Part shown: piece by piece, positions 1 to 64,000 of the stretch | How the letters are laid out: every line of letters begins with the position of its first letter | Numbering within the stretch: position 1 is the first letter of the stretch | DNA from: a virus | Virus genome (UHGV): UHGV-0213393 | Reading direction: 5' to 3' (one strand) | Length of the DNA stretch: 64,000 bases | Position numbers and translations under genes: made by a program | The notes under the pieces: generated by a model | The model's database searches: none | What the model was told of the DNA's origin: nothing | Seen by the model: only the letters and a program-made list of their open reading frames with translations

Positions 1-4
1 CGAA

Positions 5-610
5 ATGGCGCAAATGCATCTTGAGCATGAACGCCGGATCAACGCCGTTAATGCCCAGGTAGCCGAAGTATCGGCACAAGTGTCCAAAGTCGCTGAAACC
101 GTCGAGCAAATAAAGAAAGGCAATATTCCGGAAGGCTACATTAGCTACCGCCAGTTAGCGGCAAAATGCGGCCTGACTGAAGCCAAATGCCGTAACCTGG
201 TCAATGCGTATCGGATTCCCACCGATACACATGAGTTTTTAACTCCCGATGGTTTGCTCGCGAGACGCTCCATTGTGGCCCTGGCCCCCTTCCGGAAAGC
301 CTTTAAGCAGGTTATGTCGGAGGCAGAACCACGTAACAAACGCTGGTATCATCCCAGGATGGGGCTATTTCAGGCCATTCACCATCCTGTGCCTGAAAGT
401 CCAAAGGCAAACCTGTCGTTGCATACCGCCAGAGAGAAGATTAAAACAGGGTATGCAACCGTATGCCGTCGAGCATCCTGGCCTGAAAGTGTCTGGGTAT
501 GGCCCGAAAGAGGCTCACGGAAAAACTGGCGCACCATTCGCGACGGCAAAATCTGTGCGATTGATTTACAGCCAGAAGATGTAGCAGCGACCGACTGGAT
601 TGTTAGTTAA
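5..610 (+). CDS. Rha-family phage regulatory protein, C-terminal part (5' end lies outside the window), fused in frame to a small Rha-associated domain
   Basis: Translation aligns by eye to the C-terminal half of the Rha-like ORF at 53402-54109 (VAETVEQIKKGNIPEGY...RWYHPRMG) and continues in frame into a homolog of the small ORF 54094-54306 (WVWP...DWIV). Confidence 0.6.
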   Translation: MAQMHLEHERRINAVNAQVAEVSAQVSKVAETVEQIKKGNIPEGYISYRQLAAKCGLTEAKCRNLVNAYRIPTDTHEFLTPDGLLARRSIVALAPFRKAFKQVMSEAEPRNKRWYHPRMGLFQAIHHPVPESPKANLSLHTAREKIKTGYATVCRRASWPESVWVWPERGSRKNWRTIRDGKICAIDLQPEDVAATDWIVS

Positions 611-617
611 TAGATTT

Positions 618-640
618 GCCCCGGTCATGCCGGGGCTTTA
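618..640 (+). terminator. GC-rich hairpin (GCCCCGG-loop-CCGGGGC) after the Rha-like gene, weak T tract
   Basis: Inverted repeat directly after the stop codon; a near-identical hairpin follows the second Rha module at 54315-54338. Confidence 0.4.
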
Positions 641-666
641 ACTACTAAGTGACCGGACACAGCAAA

Positions 667-963
667 ATGTATGCCACGAAAAAAATTGATTTCACTTATT
701 CTTCCGCCACAATTGAGCGGCGCTTCACCCTCATTAGAGAGTTGGAACTGTCAAAAGTCTGGTATCAAATTCTACTGGATGAAGAGTTCTCACTGATGAT
801 AATGGCTGAAAAAGAAGCAATGCCGAATGACCGGCATAAAGTCATTGCCAGCCTTGACCTGGTGACAAACAGATACTGGGAGACAGAGGAACTGCGTGAA
901 GCGGGAGTAATTCGTGACCTGATGGATAATTCCGTTCCCCGTCGTTATCGAGTAATGAGCTAA
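667..963 (+). CDS. hypothetical protein
   Basis: Open frame only; no recognisable motif, weak RBS. Confidence 0.3.
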   Translation: MYATKKIDFTYSSATIERRFTLIRELELSKVWYQILLDEEFSLMIMAEKEAMPNDRHKVIASLDLVTNRYWETEELREAGVIRDLMDNSVPRRYRVMS

Positions 964-1111
964 AACTCACCTACACACCGTCAGGCCCAACGCTAATAAA
1001 TGAAACACCCCGCTCTTAGTGTTTCAGGGAGCCAGCTCATTTTTAGCTTGGAAGCAACTTGATTATGAGCTAAGCCTGACATACACTTCAGCGAGAAAAT
1101 GATCAAGTTAA

Positions 1112-1149
1112 AGACACAAAAGCTCTGTTAAAACAGAGCTTTTGTGTCT
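1112..1149. repeat. perfect 38-bp palindrome (18-bp arms, 2-nt centre) upstream of the 1290-3294 cassette; terminator or operator
   Basis: AGACACAAAAGCTCTGTT-AA-AACAGAGCTTTTGTGTCT read directly from the sequence. Confidence 0.6.
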
Positions 1150-1289
1150 TTAAAACATAGATATCATGCCATATATAGTGCCAAAGTTAGTTTTAGACAC
1201 TATATATATTACAAAAGGTAAAAACCGCTTCTACTTTTAACATACACAGAAAAAAAGAAAGCGGTTATAGATAAGGGAAAGGAGGGGTT

Positions 1290-1595
1290 ATGCTCTATGC
1301 GGTTCCTCAGCAAGCTTCTGATTCTTTGAAGTTGATCAAGACTGTACTTCAGCTTATAGCATCTCAACAAGAAGTGTCACAGCAGTTAAAGTTACGGGTT
1401 TATGAGGTGATCAGAGAAGCCTCAAACTTAAGTGTAGATAAAGGTGATCAACTACAGATTCCCTCTCACAGAGAGTCCATCTCGCTCGCGGTAGAAATAC
1501 GCCATACTAAGGCGCTAGCCAAGGTGCTAACCAAAGTAACTAGCGAAGATATGTTAGAACCCGTAATGGCCCGGAATGTATTAGAGTACATTTAA
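1290..1595 (+). CDS. small hypothetical protein, first gene of a three-gene cassette
   Basis: Strong RBS AAGGAGGGG before the ATG; stop overlaps the next start (TAATG); AT-rich. Confidence 0.6.
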   Translation: MLYAVPQQASDSLKLIKTVLQLIASQQEVSQQLKLRVYEVIREASNLSVDKGDQLQIPSHRESISLAVEIRHTKALAKVLTKVTSEDMLEPVMARNVLEYI

Positions 1596-2680
1596 TGCTT
1601 GCATTTACACAACTTACATTAGTTCGAAATAAGCTAAGGGAGATTTCAGAATCTCCCTATTTTTCTAAAGACATGCATGAATATCTCGCTGTTCTACAAG
1701 AAGCAGCAGATAAGCTATATGAAAACCATGAGAAGGTTGCCGATGAAATAATTGCTGATTGTACTTTTTTTATCACCGATGCAGTTAATTTTTTCACTGG
1801 CAGTACTACAAAGAAAATTCCCTACGAGATTGTTTATTGCTTAAATGATGCCTGTAAAAAATGGATAAGTGAAAAAACACTTATTACAACGGCTCTATCG
1901 CCAGATATGAATGGGTTTTATTTTAAGTCTGTAAGTAAGAATTTCTACACTTTACTTAATGAAATTTTACATGTTAAATGCGATATCGAATTAATTCAGA
2001 TTTCATTACCTGAAATGTACCGAAGACGACCATTGTGCTCAACACCTTTATATCACGAGTTGGGCCACTTTGTTGATATTAGCAAAGGTATTTCTGAGCT
2101 TGCCAATCTAAACTTTCGTTCTATTAATCAAGGTACGCTTCCTGTGCCACATAAAGGTATTGAGTGGTCTAAATTACCTGATGTTATTTGGCTGAATCAC
2201 TGTAGGGAGTATTTTGCAGATCTTTTCAGTGCGCAATTTGTAGGGGAAAGCGGTGTGGATTTCTTATACAAATTAGCTGGTTCTCATCCTGCAAGCGAAA
2301 CTCACCCATCAACAGAAAACAGGGTTAAAGTTGTAAGCGACTTTTTGAACAAAGTGGAAAATCCAGTTATTGGCATGTTCAATGCTGTGATATCAGCCTT
2401 ACATAAGGGTGGGCAAATTATTTCTCCTTGTTTGACATTGCCGACACCTTTGCTTGATGTGAAATCAGCTTTTGATAATGTGCGTCCTTTTGTTATTCGC
2501 GACCACAATGAAATGCATGCTTTTATTAACAGCAGCTGGCAGTACTTATGCTCTGAATGGGAAAAACCTACGGGTATATGGTCTGGGTTGTCAAAAGAAG
2601 CCATAGAAAAAACTATAAATGATTTGGTTGAAAAATCGATTCGAAACGTAATGATTCTTGAAAAATGGAATGCACAATGA
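1595..2680 (+). CDS. HExxH zinc-metallopeptidase-like protein (possibly ImmA/IrrE-like)
   Basis: Single HELGH motif (PLYHELGHFVD) about residue 155; translationally coupled to both neighbours. Confidence 0.55.
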   Translation: MLAFTQLTLVRNKLREISESPYFSKDMHEYLAVLQEAADKLYENHEKVADEIIADCTFFITDAVNFFTGSTTKKIPYEIVYCLNDACKKWISEKTLITTALSPDMNGFYFKSVSKNFYTLLNEILHVKCDIELIQISLPEMYRRRPLCSTPLYHELGHFVDISKGISELANLNFRSINQGTLPVPHKGIEWSKLPDVIWLNHCREYFADLFSAQFVGESGVDFLYKLAGSHPASETHPSTENRVKVVSDFLNKVENPVIGMFNAVISALHKGGQIISPCLTLPTPLLDVKSAFDNVRPFVIRDHNEMHAFINSSWQYLCSEWEKPTGIWSGLSKEAIEKTINDLVEKSIRNVMILEKWNAQ

Positions 2681-3294
2681 ATCTCCTAAGCAAAGCTGAA
2701 TTACTGCAATATTATGAATCAGAAGAACCTGAATCGTTGTTCATTGAACCTCTTCTAAATAAAAACCAAATTGGGAACTTCACCATAGACCTTAGACTTG
2801 GTTACGATTTTTTAGTGTCTATTATGACAAGGAAGCCGTCAATAGAGTTAATTCCCTCTAAAAACAATGATACTCATCAACCAATCAGAACATTTTTCCA
2901 GGAAACAAGGAGAGATCTTGGGGATAGATTCATTGTTTACCCGAATCAAGTGGTACTGGCAACAACATTAGAATATGTTTGTTTGCCACCAGATTGCTAC
3001 GCTGATGTATTGTCCAGAAGCAGCTATACAAGGCTTGGTCTTTCATTAAATACCATGATACAACCAGGGTACAGAGGCTGTATATCTTTAGAGTTATTTA
3101 ATCATGGGAATAGCCCTGTGGAACTTATTGTTGGATCTCGCATATGTCAAATTCGTATATTCAAGAATGAAACTGTCGGTGAATACATAAGTCATGAGTC
3201 TCACAGGAAATATTTCGGAAATGTGAGGCCAACCGTCTCAGCAGCAGAAAGTGATAATGAATTAAATATGCTGGAAAAGATCCGACAAAAATGA
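2677..3294 (+). CDS. dCTP deaminase (Dcd)-like protein
   Basis: By-eye alignment to E. coli Dcd across the catalytic core: IDLRLG, SRSSYTRLGL (Ser/Arg), GYRGCISLELFNHG (Glu), ICQIRIF; ATGA start/stop overlap with upstream gene. Confidence 0.8.
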   Translation: MNLLSKAELLQYYESEEPESLFIEPLLNKNQIGNFTIDLRLGYDFLVSIMTRKPSIELIPSKNNDTHQPIRTFFQETRRDLGDRFIVYPNQVVLATTLEYVCLPPDCYADVLSRSSYTRLGLSLNTMIQPGYRGCISLELFNHGNSPVELIVGSRICQIRIFKNETVGEYISHESHRKYFGNVRPTVSAAESDNELNMLEKIRQK

Positions 3295-3327
3295 AAACTT
3301 TAATGCTTTATATTATAAAAGCATACA

Positions 3328-3359
3328 GCGACAACGCAGCCACCAAGATGTGTTGTCGC
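3328..3359. terminator. possible bidirectional hairpin between convergent genes
   Basis: GCGACAAC...GTTGTCGC inverted repeat with a long loop. Confidence 0.3.
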
Positions 3360-3382
3360 CATGTTCAAAGTTCTAACGCAGT

Positions 3383-3775
3383 TTAAAAATCACCTGCGCG
3401 CTGTTTTTCAAGCACAGATTTAACATTTGGCGCTTTCCCTTTAAAAGAATGGAAAGTGCCACATTTTTCTGTTTTAACCTCGCGCAGAGCTTCGCCATCG
3501 GCGTTCTGCCATTGATGGGATAATGTCATATCACCGCGAGAAGGAACATCCAGCGAGTACAGCGTGTAAGTTCCCCCCATCTCCGCATACTACTGGAACA
3601 CATAGCTCATTACGTCAGATTCAGTTTTTCGGTGTGCGTTATCAACCTTATTCCCATTCAGAAATATGGCATCTGGATAGATTTTTATATCAAACCGACC
3701 GCACTTAACTTGTAAATTTCCGGCGCTCGCGATCAAAGGGAAAGACGCCAGTAAAGCAATAGCAAATCTTTTCAA
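3383..3775 (-). pseudogene. secreted small protein gene interrupted by an in-frame amber codon (about 3590-3592)
   Basis: Track ORFs 3590-3775 and 3383-3580 are in the same frame, separated by TAG plus three sense codons; N-terminal signal peptide MKRFAIALLASFPLIASA. Confidence 0.35.
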
Positions 3776-3795
3776 TTCTGCCTCCGCTGCGTAAC

Positions 3796-4419
3796 TTATT
3801 GCCCGTATTTTTTACACCATTGCTCTGCCATTTGTTTGGCTAAAGGCCCGGCTACTGCACTGTATTCTGCTGTTTTACTTTGCACACATGAAGCAGATGG
3901 TTTTTTATTTCGCTGCTCGGTTAGTTTGCGCTCATAAGCCATCATGCTATCGAACCCGGCAATATCACTTTGGCGAAGCATTCCCTTTTTAACCAAAAAT
4001 TGCTGCCCCTCTGGCACCAACGCAAGCATAAAAAGAGGTTGCAATAACTCACCTAATCCTTGCTGGCGATACACTTCGAATTGCTGCCATCCCTGACTTA
4101 ATCTGGAAAGAGTATCTTTGGTTGAATAACCTGTTTTTGTTATAGCTTTGTCCGTCAGATATGCTGTATATGCAAAAACGCAAAAGTCAGTTTTACCAAT
4201 AAACTGAGTTCCAACAGGCCGTAATAGAATGCCCTCCCTCTTGCAAAAGTCCATAATTGCCGCTTGTGAATGATCCCCACCAGCGTTATTCATAACCTGC
4301 TGTCCTGCCCTGAATTGTGCAGGTAACGCAGTTGCATTGGCAGTATTAACAGATACGCATCCCAACATAGCCGCGAGCGCGGCCCCTAAAACCCTTAACT
4401 TCACTACACCATCCTTCAT
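3796..4419 (-). CDS. hypothetical secreted protein (N-terminal signal peptide)
   Basis: Hydrophobic N-terminus LRVLGAALAAMLGCVSVNTANA; no recognised catalytic motif. Confidence 0.5.
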   Translation of the reverse strand: MKDGVVKLRVLGAALAAMLGCVSVNTANATALPAQFRAGQQVMNNAGGDHSQAAIMDFCKREGILLRPVGTQFIGKTDFCVFAYTAYLTDKAITKTGYSTKDTLSRLSQGWQQFEVYRQQGLGELLQPLFMLALVPEGQQFLVKKGMLRQSDIAGFDSMMAYERKLTEQRNKKPSASCVQSKTAEYSAVAGPLAKQMAEQWCKKYGQ

Positions 4420-4633
4420 GTAAACAAAATGAAGTTTTATGTTATAAAAACAATTAACTACATCAACATGATTTAGGCCAAATTTCGGTCAAAAAATAAA
4501 ATCCACAAAAAGTGGTTGACACTATTTTGGAAATCACAAACTACACATAATCCATCGCGCTAACGGCTCCCGTTGAAGGTTCTTTTGACGATTAACTTTC
4601 AGCCGAAGCGCGGTAGGGAGTCATAACGCCAAA

Positions 4634-4661
4634 GCAGGCCGCCATGTGCGGCCTTTTTTTG
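4634..4661 (+). terminator. rho-independent terminator-like hairpin (GGCCGC-CATGT-GCGGCC plus T7) with no upstream plus-strand CDS
   Basis: GC stem followed by seven T; the upstream neighbour is on the minus strand. Confidence 0.5.
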
Positions 4662-4687
4662 TATCCGTCATCCGTGGAGGAAGGACA

Positions 4688-5341
4688 ATGGAAAAGATCG
4701 CAATATTCAGCCTGACCACCAGCAAGCCTCAAATGCTCACTGCAATACTGAAAGACGGTGCTCTCATTATTAACGAAGTAAAACCCCTTCCCGCGTCAGC
4801 ATTGGAGCAAAAGCAAAAAATTCCTCCAGCTATAGCAGCCCTGCGGAAAAGCAAATTTAAGGTACTGGTAGACGAAATTACGCCAACGATCTCCGCTGGC
4901 ACCGGAGCAAGCCAAGTGACTCTCAAGACACGTCATGCCGATGGCAGAGCAGCAATCATCGTCGGGATGGAAAGATACAGAGAGTTAAAACTCCAGAAGC
5001 TATTATCCCTGCCGCAAAATAACAAAGGTGCTTTCGAAATCCCCGACTCTATCGTTGATACCGAATACAACGGTAACGGAGAAGAAGTCTACAGGGTGAA
5101 CTGGCAGGATATCAGGCCGGAGCATATTCTGATGATCCTGTGTTGCTACGCGACCGTATACCACAACGTTGCCAGTGCGGATTACGTAGAGCAGATGACC
5201 GGGACAGTCGAGAAAGAGCAAAAAACAGGCATACTCGCTTCGTTCCTTTCCATTATTGGGCATGAAAAAGTTAAAGCAGGCACCTCCCAGCCAAAGTCAC
5301 TGGCTGGGAAAGAAGTTGATGAAGATACCGTGATACTTTGA
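4688..5341 (+). CDS. hypothetical protein
   Basis: ORF with RBS GGAGGAAGG before ATG (MEKIAIFSL...). Confidence 0.5.
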   Translation: MEKIAIFSLTTSKPQMLTAILKDGALIINEVKPLPASALEQKQKIPPAIAALRKSKFKVLVDEITPTISAGTGASQVTLKTRHADGRAAIIVGMERYRELKLQKLLSLPQNNKGAFEIPDSIVDTEYNGNGEEVYRVNWQDIRPEHILMILCCYATVYHNVASADYVEQMTGTVEKEQKTGILASFLSIIGHEKVKAGTSQPKSLAGKEVDEDTVIL

Positions 5342-5669
5342 TCACATTAGTAGCTTTGTTAACTCCCTCAATACTAGGTAGAAGAGTAACAAAAATACTG
5401 ACGCCAGTATTTGCGTGGTCAATGAGGCGTTCATAAACAGATCAATAAGCTTTAACAATTCTAGAATAACATCCATGTCATTCACTCCGTTTAATTTTTA
5501 ATCTAATGCCAGCAAATGAAGCTGGCCCCCGCATAAAGATTAATGAAAGTCACTTGTCACCAATGAGGGGATTTATGAACCACATCCCCCTGAACTGGTG
5601 GCCTGTCTGTTTCTCGCATTTCACACCCTGTATACAGTTTCCCCCAGGTTATGACTGTGAGGAACTGTT

Positions 5670-5999
5670 ATGAGTTACAGCAGGCTCGACGATCGATGCA
5701 TTGAAGACGATGTGCTGCGCGCACTATTCCATCAGGAGATGATCAAGCGGGTATCGGAGTATCACTCCGATAATTTCCAGTACACGATAAAAATTGATGA
5801 GGTTTATCGCTCAGACCTGGCGGCCTATCGCGCCTATGGCAACGCTGATTTGCGCTGGGTATTTCGCGTGCTGGTGGGCCATGAGTCAGAAATGGAAGAA
5901 ATGCCGGTAGGGACAACGTTAACTCTTCCTGACGCAGCATGGCTAAGAAACAAGATTCGCGATTACGCTGGCTCGGCACCGGAGATAGAAAATGCCTGA
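5670..5999 (+). CDS. hypothetical protein
   Basis: ORF overlapping the start of the downstream gene by 8 nt. Confidence 0.45.
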   Translation: MSYSRLDDRCIEDDVLRALFHQEMIKRVSEYHSDNFQYTIKIDEVYRSDLAAYRAYGNADLRWVFRVLVGHESEMEEMPVGTTLTLPDAAWLRNKIRDYAGSAPEIENA

Positions 6000-7188
6000 C
6001 TTCCTGAAAAATCAGGACGGGCGATATATCACTGACGGCCTGTCCTCTAAGGATTTCACACGCGTATTTGAACTCATCAGGAAAGAGCAAAACCGCAAAC
6101 GCCGCCAGGCGCACAGGACACTCACGCCGGGCAGGCTTAGGAATAAATCAGCCGAAGACATTCTTAAGCTGGGGAAAAAGAAAGGCGGCACGTTCTTTAC
6201 GCGTGACGATCTGAAAGGCTTCGAAAAGCTGCGAAGCAAAGCACGCGAAAAATACGACAGCAAGACGGCTGGCATTACATACGCACAACTGGTAGCGTCC
6301 AGCCAGGCTATCGATATTAAGCGAGCAAATAACGCCGTAGACGACGGTTCTGGTATCAAAAGAGCTACGCCCGTATCTCTTCGTCACAATGTGATTAATA
6401 TCCGCGTGGAAGCGTCCGATATATCCGTTCACCAGCACCACATTGTCCGGGTACGTTTTGAAGAATGGGATCAGATGGTCGATGACATCGCAGAAGACGA
6501 TAAATCAGCCCTGAAAGTCACAAAATCACTGTGTGCCGGGCGAGTGTCTTTCGATTGTGACTGCGGTCGCCATCAATACTGGTATCGCTACATCGCCACT
6601 GCGGGTAACTTTGCCCTGGCCCCGCCAAAAGAATACGCCTATCCAAAAGTTCGCAACCCTAAGCTGCAAGGCGTCGCCTGTAAACATGTGATCCACTCAA
6701 TGACACGACTACAGTCTGCCAGTTGGCAGATGAGTATTGCTCGCGCCCTGCAAAAAGCTGCAACGCAAGTTGCCTTTGGTGACGATCGCCGCCGCACGAC
6801 AAAACACTTCACAAAAGAAGACGAGAAGGCGTTCAATCGAAATCGTAGCAGCAAAACGAATGTTGAGGCAGCTAAACGTGAATGGAAGCTCTATCAGAAA
6901 CGCCAGGCCGCTTTAAGCACAAAACTGGCAAAGGACAACGGCAAGATTGACAAGCTACGTGATCAGCTGACCAGGGCCAGAAAGTTGTCCGATGCACAGA
7001 AAAAACGGGCAGCAGCAAAAGAAGCAGCCTTGCAACGTGAGAAACAGAAAAACAAGGAGCTTCAGCAACGCCTTGCCGATCAATTCGCACTGAAGAAGCA
7101 AGCGTTCATTGATGCGCTGGTCATGACAGGAACGTCACCTGAGCAAGCTGAAAAAATGTTTATGGAGTATGTGAAGAAAGGTTCTTAA
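5992..7188 (+). CDS. SWIM-type zinc-finger protein with basic coiled-coil C-terminus
   Basis: CxC...CxH pattern (FDCDCGRHQYW...GVACKHVIH); K/R/Q-rich helical tail. Confidence 0.5.
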   Translation: MPDFLKNQDGRYITDGLSSKDFTRVFELIRKEQNRKRRQAHRTLTPGRLRNKSAEDILKLGKKKGGTFFTRDDLKGFEKLRSKAREKYDSKTAGITYAQLVASSQAIDIKRANNAVDDGSGIKRATPVSLRHNVINIRVEASDISVHQHHIVRVRFEEWDQMVDDIAEDDKSALKVTKSLCAGRVSFDCDCGRHQYWYRYIATAGNFALAPPKEYAYPKVRNPKLQGVACKHVIHSMTRLQSASWQMSIARALQKAATQVAFGDDRRRTTKHFTKEDEKAFNRNRSSKTNVEAAKREWKLYQKRQAALSTKLAKDNGKIDKLRDQLTRARKLSDAQKKRAAAKEAALQREKQKNKELQQRLADQFALKKQAFIDALVMTGTSPEQAEKMFMEYVKKGS

Positions 7189-7197
7189 TTTACAACA

Positions 7198-7218
7198 AAG
7201 GCGGTTATCCCGCCTTTT
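7198..7218. terminator. bidirectional hairpin AAAGGCGG-TTATC-CCGCCTTT between convergent genes
   Basis: Inverted repeat read from sequence. Confidence 0.45.
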
Positions 7219-7221
7219 ATA

Positions 7222-7971
7222 TTACTTGTCCTTTGATGTCGATTGAGACTCATATATTGTCTCTACGTCATCTATTAGTTTATTAATACCCCACAATCCA
7301 GTGTCTTTATAAAAATCGCTTTCTTCAATTGCTTTTAATAAATCGGCAAAATCTTCTTGGGTGGAAATTCTTTTCTTTTTTGCTTTATATACATCGACAA
7401 TTACTTTTATGCCGTGATACAGAGCCACTCTGGCACTCTCAGTCTCTCTCTTCTTCTCTTCAATTGCAGACAATAATTTATATTGATCTTCTGTTTGCTT
7501 TTCTAGACTTAAAAGCTTGCTCTCTTTTTGCTTCAAGTTGATCTGCAACTCTTTTATTCTTGCCCTCTCTTCTAAATCAAACTCATAGTCAATGTATCTA
7601 ATTCTTGCATAGTTCCTGCCTGTTGCTTTTGATATATACATTGTTATATAAGGCATTACCACTGACGCAGTGGTTCCATATATAAATGGCATAACAAAAT
7701 GAGCCACAAACGGAGATACAATGATGGGGCCAACATAAGGAAAGTGATATTTCTCACCAACCCATACTATAGACAATGTTGTATATATATCGTACTTTGA
7801 TTTAAATAATATAATAATATCCTGCCAGTTAACGACAAAAAAAGAAACCACAACATATGCAAACAACTTATTAAATAACTTGTCTCTTATGGCTTCTTCT
7901 ATTGTGTTCCTGACTGTGACATTTTCATCTTTATTTTCTAATGATGAATCTTTGCTCATATAAAAATTCAA
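7222..7971 (-). CDS. membrane protein with C-terminal coiled-coil domain (possible exclusion or abortive-infection factor)
   Basis: Three to four hydrophobic segments in residues about 35-115, then a charged heptad-like region; AT-rich. Confidence 0.5.
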   Translation of the reverse strand: MNFYMSKDSSLENKDENVTVRNTIEEAIRDKLFNKLFAYVVVSFFVVNWQDIIILFKSKYDIYTTLSIVWVGEKYHFPYVGPIIVSPFVAHFVMPFIYGTTASVVMPYITMYISKATGRNYARIRYIDYEFDLEERARIKELQINLKQKESKLLSLEKQTEDQYKLLSAIEEKKRETESARVALYHGIKVIVDVYKAKKKRISTQEDFADLLKAIEESDFYKDTGLWGINKLIDDVETIYESQSTSKDK

Positions 7972-8020
7972 ACCTTCTTATCTTTATTTTTGGTGAAGGC
8001 GGTCTTCCAGACCGCCAGAC

Positions 8021-8380
8021 TCAAACACCAACCAGGCTTTCAAGAGGAATGCCAAACTGGGAATGTAAACGACGAATCATAGGTAACGTCAAATTTCGCG
8101 TGCCATTAAGCACTTCGTAAACACGGTTTGACTTACCAATTGCCGGTTCCAGATCCTTCACTGTCAGCCCTTGCTGTTCCATACGAAACTTAATGGCTTC
8201 AATAGGTGATGGTGGCTCAATTGGGTAATGCTTTTTCTCGTACTCTTCGATGAGCAGGCACATTACTTCAAAGAAATCGCCTTCCGGTGTGTTCATTTCC
8301 GGTTCGTTATCGAACATCGGTTCGACCGCACGCAGTGCGGCCTCATAATCTTGTTCTGTACGGATAGGTTTAATGTTCAT
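8021..8380 (-). CDS. higA: HigA-family HTH antitoxin
   Basis: Downstream of a HigB-like toxin; C-terminal XRE-type HTH; resembles E. coli HigA from memory. Confidence 0.7.
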   Translation of the reverse strand: MNIKPIRTEQDYEAALRAVEPMFDNEPEMNTPEGDFFEVMCLLIEEYEKKHYPIEPPSPIEAIKFRMEQQGLTVKDLEPAIGKSNRVYEVLNGTRNLTLPMIRRLHSQFGIPLESLVGV

Positions 8381-8383
8381 GAT

Positions 8384-8686
8384 TTACTCCAGTTCTATTG
8401 TATCCGCTTCAATGGCATCGTATTCCTTATGTGTTCCAATAAACTTAACGAACATCCATCCTCGCTGATAAGCAATTGCGACAATTAACCTGTAATCATT
8501 TCCCTTAATATTAAACACCACGCGCCTGTTTTTAAGGATGCTGGCTGTCCGGTACTGTTCTTTGATCTCAGCCGGGTTTTTCCAGTCAGCCTTTGTTGCT
8601 TCATCAACCCATGCCTTTAATGGCTGTTCTGCATCGGGATTCTTCGCCCAGAAATCCCTTAGTGTTTTTACCGAAATTATTTTCAT
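8384..8686 (-). CDS. higB: HigB-family (RelE/ParE superfamily) mRNA interferase toxin
   Basis: Start at MKIISVKTL; C-terminal NIKGNDYRLIVAIAYQRGWMFVKFIGTHKEYD matches the HigB signature; toxin-first operon. Confidence 0.7.
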   Translation of the reverse strand: MKIISVKTLRDFWAKNPDAEQPLKAWVDEATKADWKNPAEIKEQYRTASILKNRRVVFNIKGNDYRLIVAIAYQRGWMFVKFIGTHKEYDAIEADTIELE

Positions 8687-8830
8687 CACAGATTCCTTCT
8701 CTCTGAAAGTATAGTAGTCCCAATATGGGACAATGTAAAGCACTTTAGTCCCATGCTGGGATATGAATTGAAATCACAATCTCCAGACAATGCCCCTCGA
8801 TACCAGATAAATCGACCTTTGAGGACGCTT

Positions 8831-9622
8831 ATGGGCCGTTTTGATGAATGGCTTGCTGATGATGCAAGCCTGATGAGAAAGGGAACAGAACATGACAGCA
8901 CGCAGAGAGAAGAGACAACGACGGTTGAAGCGAATGAAGGAAGCACAACGGAAAATGGGAATGTCAGTGCAGGGCCATTCAGTATTCTGGAAGAGCACGC
9001 CGCCACCCAATCTAATAGCCATGATAATTGGCCTGATAATGCTGGTGACTCTGTTACGGAAGTGATTGAACCTGACATCGCTCCCCTACCGGCATCGCTC
9101 GCTAACAGAGAACCAAACCAGCAGCTTAAAACCCGATATAACGGACATAAAGCGTTCAACGACCAGATCCGCGCCGATTGGATGCTCATTATTGAATCAA
9201 GCCCTGACGCGTTCGAGGCGCTTTTATACCGCCCGGCTGATGGCACCTATGGCGTCGTAAACGATGAAACAGGTGAAGAGTCTTTCACGCAACTGGACAA
9301 CAACCAGCGTGAGCTTACCTATCTGGAACCGGAAATCGTATACGTCCTAGATAACCCGGACGGAAGGGATTCGTTTCATGCCATTGATGCCGATGGAGAA
9401 CAGGATGGTCTTGCTGATGAAGTGCTAATCCTACGTATTGCTGCAAACAACGTACCTGTTGGTTCAATCCTGGAATGGAACGAAGAAATGGCGAATGGCC
9501 TCGCCCGCCGCTGGTGGTACGTGCATCGAATCTTCAGCTACGGAACACAACACGTCGGCTCCCTTTATTACTGCATCCCGGCCAGGAACTTTGATACCAC
9601 TCAAAACGGAGTGATCGAATGA
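8831..9622 (+). CDS. hypothetical virion/morphogenesis protein
   Basis: Start at MGRFDEW after GAGGA RBS; first of a coupled four-gene plus-strand block. Confidence 0.4.
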   Translation: MGRFDEWLADDASLMRKGTEHDSTQREETTTVEANEGSTTENGNVSAGPFSILEEHAATQSNSHDNWPDNAGDSVTEVIEPDIAPLPASLANREPNQQLKTRYNGHKAFNDQIRADWMLIIESSPDAFEALLYRPADGTYGVVNDETGEESFTQLDNNQRELTYLEPEIVYVLDNPDGRDSFHAIDADGEQDGLADEVLILRIAANNVPVGSILEWNEEMANGLARRWWYVHRIFSYGTQHVGSLYYCIPARNFDTTQNGVIE

Positions 9623-10386
9623 CACCCAACAAAACTCTCCTGTCCCGCATTGGCGAGTGGCAGACAACGCGTACTGGAAAATTCCAGACAACTGGTCTGG
9701 AAAGAGTGGATAACGCTTTTGCTACGCTAATCAGTGACATTTTTTCTGACGTAACGCTGGTGGAACCAGCAAAAGAAGAAAGGCGCTTTGCATCATTCCT
9801 GAGTCGCCCACCAGCGGAGCGTGTTTATGTTGCCCGTTTTGATAACGCGGTCGAGTTCCTTAAAGCGGTTCGCCGTGCTAATGCCGGGCAAGGGAGAAAG
9901 CCAGAGAATCCGAACATTAATCGCGATGCACTCCCTCTGATTAATATCTCGCGCTCAATGGATATCAGCTATATCAACAATGACCAGCAGATAGACCGCA
10001 AAAGCTGTGATCACTTCTGCGAACCTGGCAGCGGTATGCCTTTAGTAGCCCTGGAATACACCCAGGCAAATCTGACGTATGACGTTACATTAATGGCGAC
10101 GGATAAGGCGACCATGAGTCTGATGTGTAATTCGCTAGGAGCACGTCTTCGCTTGATGGCAGGAACGCAGTTTGAAGCAACAACCCCGCTGGTACGAGTA
10201 CCCGTCCCGCTAATTTGCGCGATTCAGGATGCTAAAGACATCAGTTTTACTGATGTTTCAGCCCCAATTGGGGAAGAGCGTATTTATGCTGCACAAACGG
10301 CAATTAGTGTTATAGCAGACGTGATCACCGCCTGGGAGCTGGACGCGAAACGAATTATTACTGAAACCTCTCTGAGAATGGGGTAA
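9619..10386 (+). CDS. hypothetical virion/morphogenesis protein
   Basis: Start overlaps upstream stop (ATGA). Confidence 0.4.
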   Translation: MTPNKTLLSRIGEWQTTRTGKFQTTGLERVDNAFATLISDIFSDVTLVEPAKEERRFASFLSRPPAERVYVARFDNAVEFLKAVRRANAGQGRKPENPNINRDALPLINISRSMDISYINNDQQIDRKSCDHFCEPGSGMPLVALEYTQANLTYDVTLMATDKATMSLMCNSLGARLRLMAGTQFEATTPLVRVPVPLICAIQDAKDISFTDVSAPIGEERIYAAQTAISVIADVITAWELDAKRIITETSLRMG

Positions 10387-10389
10387 GCC

Positions 10390-11370
10390 ATGTCCCAGGA
10401 GCTACAGCAATACTTTCTACAGTCCGTTACCATCAACGGAAACAAAGTGCCCAGGGAGTGGATATTCACTGCCGTATATGTGGAAAAGGCAAACCTGCGT
10501 GCACCATTGCTGAAACTGGAAATTCACGATATTACCGGCACCATAATTGATGACTGGAAAACAAAATACGGCGCAGCACTGGTTGCAGAGATGGGTGATC
10601 CACAAGGCAATTCAGGCACGTTTAAAACAACTTTTTTCGTAACATCTGCGGTGCTGGCTGGTGATGTCATTACGGTCATTGCAGTCAGTGAAGACGTTCG
10701 GATATTTAAGATCCCCGCTCTACGGGCTAACCTGCATACAAACAAAACGCCTGATACCATTTTCAAGACGTATACCGGTACACTGAAAGTTTCCTCCAGC
10801 GCATTGAAACGAAGCTGTACGTACCATCTTTCCGCCGGGGAAAAACCCTCCAAAATGCTATCTGAAATGGCCCGCGACAAAGGCGCTTTATGCTGGGCCT
10901 GCCGTGGTCAGTTTAACTTTTATACATTAGCTGACCTTATGAAAGCTAAACCATCATTCACCTATGAAGGGAACAACCCCAGGGCGGAATACACGATTTC
11001 AAAAATGAGGCTTATACAGCAAGAGTATGCCGTTACGGCAAATACTCAGTATCGATTTACCGGCTATTCAATGACTGAAGGCTATGTCGAATATGGCGAT
11101 AGCTCACTTCCAATACGCTATATATCCGATCCGGATATGGAAACTCTGCGCAATATGCAATTGTCGCTCGTACCCAAAATGGATATTGAGGTCGCGGGTA
11201 ATCCCGACATCACGCCGGGAATGGTTATTGAGATCCTCGTGTATCGTTACGACCAGGAAAATAAGCTGGACGAATCGTTGCCTCGTAAGCTGTTGGTGAA
11301 AAACGTAGCCCATTTTGAGGACCGGATCGGCTATACAACACGAATGATATTAGGAGTACCCAACCAGTGA
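10390..11370 (+). CDS. putative baseplate hub-like protein
   Basis: Directly precedes a spike-like protein; size and position fit; no strong motif. Confidence 0.35.
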   Translation: MSQELQQYFLQSVTINGNKVPREWIFTAVYVEKANLRAPLLKLEIHDITGTIIDDWKTKYGAALVAEMGDPQGNSGTFKTTFFVTSAVLAGDVITVIAVSEDVRIFKIPALRANLHTNKTPDTIFKTYTGTLKVSSSALKRSCTYHLSAGEKPSKMLSEMARDKGALCWACRGQFNFYTLADLMKAKPSFTYEGNNPRAEYTISKMRLIQQEYAVTANTQYRFTGYSMTEGYVEYGDSSLPIRYISDPDMETLRNMQLSLVPKMDIEVAGNPDITPGMVIEILVYRYDQENKLDESLPRKLLVKNVAHFEDRIGYTTRMILGVPNQ

Positions 11371-12044
11371 AACGCAGAGCGCAAATCGTAGGGACCAAAC
11401 ACCCTGCCGGACTTATGCGAGCGCAGGTCCGCATACTGCCTGACTGGAACGGTGTACCGGATGAAGACCTCCCATGGGCAGAGTATCAAATGCCTATCGG
11501 TAACGCCTTTACACCTACAGTCAGCGGCGATTTAGTCTGGGTCGAATTTCCTTATCTGGATGCTAAAGGCAGGATAGACACGCGCCGACCTTTAATCGTT
11601 GGCGCGGCGCAGGATGCCCCAGGAGGCGTACCAAATGTGCCTCCGGAAGCCTCCGGACAAGGAAACGGATGGTCGCCAGAAGAAGTTGATGGTGCTCCTG
11701 CCCGCCCCCAGTTTTCGGCGACTGAAGATTTTGTTATTCACCGAAACAATATCCTTGAGGTCAGAACGGCTGGCGGTGGCTATGAAATAGCAAACACCGC
11801 CGCAGGATCAAGGATAGGGATGAACGAATCCGGCCAGATTTACATAATCGGCCCGGCGAATATAGTGCTTAATGCTGGAGGTGAGGTTAACGTCAAATCA
11901 AGCAGCAAAACCAATGTATCCTCAGATGGAGACGTTAATGTAAAAGGCAGCAATGTAACCGTCGCCGCTGATGGTGATATAGCCCTGAAAGCTGGTGGCG
12001 CGCTAAAAGCAACAGCGAGCAATTTCTCCTTTGTGAAGGGATAG
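11367..12044 (+). CDS. putative baseplate spike (gpV/gp5-like) protein
   Basis: C-terminal Gly/Val/Asn-rich beta-helix-like repeats (IVLNAGGEVNVKSSSKTNVSSDGDVNVKGSNVTVAADGDIALKAGG). Confidence 0.4.
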   Translation: MKRRAQIVGTKHPAGLMRAQVRILPDWNGVPDEDLPWAEYQMPIGNAFTPTVSGDLVWVEFPYLDAKGRIDTRRPLIVGAAQDAPGGVPNVPPEASGQGNGWSPEEVDGAPARPQFSATEDFVIHRNNILEVRTAGGGYEIANTAAGSRIGMNESGQIYIIGPANIVLNAGGEVNVKSSSKTNVSSDGDVNVKGSNVTVAADGDIALKAGGALKATASNFSFVKG

Positions 12045-12094
12045 CAAAATGCAAAACTGTGTTAGATAATTGAGTTTTATTTTCTAACATAGTT

Positions 12095-13009
12095 TTGCGA
12101 AACATGAGATTAGTCGCCTTTAAAAACATATACGTCTATCGCCTTGCCCGCGAAATAAAACTGGACTCAACCACCGTTAGTGATGCCTTAAGCCAATTCA
12201 CATTCACTCCATGCGCATCACAAGAAATGGCAAAAGTCGGATGGGTGCCGGTTCTGGCTGACAACCTGATCCATGAATACCACGGTTTTCTACTTCTCCA
12301 GCAACAGCGAGAAATTAAGCTCCTGCCCTCTCATGTCATTAAGGAGGAAGTGCAGAAAAAAGTGGAAAAGCTCGAAAATGAGCAATCTCGTAAGCTGAAG
12401 AAGTCGGAAAAAAACACCCTGAAGGATGAAGTTCTCCACTCTTTGTTGCCTCGCGCATTCACTCGCAAATCATTGTCGCGAATCCTTATTGATCGCGACA
12501 ACTATCTGGTCTTCGTAGAAGCTTCCAGCGCCAGAAAAGCAGAAGAAATGCTGGCGCTCTTACGTAAATCACTTGGCAGCCTGCCAGTGATTCCATTCAC
12601 GCCGATAGAACCGCTCGAAATGACTATGACCGAATGGTTCAAGTCAACATTTCCTCAAGGCTTTAAAGCAGGCGAAGAAGCCATATTGAAATCTCTGTTC
12701 GATGACGGCGGCGCAGTTCGTTGCAAGAAAGTAGACCTACAGTCAGAGGAAATAATGACTCATATTGAAGCCGGAAAAGTTGCAACAACAGTTGCAATCA
12801 ACTGGCAGGACCGCGCGACCTTCAGGTTAAACGATGACATGAGCATCAAAGCACTGACGTTTTGCGATGATCTCTATGACCAGAACGATGACATCGACCG
12901 TGAAGATGTTGCCCAGCGATTTGATGCTGACTTCATTCTGTTCACAAGCGAATTATCCGCGATGTTTAGCTCGCTGGTGGAGGCCATTGGCGGTGAAGCA
13001 GAGCATTAA
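12095..13009 (+). CDS. rdgC: recombination-associated protein RdgC
   Basis: Near full-length by-eye alignment to E. coli RdgC (FKNIYVYRL; LKDEVLHSLLPRAF; LALLRKSLGSLPV; DREDVAQRFDADFIL). Likely ATG start at 12104. Confidence 0.85.
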   Translation: MRNMRLVAFKNIYVYRLAREIKLDSTTVSDALSQFTFTPCASQEMAKVGWVPVLADNLIHEYHGFLLLQQQREIKLLPSHVIKEEVQKKVEKLENEQSRKLKKSEKNTLKDEVLHSLLPRAFTRKSLSRILIDRDNYLVFVEASSARKAEEMLALLRKSLGSLPVIPFTPIEPLEMTMTEWFKSTFPQGFKAGEEAILKSLFDDGGAVRCKKVDLQSEEIMTHIEAGKVATTVAINWQDRATFRLNDDMSIKALTFCDDLYDQNDDIDREDVAQRFDADFILFTSELSAMFSSLVEAIGGEAEH

Positions 13010-13052
13010 TAACCGACCGCTGGCGGTGAGTCTTTGTGATTATACAGGGAAT

Positions 13053-13673
13053 ATGGTTTCCCCCTGGCTGGAACACGGCATTGATGCAGTCATTGTCGAT
13101 CCGCAACACCAGGAGTCCGGCAGCCAATTGATGGAGTCAGGTGCTGTACTCACACGTATCAGCGCAATTATTGACAGTGATGAGGTCTACAATTTCCTTC
13201 GGAAAAATTTGCACAGAGTTGTATTTTTAGCCGGTTTCCCTCCATGTACTGACCTGGCTGTATCTGGCGCACGCTGGTTCGCAGATAAAGCGAAAAAAGA
13301 TCCGGTTTTCCAGTTCAAAGCAATGCAGGTTGTCTGGCAGTGTTACGACATTGCAAAGATGATTGGTTGCCCGTACATGATTGAAAACCCGGTCAGCCAA
13401 ATATCGACATTCTGGCGTAAACCTGATCACATATTCCATCCTTATCACTTCACTGCATATTGCAAGGAAGACAATTACACCAAAAAAACATGCCTGTGGA
13501 GCGGACAAGGATTCATCATGCCAACTCCGCGAATCGACGAGTCGTTAGGTGATCCAGACAACCGAATACACAAGGCACCGCCAGGACCTGAAAGAGCGAA
13601 TTTTCGTAGCGCGACACCTTACGGTTTTGCAAGAGCTGTATTTGAAGCAAATAAGGAGGGAATCCGTGGCTGA
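13053..13673 (+). CDS. C5-cytosine methyltransferase-like protein (catalytic motifs only)
   Basis: GFPPCTDLAVSGA resembles motif IV (PC), MIENP resembles motif VI (ENV); a motif-I-like SLCDYTGN would need a GTG start at about 12993. No obvious target-recognition domain. Confidence 0.4.
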   Translation: MVSPWLEHGIDAVIVDPQHQESGSQLMESGAVLTRISAIIDSDEVYNFLRKNLHRVVFLAGFPPCTDLAVSGARWFADKAKKDPVFQFKAMQVVWQCYDIAKMIGCPYMIENPVSQISTFWRKPDHIFHPYHFTAYCKEDNYTKKTCLWSGQGFIMPTPRIDESLGDPDNRIHKAPPGPERANFRSATPYGFARAVFEANKEGIRG

Positions 13674-14583
13674 TATTGGTGCTAAATTTATTTCTTATAG
13701 CGACAATCATCGTCCTGCGGCGGAAGCCACTATCAGCCATATGCGACGTATTCGCTCGGAGGACGAATTTGATCGCCCCGTCTTTAAGTGGGTCGGCGGC
13801 AAATTTTCTGCACTGCCCATTATCTTCGAACACCTGCCCCACGGAAAACGGTTGATAGAACCTTTCGTTGGAGGTGGCGCTGTTTTCACTAATGCCGGAT
13901 TTAAAAGCAACCTGCTGAACGATATCAATAATGACCTGATTAACTTCTATCAGACATTGCAGCGTGAAGGGCATTCTCTTATCACACTGGCATATCGTTT
14001 TTTTCAGGATTACAACTCTGCTGATGCATTTTTGAATGTTCGCAATGCATTCAACAATGGTGCTTATGATTCCCTTCACCATGCAGCGGCGTTCCTGTAT
14101 CTCAATCGTCATTGTTTTAATGGCGTCACTCGCTATAACCGTAAAGGAGAGTTCAACGTCGGATATGGAAAGCAGAAATCCCCCCACTTCCCTCTCGCGG
14201 AAATGGAGGCGTTCCTGGCTGACGATATTTCAAAGTATTCGGAATTTGTGTCCGGCGATTTTGCTGGTGTAATTGAGGCTGCAGGGAATGATGATGTGAT
14301 TTTCTGCGATCCCCCCTATGAACCATTGCCCGACACTACCGGATTTACAAATTACTCAGGGCATAGCTTTAGGTTTGAAGATCAACAACGGCTGGTGTCA
14401 CTGCTGGTGGATGCCCACAGACGCGGAGCGAAAATTGTGATAACAAACAGTGGTGCGCCTAACATTCGCGAACTTTACGTTGGCAATGGCTTCAAGGTGT
14501 ATCCTATGCCATCCCGTCGCTCTGTATCCTGTAAAGCATCAACCCGAATGATAGCTAACGACATTATAGCCACGCTCAATTAA
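13666..14583 (+). CDS. dam: Dam-family N6-adenine DNA methyltransferase
   Basis: KWVGGK, EPFVGGGAV, NDINNDLINFY, CDPPY all present and co-linear with E. coli Dam; GTG start after AAGGAGGG RBS. Confidence 0.8.
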   Translation: MADIGAKFISYSDNHRPAAEATISHMRRIRSEDEFDRPVFKWVGGKFSALPIIFEHLPHGKRLIEPFVGGGAVFTNAGFKSNLLNDINNDLINFYQTLQREGHSLITLAYRFFQDYNSADAFLNVRNAFNNGAYDSLHHAAAFLYLNRHCFNGVTRYNRKGEFNVGYGKQKSPHFPLAEMEAFLADDISKYSEFVSGDFAGVIEAAGNDDVIFCDPPYEPLPDTTGFTNYSGHSFRFEDQQRLVSLLVDAHRRGAKIVITNSGAPNIRELYVGNGFKVYPMPSRRSVSCKASTRMIANDIIATLN

Positions 14584-14584
14584 G

Positions 14585-14607
14585 AAAAGCCCCATATGGG
14601 GCTTTAT
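14585..14607 (+). terminator. rho-independent terminator after dam
   Basis: AAAAGCCCC-ATAT-GGGGCTTTT hairpin. Confidence 0.5.
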
Positions 14608-14717
14608 AACATCAAATAAACGCCATTACGGTACACTAATAACACCATTCTGGTACTAAAAAGGCATCAAGGTAGTATCAAAATACCACATGGAACCAAA
14701 ACGGTGTTATTCCGGCG

Positions 14718-15005
14718 TCATTTTGTATCCTCAGACTCTGCAAGCATGAGGATAGCATGGCGGATCATATTCAATTTGCTGCGATTATGCTTTTTGCTTA
14801 ACGCATCAAGTACCTGGTACTCGTATTCATTGAAGCCAACACGAATGGATTTAAAATCACGTGGGGCGTCCTTATCGAGCACTTTGTTGTCTTCTGGTTG
14901 CTCACCCGGCACCAAATCAGCCTTACTGGCAAAATCCTCAATTCGGCGTTCAAGATCGGGGTCTTTTACTTCGGGGGCTTTTACCGATTTACGAGGCTTA
15001 ATCAC
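14718..15005 (-). CDS. ParG-like ribbon-helix-helix partition/centromere-binding protein
   Basis: Small basic protein immediately downstream of and overlapping the ParA-type ATPase gene. Confidence 0.5.
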   Translation of the reverse strand: MIKPRKSVKAPEVKDPDLERRIEDFASKADLVPGEQPEDNKVLDKDAPRDFKSIRVGFNEYEYQVLDALSKKHNRSKLNMIRHAILMLAESEDTK

Positions 15006-15639
15006 TTAATAACTCCTTAACCAACATCTGGATTTCACCTTTAGCTTTCCCGTTGTCCATCTCAACAACGCCCTTCCCTTCAGCCATGCAATCGCGGTAA
15101 ACCTTACGATCACGAATGATGGTTTTCAGCAACTTCAGTTGCGGATATTCAGCCAGGTACTCTTTGGCCTCATTGGTTTCATTCACAACCGGATTGGATG
15201 GGGCCATTGTTAAGACTGCGAACGCCTTAATGCTAGGATTAGGCATCAGGTCCAAAGCCTCTTCAAACACTTCAACAAAGTGTGCCAGCGTGTCTAAATC
15301 TGGTTGAGATGGTCTAAATGGGACCAACACAATATCTGCAGCGGTTATGCCTGTACGCATCTCTTTGCTATCGCGCCCGGCTGTATCAACAACTACAAAT
15401 TCATAACGCTTATCCAGATCGAGAAGTGTTTCTCGAATATTACCAAACTTCTGGACACAATGAATTACAGGAGAAACCTCTGCCGTGTTACGGTCAGCTG
15501 CCCAGCGGGCAGCTGTTCCTTGCTTGTCTGCATCTAGTAACACTACATCCTTATTTTCGCGGGCAAGCTCCGCACAGATGTTTACGCTTGTGGTTGATTT
15601 TCCACAGCCACCTTTTTGGCTGACTACCAATATAATCAT
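14998..15639 (-). CDS. parA: ParA/ParF-type partition ATPase
   Basis: Deviant Walker A KGGCGKST at the N-terminus; size typical of small type-Ib ParA. Confidence 0.85.
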   Translation of the reverse strand: MIILVVSQKGGCGKSTTSVNICAELARENKDVVLLDADKQGTAARWAADRNTAEVSPVIHCVQKFGNIRETLLDLDKRYEFVVVDTAGRDSKEMRTGITAADIVLVPFRPSQPDLDTLAHFVEVFEEALDLMPNPSIKAFAVLTMAPSNPVVNETNEAKEYLAEYPQLKLLKTIIRDRKVYRDCMAEGKGVVEMDNGKAKGEIQMLVKELLSD

Positions 15640-15860
15640 ATCCGTTCCTCGGTGTTATTTTGGTATCAAACTGGTTCCAAACAGAAGCCTTATTGATGCG
15701 GTTTTGGCTCTATAGTGGAGTCACTATGCTTTGCAAAAGTATAACACTAAACACTCTAAATTTACCCTCTGTTGCATCCTGTTTAACACGAAATCAGCCT
15801 CAAAGTGGAACCAGACACAAAACAGCACCATAACAACACCGTTTTGGTACTAAAAGAACA
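15640..15860. promoter_or_regulatory. putative centromere/operator repeats for the ParA/ParG-like operon
   Basis: Repeated GGTAC/GGAACC-containing motifs; TGGTACTAAAAG also recurs at about 14650 on the other side of the operon. Confidence 0.35.
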
Positions 15861-15887
15861 CTAAATTAGAACCATAACAGTATAAAA

Positions 15888-15915
15888 AAGGCTGCAAATT
15901 GCAGCCTTTGAAGAT
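15888..15915. terminator. hairpin AAAAGGCTGCA-AATTGCAGCCTTT downstream of parR
   Basis: Inverted repeat read from sequence. Confidence 0.45.
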
Positions 15916-15924
15916 GTAGATTTG

Positions 15925-16290
15925 TTAATCAGGGAGTGAGTTTGCCAAATTCTGTGCAGAGCGGCTTTTCGAAACGCCAGGTTTTTTAACATCCGCTGAG
16001 GCTGAGGGGTTTCCTTCAGGGTTTTCCCGAACTTCAGGCGAAATTTCAAGAAATGAAACCAGCATTTTTCTGATCACTTCAGGGCTATTATCACCGGATA
16101 AAAGCGATGCCAACATGGGAGGTAATCTGCTATCAACCTCGCCAAGAGCGATACCTGCAAGCATCGCTGTGCGCGCCATATCATTGCGATCTCTTAATGG
16201 ATGGCCCTCAAGTTTTGCATCAGCATATTGCTCACTGGCGTTAAGACCAGGACGAAGATAAAACAATACTTTTCGACGTTCCTGAGACAT
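15925..16290 (-). CDS. parR: ParR-like centromere-binding adaptor
   Basis: Immediately downstream of parM; by-eye similarity to R1 ParR (RRKVLFYLRPGLNASE; RTAMLAGIAL). Confidence 0.6.
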   Translation of the reverse strand: MSQERRKVLFYLRPGLNASEQYADAKLEGHPLRDRNDMARTAMLAGIALGEVDSRLPPMLASLLSGDNSPEVIRKMLVSFLEISPEVRENPEGNPSASADVKKPGVSKSRSAQNLANSLPD

Positions 16291-16300
16291 GGCAACCTCA

Positions 16301-17260
16301 TCAACCGATAGATTTTAGACCATAGACAAGAGCAAGTTGTGGATCATCAGCAACGAAAAACCTATCGTCACGAATGTTTACCTGCTCACGGATAGCATCA
16401 GCAACAAGCGGCGCGCCGCCACCAATGACCATAACATGCGTGTATCCTTTGAAATCACTGATCACATCCAGTACGCGTGTACGGAGTCGTTCTATGCTTG
16501 ACGAAATGGCTTTCTTAACATCATCAATAGCAGACGGATCGTTAATATTGTCGGTCAAATAATCCTCATCATCACGATTAATGATTAATTGATCGACATT
16601 ATAATTAGAGGTTTCGGTATTCGCTTTTGCAAGTGCCTGTCTGACCTCTTTAGTTACCAGCGAAACGCCGAGATTAGAATCGCCAAATACGCGAGAAACG
16701 GCGGTCATTTGCCCGGCGACCATCGACACATCCAGAGTAGTCCCACCAAGATCAACAATAAGCACAGAATGCGCTGGCACAAGGCTGTCGCACAGACCGA
16801 TCCCTGCGGGTATTGACTCCGGGCGCACAGTCACTTTTTTGATAGTAAAAACCTGACCTTTGTTAAGGGTGACTGGTCGCATCAGGCTGGCCTTTTTCCG
16901 CTCAATATTTTTCATGTTGTATTGTGCGTCGTCGTCATAAAACTCTGCCAGTGGCAACGTGACAACTATTTCCACTTCTTGAGGCTCAATGCCACTTGTA
17001 AGCAGGGCATGATGAACAGCAAGCACATTAAGCGGGCTGTATTGCCATTCAACGTTATTCGTCGGCAGCACATCCGGCGAGATCAAGTCATATGAATATT
17101 TTTCGTCATCAATGATGTAGTTAAACGGCTTTCCTGCGCCAAATGTGGCGGACCATCCACGTTTAAAACTGTTCGGACAGATATGGGTTCGAGTTTCCCC
17201 GTCTTGTTCCCACAGCATTTTGATATTGGTAGAACCATCGTCGATAAAAATGCGCATCAT
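16301..17260 (-). CDS. parM: ParM actin-like plasmid segregation ATPase
   Basis: MMRIFIDDGSTNIK and NVLAVHHALLTSG match the R1 ParM N-terminal and phosphate-binding regions; start placed at the MM codons rather than the upstream track start. Confidence 0.85.
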   Translation of the reverse strand: MMRIFIDDGSTNIKMLWEQDGETRTHICPNSFKRGWSATFGAGKPFNYIIDDEKYSYDLISPDVLPTNNVEWQYSPLNVLAVHHALLTSGIEPQEVEIVVTLPLAEFYDDDAQYNMKNIERKKASLMRPVTLNKGQVFTIKKVTVRPESIPAGIGLCDSLVPAHSVLIVDLGGTTLDVSMVAGQMTAVSRVFGDSNLGVSLVTKEVRQALAKANTETSNYNVDQLIINRDDEDYLTDNINDPSAIDDVKKAISSSIERLRTRVLDVISDFKGYTHVMVIGGGAPLVADAIREQVNIRDDRFFVADDPQLALVYGLKSIG

Positions 17261-17329
17261 ATTGCTCCACTTCTGAGACACATTTGAGAAAGAATTGAAT
17301 TTTATATGAGAAAACAAAATAAGACCAGA

Positions 17330-17470
17330 AGTTAGATAGCGTAAAAAGCATCAAACTAGAGACGCAATAGAGACACAAAAGAGACTTAGATGATACATGA
17401 TGTACCCACGATACCCGTTTGAGACAAATCAGAGACAAATGTGAGAAGTAAGAAATCTGAAGAGTGAAAA
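17330..17470. repeat. parC-like centromere: about six direct 11-bp AGAGACA-type iterons upstream of parM
   Basis: AGAGACGCAAT, AGAGACACAAA, AGAGACTTAGA, TGAGACAAATC, AGAGACAAATG read from sequence. Confidence 0.5.
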
Positions 17471-17509
17471 TCACAAAGTGGAGAAGATTTAAGAAAAAGG
17501 AGGTGTTAG

Positions 17510-17794
17510 ATGAGTGCAATAGCGACCAGTGACACAGTTTGTTCTGGTCATGGAGGATTCCCTCCGCGACCTGTAGCAGAAACAGTTTCCTGGTTTACCG
17601 TAAATGGAAAGCCAGTGGTTGTAGATGGGGGAGCGTTCCCAAGCCATACAGACGGAAATAGCGCGCACCCCGGATCAGCCGTATCGACGCGCTCATGGTT
17701 TGCAATAGGCGGGAAAGGAGTTGTTTGTGTGGGAGATCCCCTTTCTTGTGGCTCAGTCATCGCCAATGGTGAAGCAATTTTTCAGGTGTCATAA
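17510..17794 (+). CDS. PAAR-like spike-tip protein (tentative)
   Basis: About 94 aa, Gly/Pro-rich with paired Cys and VGDPLSCG pattern. Confidence 0.4.
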   Translation: MSAIATSDTVCSGHGGFPPRPVAETVSWFTVNGKPVVVDGGAFPSHTDGNSAHPGSAVSTRSWFAIGGKGVVCVGDPLSCGSVIANGEAIFQVS

Positions 17795-18588
17795 TGCTTG
17801 ATTCAATCGCTGAAGTTAATGCATTCAAAATTCTAAATGCATCAGGCACAACTACGCCTGCATCTATCACGCTAAGTAAAACAGCGTCATCCAATGCCAG
17901 TTCTCTGGAAGAGAATATCCAGGCTCTTATCCTGAAGGATAAAGCATACCCGGCGTCGGTGGTTTCATGGGTCAATCAGCTTTCTGTCTTTTCAGAACAA
18001 CTGAAAACTGTCAGTGCAGAAGCAACCAATTTAGCCGACTCGCTGTCTCCGTATACTTCGCCAACTGAATTACTTCAGATGAAAATTGGCTGGGAATGTT
18101 ACGTCAAAGGTAATGAGTTATCTCCTGCGCCAGAATTTGCTCTCGTAACAGTTATGGGAGATACCCTGCATCCGCAATCGCTTATTGACGCGTTGGCAGC
18201 ATTTGAACTGGTGCCAATCACTTCAGCCATGACCGCTATAAATGCAAAAGTTCAGGCGTCAAGCGGGGAGGCTTCAGGCAACGGAAGTTCCACCGGAACA
18301 ACACAGCAACCAGCACTAACAGAAGAAGAGATCAAAGCACTAAAAGACGCTGTGGAAGCAGCAACAGAACAAATAAATGCAATAAACAACACGAGCAGTA
18401 GTCTCTCAACACTTGTACAGCAAGTTAAGGACTCTACCGGAAAAGCCAAACAGGGACTGGAGAATGCTGTAGCTATTACGTTAACCGGTTCTCTACTGGG
18501 CGATGAAGTAATGAGTCCGGCAATCAGTTTGATCATGCCACAAGGTGTGATCGATGCGCTCCAAAGCAACACTAAAAAGGAACCATAA
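17794..18588 (+). CDS. hypothetical protein
   Basis: ORF coupled to upstream stop (ATAATG). Confidence 0.45.
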   Translation: MLDSIAEVNAFKILNASGTTTPASITLSKTASSNASSLEENIQALILKDKAYPASVVSWVNQLSVFSEQLKTVSAEATNLADSLSPYTSPTELLQMKIGWECYVKGNELSPAPEFALVTVMGDTLHPQSLIDALAAFELVPITSAMTAINAKVQASSGEASGNGSSTGTTQQPALTEEEIKALKDAVEAATEQINAINNTSSSLSTLVQQVKDSTGKAKQGLENAVAITLTGSLLGDEVMSPAISLIMPQGVIDALQSNTKKEP

Positions 18589-18658
18589 CCACACCATTTA
18601 AGCCCATAAATGGTTACAAATTGGTACACATATCACACCAACAAAAAATCTGAAGAGG

Positions 18659-19117
18659 ATGGTTTTGAAAAAGATAATTTTGATAGTAGTTGCGCTTTTA
18701 GCCATTTATGGAATTTACCGTACTACGGCGGCAGTTATCGATCACATCAGGTATATCCGTTCCCTGGAAGACTCAAAATCACAACTTGAAAGCGAGAACA
18801 ACACGCTTTCTACCGCATTGCAGTTAAGTGAAAAATCGCGATCTGCCATGATGGCTGAAAACGAAAGAATTAAAACACTGGAGAAGGAGTACCAGCGCAA
18901 AACAGCAGAACTGAATACCAGCCTGATCAAACAACGGGAGGAAAGCCAGAATGAAATCAATCGTCTTGAAACTGCGTTACGCAATGCCGGGGTTAATGAT
19001 GTGCGTGTGCCTGATGACGTTATCAGGATGCAGCGGGAACGGGCAAAAGAAATCAATCAGCGTGCCAATGCAAATTACCGTAGAAGCCACCAGCAAACCG
19101 CAGGGAAATCTGATTGA
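18659..19117 (+). CDS. i-spanin (Rz-like)
   Basis: N-terminal transmembrane helix followed by a charged coiled-coil periplasmic domain. Confidence 0.5.
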   Translation: MVLKKIILIVVALLAIYGIYRTTAAVIDHIRYIRSLEDSKSQLESENNTLSTALQLSEKSRSAMMAENERIKTLEKEYQRKTAELNTSLIKQREESQNEINRLETALRNAGVNDVRVPDDVIRMQRERAKEINQRANANYRRSHQQTAGKSD

Positions 19118-19331
19118 TTATACCCCTTGCATAGTGCCAGAGGACACGCCTGTGCTGTTAAACAAGTATCCGGCATACACTGAACAGTTATTCAGCACTA
19201 TCGATGAATGCAACCAACGAAACGCACTGAATAACCAAAGGAATAGGGAGATTTGGGAAGGGAAGGGGGTTAAGGCTCCTGAAGCCAGATGTCCTGGCTG
19301 TCAGCTTCTTCGAAACCGTGACAGACGTTAA
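18984..19331 (+). CDS. o-spanin (Rz1-like) lipoprotein, start embedded in the +1 frame of the i-spanin gene
   Basis: Lipobox LMTLSGC after MPGLMMCVC; Pro-rich mature part; overlapping-gene architecture. Confidence 0.45.
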   Translation: MPGLMMCVCLMTLSGCSGNGQKKSISVPMQITVEATSKPQGNLIDYTPCIVPEDTPVLLNKYPAYTEQLFSTIDECNQRNALNNQRNREIWEGKGVKAPEARCPGCQLLRNRDRR

Positions 19332-19752
19332 AGTCACTCAAGCGATACTGGCGCTGACGGCCTCTATTTCGCTCATGCCAATGCATATATCCACCAGCAA
19401 ATGCCAGCGGACAATCGCTATAGTCGATGTAGCCAATACCATTACCCAAACGCGCTTCGCGCGCCCCGGCTTTCCAGGACAGCAGAAAAGAGTCACGATC
19501 TGCCAGCATGACTACAAAATCATCCGGATCGCCTATGCAGTGAAGAATGCCTGCCTTGCATAACTGTTTGAGTGCCTTGGACTGACTCAGGATGTCTTCA
19601 CCGTAATACTGAAAACAATCATCAACAATAGCAGGATAGCCAGCGGGTGGATTCAGGCTGGTTGGTATAGCTGACGCGATAGCCAGCATTAAACGATATT
19701 GTGTTTTCGATGGGTTCGCGTGACTCATGTTTCCTCTACTCACTGTCTCCAT
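19270..19752 (-). CDS. hypothetical protein
   Basis: ORF only; start may be the internal MSHANPSK. Confidence 0.4.
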   Translation of the reverse strand: METVSRGNMSHANPSKTQYRLMLAIASAIPTSLNPPAGYPAIVDDCFQYYGEDILSQSKALKQLCKAGILHCIGDPDDFVVMLADRDSFLLSWKAGAREARLGNGIGYIDYSDCPLAFAGGYMHWHERNRGRQRQYRLSDFNVCHGFEEADSQDIWLQEP

Positions 19753-20132
19753 GCATTTTTCAGCTCCGGAATATCAGCCATTTCAACCAGCTTCCGAAGC
19801 CCCGCGCTGACCTTCCCATTACCAACCGCAGCAAGCCAATCCCTTACTGACTTCGGCATATAAAGAGTGGTCGTTACAGGATCTTCCACTCTTACAGGCG
19901 TGCCAATTTGAGGCCACTTAACAGATGCCAAAACGTCAGAAGGCGGGGTAAGCGCGGGAACATTAAGAATAGCCTTTCCTGAATGGAGAATCACGATTCG
20001 TTCAGCCAGGGAAAGAATGTCTCTTTCAGTAAGGATTGATGACAGTTGAGCTTCTACAAGGCATCTGCTGCTTGTATTCAGAGAATGGCTTTTAGCACCA
20101 TTTTTGTATGAAACGAAGATCTTGTACGCCAT
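19740..20132 (-). CDS. hypothetical protein with possible C-terminal DNA-binding helix
   Basis: ORF divergent from the capsid-candidate operon across a motif-bearing intergenic region. Confidence 0.4.
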   Translation of the reverse strand: MAYKIFVSYKNGAKSHSLNTSSRCLVEAQLSSILTERDILSLAERIVILHSGKAILNVPALTPPSDVLASVKWPQIGTPVRVEDPVTTTLYMPKSVRDWLAAVGNGKVSAGLRKLVEMADIPELKNAWRQ

Positions 20133-20291
20133 TTGTTCTAATGTTTTATGTTAGAAAATTAAGATTAAACCATACTAACACAAGATTGTTAACGAAAATT
20201 ATTTTTCTAATGCTATTGACTAAATAACAAAGTGAGTATTGTCACCTCGTCAAAAGAATCTTCACGCCGCGCCCGAATTTAGGGTTTAACC
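20132..20291. promoter_or_regulatory. divergent control region carrying operator-like TTCTAAT/ATGTTAGAAAAT motifs
   Basis: TTGTTCTAATGTTTTATGTTAGAAAATTAAG and ATTTTTCTAATGC; the same 16-mer TATGTTAGAAAATTAA recurs at about 52813. Confidence 0.4.
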
Positions 20292-21989
20292 GTGAACAAG
20301 AACATTGAGCCAGCTCGTAAGCGCGAGCGCGAGATTATGAATCGGGCGGCAAGCGTCATGGCTATGACCGTCGATCCAACCACTGATGCTGCCGGTAACA
20401 TGATTACCGACAACGAAGTGATGATGGCTAACCTGGAAAAAGCTATCCAGAAAGAGCCTATGTTTGAAGGCGTTGGACCAGAAGCAGCTCGCCAGATCAT
20501 TGGTAGCTGGGCCATGTCTATTCATGAATACAAACGCCAGCATGGGCATTATCCGGCAAGCGATGTATTAGCCAACGCCCATGTAGCACTTGAGCGCCTG
20601 ATGATGGAGTCCGCTAAAGAGACGCATGAAGGCGCTGGCAAAGCCATGTTTGAATCAGTAGCCAAGGACATGCGCACCTCCGATGGTGTAATGAAGGTTG
20701 CACAATATGCCGCACTGATCCTGCCTGCTTCTCTCGGCGCAGCCACCAGCGACGCATGTACGTTTATCCCTTGTGATCGTGATGAAACCAATATTTACGA
20801 GCTGACCAACGTTGCTGGTACAAAATTCGGTACATTCGAGCAGGGCGATGAGCTGAACATGCAATCTGCGGGCGTGTATTCGCAGATGAAACGCCTGTAC
20901 ATCCTGACCGAAAAAGGCGATGGCAGCAAAACCACCTTCCAGTTTGATATCCAGAACTTCGAAGGCCAGGCCTGCCCGCTGCGCCAGGGCTACAACAAAC
21001 TGCTGATTAACCGCAAACCGTCCAAAGTAGATGATGGTGACGGCAACCTGTATTTCAACGACAAAGACGTCAACGGCAACTCTTTCTCTGCTACAGCAAA
21101 AGTTAAATACGATACCGGCGTTATCGATATCACCTTTACTGAAGCACCAGCAGAAGGCACAGAAATCGCTGTTCAGGTTGAAATCAACATTGAACGCAAT
21201 CCTAGCCTGATCCCAGTCATTAACCAGTCCATGCGCAATTACGCCCTGCGCCCGTCGCAGTACGTGATCGCATCCGAACATACGGTTATGACAGCATCTG
21301 ACCTGAGCCGTGAACACGGACTCGAACTGGCAGCATTGCAATTCTCCGCAATGCGCAACTGGATTTCCCACGAAATCGATATGATGCGCCTGCGCACCCT
21401 GGTATTCCATACCGTTTACGGTCGTGAATTTGACGTGGCACTGCCGGAAGCGCAGAACTACGAATCGTGGGTTGGTTTAATTCGCCATGTAGTGAACGCG
21501 CTGTCACAGGATATGGCTGACCGCACCCTGACTACCGGTATCCGTGGTGGCTTTGCTGGTGGCGATGCTGCTAACTTCCTGCGTTCCTTACCGCCGCAGC
21601 ACTTCCAGTTGGCACCTGGCTATGTACAGTCGCCATACATTCAATACATCGGCACCCTGTTTGGTTCCATTCGTATCTACGAAGTGCCGAAGCCTATCTG
21701 CAAACAATTCCAGGAACATGGCTACGACTTTGGCCTGGACGACATCTACTTCTATGGTCGTGGCGAAGGCATTGGTAAAGCTGGCCTGGTCGCTGGTGAT
21801 GCTGTGCCTGCTATTCCGTACGTCCACGAAACAAATCCAGCCCTGGTAAACCGCACCACTCTTTGGGGTACAGCAATCAACGATGTGCATCCGCGCAACG
21901 GTGAGAACTATTTCACTCGCCTTCGTCTGACACGTTCGAAAGAAGGTGCGATTGACATGTTGAGCGGGCAAATCAACGAAAAAAAGTAG
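20292..21989 (+). CDS. large virion structural protein (major capsid protein candidate)
   Basis: 565 aa, first gene of the structural operon; ends ...NEKK with an A_AAA_AAG heptamer at the stop; no signature motif. Confidence 0.4.
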   Translation: MNKNIEPARKREREIMNRAASVMAMTVDPTTDAAGNMITDNEVMMANLEKAIQKEPMFEGVGPEAARQIIGSWAMSIHEYKRQHGHYPASDVLANAHVALERLMMESAKETHEGAGKAMFESVAKDMRTSDGVMKVAQYAALILPASLGAATSDACTFIPCDRDETNIYELTNVAGTKFGTFEQGDELNMQSAGVYSQMKRLYILTEKGDGSKTTFQFDIQNFEGQACPLRQGYNKLLINRKPSKVDDGDGNLYFNDKDVNGNSFSATAKVKYDTGVIDITFTEAPAEGTEIAVQVEINIERNPSLIPVINQSMRNYALRPSQYVIASEHTVMTASDLSREHGLELAALQFSAMRNWISHEIDMMRLRTLVFHTVYGREFDVALPEAQNYESWVGLIRHVVNALSQDMADRTLTTGIRGGFAGGDAANFLRSLPPQHFQLAPGYVQSPYIQYIGTLFGSIRIYEVPKPICKQFQEHGYDFGLDDIYFYGRGEGIGKAGLVAGDAVPAIPYVHETNPALVNRTTLWGTAINDVHPRNGENYFTRLRLTRSKEGAIDMLSGQINEKK

Positions 21990-22130
21990 CAGTGGCGAAC
22001 GTGTCAGTTTCACCAACATCAATTGAAGTAAACGAAGGTGAAACTATCGCCGCGAGCACTTCAAAGACACGAAAAACACCCAAAAAGAAGTAAGACCAGC
22101 CCCTGAATAAGGGGCTATATGGAGGAAAAA

Positions 22131-22409
22131 ATGGCTGATATTCAGGTAACTATTACACCTTCCGATGCGACAGATAAATCTTTCACTATCGAGTCAGATC
22201 ATCCGGAAATTGTGAGCGTAGATGGCAAAACCTGTACCGCACTTAAAGCAGGTCAGGCAGTGCTCACTATCAAAACCACCGATGGCAATAAAACGGCAAC
22301 ATGCACCGTAACGGTTAATGAAGCCCCAAAGAGCGTCAGCGCCGTCAGCGTTGAACCGTCAACCAAAGAAGTGACGGTAGGTGACAGCTTCACGGTCGGC
22401 GAAGCCTGA
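22131..22409 (+). CDS. Ig-like (Big_2-type) domain protein, partial domain
   Basis: ITPSDATDKSFTIESDHPEIVSVDGKTCTALKAGQAVLTIKTTDGNKTATCTVTV fits the C-terminal two-thirds of a Big_2 domain; same frame as the upstream 565-aa gene. Confidence 0.55.
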   Translation: MADIQVTITPSDATDKSFTIESDHPEIVSVDGKTCTALKAGQAVLTIKTTDGNKTATCTVTVNEAPKSVSAVSVEPSTKEVTVGDSFTVGEA

Positions 22410-22474
22410 TAAAAGTCTCCCCATGCAAATGGGGAGGCTTCTCTAATCCGCTCGATAAAGAGGAAAAGAGCAGC

Positions 22475-24130
22475 ATGAATAAAATTGGTTTTTCTGTTGG
22501 TCAGGCGGCGGGCGTTGCGGTAGCGGACGTAAATGCCGATGCTACCCTGTCCAACACATCTGGCGGTGCTTCCGTCTTTGCCGGGTTGGTTATTTCCCGC
22601 AGAGGAGCACCAGGCAAGGTTTTGCAGGTTACAGCAGCCAACTATCAGAGCGTGTTAGGTTCACCTCTTCACCCGCGCACCGGGGCCGCATTTGAACCAT
22701 ATCGCCACGTTGAACGCGCAGTAAAAGGCGGCACCGGTTATGTGGTTCGCGTATGCGCAAAAGACATGAAAGTACCGGGCATTGCCGTTTCTGTTCAGGC
22801 CAGGTCGAAAAGCACCAAGTCTGCAAAAACTCTGCAAATTGCTCCGACCGAAGCAACGGTAAATATCGGCGATACACTGACCGTTCGTGCCGTTTCTGGA
22901 GTCACTTCTCCGGTAACTTTCGCTGCAAGCGAAACACCTGAAATTTCCGGCAGTGAACTGGCTATTTTCTACATAAAGGACGGTGATGCTTCGACAAACC
23001 GCACGTTATCACTGACCCGTGAGGACGAAGAAAATGACCTGTTCACTCTGGAACTGAAAGAGACACAGACCGATGGTTCTGTAGAAACGCTGGAAAGCTA
23101 CCAGGTTTCTTTCGATCCGGATGCAACGAACGATATGGGCCAGCCAGCATGGATTCCTGCGTTGTTAGAAAGTCAGTCCACCAGGCTTGGAGCTGTACTG
23201 GCTGATGGTGCCGAAGACTCCGCTCACTTGCTGACTTTCGAAGATGTAGCGTTTGAAGGCGGTACAGATGGCGATCTGTCCTCAATTGACACTGATGATT
23301 ATCTGAAAGCGTTAGAGGTTCTCGAAGCGTCAGAAGTTAATTATACCGCGCTGCTTTCTATGGGCTGCTACGACGCATCCGTGCTGGCAAAAATTAATTC
23401 GCTGGCAGAAGACGTTCGCGTGGATATGTTCTACGACCTGAAATGTGCTCAGACTGGTGATAACGCTATCGCGGAAGCTAAATCACATGGTTTCGGCAAA
23501 TCCCACCAGGCTGCACGTTATCACTTCCCGTACTCATGCCGTGACACTTTCAGCGGTATGAATGTGGTTTACGGAATCAGTTGCGACGCATTTGTGGCAA
23601 AAGCTAAAGGCGTTGCGCTTGTGTCTGATGTAGGCGGCTGGCATTACGCCCCGGCTGGTCTGTCTCGCGCAATCATTGATCGCCAGAACATCACCAGACT
23701 CTCCGGGATTGGCACAATCGATCGTGAAGCGTATGTGACCGCTCGTATTAACCCTGTAAGCGTTGCAGCGGATGGTTCTGTCTACATCGACGACTCCCTG
23801 ACGACATACAGCAAAAATAACTATCTGCGATTCCAGCACGTTTCATCACTGATGAATGCAATTGCCCGCAATTTCTATGAAGTTGCTCAGGCAATCAAGC
23901 ATGAACCTGATGGCGTAACGCAGGAAAGTCTGACTAACGCACTGACAGATCTTCTGGACCGTTTTTATGCGGCTGGTGCGCTGGTTACACCACGCGATGA
24001 ATCTCAAGGTTCTGCCCCTTATGTGGTCAAGGTAACTCAAAAAGACATCGACTTGTGGGAAGTGGAATGGTCCGTGTGTCCAACAGGCACTGCTCGTCGA
24101 ATCCTCGGCAAACCAATCCTGATGCGTTGA
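22475..24130 (+). CDS. putative tail sheath protein
   Basis: 551 aa between capsid candidate and tube candidate, upstream of a myovirus baseplate cluster; no signature motif. Confidence 0.5.
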   Translation: MNKIGFSVGQAAGVAVADVNADATLSNTSGGASVFAGLVISRRGAPGKVLQVTAANYQSVLGSPLHPRTGAAFEPYRHVERAVKGGTGYVVRVCAKDMKVPGIAVSVQARSKSTKSAKTLQIAPTEATVNIGDTLTVRAVSGVTSPVTFAASETPEISGSELAIFYIKDGDASTNRTLSLTREDEENDLFTLELKETQTDGSVETLESYQVSFDPDATNDMGQPAWIPALLESQSTRLGAVLADGAEDSAHLLTFEDVAFEGGTDGDLSSIDTDDYLKALEVLEASEVNYTALLSMGCYDASVLAKINSLAEDVRVDMFYDLKCAQTGDNAIAEAKSHGFGKSHQAARYHFPYSCRDTFSGMNVVYGISCDAFVAKAKGVALVSDVGGWHYAPAGLSRAIIDRQNITRLSGIGTIDREAYVTARINPVSVAADGSVYIDDSLTTYSKNNYLRFQHVSSLMNAIARNFYEVAQAIKHEPDGVTQESLTNALTDLLDRFYAAGALVTPRDESQGSAPYVVKVTQKDIDLWEVEWSVCPTGTARRILGKPILMR

Positions 24131-24173
24131 TTTATCTTCCCCGCTGAAACGCGGGGATGAATGAGGTTTCCTA

Positions 24174-24914
24174 ATGAAAAACTATTCTGTTGTTGATCCA
24201 TTCATGCGCGCGCTATTTGCAGGCAAAACAGCCGGTAACGCAGATACAGCCATACTGGAAAGCGCCAAAGATTCTGGTTGTTTTGAAAGTGGCGATAACG
24301 CCATCCTGGAAAGTGCCAAGAATGGAACCGATGGCGCGGATATCGAAGCCGCAATGATGGAAGCGGTGGAATCCCGTGCACAAAGTGACATCCGCAGTCT
24401 GGCAGCTTCAATGCTGGCGAGCTGGGTAGAAGATGGCGACCCTGAAGCGGATTCATTTGATGCGCTGGCAATCACAATGGCTGGCCTGGCCGACATTGAC
24501 GAAGACACGGAACTGACCGACGAACAGGTTGACGCATATAACGACGCACTCGCGGCGTTGGCTAACGCGGCTGTGGCCCTGGGCGCTGATCAGGACGACG
24601 TCACCGAGATGATCGATGACGAAGATGACGCGGCAGCAGAACGCGTATTTGACGCACTGTCAGAAAGCGATAGTGAAATGATGGAAGAAGCCATTGCGAT
24701 TTACACCGTTGCTGGTGGCAATGCCGCAATGCTCGAAGCTGTCAGCAAAAAAGTCGTTCGTGATGGCAAGGTTACTATCATCCGCAAACGCCCGCGTCGC
24801 ATGACGTCCTTACAAAAGCAGGCGCTGAAAAAAGCTCGCCGTAAGGCACATACGTCGATAGCTAACACTCGCCGCCGTAAGTCTATCCGCATTCGCAAAA
24901 AACGCGGTCTGTAA
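24174..24914 (+). CDS. acidic protein with strongly basic C-terminal tail
   Basis: Asp/Glu/Ala-rich body, C-terminal RKRPRR...RRRKSIRIRKKRGL. Confidence 0.45.
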   Translation: MKNYSVVDPFMRALFAGKTAGNADTAILESAKDSGCFESGDNAILESAKNGTDGADIEAAMMEAVESRAQSDIRSLAASMLASWVEDGDPEADSFDALAITMAGLADIDEDTELTDEQVDAYNDALAALANAAVALGADQDDVTEMIDDEDDAAAERVFDALSESDSEMMEEAIAIYTVAGGNAAMLEAVSKKVVRDGKVTIIRKRPRRMTSLQKQALKKARRKAHTSIANTRRRKSIRIRKKRGL

Positions 24915-24932
24915 TGATGTAAGCCACCTGTA

Positions 24933-25550
24933 ATGGTGGCCTGTTTGGGAGAAATAGCAGTGATTTGCGGCGCTAACGTTGCGGACGGAATCAGTCCGCT
25001 AATGAAAGCATACATCATATCAAGCGAGGATATGGTCATCGGATATATCGGAGAAGGTTCCTCTGCCGAATTAACGTCTCTGTGGCAGTCGCCGTTCGAA
25101 GATAAGGCAATGGGCAGTGTGTTAGGCGCTATCAGCGAGGCGACGTCAGCTCTTACTGGCGTGGCACAGGTGATAAGCGGGCGCACAACCAAAAGCCGCC
25201 TCAACTCCACCCTTGTGTGGGAAGGGCAGCAGCCGCCGGAGTTTACCCTGGTGCTGGATTTTTTAGCGATGTCCAACGCAAAAACTGAGGTAAACGACGC
25301 CATAACGACGTTGCTGAAAATGGCATCGCCAGAACTAAACGACGTTGCTCTTTTTGGTCGAATCCCGGAAGCCGTAACGATAAATATCGGCAGAAACGTG
25401 ATGTTAACGAACGTTGTGATCAAAAGCGTGAGCTATCAGCTTGACGCCCCACGCACATCGGAAGGCTATTTCACCCACAACACGGTCACTCTGCAATGCA
25501 GTGGTAACACATCTATTAACCGCAGCAATATCTCATCTGTTTTTGTTTAG
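24933..25550 (+). CDS. hypothetical tail protein
   Basis: ORF in the structural operon; start uncertain. Confidence 0.4.
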   Translation: MVACLGEIAVICGANVADGISPLMKAYIISSEDMVIGYIGEGSSAELTSLWQSPFEDKAMGSVLGAISEATSALTGVAQVISGRTTKSRLNSTLVWEGQQPPEFTLVLDFLAMSNAKTEVNDAITTLLKMASPELNDVALFGRIPEAVTINIGRNVMLTNVVIKSVSYQLDAPRTSEGYFTHNTVTLQCSGNTSINRSNISSVFV

Positions 25551-25558
25551 GAGTAATT

Positions 25559-26050
25559 ATGGCCGGTTTTTCAAACACAAAAGCCGATCTCGCCTTCCTG
25601 AAATCCAGATTCAACAAGAACCTGGCAGCAGGCGAAAAATTAATAGGCACTGAATACTGGATGACCATTAAGGGATACGAAAATCTGTCAGTGCTGATCC
25701 GCACTGCGCAGTTACCGGAAATGACGCGTGAAGACGTAGAAGATTACGCTCCAGGCGGTATGAAGTTCAACCAACACGGCCCGCTGCGTAACTCAGGTGA
25801 ATTTCAGGTTACCTGTGCGGAGACGATTGAAGGTGTTGTACTCGCTGCCGTCAAAGAGATGGTTTATGAGAAGAAATATCTGGATATCTCTTTCCAGGCT
25901 GCCGCTGAATCTAACAGCGGTGACAGCAAAGGTCTGTCACGTACTTACTCACACTGCAAAGTGTATTCCGATGCCGTTGATTTCTCATCAGAAGATGTAA
26001 CGGCGGTTGTCAGACCGACCCTGCGTATTGTGTACAACTGGGTTGAGTAA
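25559..26050 (+). CDS. putative tail tube protein
   Basis: 163 aa directly after the sheath region; size and position typical of a contractile-tail tube. Confidence 0.4.
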   Translation: MAGFSNTKADLAFLKSRFNKNLAAGEKLIGTEYWMTIKGYENLSVLIRTAQLPEMTREDVEDYAPGGMKFNQHGPLRNSGEFQVTCAETIEGVVLAAVKEMVYEKKYLDISFQAAAESNSGDSKGLSRTYSHCKVYSDAVDFSSEDVTAVVRPTLRIVYNWVE

Positions 26051-26101
26051 TACCGATCCCGCTCAAAAGAGCGGGGTTATCCCCTTCCGTCCGGAGCATC
26101 T

Positions 26102-26653
26102 ATGACACCTTCTGAACTATTAGAAAGCGTTAAAGCGCGATTCAATCCTCTTCTTGTACGGGAAGAGGAGACACTGAAAGCATTCCTGATCAAAGCATTG
26201 ACTACTTACCAGGACAGAGCGGGAGTAGTGAAGGCATTAAAGCTGGAGAAAGCAGACGGTACGGCGATCCCTGTTCCGGATGATTATCTGTCTCTGATCC
26301 ACGTCACTGACCACAACGGACTTCTGGTTTACGCCGACGAGATTGCCGGTTTTGTCGAACTTGAGCTTACCGGTTCTGAACGCTGGCCTTTCAAGATGCA
26401 ATACCTTGTAAATCTCCGCGATCGCAACCTGGATGAGTGGCAAGTTCCACCTGCGATTATCGGAATGCTTGAGGAATATCTTGAAGCACTTATCAATGTC
26501 CGCAACGTTGCCCGCCAGCGAAGGGCGTCAATTGATGGCAAGTTTGATTACTCCGATCTTCCTGATGAGGCGACGCTCTACGCGCGTGTTCAGGAGATAG
26601 AAGAAAAAATGGCAGCCAACCGGGCCATTATCCCTGGTGCTACCATTTTTTAA
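26102..26653 (+). CDS. hypothetical tail protein
   Basis: ORF in the structural operon. Confidence 0.45.
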   Translation: MTPSELLESVKARFNPLLVREEETLKAFLIKALTTYQDRAGVVKALKLEKADGTAIPVPDDYLSLIHVTDHNGLLVYADEIAGFVELELTGSERWPFKMQYLVNLRDRNLDEWQVPPAIIGMLEEYLEALINVRNVARQRRASIDGKFDYSDLPDEATLYARVQEIEEKMAANRAIIPGATIF

Positions 26654-26666
26654 CACGGAGGGCTAC

Positions 26667-27374
26667 GTGAGTATTTTTAGTGCTGCAACGCAAACGCTAG
26701 CCAGTGCGGTATCGTTTAGCGCGAAATCGTTCACCAGCAACCTTATCAGCGACATTCTGGATAGAGCGGTGTCTGGCAGTGGCGTTAGTGGGAGCTATGG
26801 CAATGACATCGCTTACGGAAAGAACGTAGTTGCTACGGCTATGCGTATCCGCTATGCCCAGGGCTGGCAGTGGACGGTAGATGTAGACGGATTAAGCGGC
26901 TTTGATATGTTCGTTAAGGACATAACTTACAGTAGCGGGAATATTGAAACAGAAAGCAAAATCATTGGTAGCGTCGAGTTCAATAAGCCAACGCACGTAA
27001 CCGCCGGACCGGTAACAATGACGGTCAGAGACACAGAAGACGGCAAAATAATGAATTGGTTCAAGGAGCGCCGCGCCCGTGTAACCAATAGCGATGGTAC
27101 GCTAAACCTGCCGCCAGATTATCTCATGAATATCAGGCTATACCGCGTTACACAGGAAGGCGGGAAAGAGCTGGAAGAGGAAATGCGTGTATTTCCTACT
27201 CAGATAGGAGAGATCAGCCGCTCACGTGATCAGGTGTCCGAATTCTTGTCCTATCCGATCACGTTCCAGCGATACACATCTGCTGGTTCCGGCCTGTCCG
27301 CATTAGTCAATGGAGCTGCTGGTTTAGCAACAAGCGCACTTAAAAGCGCCGCCAGCAACGTGATCAAGTTTTGA
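26667..27374 (+). CDS. hypothetical tail protein
   Basis: GTG start after GGAGGG RBS; overlaps upstream gene end. Confidence 0.4.
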   Translation: MSIFSAATQTLASAVSFSAKSFTSNLISDILDRAVSGSGVSGSYGNDIAYGKNVVATAMRIRYAQGWQWTVDVDGLSGFDMFVKDITYSSGNIETESKIIGSVEFNKPTHVTAGPVTMTVRDTEDGKIMNWFKERRARVTNSDGTLNLPPDYLMNIRLYRVTQEGGKELEEEMRVFPTQIGEISRSRDQVSEFLSYPITFQRYTSAGSGLSALVNGAAGLATSALKSAASNVIKF

Positions 27375-27725
27375 AATGCAATATTAAAGTGCGAGAAGGT
27401 GGGGAAGGGGCAAACTTGAGGGCAATTTCTACACCTGCTGTTTACGTCAATGATGGCATTTTTTACACATCACAACAAAATCAATGAGTTACATTCAAAA
27501 AACACTTAACAGGTGTGCTATAAAAATAGCTATAACATACGATGCTATCTGAGGGTGATTTTTACACATTACTTATTAATCAATAAATTACAAATGATGT
27601 TAGCCGTTAAAGCTCCAACCAACTCACTAATGGTGTAAGAATTGCCCTCAATCTCCCATCTTTAAGGGCAAATCCTACACCTACAGAGAGGTGTAGAAAT
27701 TGCCCTTAAGACTGCTGATGGAGAA

Positions 27726-27956
27726 ATGTTGACTATAGTCGAAATGGCTTACAACTAATGTTGACTGTACTCGATACCGATCACAAAACATTGACTACAC
27801 ACGACAAGAAATGAGGAAAGATTGACTATAAGCGACAAATACTCAATGAAATAGCTGGTTTATCCATTGATCATGTGAAAAAGTTAATAACTAAATCCGC
27901 CAGCATCAATGTTTGTCGCGTATAGTCAACGCTTGGAATCGCACACAGTCAATGTT
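27726..27956. repeat. incA-like iteron array downstream of repA (about six copies, both orientations)
   Basis: Units of the TGTTGACTATAGTCG type, same core as the upstream iterons. Confidence 0.55.
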
Positions 27957-28839
27957 ATGGATTTCGTTTATGGATCTGGAAACCTATTTTCCGACCATTC
28001 TTTATCTCTGAAAATTTAAGATATTCAACAGCTTCCAAGTCTTTCATGGCTTTACGAATCACACTGTTCTGAACGCTAACCGATGATTTGAGGTTCAATC
28101 TGGCGCGAAGGCGCTCAATACTCACTGGCGCAGGGTTTGAAGGTAACGCTTCGAAAAACGTATAAAGCACCTTGGCTGTCTCTTTCCTGCCAAGTTTATC
28201 GAGCATTTTGAGCTTCAATATTCGCTTATAGTCAACGTAATACAACTCAGACAACTGCTTCTGCGGTTGGATTCTTATAATGTCATTTTCAGTATCAAGT
28301 TCACTAAATGCCAATAAATTCATCTGGATATAACGAACATGTTCTTTGCTGGTGGGCAAGTTGAACTTCAGCAACGTCTGCTGAATACGCGTTAGAGAGT
28401 CGCCAATGCTCTTGCGAAAAGCCTTGGACAGCCGCTTCCTTGGATAACCGCAACGATCCACAAATTCAGAGAATGTCAGGGTGATCACACCATCATTATC
28501 TGGTTTATAGTCAAACAATGCAGATGTAATGCCTATCCACACCTTAAAATCAGTATCCATATCCAGCCGTGGCCCATGAATCTCAATACCCTGATACCCT
28601 TCCTGCTCTACAATCTTCAGGCTGGACAGTTCTTCTGTCGCATCAGTGGAGTTAGTTAAACCGGCGTTCTTGCGACGTAAAGCAACACTGGTAGATTTCA
28701 ATGTGGGAACAAACACCCCAAGCCGCAACAAAGCTATCGGCTGAATAGTGCTATTATTGTTAGGCTTTAAGCTGTGGATTTCTCCGGTATTCCCTGATAT
28801 TTCCTCAACGTTCAGAAAGCCTTTTTTGTCATCTACCAT
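27955..28839 (-). CDS. repA: RepA iteron-binding replication initiator (P1/RepFIB-type)
   Basis: Flanked by iteron arrays; N-terminal STIQPIALLRLGVFVP resembles P1 RepA as I recall it. Confidence 0.8.
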   Translation of the reverse strand: MVDDKKGFLNVEEISGNTGEIHSLKPNNNSTIQPIALLRLGVFVPTLKSTSVALRRKNAGLTNSTDATEELSSLKIVEQEGYQGIEIHGPRLDMDTDFKVWIGITSALFDYKPDNDGVITLTFSEFVDRCGYPRKRLSKAFRKSIGDSLTRIQQTLLKFNLPTSKEHVRYIQMNLLAFSELDTENDIIRIQPQKQLSELYYVDYKRILKLKMLDKLGRKETAKVLYTFFEALPSNPAPVSIERLRARLNLKSSVSVQNSVIRKAMKDLEAVEYLKFSEIKNGRKIGFQIHKRNP

Positions 28840-28879
28840 CCTGTTATTTCCTTGATTGACGGGGCTTTATAGCCAAATG

Positions 28880-29130
28880 AAAGATACTTATCCACAGCCG
28901 TCTGAGGGCTGAGAGAATTATCGCATACAGTCAATGTTTATATCGCATATAGTCAACATTAAATCGCGTACAGTCAACATTAAATCGCACATAGTCAACA
29001 TTAAATCGCACATAGTCAATGTTGATCTCCATTTAGGCCAGTGATGGCGCGGCTCGCAGCGATCCGGGATCTTCTTTGGATCTTACTGGTTCTCTTTGGG
29101 ATCTATTTATTGGATCTACCCTGTGGATAA
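28880..29130. other. oriR-like origin: DnaA box, five iterons, GATC cluster, second DnaA box
   Basis: TTATCCACA at about 28887; six GATC sites between about 29024 and 29115; TGTGGATAA at about 29121. Confidence 0.55.
28919..29024. repeat. incC-like iterons: five tandem 21-bp direct repeats (ATCGCACATAGTCAACATTAA consensus)
   Basis: Five contiguous units read directly from the sequence, immediately upstream of repA. Confidence 0.7.
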
Positions 29131-29203
29131 ATAGGTTAAAGTCAAAATCACACACTCCCTATCCTCCAGCCAAACGAGTACCGACTTTTCTGGAGGAATC
29201 CTT

Positions 29204-30023
29204 GAACATTCCCAAATTCCCATTACCTTCACAGCCTGAAATAGAAATTCAGTTTCATGCACCTACTGTGAAAGATGCCCTGAAATATTCAGACATCAAT
29301 CCGGCAGAAGACGAGGCAACCACAACAGAATACCTCAACGCCATGCAAGATGGCGAAATTAACGACAGCTCAAACTGGACAGTTCAGGATCGCAGAACCG
29401 CGCTATGGTGGATCTTTGTCAATTCCAGACCAGATGCCGTAATGACTTACTCATACGAGTGTGGTCACTGTGGAAACGTTCATCACGCAGATATTAACCT
29501 TTCAGACCTTGCCGAAACGGTAGAAATCCTGACTGTCCCGCCGTTTATTAAAACTATGGTCCCTATAAACGGAGTACCAACCGAGTGGACGCTTAAACCA
29601 CTAACAGGGAAAGGCGCTGAATTGCTTGAACGTATGCGCGCCACTTTGCCTGATATGAAAACTCCAGAGTACAGTGCTGAGGTTGCTCGTCTCCGCATAG
29701 CTGAGTTGGCCTTGTGTACATCTCTGAACGACGATCCAGAAGACTTCACACAAGCTGCAAACAGACGATTCGATATCATTGAAAACATGGCACTGGAAAC
29801 CGAGTTTACCCCTCTGGTAGCTCGCATTCAGCTCATGCAGAAAGACCTTCGCCACGGCTTAAAAATGGCTATTGAACGAGGCACAAGCCGCCTGATCCTA
29901 CCGCCACAACGCTGCAAAAACGCTAAGGAGGGTGCAGACGTGACTACCACGCTGTACGCCCCATTTCTCAATAGAGAGTTTATCCCATCAATTAGATCTG
30001 AATGGATGGCTAACCATTATTAA
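29204..30023 (+). CDS. hypothetical protein with CxxC pair
   Basis: Track ORF starts at 29076 inside the origin; the likely start is the TTG after GGAGGA RBS at about 29204. Confidence 0.35.
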
Positions 30024-30077
30024 TAACCTGACGTTATACGGCTACCAGCCAGTTAGTGACGTTGAACAATTACCGCA

Positions 30078-33000
30078 GTGGCGGGCACTCCATATGGAAA
30101 AAGCACTGGAAGAGAAATACAAAGCCCACGCCAAAAAAACAGGGTGATCACCGCCGATGTAAGTGAGGTTATTTTGAACGATAAAAAAGACCGAATAGCG
30201 ATAATCGACGCAATACAAACGGCAAACGCGAAAGAGCTAGCTGCGCTTTCAGAAATAAAAAAAGCACTTGAGTCTTACGGACGCAATCCTGATACCAGCG
30301 ACGCACCACAAGGACGCGTAAGTCGTCGCCTGGCCCGAACAGGGAAAGCAGGGGCGCAACGCAACAGTTTCACACAGGGGCCGTATAAAGACCGGCTCCC
30401 TACCAGGAAACAGAGATTACGTATAAACAACACTAGCGAGATAGATAATCCGCAAAAAGCAGCAGCAGATCACCGCACCGCTCATTCGGAATCAAAAACA
30501 GCACCACTGGCTGAAGGCAAAGCCACGAAGTCATCGCCAGAGCGCATTCAGTTGCTCACTCCTGACATTCAGCCTGCAAGGCAAGAACAACCAGTTAGAG
30601 AAAGCCAGAGCACCTCTGGTGCACCGTTACGGGATAGCAACGGACGATTTGCCTCTCAGAAAAAAAACGAGGATCTCGCACGCCAGAATGAGCTACGCGC
30701 ACAGGCAAAACTACAGGTTGGGTTCCTGCGAAAACTCGGTTCCATTATGGGGGTTGATGGTTCAGGGAAAGCCGACGATGGAGCTGTAACCGATGCTGCC
30801 GGGGTAGGGGCTGGTGGTCCACTATGGATGGCAGCACGGGGCGTATTTGATATCAGCCGCGAGATTACTGGTAAGGCTAAATCATTGAAAGAATGGATAG
30901 ATAATGGCAACGATAAAGCGGCTGGCGCACCGGTGGTCGCAAAAGCCCCCGCCATTACTTACCCGGCACCTGACAATGAAAGGAAGACTCCAGATAACGC
31001 GCCCGGTTCAGCAAAGGCATTTACTGAAGCCGTTAAAGAAAAATCTGTACGTGCGATCGAAGAACAAACGAAAGTTCTTCAACGCAACGACAGCCAGATA
31101 ATTGATGAGCTGGAAACTGTATCCGAAGAGATCCGGAAACTACGAAAGTCGCAGGAGAGTGGGCTAAAACTGAGCGACCTCCTCGGCGGTGGCAGATTAC
31201 GTTCCAAAATATCCCCTACACGCGGTCGTAGCAGTGCACGTGGTGGCAACACGGGCCGCACTGGAGACAGTAAAGAAAACAAGGGCAAGAAGGGAAAAAA
31301 CACCAGCAAACCTACTGAGACGGGCAGGAGTCAGGAAGGCAAAGAGGGGAAAAAAAATCAGCCAGGCAAAAACAACAGTGCGGGCGAGGAAAAAAATCGG
31401 ACAAAAAATGCTGGTGGGAACGAGGGTAGTACCTCACCAAAATCATCGGGTGATAAATCTTCAGTTAAAACCAGAGCAGGTAAGGTCACTGAAGAAAGCG
31501 TAGCCAAAACGGCGGCTGGTGGAGCGGCAGGGAAAGACGCTGGTAAAGCGGCAACTTCCGCTGGGGAAAGCCTTACCAGGAAAGAGGCGGGTAAGGTTGC
31601 CGTTGCCACTGGTGAAAACATCGCGAAAAAAGAAGCTGGAAAAGTGGCTCTCAAAGCTGCCGGAGGTGTTGCCGCAAGGGCCGGATTCAGGGCGATTCCA
31701 GTCATCGGCCAGGTGGCTATGGTTGGTTATGATGCCGTAGACGGCTACAGCGACACAGAAGCGCAGAGGGCGACTTATAACCTGAAGGAAGGGCAGGACG
31801 TTACAACACAGCAAAAGAGCGCCTACGCCGCTGCTAACGTCCTGGATATGGGCGGTCTGGTGACGGGAGCGGCTAACCTCATTGGCGAGGGGATGTCCGC
31901 GCTAGGCTTTGAAGGTGTCGGACAAAAACTTCAGAGTCTTGATACCAGCAATATCGCTCGCGGCATAAATAGTTCTATCGACGCGTCGAAGAACGCATTC
32001 AGCAGCCTAAAAGAATCGTTCTCATCAAGCAGCGAAGGCACTGCGCAGGTTAAGAAAGCCGTTGAAGATGGCACCAAGCAAACGGTAGCCGCAATTAATG
32101 ATCTGGCCCGACAGCTACAGGGCGGGCGCAGAGGTGAGGATGGCGTGGGTGAACACGGCTACAAATCGCCAGACGAATTTAAAGCGCCTGAAAAAAATAC
32201 AATAACGACTGATCTGAATATAGGCGGAAGCAACGCCAAGAACAGGAATTACCGGAATAACAACCTGGGGAACCTGGTTTTTGCAAATCAGGAGGGGGCG
32301 GTACTGGAAGCGCCGAACGCGAAAGGCGAACAGCGTTTTGCGCGGTTTAATACGCCCGAAGAAGGGATTCGGGCATTGGCAAACCAGGTATCGAGTTATT
32401 ACAACGGTACAAGTGCTGCCGCTGGGTATCAGAAGCTGCAAACAGTATCCAGCATCATTTCAAAATGGGCACCACCAACAGAGAACAACACCAATCAGTA
32501 CATTGAAAACGTCAGCAAATATCTAGGGGTATCCCCCAACGATAAAATAGACGTTAGCAACCCTGAAGTTATGACGCACCTTGTTCGCGCTATTGCGACG
32601 AAGGAGGGGGGTAACCCGGCGGTTAACAACAATTTCATCAAAACAGCTCTTGGTTCATTCAACGCTAAAACTGGGCGTTGGGAAGGGCAATTCAATGATG
32701 AAACGCTGGAACACATTAATAAAATCCAGAAGGAAAAGGGCGGTCCTCTAATCGCTCGCAACTCCCAATATAGTGTCGGTAGCAAAGTCAAATACGCCAA
32801 CGGCTCATCTTCTGCTATTCCTGCGTCAAGCGTAGCCCAGGCTGTAATGCCTAGCCCTACTGACGTGGTTCAACACGCACAGGCAGCTAAAAAACCGAAG
32901 GCAGCTCAACAGGAAAATGCCCAAGCGATCAGCCACGCGAAAGCTAGTGGCAATTCTTCCGCCGCAGCCGGATTGACGGAGCGGTTAATGAGTGCAGACG

Positions 33001-33941
33001 GTGTTGGGGGCGTCATCGCCGGGATAGTTGGGGGAGATCCCAATATGGGGCTAAATCTCGGCCCTGTCAGTTCTCCGGAAGAGATGTCCTCGTTAGCAGC
33101 AAAAGCCAAGCAATTGGATAAGTTTCTTGTTGAAAAAATATCCAGAGCAACGGGCAAAAACTTTAGTTTCCAGAAGGCGGAACAGATCGCCGATATCACT
33201 ACGGCTATACAGCAAAAGCGCAACGTTAACCGCGATACAGAAACCATTGGCCTGCTTCCGGAGAGTCCGGCAACCATCAGCGAGAAGCGTGCCACATCGA
33301 CACCGGCGGGTGTGCAGATGTACGACAACGGCTACAAGGTGGTTGAAGGTGAGGACAGGGGCTTCTTTGGCTCGCTATTTGATTCAACTGTGTCAGGGCT
33401 TAACCAGGTAGGCTCCGCCGTCCTCCCCGCCGTTGGAGATAACCTCTCGCGACTTGTGGGCGGTATTGATAGCACCGGAATGTTAAATGACTTTGTATTG
33501 CAGTCCTCTGGACAGAATACCGATGTTGCTCGCGCTATTAGTCCGTTAACAAGGAGTGTTGGCGGTTGGCTGAATGGTGGCATACAGAAAACGGCGGATA
33601 CGATCAGGGACACAACTGGCGCAATCAATCAAAGCCTGTTTGCTTCGGGCGTGGCTGCTAAAGAACCGTTCCTTGCAATGCCTCCGCAGCTACCAATCGT
33701 CACGGACCTCGCACGAAGCGGAATAAGGCAGATGCTAACAACAGATACCGCAAATAACGATCCGGCTATGTTGAAAGCACTGGAGAACGTTTATTCCGTT
33801 CTTAAAGAGATTCTTGGCGTAAGCAAAGACAACCGCAAAGGCGATCAGGACAAAGTTGTGAACACATCACAACCACAACCTCGTCAGCGTGCCAGCACGA
33901 CTATCAATGACCCATCTCTTGACAAATTACTGGAGGATTAA
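30078..33941 (+). CDS. large virion protein (tape-measure or injected protein candidate) with Lys/Gly-rich low-complexity centre
   Basis: 1287 aa immediately upstream of the baseplate genes; KEAGKVA repeated three times; start uncertain. Confidence 0.5.
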   Translation: MAGTPYGKSTGREIQSPRQKNRVITADVSEVILNDKKDRIAIIDAIQTANAKELAALSEIKKALESYGRNPDTSDAPQGRVSRRLARTGKAGAQRNSFTQGPYKDRLPTRKQRLRINNTSEIDNPQKAAADHRTAHSESKTAPLAEGKATKSSPERIQLLTPDIQPARQEQPVRESQSTSGAPLRDSNGRFASQKKNEDLARQNELRAQAKLQVGFLRKLGSIMGVDGSGKADDGAVTDAAGVGAGGPLWMAARGVFDISREITGKAKSLKEWIDNGNDKAAGAPVVAKAPAITYPAPDNERKTPDNAPGSAKAFTEAVKEKSVRAIEEQTKVLQRNDSQIIDELETVSEEIRKLRKSQESGLKLSDLLGGGRLRSKISPTRGRSSARGGNTGRTGDSKENKGKKGKNTSKPTETGRSQEGKEGKKNQPGKNNSAGEEKNRTKNAGGNEGSTSPKSSGDKSSVKTRAGKVTEESVAKTAAGGAAGKDAGKAATSAGESLTRKEAGKVAVATGENIAKKEAGKVALKAAGGVAARAGFRAIPVIGQVAMVGYDAVDGYSDTEAQRATYNLKEGQDVTTQQKSAYAAANVLDMGGLVTGAANLIGEGMSALGFEGVGQKLQSLDTSNIARGINSSIDASKNAFSSLKESFSSSSEGTAQVKKAVEDGTKQTVAAINDLARQLQGGRRGEDGVGEHGYKSPDEFKAPEKNTITTDLNIGGSNAKNRNYRNNNLGNLVFANQEGAVLEAPNAKGEQRFARFNTPEEGIRALANQVSSYYNGTSAAAGYQKLQTVSSIISKWAPPTENNTNQYIENVSKYLGVSPNDKIDVSNPEVMTHLVRAIATKEGGNPAVNNNFIKTALGSFNAKTGRWEGQFNDETLEHINKIQKEKGGPLIARNSQYSVGSKVKYANGSSSAIPASSVAQAVMPSPTDVVQHAQAAKKPKAAQQENAQAISHAKASGNSSAAAGLTERLMSADGVGGVIAGIVGGDPNMGLNLGPVSSPEEMSSLAAKAKQLDKFLVEKISRATGKNFSFQKAEQIADITTAIQQKRNVNRDTETIGLLPESPATISEKRATSTPAGVQMYDNGYKVVEGEDRGFFGSLFDSTVSGLNQVGSAVLPAVGDNLSRLVGGIDSTGMLNDFVLQSSGQNTDVARAISPLTRSVGGWLNGGIQKTADTIRDTTGAINQSLFASGVAAKEPFLAMPPQLPIVTDLARSGIRQMLTTDTANNDPAMLKALENVYSVLKEILGVSKDNRKGDQDKVVNTSQPQPRQRASTTINDPSLDKLLED

Positions 33942-33946
33942 GACCG

Positions 33947-34321
33947 ATGCTTTATGAGATTGATGCCCGCCTTCAGACAAACGAGAGCGGGGTGGTAATC
34001 GCTGAAGGCGACACAAACGCCTGGATAGCCCGACTCGATGAATGGCTACGGACACCAAATGGCAGCGTTTACGGATTGCCGTCATGGGGGAATCCGATGG
34101 AGGAGTTCAAACACGAACCCTTCGGTTCTGATACGTCACACATTGTTGAAGTGGCGATTGAAGCGCGAATGATGACGAAGCTACAGCAGGACTTACCAGG
34201 GCTTGGACTCCAGGCGATCCGCTGCGCGACTGTCTCTGAAGACCAGTTACTAATTAGCTTCCAGGCAAAAGGAGGCACCGTGAATGTTGTTATGCAGAAA
34301 GATAGCGGAGATACAGCGTGA
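33947..34321 (+). CDS. baseplate protein (gpW/gp25-like)
   Basis: About 124 aa directly preceding a J-like baseplate gene, translationally coupled. Confidence 0.5.
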   Translation: MLYEIDARLQTNESGVVIAEGDTNAWIARLDEWLRTPNGSVYGLPSWGNPMEEFKHEPFGSDTSHIVEVAIEARMMTKLQQDLPGLGLQAIRCATVSEDQLLISFQAKGGTVNVVMQKDSGDTA

Positions 34322-35748
34322 GTATTACCGAATTACTGGACAAGTTTAATGCCAAGCTGAACGAAAACCCCTGGTGGGCGCGATTTGTAAACAGCCAGTT
34401 TATTCAAATGCAGTCCGTTTTGGGCGCGCAGATTGTTTATATTGCGCGTACATTTGCAAGCCGTGCACTTACAGAAGGATTCATTTCCACCGCGACGCGT
34501 AGAGCAAGTATTCTCGCGGCAGCGGAAGACCGTGGCTATGTCGGTCGTTTGGTCGATGCGTCATACGGCACTGTTTCCATCACCAACAAAACCGACAGGG
34601 ATATTACTCTACCCGGAGGGGCTGAATTACTGACAAGTGACCAGACACCAATTGCAACCAGCAGTAGTGTTGTTATCCCTGCTGGTGAAACAGTACCCGG
34701 CATAGAAGTAAAACAGCATGAAGCAGTCAGCGTAACGTTCGACGTGGTGCAAGAAACACCATTCTTGACGCTGTTACTTTCCCGTGAGTTAACAGCAGAA
34801 GTCGCCAGCCTGGAAGTTGTCGTGATAACTAATGGTGTCGAGGAAAAATGGACACATAACCCCCTGTTCCGCATGTCCAGGGATAACAGTAAACATTATG
34901 TGTTGGTTTATAAGCCGACAGAACAGATCGGCGTGCGCTTCGGTGATGGATCAATGGGGATGATGCCAGCGGCAGGGAGTCAGGTACGCATTGATATTAT
35001 GGCAAGCCTCGGTGATTACACGCTGGCTGAAGGCCAGAAACTTGAACCAGCAGGGAACATCTCCGGGTATGTCGAATCACTGGAAGTAAAAACCGATTCG
35101 ATCATTTCTGGCGGTGGTGGCATGGAAACTACCGAGGAAACCCGAAACAGGGCGCAGTATTATGTGGCCTACGATGAGCAGGTTGTTTGGGGCGGTGATT
35201 ACCGCCAGTTCATTCAGAACGTGGTCAGTGGCACGTCATGGCTTAACGTGTGGGGGGAGGCGCTACAGGAGAAAATCACGGGCTTTGATGTGCGTAATAT
35301 CAACAAAATTTTCTTTTGTGGGCACAAGCCCGGCGTAACACAGGAAGCTCTGAAAACAGAGATATTATCAGCCCTTGAGAGTATCCCTAATGAGCTGAAT
35401 AAGAAGTTCGAATACGTCGCCACCAATGAACAGCCGTTCAACATCAAATTTACCGGTATCGTAAAAAAGAGTGTGCTGGTGGATGACGCGCTAACTGCAA
35501 TTAAAGCGGCACTGGAGGAGAACTTCGGTAAAGACTCCATGTCATTTAGCCAGCTATTGCAGAGTGATGACGACTCACAGCAATGTTATGCACAGGTCAA
35601 AGTAAAAGATATCTGGCGAGTAATCGAATCGCTGGATATGTTCCTGTCTTATGACGTGGCTACGCAGAACATGAAAGAAGCAGTGTACTTTAATGATTTT
35701 GTTTATCTGGACGTGGAATCATCAACGTTCAGCATAACCTATCCGTAA
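34318..35748 (+). CDS. baseplate J-like protein
   Basis: 476 aa following the gpW-like gene; canonical myovirus order. Confidence 0.5.
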   Translation: MSITELLDKFNAKLNENPWWARFVNSQFIQMQSVLGAQIVYIARTFASRALTEGFISTATRRASILAAAEDRGYVGRLVDASYGTVSITNKTDRDITLPGGAELLTSDQTPIATSSSVVIPAGETVPGIEVKQHEAVSVTFDVVQETPFLTLLLSRELTAEVASLEVVVITNGVEEKWTHNPLFRMSRDNSKHYVLVYKPTEQIGVRFGDGSMGMMPAAGSQVRIDIMASLGDYTLAEGQKLEPAGNISGYVESLEVKTDSIISGGGGMETTEETRNRAQYYVAYDEQVVWGGDYRQFIQNVVSGTSWLNVWGEALQEKITGFDVRNINKIFFCGHKPGVTQEALKTEILSALESIPNELNKKFEYVATNEQPFNIKFTGIVKKSVLVDDALTAIKAALEENFGKDSMSFSQLLQSDDDSQQCYAQVKVKDIWRVIESLDMFLSYDVATQNMKEAVYFNDFVYLDVESSTFSITYP

Positions 35749-35757
35749 GAGGTCACA

Positions 35758-36600
35758 ATGCAGAATAACTGGCTAAAAGAGCGTCTGACGCAATTTAAAC
35801 AGGACTCTAAATTGTGGGCTGCCTTTGTTGATACGATTCAGGACGTGTGGAATGAATCGGTTGAACCTATTCTCACGCGAATAAGCAACCGTAAATCGTT
35901 TTTCACAATGGCAAGCGAGGATATGGACACTCGCATTGCTGAATATGGTCGTTTCTTTGTTATCACAGAAACGGACAAAACACGCAGGCCAATGCTATTA
36001 GCTCAACGACTGGATGAGGTGCACTTCAAAGGAACTGTAAGGCCGATAGAGCAAACGTTCTGGCGTGAATTTGGCACAATTCCCGTCTCATGGGAACCCT
36101 TGTATGCGCCAGTCGATATAGAAAAACATCCCTATGGATCATTCTTCGCGACCGCAAATGAAATACCGACCGCTCAGGCACAATATGGTGAGTTTTTCCT
36201 GACATCCAGGGGGCTGGTTGTCGTCAACCAAAATAAGCTGTATCGAGCTTATGATAGCGATGACAGAGACGTTGCTGTACAGAAGCTACTTGCTGATTTT
36301 GATACGGTTATAGCGCCGCTATTGCCATTGCATATCGTGTTTGATGGTGTTTCTTTCCAGTTGAGCGCAACATTGCCGGAAATGGCGGAGATCCTGAATT
36401 GCTTATCTGCGGAAGTGTCCTTTATTGAGGGGGTGTACACGACGCAAGAGATGGTCGATGAGCTATCTATTAGCGATACGATCATTCAAATCGGCGGCAT
36501 CCAGTTCGCAGGAAGGCCAGACCGGACGACGGAAAGAGTGCTTCATCTCGATGAACTCCCGCTCGACGCCTGGGCGCTGGATTATAATTTTGCACCTTAG
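35758..36600 (+). CDS. baseplate/tail protein
   Basis: Position between baseplate J-like gene and tail fibre gene. Confidence 0.4.
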   Translation: MQNNWLKERLTQFKQDSKLWAAFVDTIQDVWNESVEPILTRISNRKSFFTMASEDMDTRIAEYGRFFVITETDKTRRPMLLAQRLDEVHFKGTVRPIEQTFWREFGTIPVSWEPLYAPVDIEKHPYGSFFATANEIPTAQAQYGEFFLTSRGLVVVNQNKLYRAYDSDDRDVAVQKLLADFDTVIAPLLPLHIVFDGVSFQLSATLPEMAEILNCLSAEVSFIEGVYTTQEMVDELSISDTIIQIGGIQFAGRPDRTTERVLHLDELPLDAWALDYNFAP

Positions 36601-36716
36601 CAAACCAGGCCCCGCCAACCTGGGTGGGGCCATTTCTCAAAACAAAAGACCACTGGAAATCACAAACTGAACATACTGCCCTTCGATTTATTGCTTGTTA
36701 AAGGGGCTATGTTCGT

Positions 36717-37163
36717 ATGGCTGAAACTTTAAAATCCCAAAGCGATTCCAGTATTTACAAGGCGCAACTCCTTTCTTACTACTACTCTCGCCGTGCAGAG
36801 TCTGCAATCGGCAGAGGTGAGCGTTTTGTTATGACAAAGGCTTATTGGTGCAAGTCCGATCTTGTGACGGTAAATAGTGCTGGTGGCTGGACTATTTCTG
36901 ATATTCCGCTCGACTTCAAGTTAAGTGATGCACAGCATTTTGCTGAATCCAATCTCATTCTTTCCAGCCTCGATGGTGTCATTACGATTAATGCCGCTTT
37001 TCCACAAGAAACGATGCCGGACGATACACCTTACGATTTCAATACGCTGGTTCTCGTAGATGCAGAGGATCAGGCTTTTGGGGTTGTTTGTACTCAACAG
37101 GACACCTTATTCAAAGGTAAGCGATACAGCTTGCTCATGACCATTGAACAGGTCGAGGGATAA
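36717..37163 (+). CDS. hypothetical tail protein
   Basis: Coupled to the tail fibre gene (stop 37163, next start 37166). Confidence 0.4.
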   Translation: MAETLKSQSDSSIYKAQLLSYYYSRRAESAIGRGERFVMTKAYWCKSDLVTVNSAGGWTISDIPLDFKLSDAQHFAESNLILSSLDGVITINAAFPQETMPDDTPYDFNTLVLVDAEDQAFGVVCTQQDTLFKGKRYSLLMTIEQVEG

Positions 37164-37165
37164 TT

Positions 37166-40100
37166 ATGTGCGCAGATAAAGTAAAGAACATTGTCACCTT
37201 ATCTTCGGACATTTCCGCGCCACTAATTGCAGACATGCAATACTTTGAGCTGTATAGCACCGAAGCTCTAAACAGGAAGATGAAAAATATCGTTCTGCCC
37301 GGTGTGTACTGTGGGTTTGAACCGATGCCAGGGGATGGCCTGTCTGTGCGGATTACATCCGAGAAAACAGATGGAAGAGGGGCGGCTTCAATTGATGTGG
37401 GTAAATGTCAGATATCCGTGCAGCAAGTCAGTGATGTTCTTGTTCCTGTAGAAGCTGGTGTAACGACAATCATCGTTCTTGAAGCTAATTACGAACACGG
37501 AGTGAAAACCAGCCAGGTAGATAGTTCATCGGATATTAGCGCAGCGAGAATTATTGCTCTCGTTGATGAGGAAATAGCATCTAACCAGATTGAGCTATGC
37601 CGCGTGACCGTGCCTGACAATGCTCAAGCCGTTACCGCAGATATGATTAGCACTAAATATCGCGCTAATCGTGCTGTTGGTGTTGAGTTCTCCAGTGCTT
37701 TGGATAGTGACGAAGAATATAAAGCCGCAACGCCTCTTGCTATCAGCACGTTAAACAAACTAAAAGCTCCGGTTGATAGCCCGGAGTTTATTGGTATACC
37801 TAAATCTCCAACTCCGGAACAAGGTACAAACAGTACACAAATCGCAAACACTGCCTTTGTTCAGGCCGCAATAACCGCCCTTATTGATGGTTCTCCTTCA
37901 GCGTTGGATACGCTGAAAAAAATTGCAGATGCAATTAACAATGATCCTCAGTTTAGCCAGACGATTAATGCTGCTTTAGCTCTTAAAGCACCGTTATTAA
38001 GCCCGGCATTTACAGGGGTGCCAACAGCGCCTACAGCGTCACAAGGTACGAACAACACTCAGATTGCAACAACCGCTTATGTTCGTGCCGCTATTTCTGC
38101 ATTGGTCGGCTCATCACCAGAAGCTCTTGATACTCTTAATGAGCTTGCTGCGGCGCTGGGCAATGACCCGAACTTTGCGACTACAATGACAAATGCCCTG
38201 GCAGGTAAGCAGCCTCTCGACGCAACCTTAACCGCGCTCGCTGGCCTGGCGACGGGGGCAAATAAATTACCGTACTTTACCGGAACAGACACTGTAGCCC
38301 AGACTGATTTAACGTCAGTCGGTCGCGATATTCTTGCTAAAACAAGCACACTGGCTGTTATCCAATACCTTGGTTTAAGAGAACTCGGAACCAGCGGAGA
38401 AAAGCTCCCCCTGTTGAGCACAGCTAATACCTGGAGTGCACGCCAGACTTTCAGCGCGGGGATCACTGGTACGCTGACCGGGAACGCCGATACTGCGACG
38501 AAATTAAAAACAGCCAGAAAGATTAACGGTGTGGCATTTGATGGGTCGGCAGATATTACTCTGACCCCTGAAGATCTTGGCTTAACGGATATTGCTTCTC
38601 AAGCTGGTAACGCAGTTCAGCGTTCTGGCGACACAATGGGGGGGCAGCTAAAAATTGGCACAATAAATGCCCTTCGAATATTTAACCAGGACTTTGGCCT
38701 TATCTTCAGGAGATCCGAGGAATATCTTCATCTTATCCCGACAAATGAAGGGGAGGGTGAAAATGGTGACATCGGGCCATTAAGACCATTTTCTATAAAC
38801 TTAAGAACTGGGTTGGTGTCCATCGGTAACGGCGTAAAAGTTGGCGGTGGTATTACTGGTAATTTGACGGGAAACGCAGATACTGCCACAAAGCTCAAGA
38901 CAGCTCGAACGATCGGCGGAGTGTCATTTGATGGCAGCGCCAATATCGACCTGCCTGGCGTGAATAAAACAGGTAATCAGAGCACTACCGGCAATGCTGC
39001 AACCGCAACGAAACTTCAGACGGCACGCACAATCGGTGGGGTGTCATTTGATGGCAGCGCCAATATTGACCTGCCTGGCGTGAATAAAACGGGTAATCAG
39101 AGCACTACCGGCAATGCCGCAACCGCTACAAAACTTCAGACGGCACGCACAATCGGTGGGGTGGCATTTGATGGCACTGCCAATATCAACCTGCCGGGTG
39201 TGAACATTGCTGGTAACCAGAACACAACAGGTAATGCTGCAACCGCTACAAAACTGCAAACAGCCCGCACAATCAACGGTGTTAAGTTTGATGGTTCTGC
39301 GAACATTTCGATACCAACAATTACGTCCAGAGGGCGTGTTACTGCGCTCACCAGTACAACGCAAGGTGCTACCACTGGATTGCAGATGTATGAGGCGTAC
39401 AACAACGGCTATCCTTCTGCTTACGGCAATGTGCTTCATCTTAAGGGCGCAACAGCCGCTGGTGAAGGCGAGTTGTTCATAGGTTGGGGCGGTACAAGTG
39501 GTGCTCATGCGCCTGTACATGTACGTTCGCGACGAGATACTGATACATCCAGTTGGTCTGAGTGGGCGCAGGTCTACACATCGAAAGATTCCATCCCTGG
39601 TGTAAATACCACGGGCAACCAGAACACAACTGGGAACGCGGCGTCTGCAACGAAATTACAAACGGCAAGAACTATTGGTGGTGTTTCATTTAATGGCACC
39701 GCAAATATCGACCTGCCGGGCGTGAATAAAACAGGTAATCAGAGTACTACCGGCAATGCTGCAACTGCAACGAAACTACAAACAGCGCGCACAATAGGCG
39801 GGGTTTCGTTTGATGGTACAGCAAACATCAATCTTCCGGGCGTTAATATTGCCGGAAATCAAAATACAAGTGGTAATGCAGCTACAGCTACAAAGTTAAA
39901 AACAGCCAGAAAAATAAGTGGCGTGGCTTTTGATGGTTCCGCCGATATCACATTAACGGCAAGTCATGTTGGTGCGCTAGCAACAAAAGGTGGTACTGTT
40001 ACCGGTGAAATTATATCCAGCAGCCAAAATGCTATACGCCTAACTTATAATAATAACTATGGATTCCTAATAACTAATACTGGATATAGTTTCCAGATAT

Positions 40101-40555
40101 CAACCACTGGGCAAAATGTTAATGGTGATGTTGTTTACACTCCATTAAAGATAGATGGCGGTGATGGTCGCGTAGAATTAGGACGTGCTGATGGTCATGT
40201 AAGGGTTATGGGGAATTTATCTGCTGCTGGTCAGATTACCCCTGGCAACTATAGTAATTTCAACACGAAATATCAGGCTAAAAACACTGCATATGCCAAC
40301 ATTCATGGATGGCATAAGGATACATCAACTAAGGTGATGATGCAGTGGGGGACTATAGCGGCTGTTACTCCAGGAAGCGTAGTTAAATTTCCGACTTCTT
40401 TTCCTGAGTCGTGTGCGGCAGTTGTGATTTCACCTCATAGCGGGAATGCTGTTAATGCAATTCTTTATACATACAACAACTCTGCCACTGGTTTTACAGT
40501 AAAAAGTAGCTCCACTGATAAAATATATGCACAGTATGTTGCTTATGGGTATTAA
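37166..40555 (+). CDS. tail fibre protein with tandem fibre repeats
   Basis: Repeated 40-aa unit GNQSTTGNAATATKLQTARTIGGVSFDGSANIDLPGVNKT; followed by a tail fibre assembly gene. Confidence 0.8.
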   Translation: MCADKVKNIVTLSSDISAPLIADMQYFELYSTEALNRKMKNIVLPGVYCGFEPMPGDGLSVRITSEKTDGRGAASIDVGKCQISVQQVSDVLVPVEAGVTTIIVLEANYEHGVKTSQVDSSSDISAARIIALVDEEIASNQIELCRVTVPDNAQAVTADMISTKYRANRAVGVEFSSALDSDEEYKAATPLAISTLNKLKAPVDSPEFIGIPKSPTPEQGTNSTQIANTAFVQAAITALIDGSPSALDTLKKIADAINNDPQFSQTINAALALKAPLLSPAFTGVPTAPTASQGTNNTQIATTAYVRAAISALVGSSPEALDTLNELAAALGNDPNFATTMTNALAGKQPLDATLTALAGLATGANKLPYFTGTDTVAQTDLTSVGRDILAKTSTLAVIQYLGLRELGTSGEKLPLLSTANTWSARQTFSAGITGTLTGNADTATKLKTARKINGVAFDGSADITLTPEDLGLTDIASQAGNAVQRSGDTMGGQLKIGTINALRIFNQDFGLIFRRSEEYLHLIPTNEGEGENGDIGPLRPFSINLRTGLVSIGNGVKVGGGITGNLTGNADTATKLKTARTIGGVSFDGSANIDLPGVNKTGNQSTTGNAATATKLQTARTIGGVSFDGSANIDLPGVNKTGNQSTTGNAATATKLQTARTIGGVAFDGTANINLPGVNIAGNQNTTGNAATATKLQTARTINGVKFDGSANISIPTITSRGRVTALTSTTQGATTGLQMYEAYNNGYPSAYGNVLHLKGATAAGEGELFIGWGGTSGAHAPVHVRSRRDTDTSSWSEWAQVYTSKDSIPGVNTTGNQNTTGNAASATKLQTARTIGGVSFNGTANIDLPGVNKTGNQSTTGNAATATKLQTARTIGGVSFDGTANINLPGVNIAGNQNTSGNAATATKLKTARKISGVAFDGSADITLTASHVGALATKGGTVTGEIISSSQNAIRLTYNNNYGFLITNTGYSFQISTTGQNVNGDVVYTPLKIDGGDGRVELGRADGHVRVMGNLSAAGQITPGNYSNFNTKYQAKNTAYANIHGWHKDTSTKVMMQWGTIAAVTPGSVVKFPTSFPESCAAVVISPHSGNAVNAILYTYNNSATGFTVKSSSTDKIYAQYVAYGY
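38440..39960. repeat. tandem near-identical 120-bp repeats inside the tail fibre gene (at least seven units in two blocks)
   Basis: Two adjacent units are nearly identical at DNA level (about 38980-39100 and 39100-39220). Confidence 0.7.
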
Positions 40556-40586
40556 AAATATAGCTAATTAGAATGAAGGTTTTTAA

Positions 40587-41009
40587 ATGGCAAAGTATTA
40601 CAGCAAAGAGACTGGTGGTTTCTACGACGATAGACTAAAAGAAGATTACGATAAAAACGGTTCATGGCCGTCCGATGCTGTACATATACCTGATGACTTA
40701 TATGATGAACTGTTATCAGGGTATGGCAATGGGAAAATAATAATTGCAAATGGCGATGGTTACCCAATGTTATCTGACCCACAACCTATGAGCTTAGAGG
40801 ATAGAGTCAGCATTGCTGAAAACACCAAAAGTAGTCTTATGAATGATGTGAGCATAAAAATATCAACGCTTCAGGATGCTATTGATATGGATATTGCCAC
40901 TGATGAGGAAATAGAAATGTTGACAAAGTTAAAGAGGTATAGAGTTCTTCTTAATAGAGTTGACACTTCTGTTGATGCAGATATCTCATGGCCTGAGATG
41001 CCTGCATAA
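40587..41009 (+). CDS. tail fibre assembly protein
   Basis: N-terminus MAKYYSKETGGFYDD and about 140 aa, typical of Tfa chaperones. Confidence 0.7.
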   Translation: MAKYYSKETGGFYDDRLKEDYDKNGSWPSDAVHIPDDLYDELLSGYGNGKIIIANGDGYPMLSDPQPMSLEDRVSIAENTKSSLMNDVSIKISTLQDAIDMDIATDEEIEMLTKLKRYRVLLNRVDTSVDADISWPEMPA

Positions 41010-41472
41010 ACAATCATAACAATCCAATCAGCACTATTTTTTTGATATTTCAAGCCCTCTTTTGTTGAGGGCTTCATTAGCGTGCGGTTTTGTGTTTTTT
41101 TTGAGCAGCACTGTCCTTCGGCACAAAAAAAGCCCGCCCTCTGGTCAATGACGGCGGGCATAATGAACACCCAGTTAGTAGTATCTGAGAGAGTCGGTAT
41201 TATATTCACTGAATGACGTTTGTGAAGACTCACATGTCATCATTTTGTCCTCAAGAATCAGCTCACATCTTGCGCATTCAAGCGTATTTCTCTTTAAAGC
41301 CGTGTTTGGACCATTTTGTTGATACGCGAATTTGGCATCCTCCACGCTCTGAGTGACGAGGTTTACGGACCACCGGGCCATCATATGCATCCATTTTGTG
41401 TGAATAGCATTTAGTCGGGAAATAACAAACTGGATAAGTTGAAGCCGCGTTAAACGTCATTTCTGGAGGGGT

Positions 41473-41799
41473 ATGTTTGCAGATTATGAAAATCTGGCTG
41501 TAGCAGTCATAACATCCCTGCTGAGTGGAACCGGCGTATTCCTTCTCGGAGTTAGAGACGGGCGCATTTCTGCGTCACTGCTCAACCTCGCGAGTGAATT
41601 GTTTACTGCGGTAACTGCCGGGCTTGCGGGGTTTTGGGTGGCTGATAGCTATGAATGGCCGGAAGGCATCATTTACTGCGTTGTTCTGATTGCCAGTAAC
41701 AACGGAAGTGAAATTTTACAGGGCTTGAAGTCCAGAGCTAGTAACGTCTTGAATCTCTTAAGCGTAATAGCGAGTGGGGGAAAAGGTGGAGAGAAGTAA
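41473..41799 (+). CDS. holin-like membrane protein (LydA-like?)
   Basis: 108 aa with three hydrophobic segments and a charged C-terminus. Confidence 0.4.
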   Translation: MFADYENLAVAVITSLLSGTGVFLLGVRDGRISASLLNLASELFTAVTAGLAGFWVADSYEWPEGIIYCVVLIASNNGSEILQGLKSRASNVLNLLSVIASGGKGGEK

Positions 41800-42245
41800 T
41801 GGGTGACTTTGGAAATTATTTCATTTTTATCATGGCATTTGTTGCCGTTATTGACCGTTTCTTATTTCGTCGCAAGAGTGTTGATATTTTGAGCATTGGC
41901 GAAGCTGTAGTGAAAGAGTCTGCTATAGCGTTTCCTGTGTCGCTTCGCGTTAAGCGAAGCTGGGTAAGCAATGCACAAATCGAATATTGGTTGCAGGACT
42001 TGAAAAATCCATCTGTGGTTATTTCGGGGAAAACAAGACCAGTTGACGCATCAAAACGCGGTGAGAGAGAAGAATATTTGCTCATCGACACGAAATATCT
42101 TGAGCCAGCGAAGTGGGATCTTAAGGTCACATTGACTAACGGTAATTGCCGCCTGAATCCGCTTTATCGCATTTTCCCTATCAATGACTGCATAGAACGC
42201 CAGTTTATGATTGAAAAGTGTGAAGGAGACTGGAATGTCAAATAA
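41799..42245 (+). CDS. hypothetical membrane-anchored protein (antiholin candidate)
   Basis: N-terminal hydrophobic helix; start overlaps upstream stop (TAATG). Confidence 0.35.
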   Translation: MGDFGNYFIFIMAFVAVIDRFLFRRKSVDILSIGEAVVKESAIAFPVSLRVKRSWVSNAQIEYWLQDLKNPSVVISGKTRPVDASKRGEREEYLLIDTKYLEPAKWDLKVTLTNGNCRLNPLYRIFPINDCIERQFMIEKCEGDWNVK

Positions 42246-42852
42246 GTCTAATTATGTTCTTCTTAATTATGATGAGTTAAACGAAAAGGGGCTGGCAAAA
42301 CTCGTCAAAGAAATCGGTAAAGGAGGCTACAAGATAGCGAGAGTGATCCCCGCCAGTAATGGCAGGAAGAAAGACGGGATCATGACGCGCACGTTTACCC
42401 TTATCGGAATCGATGAGCAGACGATGGACGTTCAGGTTAATGATACTGGTGATATTTCTGGTGTAAAACTGAACGGAAAAATTGTTCCTTTCAAGCCAGT
42501 TAAAACGCTGATGGCTTTAGGGCAATCACTGGCTGCTTTATTTAATAAAGGCGCATCATCATTTCAGAAATCATTGGCGCGTAAGTTAGCTCGTGCGGCG
42601 AAATATATTGATGATGGGAATAAGAAAATAAAAGGCGTTAAGTCCAATGCGCAGAAACTAGCAGAGGCAAAGGAATCTCGCGATGCGATCCGCGAGGATA
42701 TTGAAAGGGCCAAAGAAAAATTAAATCAGGTGCAAGGTAATTCAGACCGCGCAACAAGAGAAACTGAAATCATTAGAACCGAGATGGCGCAGGAACTGGC
42801 GAAAACTCGCGTATTGAAAGAAGAAATAGCGCGCCTGGAGGAAGATGCATGA
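42235..42852 (+). CDS. hypothetical coiled-coil protein
   Basis: Start at MSNKSNYV after GGAGA RBS. Confidence 0.4.
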   Translation: MSNKSNYVLLNYDELNEKGLAKLVKEIGKGGYKIARVIPASNGRKKDGIMTRTFTLIGIDEQTMDVQVNDTGDISGVKLNGKIVPFKPVKTLMALGQSLAALFNKGASSFQKSLARKLARAAKYIDDGNKKIKGVKSNAQKLAEAKESRDAIREDIERAKEKLNQVQGNSDRATRETEIIRTEMAQELAKTRVLKEEIARLEEDA

Positions 42853-44801
42853 TAAAGAAACCTATTCGAATAAATATCCAGTCCACTTTTGCAGATACGC
42901 TCACTGGATATACGCCTAATCGTTGGGTGGCGGAGGATATCACCGAGGATGATTTACTTATCGAGCCTGCGACGCTGGAAGATATCGAGCTGGCCTATAT
43001 GGGCAACGAAATTTTGGTAACTACCAATGAGGCAATGTTCGAAGCTATAACCACAACAAAATTGCGGTTAGCGCAAACAATGCGAGCATTTGTCCGGGCG
43101 CTTAATCGCGGCCTGAATGGCACTGACATTGCTGCGGGTACGGATGAGGCAGGTGAATATGAAGACGGACGTAATAGTATCGGTGGGGCAATCATTGGGC
43201 GCGTGCGCCGGGTTGCTAATATCCCTGTTGTAACAGCACAAATACCTCTAACCGATGGGCAAACGACAAGCATAATTTTCCATTCTCCAACCGCAGACGG
43301 CACAAGAATTAAAGGGGATGACGAGCTGGTTGCGTTTCAGTTTCTTCTTAACAAAAGAAACGTTACGCATGTTGTTGCGCCAATCGGTGGGCGTGATGTA
43401 TCTCTGAGCCAGGTGTGTCAGGCGCTTTCTAACCTCATTGAGCGTAACAGTGCAAAATTCAAAAAAGCAAAGGAGCGCCAGGACAAAATGAAGGCTGATA
43501 TTGAGGGGTATCTCAATGAAGCCGACAAGCTGGCAGAAGAACGTTCTGTGCTGATTGAGCAGGTTGAAGACGCACAGCGGGGGCTGGCAGAGAAACGCTC
43601 AACACTCAATGATATGCAGAATAAATTAGACGCACAAAAAGCCCTTAACGCGGAATTGCAGGCTAAACGCGATAATTTATTGTCAGCTAAGAGCCAAGGA
43701 ACTAAAGAGCGTGCCTTCAATGATCAACTGCGACACATAAAACATAATCTTGCTACAGAAGGCCAAACAACGCTGGATAATGGTGCTGTAGTTAAGTATG
43801 TCACGTCAGGCAGTGATAGCTTTGTCACTATTGAGGCACCAGAAGGCAATTTCAGTATTGATGTCAGTGCTGTTAAAGGTGGGAGTTCAGCGGACGCTGC
43901 AACCAAATTACTTAAAGCCTATCGTGAACATAATGCTGATCAATACAAAGTGGATGTGTTGCCGGGCCAGCCTGAGCCAACTGATCAGCCGCAGCCTGAA
44001 CAGGAGCCACAACCAGCATCACATCCTGATCCCCTGGAGGTTGGTAAATATCGCTATGCGCTCCAATCTCGCCCGGCGGGTGTTGGTGCGGTTCCTGAAG
44101 GAAATAAAGCTGTACTTGACCGTCCTGATCAGGCTGATCCGTATTACGAATATGCTCGTCACGGAATCATTACGTATGACCGCAAACTGACAGACGAAGA
44201 AGTCAGTCAGTACGAGTTGCTATATCTCCCTGGTGACGATGAATTGAAAGAGATTGCAGGCGAATTGGTTGCGTCCAGTATGTCGAACCATATTGATGGC
44301 TATGTTGATCTGTTTGGAAGCGACTTGAAAACCTTTAAGGCGCAGATAAAAATCCTCTTCCGCAAAGCATTTCCTAACGTCGCTTATCCACTTGGAGATG
44401 GGGAGAACCTTTTTATAATGGATATCTATGACGCGCTTCAGAATCAATCAGAAGTAGTCGAAGCTGAACAGACATTAGATCAGGCACCGGAAGCTGTACA
44501 AGAACCAGAACCTGAGTCTGAACCTGAATCCCCCCAAGAGTCTGATACAGGTTCAGATGGGCCAGTAGTTAGTGAGGCTGATCAGGAGGCGGACAGTGCG
44601 CTGGAATATCTGAAATCCGTGCCGTTGCAGTTTACGTCCCGTGATTTGACGGTGATTAGAGCGGAGTTTGATCGCATTCAGGAGGCAGCTAATGTTCTTA
44701 TCAACGCAGGTCGATATGATGAGAACGAGTCACTTGTTGGTGCGGCAGCCGATCACCTGATCAACATTCTGGCAGAGATACAACAAGGGGGCGTGTGGTG
44801 A
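42849..44801 (+). CDS. large acidic virion-associated protein (DarA-like candidate)
   Basis: 650 aa with central coiled coil and Pro/Glu-rich linkers; position after holin-like genes recalls the P1 lydAB-hdf-darA order (from memory). Confidence 0.4.
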   Translation: MIKKPIRINIQSTFADTLTGYTPNRWVAEDITEDDLLIEPATLEDIELAYMGNEILVTTNEAMFEAITTTKLRLAQTMRAFVRALNRGLNGTDIAAGTDEAGEYEDGRNSIGGAIIGRVRRVANIPVVTAQIPLTDGQTTSIIFHSPTADGTRIKGDDELVAFQFLLNKRNVTHVVAPIGGRDVSLSQVCQALSNLIERNSAKFKKAKERQDKMKADIEGYLNEADKLAEERSVLIEQVEDAQRGLAEKRSTLNDMQNKLDAQKALNAELQAKRDNLLSAKSQGTKERAFNDQLRHIKHNLATEGQTTLDNGAVVKYVTSGSDSFVTIEAPEGNFSIDVSAVKGGSSADAATKLLKAYREHNADQYKVDVLPGQPEPTDQPQPEQEPQPASHPDPLEVGKYRYALQSRPAGVGAVPEGNKAVLDRPDQADPYYEYARHGIITYDRKLTDEEVSQYELLYLPGDDELKEIAGELVASSMSNHIDGYVDLFGSDLKTFKAQIKILFRKAFPNVAYPLGDGENLFIMDIYDALQNQSEVVEAEQTLDQAPEAVQEPEPESEPESPQESDTGSDGPVVSEADQEADSALEYLKSVPLQFTSRDLTVIRAEFDRIQEAANVLINAGRYDENESLVGAAADHLINILAEIQQGGVW

Positions 44802-45166
44802 AAATATCAGTAACGGAGCGCCTTAGCTTAGGCAAAGAACTGTCTGAGCTGATGTCAGCGCAAAAAAGCGCGACTGCGGTACAACGTGTCACTATTGGCG
44901 TGCGGATAGTTGAAGTGATGATGAAGCTGGGGCTTGGTTCATCGAATAATCCAGCACAACAGCAAGAAGAGGAAGTGCAACCGGCGGCACAAGAAACGCC
45001 TAAAATTGTTGCTGACTTCCTTAGTGGTGCATTTACTAAATCATCACAAATGGAGTTCATCGATGCTTTGAGAGGCATATCTCAATATATTGGTGAATTT
45101 TTGACACTCGATCAGGCCAAAGAACAGACCGTAAACTGGGTTTCAGCTAACGGGTACGCAGCGTGA
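44795..45166 (+). CDS. hypothetical protein
   Basis: ORF overlapping the end of the upstream gene. Confidence 0.4.
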   Translation: MVKISVTERLSLGKELSELMSAQKSATAVQRVTIGVRIVEVMMKLGLGSSNNPAQQQEEEVQPAAQETPKIVADFLSGAFTKSSQMEFIDALRGISQYIGEFLTLDQAKEQTVNWVSANGYAA

Positions 45167-45176
45167 AAGAAAGGGG

Positions 45177-45198
45177 CAGCAATGCCCCATTTTTAATC
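45177..45198 (+). terminator. rho-independent terminator GGGGCA-GCAA-TGCCCC plus T5
   Basis: Hairpin and T run read from sequence. Confidence 0.55.
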
Positions 45199-45955
45199 AG
45201 AAAATAATGTCGTCAACCTTTATATTATTGTTTATTTTACTTCTGAGAACGGCTATCTGGATCACTGCAGGTATTGTAACGCGATAAGCTGTGCCCCCAA
45301 TGTCAACTAACGTCCATGCGGCCGTTATTGCCCATCCAATTGGACCGGCTAAAAGGCTTACTATTCTAACTAAAGTAGCATTTGCTGCAATTGTTAAACC
45401 ACGACCGATCAATGCCTTTAGTATAACATTGGCTAACATAACTGTAATTTGATATGATCGGAATCCGCCACTATTAAAAATATATTGTATTGCAGCCAGC
45501 ATCGCTTCACGATTGAATGTTTTTAAGTTTACTAAGCCAAATTCTAAAGCAAGTTCTTTTATGTCTTGCTGCGACATCTTATCTAAAGCATCACTTAAAA
45601 TCTTCATAAGAAGATTTCTCTCAATCACACCCACTTCGCTTTCAGAATTAAAGTTTACTTTTAGCCTTTTACATACATCAATAAGAATTTCTTTATAGTA
45701 AACTCCTTTTCCACCACGCAACAATGTTGCAAATGTATTTCCACCATAGCATTGGATTTCGGCTGCAATTTCACGCCAGTATAAGCTATGTTGAGGTCTA
45801 AATTGCTTATATAGTGGGTTGTTTGATAATTCTTCAGTCCAGCGTTTTTTCCCATCGCTGTCATAAATCAACAGATTGACCAGATCATCTAGATCACAAT
45901 CGCTGCACTGCGATAAAAATGTTAAATCTCTATCTGCGCGATAAGCCATATCCAC
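45197..45955 (-). CDS. hypothetical protein with C-terminal hydrophobic helices
   Basis: Soluble N-terminal region then two hydrophobic segments (ITVMLANVILKALIG...LLAGPIGWAITAAWTLV); AT-rich. Confidence 0.5.
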   Translation of the reverse strand: MDMAYRADRDLTFLSQCSDCDLDDLVNLLIYDSDGKKRWTEELSNNPLYKQFRPQHSLYWREIAAEIQCYGGNTFATLLRGGKGVYYKEILIDVCKRLKVNFNSESEVGVIERNLLMKILSDALDKMSQQDIKELALEFGLVNLKTFNREAMLAAIQYIFNSGGFRSYQITVMLANVILKALIGRGLTIAANATLVRIVSLLAGPIGWAITAAWTLVDIGGTAYRVTIPAVIQIAVLRSKINNNIKVDDIIF

Positions 45956-45966
45956 ACTCCACTTGC

Positions 45967-46428
45967 TTAAATAATGTTTACACCTAACTTATTGACAATA
46001 ACCATATAAATTGTTGAGCATTTTGTTATGCTGTCTTTATATTCTTTTGTTAATATTTCCTCCAAATGCTCACCAACAAATTTCCTCATAATATTATTCA
46101 TTGTATGTAGCTTGGTATATATATTTTTCCCATCTATAAGATTATCACGCTCAACAGGTGAATAAGATACTACCCAGCCTTTTTCAATTAACACCCGTGC
46201 GGACTCTGTAGATATGTTAAGTAGGACGCATGGATCTATATCCACAACCTTACAAAACTTTAACATATTCTCTACTGAGAGAGCCGATTTACCATTTTCA
46301 ATTTTCCCCCAACCAGCACTTGTCATACCTAGCTTGTTTGCTATGTCTAATTGGGTGATTCCTTTCTCCTCGCGAAGGTCTCGAATATGAAATGCCAAAA
46401 TTGTCAAATAAGATGTTTTCATCATCAC
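45967..46428 (-). CDS. XRE-family helix-turn-helix regulator
   Basis: N-terminal HTH ITQLDIANKLGMTSAGWGKIENGKSALSVENMLKFCKVV. Confidence 0.6.
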   Translation of the reverse strand: MMMKTSYLTILAFHIRDLREEKGITQLDIANKLGMTSAGWGKIENGKSALSVENMLKFCKVVDIDPCVLLNISTESARVLIEKGWVVSYSPVERDNLIDGKNIYTKLHTMNNIMRKFVGEHLEEILTKEYKDSITKCSTIYMVIVNKLGVNII

Positions 46429-46743
46429 CCTCCGATATCTACCATGATACTAATTTTTTATTAAACTGCAAGTTTAATAAACTGGGTGTAGCACTGATTT
46501 TCTGTTAGAGATGTCGATGAGATAAATTCGGTTGATATTTATCCTGTAAAAATGGGGGAGGGGGGGAAGGGCTTAACCTCATGATGTTCGAAGACAAAAC
46601 AGAACAAAGTGATTTCAGGCTGAAAACCTGACCTGGCTGCTGGACACCCCGGATAACCTCCGGGGGATTCGGTATTTCTTCTTTGAATAGAGCGTTTTTA
46701 ACAAATACCCCGTAAATCCTCGCCCAGCCAGGGCGGGGAGCAG

Positions 46744-47175
46744 TCACCGCATTGGTGTGACAGATACGGCGATATTTTTATTCAGTTGATGCAGTGCCAG
46801 CTCGACAGTTTCAACTTTTGATGAATGTTCGACGTCGAGAAGCCGATCAATCTGTGTTCCATTTTTTCCGAGTTTGCGCGCCAACTCTGCTTTGCGTGTG
46901 CCGGTTTCTATCATCGCGTTGTGGAGTGCAGCCTTCATTGCTGGTAGCACTGGCAAAGAGACAACGTACTCACCTTCTTTTGGCTCGCTACCAGTGGGCA
47001 CAGGTCGGCGTTCTTCAATCTCAATCGCAACCGCTGCGACCAATCCATAACCAGCCTCAAGCAACGCTTCTTCAACTGATTCACCCACGGAATTAAACAA
47101 TGGTAGGTCGCGGCATGATACGACATACGCGCCGGTTCTGTCGTCGCGCTCCAGCTTTACCGGAAAGTTAAACAT
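46744..47175 (-). CDS. hicB: HicB-family antitoxin
   Basis: MFNFPVKLERDDRTGAYVVSCRDLP N-terminus and C-terminal HTH (KAELARKLGKNGTQIDRLL) resemble E. coli HicB. Confidence 0.75.
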   Translation of the reverse strand: MFNFPVKLERDDRTGAYVVSCRDLPLFNSVGESVEEALLEAGYGLVAAVAIEIEERRPVPTGSEPKEGEYVVSLPVLPAMKAALHNAMIETGTRKAELARKLGKNGTQIDRLLDVEHSSKVETVELALHQLNKNIAVSVTPMR

Positions 47176-47185
47176 AAAGAAGCTC

Positions 47186-47254
47186 CTAGTGAAAAAGGCT
47201 GGGGCTTAAAGCCCCCTGGTCCTTCATTATTTTCTTGCGTAGCGGTTCAGGCAT
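47186..47254 (-). pseudogene. hicA: probable hicA 3' remnant (22 codons) immediately upstream of hicB
   Basis: Minus-strand translation MPEPLRKKIMKDQGALSPSLFH resembles the HicA C-terminus (EPLRKAILKQLGL) as I recall it; abuts the IS end. Confidence 0.4.
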
Positions 47255-48660
47255 TTCCTTTGAACCGTGGCCCGGGAAAAACGACCGCTTTCCGTTCAGG
47301 TTCGCTTTCTGATGACTGCCGCCACCAGGCGCTTTCGTGACTGCTCCCCGCCCTGTCGGGCAAGGCTTCCCACTTCTCAGGCCGCAACCGTCTGTTCGAC
47401 GGATTTACGCTGGCCTCCATGGACAGAAACGACGAGTCCCGCCGCCTTTAGTTCCAGTATTCCTTTTTGCCGGATGTTGAGTGCCGCATTGATATCGCGG
47501 TCATGTTCTCCTCCACATTCAGGGCATCGCCAGATGCGTTTATGAAGTGGCATTTCCGGCGTTTTGTAACCACAACAATGGCACGTTTTCGAACTGGCAA
47601 ACCACTGGTCGAGTTTTACCAGGTGAACGCCTTTTGTCGCTGCCTTGTACTCCAGCTTTGTGATGAAGCTGTGCCAGCCAGCATCACCTATCGCTCTTGC
47701 CAGATTGTGGTTTTTCATCATGTTGGCTGTTTTCAGCGTCTCCACAATTACCGCTTGGTTTTCGTCGACAATCGCGCGAGAGAGCTTGTGTTGAAAATCA
47801 GCACGGGCATTCGCCACCCGTTCGTGTAAGGCCGCAAGACGGATTCTGGCCTTTTTACGATTCGCGCTTCCCTTTTGCTTACGGGATAATGCTTTTTGTT
47901 TGCGTCGCAGATTACGACCTGCATTGATGAGATGGCGAGGATTCGGAACTTTTACAGCATCAGAAGTGATGGCATAGTGCTCCAGCCCCATATCCAGACC
48001 TGTAATCTTTTCTTCCTTCAGGTACGTGGGTTTCTCTGGTGCGGAAGCGCCATCGTCACGAAGAATGGAAGCGTAGTATTTCCCCGTTGCAGAACGGGTG
48101 ACAGTGATGCTTTTCAGCTTTCCATGAAGTTCACGATGAAGGCGTGCTTCTATCGGGGCCAGTTTGGGGATTTTGATGGCATTATCCAGCACCTTAATCC
48201 CGACACAGTGATAGCTCGATTGTTTTCCGTGTTTGCGTTTAAACGTCGGGAACCGCGCTTTCAGCTTCGGATTAAAAAAGTTGGAAAATGCCACATCAAG
48301 ATTGATTACCGCCTGTTGCAATGCCATTGAATCAAATTCTTTGAGCCAGGCATACTTACGGGACTTCTTCGCTACAGACAGCAACGGCTTCAAATCTTTG
48401 CGCGGATTTAAATTCACCCCATATCGCCGGTAAGCGTGTTTTTTGATGTGAAGAGCTTTATTGTACGCAAAGCGTACCGCGCCGAACTGGGCATTGAGAT
48501 ACTTTGCCTGTTCCGGTGTTGGATAGATGCGTACTTTTGTTGCTCTTAACATAGTCACTGCTCATTGGTACAGGTTTTTATGCTAACACCGTAATAATAT
48601 TTTTAAAGCCCTGTGGGCTTTTCCGCCTTTCCTCCCCGCCCGCATTGGGCGAGGGTTCTC
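47255..48660 (-). mobile_element. IS200/IS605-family element carrying tnpB only (IS1341-like); boundaries approximate
   Basis: TnpB ORF flanked by subterminal regions sharing CTCCCCGCCC (about 47343 and 48632) and hairpins; no tnpA. Confidence 0.55.
47377..48558 (-). CDS. tnpB: TnpB (OrfB) RNA-guided endonuclease-type transposon protein
   Basis: 393 aa with C-terminal zinc finger CHCCGYK...CPECGGEHDRDINAALNI and typical basic N-terminus. Confidence 0.8.
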   Translation of the reverse strand: MTMLRATKVRIYPTPEQAKYLNAQFGAVRFAYNKALHIKKHAYRRYGVNLNPRKDLKPLLSVAKKSRKYAWLKEFDSMALQQAVINLDVAFSNFFNPKLKARFPTFKRKHGKQSSYHCVGIKVLDNAIKIPKLAPIEARLHRELHGKLKSITVTRSATGKYYASILRDDGASAPEKPTYLKEEKITGLDMGLEHYAITSDAVKVPNPRHLINAGRNLRRKQKALSRKQKGSANRKKARIRLAALHERVANARADFQHKLSRAIVDENQAVIVETLKTANMMKNHNLARAIGDAGWHSFITKLEYKAATKGVHLVKLDQWFASSKTCHCCGYKTPEMPLHKRIWRCPECGGEHDRDINAALNIRQKGILELKAAGLVVSVHGGQRKSVEQTVAA

Positions 48661-48917
48661 GGCGGTTGTTTGCTGAATACTTCACAAGTTTCCTTATGCG
48701 ATTTATCCATCGTGGGCGATAAGAATGGCAACACAAAAGATATAAAACACAACAAAAATGTTTATAAATATAACTTTTGTGTTTGGTGGTTGCGTTTTTG
48801 GAAAAGCATTTCTGCATATGAAAAAACATCAGCATATGGTGAAAACAACGAAAAATTACTGATGAAATCACACACTGGATAAGCTGCCACGAAATCGGAA
48901 ACCTTTTGCGGTGAATC

Positions 48918-50603
48918 ATGGCAACGAAAGACAAAAACAAGGGCTTTATGTCGGCATTGAAGAAAGCCTTCAGCGGTGGTGATGTTACGCCTGCCGATCC
49001 GGTCGTATTTGCGAGCGGGCATAGCGTCGTTGCTCGTTCTGGCCTGTCCGCCTTGCGTCCTGGCATCCTGGGGAGCAATAGCGATGGCATGACAAGCGCG
49101 GCGGATACTGTATCTATATCGGCAGAATTACCGAGTGACCGCCTGCAAAAATACAACATACTGGAGACGATGGCGAAAAGTCCGACTATCTCCACAGCAT
49201 TAAACATTCACATTGCGCATTCTCTGGCTCCATCAAAAAAAACAGGCCTCGCATTTATTCTCTCTCCGAAAAATGGGGCGGATAAGGAGGCTGTAAGTCG
49301 ATGTGAGGAATTGACCGCTGATTTAAGCTCAATGATTAATGATGGCCTGCCATCGTGGGCCATGATCATGGCTATTTTCGGTGTGTCGTATATCCGTCCA
49401 TATGCAGAGCAAGGGAAGGGGATAACTGGAATTGAGTCGAGCTATTACACGCTCCCTCATTTCGTTCAGGAGTTTTATCGCGGTAGCCAACTTGTCGGAT
49501 TCAGCGGTGATTATATTCTGGATACGCATACTTTGCGCAGAGTTATAACCGAACCGTGGAATCTGGTTTCCATGAAAAACCCGTACTGGACGCCTCAGCA
49601 TAAAGTAATGCCAGTAACTTACGGCACTAAAGGCTATTCCTTGCTTAGTGAACAGCAGGACAAGCCGTTAATGGAGACGCAGAACTACGGTACGTCGTTT
49701 CTTGAATACAGTTATGAACCCTACCTGAATTTATGTGCCGCGCTTGCTGCGCTGAAAGCAACGCGAAACAACGCTGCAAAAATTGATCGCCTGATTGCAC
49801 TCACAACGAACACGATAGATCCGGTAAATGCGGCGAATTATACGCGCGGGGTCAGCCAGGCACTGAAGCGTCATAGCGACCTCGTAGCGCAACGGTCGAT
49901 TAATTCTAATGCTCTCCCATCTGTACTTAACCATCTGATACCCGTCATGGGGGATGGGAAGAACGGGATCACCATTGATACGCAATCTATACCCGCAGAT
50001 ATCAGTGGTATCGAAGACGTTATGTTTCATCTCCGACAGCTCGCGGCAAGCCTCGGTATTGACGCAACAATGCTTGGCTGGGCTGATCAGATGAGTGGTG
50101 GACTTGGAGAAGGCGGTTGGCAGCAAACAGCTATCCAGGCCGCCTTACGCGCGAACTGGATCAGACAGGCCGCCCAGCGGACTATTTATCGGCTTCATGA
50201 CATTCACCTCGCTTATAAATACGGGAAGGTTTACACCGAAAAAAACCGTCCTTATGACGTGCAATTCAACTCAATGAACACAGCTATCCAGGAAGAGGAA
50301 AACCGAGAGCTGGATGCGCGCGCCAACTTCGTAGCTGTCATCTCGCAAATAATGGACCAGATCCAGAACAACCCGAAACTGGCGGGTAGCGACGCGTTTA
50401 TGCGTTATCTGTTCACCGAACAGCTTCGTATCGACGATGACACTCTCAACACAATGATCAAAGAGTTTAAGGCGAATGAATCAGAGCAAAACAACGAGCA
50501 TGGTATGTACGAATCCGCGCCGTTGTCGTCCGGTGACGATCCGGAAAACTGGACGCAAGAACAATTAATCAACTTTGCAAAATTTGTGATGAGCAATAAT
50601 TAA
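48918..50603 (+). CDS. putative portal protein
   Basis: 561 aa followed by a protease/scaffold-like gene; assignment by size and position only. Confidence 0.4.
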   Translation: MATKDKNKGFMSALKKAFSGGDVTPADPVVFASGHSVVARSGLSALRPGILGSNSDGMTSAADTVSISAELPSDRLQKYNILETMAKSPTISTALNIHIAHSLAPSKKTGLAFILSPKNGADKEAVSRCEELTADLSSMINDGLPSWAMIMAIFGVSYIRPYAEQGKGITGIESSYYTLPHFVQEFYRGSQLVGFSGDYILDTHTLRRVITEPWNLVSMKNPYWTPQHKVMPVTYGTKGYSLLSEQQDKPLMETQNYGTSFLEYSYEPYLNLCAALAALKATRNNAAKIDRLIALTTNTIDPVNAANYTRGVSQALKRHSDLVAQRSINSNALPSVLNHLIPVMGDGKNGITIDTQSIPADISGIEDVMFHLRQLAASLGIDATMLGWADQMSGGLGEGGWQQTAIQAALRANWIRQAAQRTIYRLHDIHLAYKYGKVYTEKNRPYDVQFNSMNTAIQEEENRELDARANFVAVISQIMDQIQNNPKLAGSDAFMRYLFTEQLRIDDDTLNTMIKEFKANESEQNNEHGMYESAPLSSGDDPENWTQEQLINFAKFVMSNN

Positions 50604-50616
50604 CCGGAGGGAAATA

Positions 50617-51615
50617 ATGCAATCACTGAATACCGTTACGGATCGCTTCTCCCTGGTAGAGAAAATCCGCAAACACACACCTCAGAACAATCGCAATTAC
50701 GTTATCCAGTCGGTACGAGACACATTCAACTCGCCAGAAACAAAAGAGCGTATCGCACTGGGTGAGATGTATGGTTATTACGGTCATGGTCGCCGGGCGA
50801 TGCACTATAACAAAACGAAAAGCCTGGACTTGCCGGAAGTCTCTGTTGTGATGGTAGATGGGAAGCCTGTTGTATTGGAGAACGTGCCGTCAAACAGGAC
50901 TATCGACATTTCAATTGACGACAACGGCATTGTTACCCATACACAGGAAATACTGGATACGGACACCGGACGTATTGTTCAGGGTATGATTAATTCTGGC
51001 GCAGGTGGTTGGTCATGGGCTACATCTGGTCCAGATTACTCTGTATCCCTGGTAAAGTCTTTTCACGGTTTTGATTACGTAACTGTGCCTAACTATATCA
51101 GCCTCGACAAGAAAAGCCTGATGCTTGAATCAGCAGAAGAACGCGACGCGGCGATTCATGCGGCACTTATCGAACAAGGTTTTACCGATAATGCTGCTAC
51201 GGATCTGGTTCACCACTTTTCAGCAATGAAGAGTCAGCAAGCCATACTCGAATCAGCACAACGTGAAGTTCTGGAGTCGGAACTGATACATCTTGAAGTG
51301 GAAAATATGCAGCTTCGCGACAAACTACGTGACCAGGCCGCGATGATGGAAAGCCAGGGGGAGAACGCGAAGAAATGCCGCCGTATTTTGCGTGATGCTA
51401 TCCAGGAAATGCCTGTTTTTATCAGCACAGAGCAGCGCCGGGCGCTCTGCCGTATGCAGTCAGAGGATGATGCACGCATTGTCGCAGCGATGCTTGAATC
51501 CCTGGGGGCTAATGCCACTTATGGTTTGCCAATATCAGCCAATAAACAACAAGAAATACCGGTGAAAGAGAATAAGACGGTGACTCCGCTGATCTTTGTT
51601 TCTAAGAGGATGTGA
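50617..51615 (+). CDS. putative prohead protease/scaffold protein
   Basis: Position after portal candidate; coiled-coil C-terminal half. Confidence 0.35.
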   Translation: MQSLNTVTDRFSLVEKIRKHTPQNNRNYVIQSVRDTFNSPETKERIALGEMYGYYGHGRRAMHYNKTKSLDLPEVSVVMVDGKPVVLENVPSNRTIDISIDDNGIVTHTQEILDTDTGRIVQGMINSGAGGWSWATSGPDYSVSLVKSFHGFDYVTVPNYISLDKKSLMLESAEERDAAIHAALIEQGFTDNAATDLVHHFSAMKSQQAILESAQREVLESELIHLEVENMQLRDKLRDQAAMMESQGENAKKCRRILRDAIQEMPVFISTEQRRALCRMQSEDDARIVAAMLESLGANATYGLPISANKQQEIPVKENKTVTPLIFVSKRM

Positions 51616-51734
51616 GATAAAAGCTGGATTAATTTTCTAACACAGTGTGTTTTTATACACTGTTGATCCGACGGCACGTGATCGAGTAGGATCGCGGTCA
51701 CTGCTCCGGTAGCGACTGCCAAAAAAAGCAAAAG

Positions 51735-51758
51735 CCGCTGAGTAGCGGCTTTTGGGTG
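51735..51758 (+). terminator. rho-independent terminator AAGCCGCT-GAGT-AGCGGCTTTT
   Basis: Hairpin and T run read from sequence. Confidence 0.5.
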
Positions 51759-51814
51759 TATAAATCCACTGGCATAGATTTATACGGTAGATAGATTTTT
51801 CACGGAACTATCTG

Positions 51815-52762
51815 GTGAGTATTTTAAATTCAGTTTCAGTTACTTTCAACACTTCTGAGTATAAAAACAACACTGAATACCACAAAAAAATCAAAGGTCA
51901 TCAGTTGAGTTTTTTTGCTCGTCATAGCGGTTTTCTTTCCCCTTCACATAGCGCCATTATTGCCGAGTTTGCCAACCTGGCAGGAGCTACCGATGAATAC
52001 ATGATCCGTCGCTCATATGCTGATATGTCCGTGATTACAGGACGCAGCATTTCTACTGTGCGCCGGGCATTTACCGAAGCGACGAAGTGCGGAATGCTTG
52101 TTAAGCAGCATCAGGTAGCGAGTAACAATGCTCAGGTGTGTAACGTGTACCGGTTTACAACACAATTTCTCCACTTCATTCATGTAGCAATGGAGATAGG
52201 GAGTAAGCAGGGCATCAAATTTGCCAACGCCACAAAACTGGTTAAGCAGTTGATTTCAAAGGTTCGTTATTTTTTTGAAACTGGGAACCCCCTGTTCAAA
52301 TTGAACAAGTCCCCCCATGTTCAAAATGAACAGCCAATAGAAAATAAGAGTCACTCTATAGCCAAAAGAAGAGAAAGATCATGCGCGGTTCAGCCAAAGG
52401 CTTCACCAGCAGATAGTTCTCAAGCGGATAATGGCTTGACAGTAATCAGGGAAGAACATACCAACCACTGCCTGGCGGCAGCAAAAGCGAGAGCTGCAAA
52501 GCGTCGTTCAGACGAGGGGTACGCAAAACGGCAGGCTCTGTATCGTACCGCTGAAAAACTGGCAAAAAAATTTGCATGGTTACGTAGTGCTACCACAGTG
52601 AATAAGCCCAAACGATCCAGCGCCCTGGATTTCTCTATGGATTATTCTGCTTCCCAGGGATGTGCAACCATCAATGAAGCATTTGACCTGATGAAACAGC
52701 GTGGCTATAGGTCTGAATTTGACCGGGAAGACTGGTCAATTCCGGAGGGCTTTCGGGGATGA
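51815..52762 (+). CDS. HTH-domain protein (regulator or replication-associated), function unknown
   Basis: HTH-like segment YADMSVITGRSISTVRRAFTEA; operator-like motif upstream at about 51640. Confidence 0.45.
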   Translation: MSILNSVSVTFNTSEYKNNTEYHKKIKGHQLSFFARHSGFLSPSHSAIIAEFANLAGATDEYMIRRSYADMSVITGRSISTVRRAFTEATKCGMLVKQHQVASNNAQVCNVYRFTTQFLHFIHVAMEIGSKQGIKFANATKLVKQLISKVRYFFETGNPLFKLNKSPHVQNEQPIENKSHSIAKRRERSCAVQPKASPADSSQADNGLTVIREEHTNHCLAAAKARAAKRRSDEGYAKRQALYRTAEKLAKKFAWLRSATTVNKPKRSSALDFSMDYSASQGCATINEAFDLMKQRGYRSEFDREDWSIPEGFRG

Positions 52763-53401
52763 TGTTGCGATTGACTGTACAATAACCGTGCGGCGGGAAT
52801 TTCATCGCTCGAAAATGTATGTTAGAAAATTAAATTGATGTTTCTAATCAAGAATGTATGATTTACATCGTCACAAAAAAACAGCATCTGATAAAAATTC
52901 TGTTGATCTTTCTAATGTTCAGGCTTATATTCATGCCGTCGTAGCAAATTCTGCGACCAGGTTTGACAGCCTGAATGTTAGTGCGGACAACCGCAGATTT
53001 CCGATATTGCGGTATTTTTGTGTCCGTAAACCGCGTTACGCCCGAATTATGGTGGGGCGTGATGGGGAGGCTTCGGCCTGCTGGTTTCACTAACGCCAGT
53101 CTGTCAACCCTGTCACGTCCTGCCACCTGTTTGACAGCGGGTAGCAGGTTGTTAAACCTGTTAGTGAGGCCGTAACTATGGTTAATGCCAATCCTTGCTC
53201 ACGTCCAGAATTCATCTGGCGTTTCCACTCCCTGCAAAAACACTGCGATCACTTCGCAATTGCCGCAACCGAAAAAGAAGCCCGTTCTCTGATCCCTGAT
53301 CAATATGGTGTTCTTACTGGTCGTTTCTCTACTTCCCCACAACCAAACACTAATCCCTGGTATCGCAATATTACCAATCCCGGCATTGCGGAGGCTCACT
53401 G

Positions 53402-54109
53402 ATGGATATCTGCATTCTCGAAAAGCCATCAATGACCAGCATTGAGATCGCGGAGCTGGTGGGAAGTCGTCCAGATAACGTAAAAATATCAATAGAGCGC
53501 CTGGCTAAATCTGGAGTTATTCAACTTCCTGCATTGCAGGTTTTCGAAAAAATCAATAACTTAGGACTACGCCGTAGTGTCGAGGCTTACGTCTTCGAAG
53601 GCGAGCAAGGCAAGCGCGATAGTATTATCGTCGTCGCGCAGCTCTCTCCCGAATTCACCGCCCGGCTGGTGGACCGCTGGCGCGAACTGGAAGAACAAGT
53701 ACGCCAGCCGTTGACCGAAATAGAGATGATCGCTGCAATGGCTGCAAATGCAGTTCAGCAGCAAAAGCGGCTTCATGTTGTTGAGTCAAAGGTTAGCCAG
53801 GTTGCTGAAACCGTCGAGCAAATAAAGAAAGGCAATATTCCGGAAGGCTACATTGGCTATCGCCAGTTAGCGGCGAAATGCGGCCTGACTGAAGCCAAAT
53901 GCCGCAACCTGGTCAACGCTTACCAGATCCCCACAGATACTCATGAGTTTTTGACGCCAGAGGGGGTATTGTCGCGTCGTACTATTGTGGCCTTATCTCC
54001 CTTCATGAATGCCTTTACCCTGATGATGTCGGAGGCTGAACACCGAGGAAAACGCTGGTATCACCCAAGGATGGGGCAATTCCAGGTGATCGGTTGGGGA
54101 GGCGAGTGA
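53402..54109 (+). CDS. rha: Rha-family phage regulatory protein
   Basis: N-terminal MTSIEIAELVGSRPDNV typical of Rha; likely start at the internal MTSIEIAEL. Confidence 0.75.
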   Translation: MDICILEKPSMTSIEIAELVGSRPDNVKISIERLAKSGVIQLPALQVFEKINNLGLRRSVEAYVFEGEQGKRDSIIVVAQLSPEFTARLVDRWRELEEQVRQPLTEIEMIAAMAANAVQQQKRLHVVESKVSQVAETVEQIKKGNIPEGYIGYRQLAAKCGLTEAKCRNLVNAYQIPTDTHEFLTPEGVLSRRTIVALSPFMNAFTLMMSEAEHRGKRWYHPRMGQFQVIGWGGE

Positions 54110-54306
54110 TGGACATCATGCAGGCGGTAAAAAAAATCAGGGAAGGACAGGCTGAAGTGTGCCGCCGTGAAGCATGGAGTGTTGGTGTATGGGTCTGGCC
54201 TGATAATTGCTCTACTACCGGATGGTTTTGTATTAATGGATGCCAGATCCGGGAAGTCGATTTATCGACGGCGGATGCAGTCGGTAATGATTGGATCGTA
54301 ACTTGA
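54094..54306 (+). CDS. small Rha-associated protein
   Basis: Overlaps the rha stop by 16 nt in another frame; homologous segment is fused in frame in the first copy (5-610). Confidence 0.5.
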   Translation: MGRRVMDIMQAVKKIREGQAEVCRREAWSVGVWVWPDNCSTTGWFCINGCQIREVDLSTADAVGNDWIVT

Positions 54307-54314
54307 AGTGTGAT

Positions 54315-54338
54315 GCCCCGGCCTGGCCGGGGCTTTTT
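54315..54338 (+). terminator. rho-independent terminator GCCCCGGCC-T-GGCCGGGGC plus T5
   Basis: Hairpin and T run read from sequence. Confidence 0.55.
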
Positions 54339-54829
54339 CATACCTCATTAGTTGAGGTCGCTGCGTCTCCGACTGGTAACAGAGCTGTATTGCGTGGTTC
54401 TCCAGTAGGCCAGCGATAGCCAGACACTCTTGATGTGGGGAATGCGCGAATATTAACAGCATCCCCCTGGTTCCCACCCAAGACAAGCAGATCGCCATTG
54501 GCGCGGCGTCCGACAACAAAGCCTACATGCCCACCGCCTGTGCGAGTAAATACAACGATACATCCATATGCCGGTGTATCTAATTTCTCGCCCCAATCCA
54601 GATAGGATTTTGCCGACTCAAATCTTGTTGAGCGGATGCCTACACGTTCCAGCATTGCACCAACAAATGCAGCGCACCACGGCGTTTCGTCGTCTTTAAT
54701 TCCGCTGCGCTTAATATCCCGCCAGAACTGGACGATCTCAGGATTGTGTTTCGCTCCTTTTATTTCGGTGACTCCAATATTTTTACGGGCTTCAATAAGC
54801 CAGCGAGGTTCATTATTGATCATAATCAT
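54338..54829 (-). CDS. cysteine-peptidase-type peptidoglycan hydrolase (CHAP/NlpC-P60 superfamily)
   Basis: Candidate catalytic Cys (ETPWCAAFVG) and His (GGHVGFVV); N-terminus MIMINNEPRWLIEARKNIGVTEIKG typical of this phage-associated family. Confidence 0.55.
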   Translation of the reverse strand: MIMINNEPRWLIEARKNIGVTEIKGAKHNPEIVQFWRDIKRSGIKDDETPWCAAFVGAMLERVGIRSTRFESAKSYLDWGEKLDTPAYGCIVVFTRTGGGHVGFVVGRRANGDLLVLGGNQGDAVNIRAFPTSRVSGYRWPTGEPRNTALLPVGDAATSTNEV

Positions 54830-55016
54830 GCTCCGAATGAAAAAAGAGCAATAACTATGTTGAGAATGTGATTTCTATTACACCAAACATTATTAAACGG
54901 CATTCATCTTTAACTTTATTCAATGTATTATCTAACAGAAAAGTTAAACTGCGCTAAGTTAGTGATAACATTGGTTATTGTTAGCTTGCGTTATCTATTT
55001 GAGTAAAGAGATTGTC

Positions 55017-55490
55017 ATGAAAAAAACAATATTAGCGGCTATTGTTTGTGCATTTGCATTATCAGGATGTGCGCCTATTCAAAAGCAAGTCGTAAAACGC
55101 CCTGCATTTCCCGTAGAAGAGTACCAGGCATTGCCGAAAGAAGGCACTGGCAAGGTTAAGGGGGAGTTATTTGGTATGACGCGTGGCGGCGATGTGAAGA
55201 TTGGGGCTGGTTCTAAAATTACTCTCCGCCCATATACGACGTATATCAAAAACACCCCACAAATTAATTACAATACGCAGATCTTGGAAACAATCGATGG
55301 CCGGGCTGTGGAATATGACAAAACTGTCCTGACAGATGCTCAAGGCAAATTTGAATTTGAAAACGTACCACCAGGCCAATATGAGGTGTTTGGTTCGTTC
55401 AGTTGGTATGCAGGTAATTATCCGCAAGTTATTATTCTGGATGAAATCATCACCGTTAAGAACGGGGATGTTATCCAGGTACAACCATGA
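55017..55490 (+). CDS. lipoprotein
   Basis: Signal peptide with lipobox MKKTILAAIVCAFALSGC. Confidence 0.6.
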   Translation: MKKTILAAIVCAFALSGCAPIQKQVVKRPAFPVEEYQALPKEGTGKVKGELFGMTRGGDVKIGAGSKITLRPYTTYIKNTPQINYNTQILETIDGRAVEYDKTVLTDAQGKFEFENVPPGQYEVFGSFSWYAGNYPQVIILDEIITVKNGDVIQVQP

Positions 55491-55585
55491 TCCCTTTTGA
55501 GTAAGAACCTTCGGGGTGTGATTCTGCGAAATTAACACACTCCATACCCTCTCAAACCGTACCGCTTAAGGCGGATTTAACGGTT

Positions 55586-58500
55586 TTGAGGGGGCTTCCT
55601 TTGGACAAAATAATTGATTCAATTAGCCAGGCCACCAGCATTGGGGCGCTGATTGAAATTGTTAGTCGGTTGCATAAACCGCGAGCTGTAGTGACCTTTG
55701 GCGTTAAGAAAGTCGATGGCGTCAGTATTCAGAAAACACGCCGGGCAGCAAACAACGCCGCAGTAAATCTTCTTAATTCCCTTCCGCCTGGCTTCGATGG
55801 GGCGAAATTAACTGACGAACAGCGCCAGATTCTTGCCGGGTATACCGGTGAAGGCGGCCTGACAGATGGTGAGGGCAGCCAATACGAATACTATACGCCA
55901 CAGTTTATGGCAGAAGGTATATGGGATCTCTTCGGCGACTACGGTATTGATAGCGGTCACGTACTGGAACCGTCAGCAGGCACAGGTATTTTCCAGGAGA
56001 CAAAACGGCAGGGCATGATAATGACCAGCGCCGAACTGTCTCCGATCTCCGGTCGAATAAACCAGCTTTTGCACCCGGAAGATGATGTGAATATCGGGGC
56101 GTTTGAGGCGCTGGCGGCGAAAGATGCAATGTATGACCACGCAGTTGGTAACGTACCGTTTGGCGAAGGGCGTTCCGGCGTCGCCGGGCTTGATCCGGCA
56201 TATGCAAACGAGAAGAACGTTGGCAATTATTTTGTGCTGCGCACGATCGACAAGGTTAAGCCTGGTGGACTAATTGTATTGGTGGTGCCGAATGGCATGA
56301 CCGATGGTACGAAATACAAAAAATTGCGCGATAAAGTCAGCCGTAAAGCGGAATTTTTGGGCGCGCATCGTATGCCTTCTGGTACGTTCAGCGAATCCGG
56401 TACAGATACCGTGGTGGACGTATGGGTATTGCGTAAACACCCGGAAACCTTCCTGGAGATGATCCCCGACACGGATGATGCAACGCTCAAATCGGCAAAC
56501 GTCCTTTGGGATACCTTCCTCAAAGGGAAATGGTTTACAACCGAAGGGAAGCGATTTGTTTACGGCGACATGGAACGCACCAGCTTCCGCAATACCCTGG
56601 TGGTGAAAAAGGACGGTCGTGTATCCAATGAGTCGATGAAAACCGCGTTATCACGCCGCTTTGAAAGCCGTATTAATTGGGATTTGCTCGGAGTAACTAC
56701 CCAGGCATGGCAGGGCGCAAAAGTAGGGGATAAGCGTCTTGTAGGCGGTATCTGGCATGAGTTTGATGGCCTGAAATGGGTTAAGGACACGACAACCAAA
56801 TCCTCCGCGCTTGATGTAAGTCGATATGGTGTTTCGACGTTTGGCGATCTGCAGATCGCGTTCCAGTCAACAAACGGGATTCTGGCTTTGTCATGGGACC
56901 AGATATCGGCGATCGCGTCCGACTATCCATCGGTTGTCAGTGATGAAGTGGCAGCAATGATTCGCTTTGCTGGCAAACAGCGAGAAAAAGACAGGGAGCG
57001 CGTTATGCGCGGTGCGTTGATAGGGCAGTTGATCAACAAGGCACTTGATTTGCGTAACCTGGGGGTGAACGTTGATGACAAACTGGCAGATGCATCCCGT
57101 CTGGCGGCAGCAGAAGTTGCGAAGTATGGACCACCGCACGCGATTAAGCTGAATGGGCTTGCTGAAGCTGGCGCTAAAAACTGGATGACGTTCACTGGCA
57201 ATGTGAAACAGGATGGTTCCACTTCTGACCTTCTGGCAGGGCGACTTGATGTAACGGATGGTGCTGCCGGTATTGACTTTACACGTCCGGAACAAGTGAT
57301 AGCACATCTTTTCAGTGATGTAGCCCTTAATCCTATAACGCTGGGCGACTTTCGTGAGGCGTTTGCTGGTGAACTGCCAGAGGACGACGACGCGGCCCTT
57401 GAATACCTGGCGAAATTTGATGATATCGCTATTGATGGGTATGGCTGCCTGCTGCCGATGGACCGCGCCACCAGCGGCGATATTGTAACCAAAACAGCAT
57501 TGCTGGTGGGCTGGCGTGATGCATCAACAGGTGAGCAGAAAGCGAACTTTGAGCGTCAGTTGGCGAAAATCGAAGAGAAACGCATTTTCACGCCACTAAA
57601 TAAAGTCACCGTTAATCTGAACGCCCGCTGGCTGGATCGCCGCTTGATAAAAGAGTTCCTGGCAGAGCAGGGCTATGACGAGTTTAAGTACACTGAACCT
57701 GATCTGAAGGTCGTCGATGGCATTCTGGTATCTCCGGACGATTACGAAGGTAAGGACGGGGTATTTACCGGCTATCAGCTACGAACCGTAAACGGCAAAA
57801 ACGGGAATGAGTTCAAGAAGGCCAACAATAAAGACGGCTTCCTGAACCAGTTAGAAAACTACCTGAACGGTGTTAAACCGCGTGGGCAGAACGCTAACGA
57901 GTACCTGGATAAAATTGCTCAACTGGAAGTTAGCTTTAACGACTGGTTACGCACCCACCCGCAGGCGGATCAGATAGCCCGTGACTATAACGACGCATTC
58001 AATGGCTTCATTCCGTTCACGCACTCTAACGCACCGCTTGGCCTGGAAGGGATTAGTGGAAAGCGCATTCCTCTGACTTATCAGAATGAAGAAGTTCGTC
58101 GCTTGTCAGAAGATGGGCGCGGCATCATGGGATTTGGTACCGGGCTGGGTAAAACCACGACCGCGCTTGCGCTTGAGGCGTATAACTTCGAAACAGGTCG
58201 TACTAAACGCACGTGTATTGTTGTTCCGAAGGCGGTTTATCAGAACTGGTATCACGAGGCACAGAGCTTCTACAGTGCTGATGCCTTCGCCAATATGATG
58301 TTTATCGGTCTGGATGAAGTTCGTGATGACAGCGGAAATATTCTGACCGCTCCGGTGCTTGATGAAAATGGCGAACCCCGCCTCGACAGTAACGGGCAGC
58401 CTCTTACCAGAAATGTTGTGAAAGAGTCCGCCAGCGCCGTTATCGTTCAGCGCATGAACATGATCCCGTCGTCAAATTGGCGAACGGTCATCATGACAAA

Positions 58501-61500
58501 AGAACAATTCGCGTCTATCCCGCTACGAGAAAAAACCATCGAGGAGAACTCACAGCAAGCTGTCTTTAATGCTGTGGAAATGGGGCGTCTTGACCTGGCG
58601 TCTGGTAAACACCGTGATGCGCAGAAGAAGAACAAGATTAAGGATCAGGCCGCGAATACCGGTACAACGAAGAAGCAGAATATCCCGTACTTTGAGGATA
58701 TGAACTTCGATAGCGTGATAGCCGACGAGGGGCATAACTACCGCAACTCCTTTAATGCCGGGCGTGAAGCGGGACAACTGGCATATTTGCCTAACCCGGC
58801 AGTATCCAAGATGGCCCGCGACATGGCTGTAAAAGCTGCGTACATGATGAAACGCAACAACGGGCGTGGTGTAGTCATGCTGACGGCAACACCGCTGGTG
58901 AACAGTCCGATTGATGCCTTCAACATGCTGTCTACTGTCATTCCGCAGGAAGAGTGGATGCGCATGGGCATCATTACGCCTGATGATTTCGTTCGTGTGT
59001 TTGGTAAAACAGCCACAGTTCAGGTCCAGAAAATTTCCGGGGAAGTGGAAGAGAAGCAGGGGCTGGTTGGCTTCCAGAACCTTGATGGCCTGCGTGGTAT
59101 TTTCCATCGCTGGACTACTCTGAAGACTGCTGCGGACGTCGGGGCGACGGTTAAAATCCCTGATATTGTCGAGAATACCTTGCAGATCCCGATGACAGGG
59201 GAGCAGGAGGCTGCTTATGAAGAGCTTCGTAAGCGTGCACAGGAGTTAAGTAGTAAAGATGCGCTGACGGTTGATGAAAACGGGCATATCACAAACGAAA
59301 AACCGGATGATTTCATCTTCTCCATCATCCGCGACATGGATAAGGTTGCTATAGATCCGGATCTGTATGCCAGTGCGATTACATTCCAGTTCCCCGTTGA
59401 GCTTGCAGACAAGGTAAAAGCTATTGCTGATGCCCTGCCAAAAGTAGCTGGCGGTAAAGTGGCAGATGATGCAGACGAGGCCGAAGAAGACGGCGCTGGT
59501 GGGCTGGTTAGTACGCGCACCAGTAAGGTAGTGAAGACCACCTTTAGTGAACATCCGGCGCATGTTGAAATACGTGCCAGCATTGAACTGGAAGCTGAAA
59601 TACTGAAGGCCATTGCTGCCGCCGGGATTGATATGCAGCAGGTATCACACCCAATCCCGCCGAAGTATGCCGCGCTGATCGAAAACCTTCGTGAAGGTCT
59701 GAAGAACGGTAAACAAATTGTCTTCATTGATGAAAAAGCCCAGCACCAGAAGCTGCGCCGTATTATCGCCAGTGCACTGCAAATGCCGGAGCAGGAGATA
59801 GGCATTATCAATGCGACGACCGTTAGCCAGGCTGGCGGCATCAAGCTGAAGAAGGTGAATAAGCCGACTGAACCTACTCCGAATAAAAATGGTGAATACA
59901 AAGAAGGGGCATGGGAAACCTACTACAGCAAACTTGCCCAATATGAGGATTATCTCTCAGCTAAAAATGATGCTGGCCTTGAGGGTATGGAAGGCATTGC
60001 CGCCGACTATAACGAAGGGCGCACGCGCATAATTATCTGTAACAAGAAGGCTGAAGTAGGTATTAACCTGCATATCGGGACAACCGATATCCACCACCTG
60101 ACACTACCCTGGACACCAGCCAGTATCGACCAACGAAATGGGCGCGGTGCGCGCGTAGGTTCACCGCAAGAGAAGGTCAATGTTCACTACTATTGTGGCA
60201 AAGGCACATTCGACGACTTCCGTCTGGATACGCTGAAACGTAAGAAAGACTGGATCAAGATGGTGATGACCTCCGACATGTCAGAGATCGCCAATGGTGA
60301 TGCGGATGATGCTGATGAACGCGCCATTATGCTGGCGGCAAACCCGGAAGAACGCCGCGCAATCATGGCTCGCCAGACGCAAGAGCGTGAAGAACGTCTG
60401 AAACTGAAAGCACAGCGCGAGGCCAACAATGCTCTCGATATCTACCTGAAAGCGGCAAACGCCGCTGGAAAAGATATCGGCATGATGGAGACAGAACTGA
60501 AAAGCGCGATGGAACAGATAGAGTATTACCAGCGAAATCTTGACGACCTGATAAAAGCGGGTACGAACAGGAATGGGCAAAAATTCGCGCTTGAGCAGTT
60601 GAGTAGCTACAGAAAACGTGCGCGGGTGCTGCGGTTTGCGATCACCAGGGCAAAAGACGCGGATACCATAATGAAACGCTCTCGTGGTGATGTGGAGCGC
60701 GCTATTAAGTCTGGTGTGCTGGATATCAGTATCGATGTTATTCAGAACCCACAGGAATATATGCGCACTGACAAGAATATCCTGTTGCATAAAGGTAGTT
60801 ATTACCGTGCAGTCATTGATGATCGCGAAACAACAGCGATTGTCCGGGTGGAAAAAATTGACGGTGAAAAAGCACAATACCTCTGCCGTATCGCCTGGCT
60901 GGATAGAGCAAGTCGTTACGCTCGAGCACCGGGGTCAATCGTTACATTGCCGTTTGACTCTGTGATTGAAGCGGTAACTTTTGAAGAGGGGGTAGCTGAA
61001 TCGCGCGCAACGGCTGCGCGTGGTGTTCAGTGCCACCAGCTATCAACAATACTTACTCGCGATCAGTTCTATGATGCTATTCGCAATGGGGTAATGAATG
61101 TTATTGCTGGTAAACCTGGTAATGCATGGGGCGGTGGGTCAGCTATTAAATACTGGGCATATCGCACAGATGATGGTCAGATCGCGCTGTCATCGGCCTA
61201 TGATGGCGTGATAGGCCAAAAAATCGGGCGAGCATCGGATATAGCACCTGAACGATGGATATATCCAGATGGCAACGATGAGGCGCTGAAGCGTGAAGTG
61301 GCAAAAATACAAGCCAGTGATAACCCGCTGAATATCGTGGACGGCGAGGGATTCCTCCAGGCATTGTATGGGTATGATTACATCCAGGGAATGCAGGCAT
61401 GGGGCGCACAGGCAACGATGGATGATGTTGTCCAGGAGTTCGAAAACTGGATGGCTGGGCGTGGTCTGTCAGGTCGTTCGCTTAATAAAGTCACTTCTGA

Positions 61501-62437
61501 GGATATTCTTAGCTTGTTCCGCAAACCGTCCGGAGAAGGTCTGGAATCATTCTGGAGGACCGTGCTGGCATACCGTTTATTCAAGGGCAGAATGAAAGCC
61601 TTTAGCAATATCGATGATATTGAACGGATGTTTAATCAGGTCAAGATCGCCAAAATTAAGACGAAGATCGAAAAAACACGTTCTGCGCTGGTGGCCTGGC
61701 GCGATGCATTGTTTGAGCAATATAAATCACTCAGTGATGCAGATGGATGGGCGGCATTGGAACAGTTGGCGAATAATGGGGTAGATGGAGCGAAACTCGC
61801 CATAGTTCAGGCTGATAACCCCCTGGAATCACCGGCAGCACAGTGGATTAAGGTGGGGGCTGTCATCAATGCATTTGATGAAAAACACATTAGTAAGGAC
61901 GATTTTGCTGATGCTGTTTCTGTTAATCGCCTGGTAGAAATGGCTACCCGCCGCGCCCGTGAGTTGAAAGACGGTGACTATGTGAATGAGTTGCCGGATG
62001 CGCTCAAATCAGCAACGTGGCAAGACTATGTATCGCTGAAAAACGGCGGGGCCACCGAATCAGAGATCGCGGAAAGGCTTGAACAGGCTGAAAGCAAAAG
62101 AGAAGAGCAGGCGGCAGTGGCTGAAGCCAGAGCTGATGAAGCGGCGAATGATGACTATATCATTGTGGTTAATGATAAGCCGATTCGCGCTAAGGCGCGT
62201 GTTCGCGGGCGCTGGTGGAGTGTCAGCGAGGACGTCGGTGCGGTTTATCTCATTGCCGACCAACCAGGTTCCTCGACAATACGGAACGCCAAAGACGCGA
62301 TTAAGAAGATTGGCGGGCGTTTCTGGAATTTTGAAGCAAACCCGGTTGCTGATGTGAACTTTGACCGTCCTGCATGGATGGTATCTACGCGTTACTCGGT
62401 AGATGAACTGCGTAAAATAATCGCCGATGCGGCCTAA
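55586..62437 (+). CDS. darB: DarB-like giant N6-adenine methyltransferase / SNF2-type helicase fusion (anti-restriction candidate)
   Basis: 2283 aa; MTase motifs VLEPSAGTGIF and GNVPFG at the N-terminus; helicase motifs GFGTGLGKTT, DEGHNYRN, LTATPL, QRNGRGARVG; TTG start, no nearby ATG. Confidence 0.75.
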   Translation: MRGLPLDKIIDSISQATSIGALIEIVSRLHKPRAVVTFGVKKVDGVSIQKTRRAANNAAVNLLNSLPPGFDGAKLTDEQRQILAGYTGEGGLTDGEGSQYEYYTPQFMAEGIWDLFGDYGIDSGHVLEPSAGTGIFQETKRQGMIMTSAELSPISGRINQLLHPEDDVNIGAFEALAAKDAMYDHAVGNVPFGEGRSGVAGLDPAYANEKNVGNYFVLRTIDKVKPGGLIVLVVPNGMTDGTKYKKLRDKVSRKAEFLGAHRMPSGTFSESGTDTVVDVWVLRKHPETFLEMIPDTDDATLKSANVLWDTFLKGKWFTTEGKRFVYGDMERTSFRNTLVVKKDGRVSNESMKTALSRRFESRINWDLLGVTTQAWQGAKVGDKRLVGGIWHEFDGLKWVKDTTTKSSALDVSRYGVSTFGDLQIAFQSTNGILALSWDQISAIASDYPSVVSDEVAAMIRFAGKQREKDRERVMRGALIGQLINKALDLRNLGVNVDDKLADASRLAAAEVAKYGPPHAIKLNGLAEAGAKNWMTFTGNVKQDGSTSDLLAGRLDVTDGAAGIDFTRPEQVIAHLFSDVALNPITLGDFREAFAGELPEDDDAALEYLAKFDDIAIDGYGCLLPMDRATSGDIVTKTALLVGWRDASTGEQKANFERQLAKIEEKRIFTPLNKVTVNLNARWLDRRLIKEFLAEQGYDEFKYTEPDLKVVDGILVSPDDYEGKDGVFTGYQLRTVNGKNGNEFKKANNKDGFLNQLENYLNGVKPRGQNANEYLDKIAQLEVSFNDWLRTHPQADQIARDYNDAFNGFIPFTHSNAPLGLEGISGKRIPLTYQNEEVRRLSEDGRGIMGFGTGLGKTTTALALEAYNFETGRTKRTCIVVPKAVYQNWYHEAQSFYSADAFANMMFIGLDEVRDDSGNILTAPVLDENGEPRLDSNGQPLTRNVVKESASAVIVQRMNMIPSSNWRTVIMTKEQFASIPLREKTIEENSQQAVFNAVEMGRLDLASGKHRDAQKKNKIKDQAANTGTTKKQNIPYFEDMNFDSVIADEGHNYRNSFNAGREAGQLAYLPNPAVSKMARDMAVKAAYMMKRNNGRGVVMLTATPLVNSPIDAFNMLSTVIPQEEWMRMGIITPDDFVRVFGKTATVQVQKISGEVEEKQGLVGFQNLDGLRGIFHRWTTLKTAADVGATVKIPDIVENTLQIPMTGEQEAAYEELRKRAQELSSKDALTVDENGHITNEKPDDFIFSIIRDMDKVAIDPDLYASAITFQFPVELADKVKAIADALPKVAGGKVADDADEAEEDGAGGLVSTRTSKVVKTTFSEHPAHVEIRASIELEAEILKAIAAAGIDMQQVSHPIPPKYAALIENLREGLKNGKQIVFIDEKAQHQKLRRIIASALQMPEQEIGIINATTVSQAGGIKLKKVNKPTEPTPNKNGEYKEGAWETYYSKLAQYEDYLSAKNDAGLEGMEGIAADYNEGRTRIIICNKKAEVGINLHIGTTDIHHLTLPWTPASIDQRNGRGARVGSPQEKVNVHYYCGKGTFDDFRLDTLKRKKDWIKMVMTSDMSEIANGDADDADERAIMLAANPEERRAIMARQTQEREERLKLKAQREANNALDIYLKAANAAGKDIGMMETELKSAMEQIEYYQRNLDDLIKAGTNRNGQKFALEQLSSYRKRARVLRFAITRAKDADTIMKRSRGDVERAIKSGVLDISIDVIQNPQEYMRTDKNILLHKGSYYRAVIDDRETTAIVRVEKIDGEKAQYLCRIAWLDRASRYARAPGSIVTLPFDSVIEAVTFEEGVAESRATAARGVQCHQLSTILTRDQFYDAIRNGVMNVIAGKPGNAWGGGSAIKYWAYRTDDGQIALSSAYDGVIGQKIGRASDIAPERWIYPDGNDEALKREVAKIQASDNPLNIVDGEGFLQALYGYDYIQGMQAWGAQATMDDVVQEFENWMAGRGLSGRSLNKVTSEDILSLFRKPSGEGLESFWRTVLAYRLFKGRMKAFSNIDDIERMFNQVKIAKIKTKIEKTRSALVAWRDALFEQYKSLSDADGWAALEQLANNGVDGAKLAIVQADNPLESPAAQWIKVGAVINAFDEKHISKDDFADAVSVNRLVEMATRRARELKDGDYVNELPDALKSATWQDYVSLKNGGATESEIAERLEQAESKREEQAAVAEARADEAANDDYIIVVNDKPIRAKARVRGRWWSVSEDVGAVYLIADQPGSSTIRNAKDAIKKIGGRFWNFEANPVADVNFDRPAWMVSTRYSVDELRKIIADAA

Positions 62438-62448
62438 CAGATAAGGAG

Positions 62449-62464
62449 CGGCCCCAACCGGGGC
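62449..62464 (+). terminator. hairpin GGCCCC-AACC-GGGGCC after the giant gene
   Basis: Inverted repeat; weak T tract. Confidence 0.35.
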
Positions 62465-62473
62465 CGAATTTGA

Positions 62474-62908
62474 ATGACGACATTAATTGACACTGTAAAA
62501 CCGACGGAATCCTACCTTGAGGACATTTTGCCGCAGGCGCTCAATGGCAGGAGTGAAGAGGCGTTTCTGGATGCATATCTGGATGGCATGGCGGAAAGGC
62601 TGAAAAGAGATCCACAGCTTTATCATCTTTATGGGCCGTGGTGGCCTGCGCTTAAAACGTTATTGCTGGAGCGTGGCGACATATCATTTGGACAAGTTGT
62701 AGATAGTGATGTGGCAGAAATCTACAAAATGAGTCGCCCGGCGCTTACGGTTTTAGCCGGGCATCTGTATTCGAGCGATCGCCTGGAAAATGACGCGGTA
62801 TACAATCCCGTTCATGCTCTGGAAGTCGCGCCTTATGCTGATGATACAGAGCCATACGTATACACAAGTTACGACGAATCTATAGAGAAATATCGAATCG
62901 TGGGGTAG
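62474..62908 (+). CDS. hypothetical protein
   Basis: ORF after the darB-like gene. Confidence 0.45.
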   Translation: MTTLIDTVKPTESYLEDILPQALNGRSEEAFLDAYLDGMAERLKRDPQLYHLYGPWWPALKTLLLERGDISFGQVVDSDVAEIYKMSRPALTVLAGHLYSSDRLENDAVYNPVHALEVAPYADDTEPYVYTSYDESIEKYRIVG

Positions 62909-62910
62909 CC

Positions 62911-63171
62911 ATGCGGAAGAATCGTAGGTTTACGATCGACGACTTAAAAGCGTACTCACAAGGGAAGGGATACGCCCTTGAATACCACCGTTATAAGCGG
63001 GTATTTACCCTGCGGCATATAGAAAACCCTTCGAAATGGGGATGGATTTATTTTCCGCACACTGACGATAAGCTGGTGGGACTTGTTGATGATTTATCCT
63101 ATGAAGGATGGATGATTGCTATCGACAAGGCGGTTACGGAAATTAACGAACCTGATAAAATAAACCATTAA
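62911..63171 (+). CDS. hypothetical protein
   Basis: ORF coupled to the upstream gene. Confidence 0.4.
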   Translation: MRKNRRFTIDDLKAYSQGKGYALEYHRYKRVFTLRHIENPSKWGWIYFPHTDDKLVGLVDDLSYEGWMIAIDKAVTEINEPDKINH

Positions 63172-63357
63172 AAATAACAAGTTGGGTAAATGACATACAA
63201 TTTACCCGGCTTGTTGACCCGCATCACCATTTACTCTAAAAACAAGTCCGACCTGTTGCATCCGCCTATCTCTTCAGTAGTATTCCCCTCGGTTTTGATA
63301 AAACTAACGCTCTTGTTATTATCGTGTTCATGATTTCAGGAAGTTTGTGTTAGAAAT

Positions 63358-63804
63358 TTGATGCGAAGACGCAGGCATCATAGTGCGTATTCTGAAATAT
63401 CCCCGCACGCTGCTGCACTGAGAGAGTTAGAAAGAAATCCTGACTTATTAAAACGGAATTACGAACATTACGAACAGGTTCGCGTTCTGGATTGGCTGTA
63501 TCGCAACATGCGATACGTGTATGAGCACACACACTCAACACCGAACGGCGGCCTGAGAGGCAAAAGGACAGCCATTAAGATGGTGGCAGAAGGTCAGAAG
63601 AAGGGCTATCCGGACCTTTCTATTGACCTTGCTCGTGGTGGGTATCACGGAATGCGCATTGAGATGAAGCACGGGAGAAACCGTCTGACTCCCGAACAGC
63701 TCGTCTGGATGACTCGCCTCACGGAAGCAGGCTATTACTGCTTTGAGGCGCGCAGTGCCGATGAAGCCATAAAAGCTATCACGGAATATGTAAATCTTGA
63801 TTAA
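63358..63804 (+). CDS. VRR-NUC domain nuclease
   Basis: PD-(D/E)xK-type pattern GYPDLSIDL...GMRIEMKHG; operator-like motif immediately upstream. Confidence 0.55.
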   Translation: MMRRRRHHSAYSEISPHAAALRELERNPDLLKRNYEHYEQVRVLDWLYRNMRYVYEHTHSTPNGGLRGKRTAIKMVAEGQKKGYPDLSIDLARGGYHGMRIEMKHGRNRLTPEQLVWMTRLTEAGYYCFEARSADEAIKAITEYVNLD

Positions 63805-63819
63805 ACGGAGAAATCGTTT

Positions 63820-64000
63820 TGCGTTTACTTAACGTGGCTGAACTTATCCCTGCCGGCGCTAACGTTGTTGCTCGTCGCTGCTCATGGCCTCATTCTTTCT
63901 GTATAGAGCTTAAAAAGATGGATGATGGGGCATTAGAAGCCCGAAACATAGTTACCGGCGACAAGGTATGCATTACCCCGGAAAGCGCGAAAGCCAATGA
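63820..64000 (+). CDS. partial ORF running off the window end (TTG start after GGAGAAA)
   Basis: Open frame to the window edge; resembles the small Rha-associated proteins (RRCSWP...). Confidence 0.3.

What the first reader, a model, noticed from the sequence alone, without database searches (positions are those of the whole stretch)
52808..52852. Dispersed operator-like motif TATGTTAGAAAATTAA in at least five intergenic regions
The 16-mer TATGTTAGAAAATTAA occurs identically at about 20148 and 52813, with close variants or reverse complements at about 12084 (ATTTTCTAACAT), 51640 (ATTTTCTAACAC) and 63347 (TGTTAGAAAT). Half-site-like TTCTAAT copies sit nearby at 20138, 20200, 52841 and 52907, often as inverted pairs 10-18 bp apart. 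Every site is just upstream of an operon start (rdgC/MTase, capsid operon, HTH gene 51815, rha, VRR-NUC gene). This pattern resembles the multi-site operator network of a master repressor, as described for P1 C1 with a TCTAAT-containing operator (from memory), or a shared late-activator site. The 600-bp non-coding leader before rha holds several copies and could also encode a regulatory RNA.
Basis: partly seen in the sequence, partly recalled or inferred. Interest (0 to 1): 0.55.

Follow-up and report, generated by a model that had tools for sequence, protein, structure and literature searches.

The report
Repressor operator sites of a D6-like phage
The repeated 16-base motif is real and is most likely the binding site of the master lysogeny repressor (a distant relative of phage P1's C1 protein) of a D6-like plasmid prophage; it marks the same early genes that C1 controls in P1, so it is an expected kind of feature with a new sequence.

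Summary
T(A/G)TGTTAGAAAATTAA occurs 7 times at up to 3 mismatches, against 0.97 expected, and every copy is non-coding. It is also the top 9-mer shared between intergenic regions.

The window is a D6-like, P1-related phage-plasmid, 82-91% identical to phage D6. Four motif loci sit where P1 has experimentally defined C1 operators:
- upstream of c4-icd-ant (P1 Oc4)
- upstream of repL (OrepL)
- upstream of rdgC/hrdC-methylase (Odmt)
- at the pmgM start (O26)

In D6 and in a complete close relative (16 and 19 copies), the motif also precedes the C1 homologue, lpa, ref and pmgS.

P1 has no copy of this motif, and the window has no P1-type operator. A different motif, GAAATCACAAACT followed by a -10 box, marks the late operons, so the "late activator" alternative is rejected.

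The "600-bp leader" is the immI leader and encodes the C4 antisense RNA (Rfam, 68.8 bits).

Paired sites always have an 18-bp offset, which differs from the geometry of P1's bivalent operators.

Binding by the repressor is inferred, not shown, and the repressor gene lies outside the window.

Verdict: a new member of a known kind, of modest interest.

The parts
52818..52833 (+). Strong operator copy (TATGTTAGAAAATTAA, 27.2 bits). It is the positional equivalent of P1 Oc4/Op51 and abuts the -35 of the upstream immI promoter.
   Evidence: P1 annotation of Oc4 overlapping the P2c4 -35. Conserved block in 6 D6-like elements while the upstream flank diverges.
52836..52851 (-). Weak inverted partner site (TTGATTAGAAACATCA) at the canonical 18-bp offset. 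It overlaps the -35 and spacer of the promoter.
   Evidence: 1.6 bits, above the 99.9th percentile of background, best offset = 18. The TTTCTAA core is invariant in alignment A1.
52835..52862 (+). Sigma-70-like promoter TTGATG-16-TATGAT, a P2c4/P51a-like promoter presumed to be repressor-controlled.
   Evidence: Both hexamers are conserved in A1. The function is inferred from P1.
52903..52931 (+). Sigma-70-like promoter TTGATC-17-TATATT, homologous to P1 P1c4/P51b. Homology to P1 starts exactly here.
52925..52977 (+). a1/b1 target sites of the C4 antisense RNA (Rfam RF03163).
   Evidence: 54.4 bits, gathering score 46.7.
53045..53130 (+). C4 antisense RNA gene (Rfam RF01695) of the immI operon.
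   Evidence: 68.8 bits, gathering score 45. Identical to P1 at the loop and target bases that differ in D6.
53178..54109 (+). icd (53178-53402) and the Rha/Ant-type antirepressor gene (53402-54109). These are the genes downstream of the operator.
   Evidence: D6 annotation. PHROG anti-repressor Ant, 8e-47. Pfam HTH_24 and Phage_pRha.
51629..51644 (-). Strong operator copy (TGTGTTAGAAAATTAA, 27.5 bits) upstream of repL (51815-52762). It is the positional equivalent of P1 OrepL/Op53.
   Evidence: repL homology to P1 RepL is 29% identity, E 1e-30. P1 annotation. Conserved in 6 relatives.
12058..12091 (.). Bivalent operator made of two inverted copies, 12058-12073 (+) and 12076-12091 (-), separated by a 2-bp gap. 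It lies 13 bp upstream of the rdgC/hrdC ATG (12104) and is the positional equivalent of P1 Odmt/Op68.
   Evidence: RdgC Pfam 1e-100. P1 Odmt upstream of uhr-hrdC-dmt. Both halves are conserved in D6 while the flanks diverge.
20147..20162 (+). Strong operator copy (27.2 bits) in the divergent region between ORF 19740-20132 (-; start codon 15 bp away) and the capsid gene (20292, +). It has no P1 counterpart.
   Evidence: Conserved in D6 and the E. marmotae plasmid. The ORF belongs to phrog_7830, function unknown.
63346..63361 (+). Operator copy (TGTGTTAGAAATTTGA, 21.8 bits) overlapping the start of the pmgM-like VRR-NUC gene. It lies 24 bp downstream of the -10 of a strong promoter-like site (63295-63322) and is comparable to P1 O26/Oppp, which flank pmgL-pmgM.
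   Evidence: 56% identity to P1 PmgM. Core conserved in D6. P1 annotation.
4438..4453 (+). Moderate candidate copy (TATGTTATAAAAACAA, 15.4 bits; it lacks the invariant G8). It lies between ORF 3796-4419 (-) and mat (4646, +). Uncertain.
   Evidence: Equivalent copies in D6 (72198) and the E. marmotae plasmid (77545).

Best explanation
The motif T(A/G)TGTTAGAAAA(T/C)TAA is the operator of the prophage master repressor of a D6-like, P1-related phage-plasmid. That repressor is a 345-aa distant homologue of P1 C1 (Pfam PF27008, Phage_P7_repressor_C1). Its gene lies about 9 kb beyond the right end of the window.

In the lysogen the repressor would bind each asymmetric 16-bp site. Some sites are single. 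Others are inverted pairs with an 18-bp offset.

Binding would block transcription of the early or lysogeny-antagonising units:
- the upstream promoter of the c4-icd-ant (immI) operon
- repL (lytic replication)
- the rdgC-methylase operon
- the pmgM-like nuclease gene
- an uncharacterised gene pair divergent from the capsid gene
- outside the window, lpa (the late activator), ref, pmgS and the repressor gene itself (autoregulation)

What is shown: the motif's reality, its enrichment, its intergenic location, its conservation, its positional equivalence to P1 operators, and its co-occurrence with the C1 homologue. What is inferred: binding by that protein, and repression by occlusion or roadblock.
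For: 1. Enrichment and location: 7 copies against 0.97 expected, all non-coding. It is also the top intergenic k-mer.

2. Identity of the element: it is D6-like. The closest complete relative is E. marmotae plasmid NZ_CP099353.1.

3. Whole-genome counts: 16 copies in D6 against about 1.2 expected, and 19 copies in the E. marmotae plasmid against about 1.3. These include a copy 15 bp upstream of the C1 homologue, copies upstream of lpa, ref and pmgS, and a copy at the 3' end of ref.

4. Positional equivalence: these places match P1's annotated, experimentally defined C1 operators Oc1, Olpa, Oref, Omat, OpmgR, Oc4, OrepL, Odmt and O26.

5. Positive control and exclusivity: the same type of scan recovers 12 P1 operators in half of P1. 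P1 has 0 copies of the new motif, and the window has 0 P1-type operators.

6. The repressor: the C1 homologue is 21% identical to P1 C1 (E 2e-7) and carries PF27008.

7. Distant relatives: contigs whose C1 is only 43-50% identical still carry the TGTTAGAAAA core upstream of c1 and at other syntenic spots such as lpa, the pmgM-like gene, DUF968/pdcB and next to cre.

8. Footprints: the operator and adjacent promoter hexamers are conserved where the flanks diverge.

9. Architecture at c4: the operator abuts the -35 of the upstream promoter while a second, P1-homologous promoter is left free, as in P1.

10. Sequence relationship: the reverse complement of the consensus aligns with the P1 consensus at 9 of 14 positions around a shared TCTAA core (my alignment of the consensus with the consensus in PMC8546580).
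Against: - No binding or expression data exist.
- The repressor gene is not in the window (tblastn), so the link rests on relatives.
- The consensus scan found sigma-70-like promoters next to only two of the five loci.
- The 20147 locus has no P1 counterpart.
- The 4438 copy lacks an otherwise invariant base.
- Positional equivalence shows that 'the repressor of this regulon' binds here. Assigning it to the C1 homologue rather than another protein is an inference.
- I could not read the D6 genome paper (Gilcrease & Casjens 2018), which may already describe or contradict these sites.
Confidence: 0.85

Rival explanations
1. The motif is the recognition element of the late-gene activator (Lpa homologue), i.e. 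part of the late promoters.
For: One copy lies in the intergenic region before the capsid gene. The P1-type -22 box AAGTNACTT is not enriched in the window, so the late promoter element of this lineage must differ from P1's.
Against: The motif precedes early or immunity genes (repL, c4-ant, rdgC). In relatives it precedes lpa and c1 themselves. It has no fixed orientation relative to the downstream gene. It is absent upstream of the tail, tail-fibre, lysis and portal operons. A different motif, GAAATCACAAACT followed 2-4 nt later by a -10-like hexamer, sits co-oriented upstream of those late operons: 4529, 8769, 17466, 20220, 29143, 36655, 41418 and 48863 on the + strand and 54863 on the - strand. 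These include places equivalent to P1 LPmat, LP23, LPsit, LPs, LPdar and LPpro.
Confidence: 0.03
2. The sites are bound by a different DNA-binding protein, either another phage regulator or a host nucleoid or global factor, and not by the C1 homologue.
For: No direct link between protein and site has been shown. The motif is A+T-rich, like many nucleoid-protein sites. The D6 group lacks some P1 immunity components such as Lxc (PMC6799933), so its circuitry may differ.
Against: The motif is absent from P1, which grows in the same hosts. That argues against a host factor serving a shared regulon. The motif substitutes for C1 operators at nine or so syntenic positions, including the autoregulatory position just upstream of the C1 homologue in five divergent elements. 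The information content is high (10 nearly invariant positions), which is unlike nucleoid-protein sites.
Confidence: 0.1
3. The similarity is chance or compositional: A+T-rich promoter regions happen to share a word.
For: Intergenic DNA is A+T-rich, and short pieces such as TTCTAAT occur 13 times in the window without clear enrichment.
Against: 0 of 100 shuffles reach the observed count. The 16-mer is conserved at orthologous positions across elements that differ by 10-25% in the flanks. Inverted pairs have an exact 18-bp register.
Confidence: 0.01

Closest known systems
C1 repressor operators of phages P1 and P7 (immC regulon; Op2, Op21, Op51, Op53, Op68, Op72, Op82, Op86, Op94, Op99, etc.)
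   Same: - Many dispersed copies of one asymmetric 16-17 bp site in intergenic regions.
- Both single and inverted-pair (bivalent) forms.
- The same target genes: c4-ant, repL, hrdC-dmt, pmgL/M, lpa, ref, pmgR/S and c1 itself.
- A homologous repressor (PF27008).
- A shared TCTAA core, with 9 of 14 consensus positions identical when the new motif is read as TTAATTTTCTAACAYA.
   Different: - The sequence differs: no copy within 3 mismatches of ATTGCTCTAATAAATTT. The repressor is only 21% identical and 62 aa longer.
- The pairs are two 16-mers separated by 2 bp (offset 18; TTAGA...TCTAA cores 19 bp apart). P1's bivalent operators are two 17-mers overlapping by 6 bp (offset 11; TCTAA...TTAGT cores 13 bp apart), so the pairs are oppositely arranged relative to the shared core.
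- More loci are bivalent: five strong pairs in the complete relative, against two annotated in P1.
- No Lxc co-repressor homologue was found in the window.
- There is an extra target next to the capsid gene.
- The repL target is not preceded by kilA.
P1 immI operon (P51a/P51b promoters, C4 antisense RNA, icd, ant)
   Same: The region from 52903 onward is 93% identical to P1. It contains the P1c4 promoter, the a1/b1 targets, the C4 RNA and icd. As in P1, a repressor operator sits at the upstream promoter.
   Different: The operator and upstream-promoter cassette is not homologous to P1's. The antirepressor is a Rha/Roi-type protein of 235 aa, not Ant1/Ant2.
Lpa-dependent late promoters of P1 (-22 box AAGTGACTT plus a -10 box)
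   Same: It is also a dispersed intergenic motif in the same genome family.
   Different: The sequence, target genes and orientation rule are all different. The late promoters of this lineage appear to use GAAATCACAAACT.

Membership tests
P1-type C1 operator network (immC regulon) | Many dispersed copies of one asymmetric 16-17 bp site, confined to intergenic or promoter regions. | tested here: met
   7 copies in the window against 0.97 expected, all non-coding. 16 copies in D6 and 19 in the complete E. marmotae relative. The motif is not palindromic.
P1-type C1 operator network (immC regulon) | Sites lie at the genes of the C1 regulon (c4-ant, repL, hrdC-dmt, pmgL/M, lpa, ref, pmgR/S, c1). 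| tested here: met
   Four loci in the window and five more in relatives coincide with annotated P1 operators (searches compared).
P1-type C1 operator network (immC regulon) | A C1-family repressor gene in the same genome, itself preceded by operator(s). | tested here: inconclusive
   Not present in the window. Present in D6, the E. marmotae plasmid and metagenomic relatives, which carry PF27008 and a motif copy 15-35 bp upstream of, or overlapping, the start codon.
P1-type C1 operator network (immC regulon) | Operator sequence of P1/P7 immunity specificity (ATTGCTCTAATAAATTT). | tested here: not met
   0 matches at up to 3 mismatches in the window, while the same scan finds 12 in half of P1. 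This is therefore a different specificity: it works like P1's operators but does not belong to the P1/P7 immunity type.
P1-type C1 operator network (immC regulon) | Specific binding by the repressor, and repression of the adjacent promoters. | not testable with these tools
   Needs EMSA or footprinting, ChIP-seq and reporter assays.
P1-type C1 operator network (immC regulon) | Lxc (Bof) co-repressor that strengthens C1 binding. | tested here: not met
   No tblastn hit for P1 Lxc in the window. Lxc was also reported as not detected in the D6-like pYU39_89 (PMC6799933). The rest of the genome was not searched.
P1 Lpa-dependent late promoters | A conserved box at a fixed short distance upstream of a -10 hexamer, co-oriented with late (morphogenesis or lysis) operons. 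| tested here: not met
   The motif occurs in both orientations, at early genes and at lpa itself. Late operons carry another box.
C4 antisense RNA / immI leader (applies to the 'regulatory RNA' part of the finding) | A match to Rfam RF01695 and RF03163 above the gathering score, upstream of icd and an antirepressor. | tested here: met
   68.8 bits and 54.4 bits, with icd and ant downstream.

The most novel reading that the evidence does not exclude
The D6 lineage may have re-tooled the P1 immunity circuit in three ways, rather than only drifting in sequence.
- Its C1 homologue may recognise a diverged operator and use a different two-site geometry: 34-bp pairs with the sites' TTAA ends facing each other, oppositely arranged to P1's overlapping pairs. 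It may also work without an Lxc co-repressor.
- It may control additional genes, namely the uncharacterised pair 19270-20132 next to the capsid gene.
- This particular element combines D6-type immC with P1-type immI (c4) specificity through cassette exchange at the P1c4 promoter. If so, immunity modules reassort independently among P1-like phage-plasmids.
Probability: 0.4. Interest if true: 0.45.

Novelty: new member of a known kind. Interest (0 to 1): 0.3.

Why it matters
D6-like phage-plasmids are common in Escherichia and Salmonella: 106 PLSDB plasmids cover at least 80% of the 600-bp query taken from the end of repL through the c4 gene. Knowing the operator sequence has several uses:
- It defines the repressor's regulon.
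- It predicts which elements are homo- or hetero-immune to each other.
- It identifies the early promoters for engineering or induction studies.
- It gives a natural pair of diverged repressor-operator systems (P1 and D6) for studying how an asymmetric-site, monomer-type repressor changes specificity.

It does not reveal a new kind of mechanism.

Tried and rejected
- Late-activator reading. I searched for the P1 -22 box and found it not enriched. I then found a separate late-promoter-like motif, so this reading was rejected.
- TTCTAAT as a general half-site. Only 52842 fits the pair geometry. 20205 lies in a weak site that is not conserved in D6, and 20136 and 52910 do not score as operators.
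- Covariation between repressor and operator. In relatives whose C1 is 43-50% identical the core motif is unchanged. This gives co-occurrence but no covariation signal.
- Close-relative search in viral contigs. It returned only C1 proteins 99-100% identical.
- Literature. The D6 genome paper (PMC5800970) and the P1 genome paper (PMC523184) are not held. Full-text searches for the motif string, and for 'D6-like' together with operator or C1 repressor, found nothing relevant.
- Pfam scan of both C1 proteins with the local library gave no family. The precomputed annotation gives PF27008.
- Sigma-70 consensus scans found no promoter at the 12058 and 20147 loci.

Full report
**1. The observation**

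The exact 16-mer TATGTTAGAAAATTAA occurs at 20147-20162 (+) and 52818-52833 (+). Copies with one mismatch lie at 12076-12091 (-) and 51629-51644 (-). Copies with three mismatches lie at 12058-12073 (+), 63346-63361 (+) and 4438-4453 (+). That makes 7 matches against 0.97 expected, and none of 100 dinucleotide-preserving shuffles reached 7.

I built a weight matrix from 18 sites of this element and of a complete close relative. It separates six strong sites (21.7-27.5 bits) and one moderate site (4438; 15.4 bits) from the background. Eight hits reach 12 bits, against 1.05 in Markov simulations.

A crude gene map leaves 8.6% of the window non-coding, and all seven copies lie there. An unbiased k-mer count finds TGTTAGAAA to be the 9-mer shared by the most intergenic segments, 5 of 33.

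**2. What the window is**

The window is a P1-related phage-plasmid of the D6 group. It is 82-91% identical to Escherichia phage D6, in reverse orientation. It is 97.8-99.5% identical to E. marmotae plasmid NZ_CP099353.1.

From the D6 annotation and protein comparisons, the genes next to the motif copies are:
- repL, 51815-52762 (29% identical to P1 RepL, E 1e-30)
- icd and a Rha/Ant-type antirepressor, 53178-54109
- rdgC/hrdC followed by methylases, 12104 onward (Pfam RdgC 1e-100)
- a pmgM-like VRR-NUC gene, 63361-63804 (56% identical to P1 PmgM)
- the divergent pair formed by ORF 19740-20132 and the capsid gene at 20292

The '600-bp leader before rha' is the P1-type immI leader. Rfam finds the C4 antisense RNA at 53045-53130 (68.8 bits) and its a1/b1 targets at 52925-52977 (54.4 bits). 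The region from 52903 to 53289 is 93% identical to P1.

**3. Comparison with P1's mapped regulatory sites**

The P1 GenBank record annotates the experimentally defined C1 operators and late promoters. The window's motif loci coincide with four of the operators:
- Oc4/Op51, upstream of c4
- OrepL/Op53, upstream of kilA-repL
- Odmt/Op68, upstream of uhr-hrdC-dmt
- O26/Op82 and Oppp/Op83, which flank pmgL-pmgM

In complete D6-group genomes the motif is found 16 times in D6 and 19 times in the E. marmotae plasmid, against about 1.2-1.3 expected. The additional copies lie:
- 15 bp upstream of the C1 homologue (equivalent to Oc1)
- upstream of lpa (Olpa)
- upstream of ref and at its 3' end (the Oref and Omat positions)
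- upstream of pmgS (OpmgR)
- upstream of a pdcB/DUF968 gene
- next to cre

As a positive control, the same kind of scan with the P1 consensus recovers 12 annotated operators in half of P1. P1 contains no copy of the new motif, and the window contains no P1-type operator.

The D6-group repressor is a 345-aa protein. It is 21% identical to P1 C1 over 240 residues (E 2e-7) and is assigned to PF27008 'Phage_P7_repressor_C1'. Neither it, nor Lpa, nor an Lxc homologue is encoded in the window. By comparison with the E. marmotae plasmid, c1 would lie about 9 kb beyond the right end of the window.

**4. Conservation**

At the c4 locus, the sequence upstream of the operator differs strongly between the window and five other D6-like elements. 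The block comprising the operator, the -35 (TTGNTG), the spacer and the -10 (TATGAT) is conserved.

The repL, rdgC, capsid-divergent and pmgM sites are likewise conserved against diverged flanks.

Three metagenomic contigs have a C1 only 43-50% identical. They still carry the TGTTAGAAAA core upstream of c1 and at other syntenic places.

**5. Anatomy**

The motif is asymmetric. Positions 3-8 (TGTTAG) and position 16 are invariant or nearly so, and positions 9-12 (AAAA) are nearly so.

Strong pairs always consist of two inverted copies whose starts are 18 bp apart, that is, separated by a 2-bp gap with the TTAA ends facing. Examples are 12058/12076 in the window, and lpa, ref, pdcB and the site downstream of pmgS in the relative.

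The c4 site has a weak partner at exactly this offset (52836-52851; 1.6 bits, above the 99.9th percentile of background). The partner overlaps the -35 and spacer of the promoter-like site 52835-52862.

The P1-homologous promoter 52903-52931 has no operator. This matches the P1 layout of a C1-controlled upstream promoter and a free downstream promoter (that the downstream promoter is constitutive is my recollection of the P1 literature).

At 63346 the operator lies 24 bp downstream of the -10 of a strong promoter-like site (63295-63322, 10/12 matches plus TG) and overlaps the start codon. At 12058/12076 and 20147 it lies 13-15 bp from a start codon. The consensus scan called no promoter at those two loci, so the exact mode of action there (occlusion or roadblock) is inferred.

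Read on the other strand (TTAATTTTCTAACAYA), the consensus matches the P1 consensus ATTGCTCTAATAAATTT (PMC8546580) at 9 of 14 aligned positions around TCTAA. This is my own alignment. It suggests divergence from a common operator type. Relative to that shared core, the paired arrangement is opposite to P1's overlapping bivalent operators and is 6 bp wider.

**6. Rivals**

The late-activator alternative fails for three reasons:
- The motif precedes early genes, and in relatives it precedes lpa itself.
- It occurs in either orientation.
- It is missing from the tail, lysis and portal operons.

Instead, a second motif, GAAATCACAAACT followed after 2-4 nt by a -10-like hexamer, lies co-oriented upstream of the late operons. 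Its positions are 4529, 8769, 17466, 20220, 29143, 36655, 41418 and 48863 on the + strand and 54863 on the - strand. Most of these lie upstream of late operons, several of which carry annotated late promoters in P1: LPmat, LP23, LPsit, LPs, LPdar and LPpro. The Lpa homologue is only 34% identical to P1 Lpa, and the P1 -22 box is not enriched here.

A host factor is unlikely because P1, which grows in the same hosts, lacks the motif. Binding by some other phage protein cannot be excluded without experiments. Chance is excluded by the counts and the conservation.

**7. Novelty**

The kind of system is well known: the C1 operator network of P1 and P7. The D6 GenBank record annotates no operators. 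I found no paper in the searchable library that describes them. The D6 genome paper itself could not be read, so prior description cannot be excluded.

I rate the finding as a new member of a known kind, with modest interest. The points that go slightly beyond 'P1 with another sequence' are the different pair geometry, the apparent absence of Lxc, an extra target beside the capsid gene, and the mosaic immunity described in section 8.

**8. Side observations**

- **c4 module specificity.** The c4 module of this element carries P1's specificity bases. The C4 loop is CACTAAC and the targets are GTTAGTG. D6 has compensating changes in the loop (CGTAAGT) and in both targets (ACTTACG). Homology to P1 begins exactly at the P1c4 -35. 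The element therefore appears to combine D6-type immC with P1-type immI.
- **Possible antisense RNA.** A leftward promoter-like site (51849 to 51821, 10/12) and an intrinsic terminator (51754-51729 plus a T-run) could produce an antisense RNA of about 95 nt opposite the repL leader. Its fold has z = -6.15, and the region is conserved in D6-like elements. This is reminiscent of P1's PaskilA antisense transcript.
- **Iteron-like repeats.** Repeats of the form ACAGTCAA(C/T) flank the RepB-like gene 27955-28839, and a solitary copy lies at 52771-52778, just after repL.

Noticed in passing
window 4529-4542, 8769-8782, 17466-17479, 20220-20233, 29143-29156, 36655-36668, 41418-41431, 48863-48876 (+) and 54863-54876 (-): A second dispersed motif, GAAATCACAAACT, is followed 2-4 nt later by a -10-like hexamer. 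It is co-oriented upstream of late operons (mat, tail genes, upfC, capsid, pmgB-sit, R-S tail fibre, lydA, portal, peptidoglycan hydrolase). It is probably the Lpa-dependent late promoter of the D6 lineage and replaces P1's AAGTGACTT -22 box.
   Followed up: partly
window 52903-53290 (C4 loop about 53092-53098; targets about 52975-52985 and 53160-53170): The c4 module is 93% identical to P1 and carries P1's loop and target bases (CACTAAC / GTTAGTG). D6 has compensating changes in the loop and in both targets (CGTAAGT / ACTTACG). The element therefore looks like a mosaic of D6-type immC and P1-type immI, with the junction at the P1c4 -35.
   Followed up: partly
window 51716-51849 (- strand): A promoter-like site (51849 to 51821, TTGAAA-17-TAAAAT) and an intrinsic terminator (51754-51729 plus a T-run) predict an antisense RNA of about 95 nt opposite the repL leader. 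The fold has three hairpins, -33.6 kcal/mol and z = -6.15. The region is conserved in D6-like elements, there is no Rfam match, and it is analogous to P1's PaskilA antisense transcript.
   Followed up: partly
window 27761-27952 and 28927-29010; solitary copy at 52771-52778: Iteron-like repeats (T/A)(A/T)AGTCAA(C/T) / ACAGTCAA(C/T) flank the RepB-like plasmid replication gene 27955-28839 (-). One isolated copy (ATTGACTGTAC) lies just after the repL stop codon, upstream of the c4 operator.
   Followed up: no
window 1106-1150: A long, near-perfect inverted repeat, AAAGACACAAAAGCTCTGTT(TT/AA)AACAGAGCTTTTGTGTCTTT, lies in an intergenic region. It is probably a bidirectional terminator.
   Followed up: no
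window 19270-20132 (- strand): Two ORFs of unknown function (phrog_7830 and phrog_8101; homologues of D6 orf52 and orf53) sit directly behind one of the three best operator copies. They are divergent from the capsid gene and have no counterpart in the P1 C1 regulon.
   Followed up: partly
window 47377-48558 (- strand): A 393-aa ORF is annotated as a transposase in the E. marmotae relative (27846-29021). [quoted passage not shown]
   Followed up: no
window 3365-3380 (-) and 54924-54939 (-): Two further weak operator-like hits in intergenic DNA (12.1 and 9.1 bits). They are not among the copies within 3 mismatches found in D6 and could be chance.
   Followed up: no

What the first reader, a model, noticed from the sequence alone, without database searches (positions are those of the whole stretch)
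54338..62437. 2283-aa DarB-like methyltransferase-helicase with TTG start, preceded by a peptidase and a lipoprotein
One ORF encodes an N-terminal gamma-class N6-adenine MTase motif pair (EPSAGTG, then NVPF) and a complete SNF2/DExH helicase motif set (GKT, DEGH, TATP, QRNGRGARVG), with about 700 residues of unassigned C-terminal sequence. Size and architecture match P1 DarB (from memory), a capsid-packaged protein that protects injected DNA from type I restriction. There is no ATG near the 5' end; the track start is TTG, with a second TTG 15 nt downstream after a GAGGGGG. The divergent CHAP-type peptidase and the lipoprotein just upstream are not explained.
Basis: partly seen in the sequence, partly recalled or inferred. 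Interest (0 to 1): 0.55.

Follow-up and report, generated by a model that had tools for sequence, protein, structure and literature searches.

The report
DarB anti-restriction gene of D6-like prophage
The giant gene is the already-annotated DarB (methyltransferase plus SNF2 motor) of a D6/P1-type plasmid prophage, a head-packaged protein thought to shield injected phage DNA from type I restriction; its two unexplained neighbours are the phage's endolysin and an inserted cargo lipoprotein, so the finding is real but ordinary.

Summary
Observation confirmed. Its translation is 98% identical to the annotated darB-like gene of phage D6. It is 43% identical and collinear with P1 DarB. The window is a D6-like plasmid prophage, closest to E. 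marmotae plasmid NZ_CP056699.1.

The real start is almost certainly the second TTG (55601, 2278 aa). It has the SD GAGGGGG 6 nt upstream, and it is the codon conserved in relatives and aligned with the P1 ATG.

Both enzymatic modules are invariant across family members sharing 34-55% identity. The "unassigned" C-terminal third is a DarB-family-specific module with no informative fold match.

Partners Hdf, DarA, DdrA and Ulx are encoded in the window; DdrB is absent.

The CHAP peptidase is the element's endolysin. It belongs to TIGR02594, has a late-promoter motif, is 60% identical to the protein in a holin-endolysin-spanin cassette, and no P1-type Lyz is present. The lipoprotein is a PA1324-like cargo gene in a variable slot between two divergent late promoters. 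It is absent from D6.

One possibly new detail: in the D6-like clade, a covarying leader hairpin pairs the darB SD with the -10 region of its own late promoter.

Main finding: already known. Interest is low to moderate.

The parts
55601..62437 (+). darB coding sequence from its likely start (TTG), 2278 aa plus stop. The maximal ORF starts at TTG 55586.
   Evidence: The start is supported by the D6 and PGAP annotations and by conservation of this TTG down to 72% identity relatives. The first TTG is absent outside the window-type lineage.
55601..55690 (+). First 30 codons, positionally equivalent to the P1 DarB capsid-targeting sequence.
   Evidence: Aligns without gaps to P1 DarB residues 1-30. 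In P1 these 30 residues suffice to target a reporter to the capsid (PMC9024508). Function here is inferred.
55847..55858 (+). GEGG (aa 83-86), the GXGU motif of the N-terminal LPD36-type domain.
   Evidence: G83, G85 and G86 are invariant in 7 family representatives. Motif definition from PMC5512222.
55889..56161 (+). Core of the gamma-class N6-adenine methyltransferase: YYTP (55889-55900), motif I EPSAGTG (55967-55987), motif IV NVPF (56150-56161).
   Evidence: NVPF is the family's variant of NPPF, and a Vibrio member has NPPF. Pfam N6_Mtase scores 20.1 vs a 20.4 cut-off. The best PDB sequence hit is a type I R-M methyltransferase subunit.
58142..60160 (+). SNF2-type ATPase/translocase: Walker A GLGKT (58142-58156), DEGH (58724-58735), TATP (58883-58894), motif VI QRNGRGARVG (60131-60160).
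   Evidence: Pfam SNF2-rel_dom 4.8e-13, ResIII and Helicase_C. Motifs are invariant across representatives.
60218..62434 (+). DarB-family-specific C-terminal module (aa 1540-2278): helical bundle, beta-rich domain, helical domain and small C-terminal alpha/beta domain.
   Evidence: Only 26 hits among 1.84 billion representatives, and all full-length hits are 2192-2302 aa. AF2 model pLDDT 85.7. No informative fold match. A conserved YPDxxDxxLK motif lies near aa 1888-1897.
55588..55594 (+). Shine-Dalgarno GAGGGGG, 6 nt upstream of TTG 55601.
   Evidence: Conserved in D6-like relatives.
55530..55550 (+). D6-type late-promoter motif (AATTAACACACTCCATA) with a putative -10 TACCCT at 55545-55550.
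   Evidence: Motif AAWTMACANWSTSNRTA gives 9 hits in the window vs 0.4 expected. All hits are co-oriented with and upstream of genes, including capsid, lydA and portal. It is conserved upstream of darB in relatives down to 69% identity.
55547..55594 (+). Leader hairpin. The 5' arm CCCTCTCAAACCGT (overlapping the -10 and discriminator) pairs with ACGGTTTTGAGGGGG (which contains the SD). An inner stem CCGCT/GGCGG is also predicted.
   Evidence: RNAfold z = -4.6 in the window and -4.0 in D6, with none in P1. RNAalifold finds 13 pairs, 4 of them with compensatory double changes. 94.6% of cells are paired and the covariation score exceeds 500/500 shuffles. Cognate arms average -17.8 vs -11.0 kcal/mol for non-cognate arms, matched by only 2 of 720 permutations. 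No Rfam match.
54338..54829 (-). CHAP / TIGR02594 peptidoglycan hydrolase, the probable endolysin. It is soluble, with no N-terminal hydrophobic segment.
   Evidence: TIGR02594 scores 144.8 bits vs a 70.55 cut-off. Pfam CHAP. 60% identical over its full length to the protein in a holin-x-CHAP-Rz cassette of a Providencia prophage. No P1 Lyz homolog in the window or the whole related plasmid. Sequence.
54858..54874 (-). Late-promoter motif upstream of the endolysin gene.
   Evidence: one mismatch.
55017..55490 (+). Cargo lipoprotein: signal peptide plus lipobox LSG|C, with Ala at +2, and a PA1324-like prealbumin/CarboxypepD_reg beta-sandwich.
   Evidence: AF2 pLDDT 90. Best PDB match is PA1324 (3qec), TM 0.68/0.73. 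It is absent from D6 and from most relatives. Homologs sit in unrelated mobile-element contexts.
62474..62908 (+). ulx homolog. In P1, Ulx is a Dar component that aids DarB localisation.
   Evidence: 46% identity to P1 Ulx and 98% to D6_14. PHROG 'Ulx-like anti-restriction' 4.5e-59. Role in P1 from PMC9024508.
42235..45166 (+). hdf (42235-42852), darA (42849-44801) and ddrA (44798-45166), the head-internal Dar proteins needed in P1 to load DarB.
   Evidence: tblastn with P1 and D6 proteins. A late-promoter motif at 41420 lies upstream of lydA-lydB-hdf-darA.
54315..54333 (.). Strong GC-rich terminator hairpin between the ant-type operon and the 3' end of the endolysin gene.
   Evidence: 8 GC pairs followed by a T run.

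Best explanation
The ORF is the DarB ortholog of a D6-like, P1-family plasmid prophage. Translation most likely starts at TTG 55601 and gives a 2278-aa protein. From N to C it has a ~30-residue capsid-targeting region, an LPD36-type helical domain, a gamma-class N6-adenine methyltransferase, a DarB-specific linker, an SNF2-type dsDNA translocase, and a DarB-specific C-terminal module.

By orthology with P1, it is made late in infection. It would be loaded into the prohead on an Hdf/DarA-based internal scaffold with help from Ulx, and ejected with the DNA. It would then act in cis on the incoming genome to prevent type I (EcoK/EcoB-type) restriction. The favoured mechanism is ATP-driven tracking along the entering DNA coupled to adenine methylation or occlusion of target sites.

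What is shown here: orthology, intact and conserved catalytic motifs, linked partner genes, and a late-promoter motif. What is inferred: packaging, ejection, anti-restriction activity and the biochemical mechanism, which is also unresolved for P1 itself.

The two neighbours are independent of DarB. The CHAP/TIGR02594 protein is the late-expressed endolysin of this phage type. The lipoprotein is a cargo (moron) gene inserted between the two divergent late promoters.

In the D6-like clade the darB SD is held in a covarying hairpin whose other arm overlaps the promoter's -10 region. My inference is that transcripts started at the late promoter lack the anti-SD arm and are translatable. Read-through transcripts, for example from the inserted lipoprotein gene, would be translationally silent.
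For: Homology and synteny:
- 98% identity to D6_15 and 43% collinear identity to P1 DarB.
- PHROG families for DarB/DNA methyltransferase match at E = 0.
- More than 120 full-length family members of 2190-2320 aa lie on 80-100 kb contigs.
- Both catalytic motif sets and the LPD36 GXGU motif are invariant at 34-55% identity.
- ulx is immediately downstream and hdf-darA-ddrA are in the window.

Expression and start codon:
- The late-promoter motif is shared with the capsid, portal and lysis/dar operons, with 9 hits vs 0.4 expected.
- TTG 55601 has an SD at 6 nt. It is conserved in relatives and aligned with the P1 ATG.

P1 biology, from the literature:
- DarB is a head protein at about 40 copies with an N-terminal 30-residue targeting signal (PMC9024508).
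- Dar proteins are co-ejected and act in cis (PMC12810830; PMC12707154).
- The methylase-helicase dyad model comes from PMC5512222.

Endolysin.
Lipoprotein as cargo.
Hairpin.
Against: - No experimental data exist for this element. Virion association, ejection and anti-restriction are extrapolated from P1 at 43% identity.
- DdrB, listed for P1 as aiding DarB addition to the capsid, has no homolog in the window or in the complete related plasmid.
- The first 30 residues are only weakly similar to the P1 targeting signal.
- The DarB mechanism is undefined even in P1. Plasmid-borne darB effects on EcoKI proved to be DNA-mediated artefacts (PMC11109961).
- For the hairpin model, the transcription start is not mapped.
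- The SD pairing-probability test was not discriminating, because shuffled controls were also high.
- Only about 5 independent lineages support the covariation.
- D6 has the same hairpin although no co-oriented gene lies immediately upstream.
Confidence: 0.85

Rival explanations
1. The protein is a cell-acting defence or modification enzyme of the plasmid, such as a DISARM DrmD-like, BREX-like or type I/IIG-like methylase-helicase, rather than a virion-packaged anti-restriction protein.
For: There are weak partial NCBIfam hits to DrmD, DpdE and Dnd restriction helicases, and Pfam hits to N6_Mtase and Eco57I. The SNF2 plus methylase combination also occurs in defence systems (PMC5512222).
Against: The defence-family scores are far below their cut-offs (45 bits vs 610; 31.8 vs 500) and cover only the generic helicase C-lobe. 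No partner genes of those systems are adjacent. The gene is collinear and syntenic with P1 darB-ulx and carries a late-promoter motif.
Confidence: 0.04
2. It is a DarB ortholog, but the Dar system is crippled in this lineage because DdrB has been replaced by a HicA/TnpB/DUF3944 cassette. DarB would then be poorly packaged or non-protective.
For: No DdrB homolog is found in the window or in the whole plasmid. P1 DdrB is listed as aiding DarB addition to the capsid.
Against: The 2278-aa frame is intact and 98% identical to D6 with no gaps. All catalytic residues are conserved. D6 itself, a viable phage, has only a short 454-aa ddrB-like gene. Hdf, DarA, DdrA and Ulx are retained.
Confidence: 0.1
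3. Translation starts at the first TTG (55586), giving the 2283-aa protein that the reader tracked.
For: It is the first start codon of the open frame.
Against: There is no SD upstream of it, and it lies inside the 3' arm of the leader hairpin. It is absent in D6-type, L030, L034 and L042 relatives, whereas the 55601 TTG is universal. P1 DarB Met1 aligns with codon 6. Five extra residues would also extend the N-terminal capsid-targeting region.
Confidence: 0.06
4. The leader hairpin is not a translational device. It could be a 5' mRNA stabiliser or processing site, or a by-product of a G-rich SD lying opposite a C-rich promoter region.
For: A G-rich SD pairs readily with many sequences (shuffled controls). 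The transcription start is unmapped. D6 has the hairpin without an upstream co-oriented gene.
Against: Pairing is maintained in lineages whose arm sequences differ completely (L030, L034). Cognate arms are about 7 kcal/mol better than non-cognate arms. Compensatory changes exceed shuffles and slid controls. The SD is always at the base of the 3' arm (structures).
Confidence: 0.4

Closest known systems
Phage D6 gene 15 (ASR76325.1, 'defense against restriction; similar to P1 gene darB'), with the PGAP 'SNF2-related protein' of plasmid NZ_CP056699.1
   Same: 98% amino-acid identity over 2278 residues with no gaps. It has the same TTG start, the same SD and leader hairpin, the same divergent endolysin and the same downstream ulx.
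   Different: D6 has only ~150 bp between the endolysin and darB, with no lipoprotein. It also keeps a short ddrB-like gene that this element lacks.
Phage P1 DarB (AAQ13985.1, 2255 aa)
   Same: Collinear architecture: targeting region, LPD36, N6A-MTase, SNF2 and C-terminal module. 43% identity over ~1935 residues. ulx is downstream and hdf-darA-ddrA are elsewhere.
   Different: P1 uses ATG, an annotated sigma-70 promoter PdarB (-10 TAGAAT) and no leader hairpin. The C-terminal ~680 residues are only ~20% identical. P1 darB diverges from prt/pro, not from an endolysin. P1 has full-length DdrB and a SAR-endolysin Lyz.
Methylase-SNF2 'dyad' polyvalent proteins of phages and conjugative elements (Iyer et al. 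2017, PMC5512222)
   Same: LPD36 with GXGU, the TP motif, N(P/V)PF, and an SNF2 ATPase fused C-terminally.
   Different: The C-terminal third is restricted to P1/D6-type DarB proteins, with 26 hits in 1.84 billion representatives.
TIGR02594 / CHAP phage endolysins
   Same: Full-length match at 144.8 bits. 60% identity to a protein in a holin-endolysin-spanin cassette. Conserved Cys (PWCAAF) and His (GGGHVGF).
   Different: Here the gene is separated from the holin/antiholin genes lydA/lydB (~41.5 kb) and is transcribed from its own late promoter. PHROG also finds the domain at the C-terminus of large tail-hub proteins.
Pseudomonas aeruginosa PA1324 (PDB 3qec/1xpn), an envelope-stress-regulon lipoprotein with a prealbumin-like fold
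   Same: Lipoprotein signal, ~150-aa beta-sandwich, TM 0.68/0.73, 24% identity.
   Different: It is carried on phages, plasmids and integrative elements as cargo. No function has been tested. Polysaccharide binding is only postulated, even for PA1324.

Membership tests
P1 DarB family (head-packaged methylase-SNF2 anti-restriction proteins) | Full-length collinear sequence homology to P1 DarB | tested here: met
   43% identity for aa 6-1940 vs P1 1-1924. The terminal 135 aa are collinear, E 4e-4. PHROG DarB-type families match at E = 0 to 1e-79.
P1 DarB family | N-terminal LPD36-type domain with GXGU motif | tested here: met
   GEGG at aa 83-86, invariant in 7 representatives. Definition from PMC5512222.
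P1 DarB family | Gamma-class N6-adenine MTase motifs: TP cap, motif I, motif IV N-P/V-P-F/Y | tested here: met
   T99-P100, EPSAGTG 123-129 and NVPF 184-187 are all conserved. Pfam N6_Mtase is marginal at 20.1 vs 20.4.
P1 DarB family | SNF2-type ATPase with motifs I, II, III and VI | tested here: met
   Pfam SNF2-rel_dom 4.8e-13. GTGLGKT, DEGH, TATP and QRNGRGARVG are invariant.
P1 DarB family | Linked ulx and an hdf-darA-ddrA operon in the same genome | tested here: met
   tblastn gives Ulx 46%, DarA 39%, Hdf 40% and DdrA 35% identity to the P1 proteins.
P1 DarB family | DdrB present (sixth Dar component) | tested here: not met
   No hit to P1 DdrB or the D6 ddrB-like gene in the window or the whole related plasmid. 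This is a feature of the P1 system, not of the DarB protein itself.
P1 DarB family | N-terminal capsid-targeting sequence | tested here: inconclusive
   The first 30 residues align without gaps, but only S13 and a hydrophobic pattern are conserved. Function is known only for P1.
P1 DarB family | Late expression | tested here: met
   It shares the motif found upstream of the capsid, portal and lysis/dar operons. This is a sequence inference, not a transcript map.
P1 DarB family | Presence in virions, co-ejection, and cis protection against EcoK/EcoB | not testable with these tools
   Requires virion proteomics and plating assays.
DISARM DrmD / Dpd / Dnd defence helicases | Score above the NCBIfam equivalog cut-off, plus partner genes | tested here: not met
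   45.1 bits vs 610, 31.8 vs 500 and 27.7 vs 600. No partner genes are adjacent.
TIGR02594 / CHAP endolysin (for the peptidase) | Family HMM above cut-off, and a lysis-cassette context in relatives | tested here: met
   144.8 bits vs 70.55. A 60%-identical homolog lies between a holin and an Rz-type spanin. Muralytic activity was not tested.
PA1324-like envelope lipoproteins (for the lipoprotein) | Lipobox plus a prealbumin-like beta-sandwich superimposable on PA1324 | tested here: met
   LSGC lipobox, with C18 invariant. TM 0.68/0.73, Foldseek E 1.5e-11. Pfam CarboxypepD_reg is below its cut-off.

The most novel reading that the evidence does not exclude
In D6-like phages the darB leader may act as a promoter-embedded anti-SD switch. 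The sequence that pairs with the SD overlaps the -10 and discriminator of darB's own late promoter. mRNAs initiated there would lack the anti-SD arm and be translated. Any transcript entering from upstream would fold the SD away. Such transcripts could come from the cargo slot, or from read-through of the immunity operon in lysogens. This would restrict synthesis of a 250-kDa DNA methylase-translocase to the time of head assembly. A weak TTG start codon would add to the restriction.
Probability: 0.3. Interest if true: 0.45.

Novelty: already known. Interest (0 to 1): 0.25.

Why it matters
The main finding adds nothing new. DarB homologs in D6-like plasmid prophages are annotated in GenBank/RefSeq and in PHROGs, and the methylase-SNF2 dyad has been described. 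The analysis is useful in four smaller ways.

1. It fixes the start codon. This matters because the capsid-targeting signal is N-terminal.
2. It assigns the endolysin of this phage type and identifies a cargo slot between two late promoters.
3. It shows that a Dar system can lack DdrB.
4. It points to a covarying SD-sequestering leader that could explain how a potentially harmful giant DNA enzyme is kept silent in lysogens.

D6-like elements are common in clinical E. coli and Salmonella, so their anti-restriction equipment bears on phage-plasmid host range.

Tried and rejected
- The P1 late-promoter pattern (AAGTKAYTW-N4-TANNNT) is not found near darB, and its hits are not above chance.
- My first motif (AAYANNCTCCATA) was too strict and looked unique to darB. 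It was replaced by a consensus built from the lydA, prt and capsid upstream regions.
- The P1 C1-operator consensus gives 0 hits in the window, so an apparent ATTGCTCT near 54850 is not taken as an operator.
- The SD pairing-probability comparison of read-through vs late transcripts is not discriminating, because shuffled controls were also high. I did not use it as evidence.
- Rfam finds nothing in 54300-55800.
- The first homolog search with the C-terminal 679 aa returned only near-identical fragments.
- The sigma-70 scan found no promoter for the lipoprotein, and no terminator between it and darB.
- The D6 genome paper, Piya et al. 2017 and Lobocka et al. 2004 are not held in the library. 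I could not check whether the D6 late-promoter motif or the endolysin assignment is already published.
- Precomputed Pfam PF28555/PF28554 hits on family members could not be identified, because the local Pfam copy lacks them.


Full report
**Observation.** The ORF 55586-62437 (+) exists. Numbered from the TTG at 55601 these are YYTP 97-100, EPSAGTG 123-129, NVPF 184-187, GLGKT 848-852, DEGH 1042-1045, TATP 1095-1098 and QRNGRGARVG 1511-1520. Pfam finds SNF2-rel_dom (4.8e-13), ResIII and Helicase_C above threshold. N6_Mtase is just below threshold at 20.1 vs 20.4 bits. The divergent 163-aa CHAP protein (54338-54829, -) and the 157-aa lipoprotein (55017-55490, +) are also real.

**What the window is.** The region is 96.6% identical to phage D6, and the lipoprotein-containing intergenic stretch is 100% identical to Escherichia marmotae plasmid NZ_CP056699.1. 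The window is therefore a D6-like, P1-family plasmid prophage. D6 gene 15 is annotated 'defense against restriction; similar to P1 gene darB' and is 98% identical to the window protein over 2278 residues with no gaps. P1 DarB aligns collinearly at 43% identity (window 6-1940 vs P1 1-1924). The last ~135 residues also align end to end with P1 (27% identity, E 4e-4). PHROG families for DarB-type proteins match at E = 0.

**Start codon.** Homology with D6 and P1 begins at codon 6 of the maximal ORF, which is the second TTG (55601). The D6 GenBank and PGAP annotations start there too. GAGGGGG (55588-55594) lies 6 nt upstream. Among 33 viral-contig relatives the 55601 TTG is conserved down to ~72% identity, while the first TTG exists only in the window-type lineage. 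Across the wider family, TTG and GTG starts are common; P1 and a few other lineages use ATG. The protein is therefore most likely 2278 aa. This matters because in P1 the first 30 residues of DarB are the capsid-targeting signal (PMC9024508).

**Protein anatomy.** An alignment of the window protein with P1 DarB and five distant full-length representatives (34-55% identity) was examined for invariant residues. The following are invariant:
- the LPD36 GXGU motif (G83, G85, G86)
- the TP cap (T99-P100)
- motif I
- motif IV, as N-x-P-F
- Walker A
- DEGH
- motif III
- motif VI

NVPF is the family's variant of NPPF, and a Vibrio member has NPPF. This matches the 'DNA methylase-helicase dyad' of polyvalent proteins, for which DarB is the archetype (PMC5512222).

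**System context.** The window encodes Ulx immediately downstream (62474-62908), and Hdf, DarA and DdrA at 42235-45166. In P1 these proteins, with DdrB, form the head-internal Dar system. Hdf and DarA load first and DarB is added last, at about 40 copies per virion. The proteins are co-ejected and protect the DNA in cis from type I systems (PMC9024508; PMC12810830; PMC12707154). DdrB has no homolog in the window or in the complete related plasmid. At that position there is a minus-strand cassette of DUF3944, HTH, HicA and TnpB genes. The biochemical mechanism of DarB remains undefined even in P1, and plasmid-borne darB effects on EcoKI proved to be DNA-mediated (PMC11109961).

**Expression signals.** The P1 late-promoter pattern is not present near darB. 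Sequences upstream of lydA, prt and the capsid gene do resemble the darB upstream region. The derived consensus AAWTMACANWSTSNRTA, followed by TANNNT, gives 9 hits in the window against 0.4 expected by chance. All nine are co-oriented with and upstream of genes. One precedes darB (55530) and one precedes the peptidase on the minus strand (54874-54858). The motif is conserved upstream of darB in relatives down to 69% identity. More distant lineages, including P1, instead have TTAGAAT, the annotated sigma-70 -10 of P1 PdarB.

**Leader hairpin.** In the window, CCCTCTCAAACCGT (55547-55560) pairs with ACGGTTTTGAGGGGG (55580-55594), enclosing a small inner stem. RNAfold gives z = -4.6 for the window and -4.0 for D6, and finds no such structure in P1. 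Several results support covariation:
- RNAalifold on eight non-redundant leaders predicts 13 pairs, 4 of them with compensatory double changes.
- 94.6% of cells are paired. The covariation score is 0.187 against 0.101 in shuffles (0 of 500 reach it), and slid controls pair at only 35-65%.
- Lineages L030 and L034 have entirely different arm sequences that still pair.
- Cognate arms average -17.8 kcal/mol against -11.0 for non-cognate arms, and only 2 of 720 permutations match this.

The 5' arm overlaps the putative -10 (TACCCT, 55545-55550). My inference is that late-promoter transcripts start inside this arm and leave the SD free, while read-through transcripts sequester it. This is unproven. 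The start site is unmapped, a pairing-probability test was not discriminating, and no Rfam family matches.

**The peptidase.** It is a full-length TIGR02594 family member (144.8 bits against a 70.55 cut-off) with the CHAP Cys and His. It has no hydrophobic N-terminus and has its own late-promoter motif. It is 60% identical over its full length to the protein that sits between a holin and an Rz-type spanin in a Providencia lambdoid prophage. Neither the window nor the whole related plasmid has a homolog of the P1 endolysin Lyz, whereas the LydA and LydB holin/antiholin genes are present. It is therefore most likely the endolysin of this phage type. This agrees with the 'putative peptidoglycan hydrolase' annotation in D6 and the suggestion made for a Salmonella D6-like plasmid.

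**The lipoprotein.** D6 and most relatives have only ~150 bp between the endolysin and darB. The window, L010-L012 and about five plasmids carry the lipoprotein there. L013 and L042 carry an unrelated 123-aa ORF in the same slot. Homologs occur in three other settings: SSU5-like Klebsiella plasmids, next to an integrase and a transposase in a chromosome, and in the Q-to-lysis moron slot of a Providencia prophage. The family keeps a lipobox (LSGC) and a TRGGDVK...NVPPGxY core. The AlphaFold model (pLDDT 90) superimposes on P. aeruginosa PA1324 (TM 0.68/0.73). PA1324 is an envelope-stress-regulon lipoprotein with a prealbumin-like fold and postulated polysaccharide binding (PMC3372973). The lipoprotein is thus a cargo gene with no conserved link to DarB. 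Its function is open; envelope homeostasis and superinfection exclusion are both possible.

**Verdict.** The gene is an already-annotated ortholog, so novelty is low. Several side results are useful but modest: the corrected start codon, the endolysin assignment, the cargo slot, the missing DdrB, the D6-type late-promoter motif and the covarying SD-sequestering leader. Only the leader might be new biology.

Noticed in passing
window, whole (e.g. 55632, 57468, 57502, 59495, 61033, 61687, 62211 inside darB): Chi sites (GCTGGTGG) are strongly enriched. There are 30 in 64 kb (21 on the + strand, 9 on the - strand) against about 2 expected for random sequence, and 7 lie inside darB. P1 is reported to be Chi-rich, with 11 sites in its darB (PMC11109961).
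   Followed up: partly
window 45197-48558 (- strand): Between ddrA and the portal gene, where D6 has its ddrB-like gene plus orf24 and orf23, this element carries a minus-strand cassette of DUF3944 protein, HTH regulator, a hypothetical gene, HicA toxin and a TnpB RNA-guided endonuclease.
   Followed up: partly
window 8771, 17468, 20222, 29145, 36657, 41420, 48865 (+), 54874-54858 (-), 55530 (+): A D6-type late-promoter motif, AAWTMACANWSTSNRTA followed by TANNNT, marks the late operons. It gives 9 hits against 0.4 expected. It differs from the P1 late-promoter box in sequence and spacing.
   Followed up: yes
window 54830-55529; L013:1822-2430; L033: The space between the divergent endolysin and darB late promoters is a variable cargo slot. 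It is empty in D6 and L033, holds the lipoprotein here, holds an unrelated 123-aa ORF in L013 and L042, and holds a larger insert in L019.
   Followed up: partly
DarB family loci L047-L066 and L010-L042: Non-ATG start codons are common in the DarB family. TTG is used in D6-like lineages and appears to be used in Xenorhabdus, Chimaeribacter and others. GTG is used in Pantoea and Enterobacter lineages. ATG is used in P1 and Citrobacter.
   Followed up: partly
window 89-374 and 53801-54086: Two copies of an icd/ant-type immunity segment about 83% identical to each other are present. The related plasmid correspondingly has two Icd-like genes.
   Followed up: no
window, whole: EcoKI target sites (AAC-N6-GTGC) number only 3 in 64 kb, whereas EcoBI sites (TGA-N8-TGCT) number 17. 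About 8 of each would be expected for random sequence. Significance was not assessed.
   Followed up: no
proteins P0027-P0166: Precomputed Pfam hits PF28555 and PF28554 are recorded on most DarB-family proteins. These families are not in the local Pfam copy, so a recent Pfam release may already define a DarB-specific domain.
   Followed up: no
window 62911-63171 (+): A conserved 86-aa ORF follows ulx. It is a homolog of D6_13 (73% identity) and belongs to PHROG 6844, of unknown function. It replaces the position of lxc in P1.
   Followed up: no
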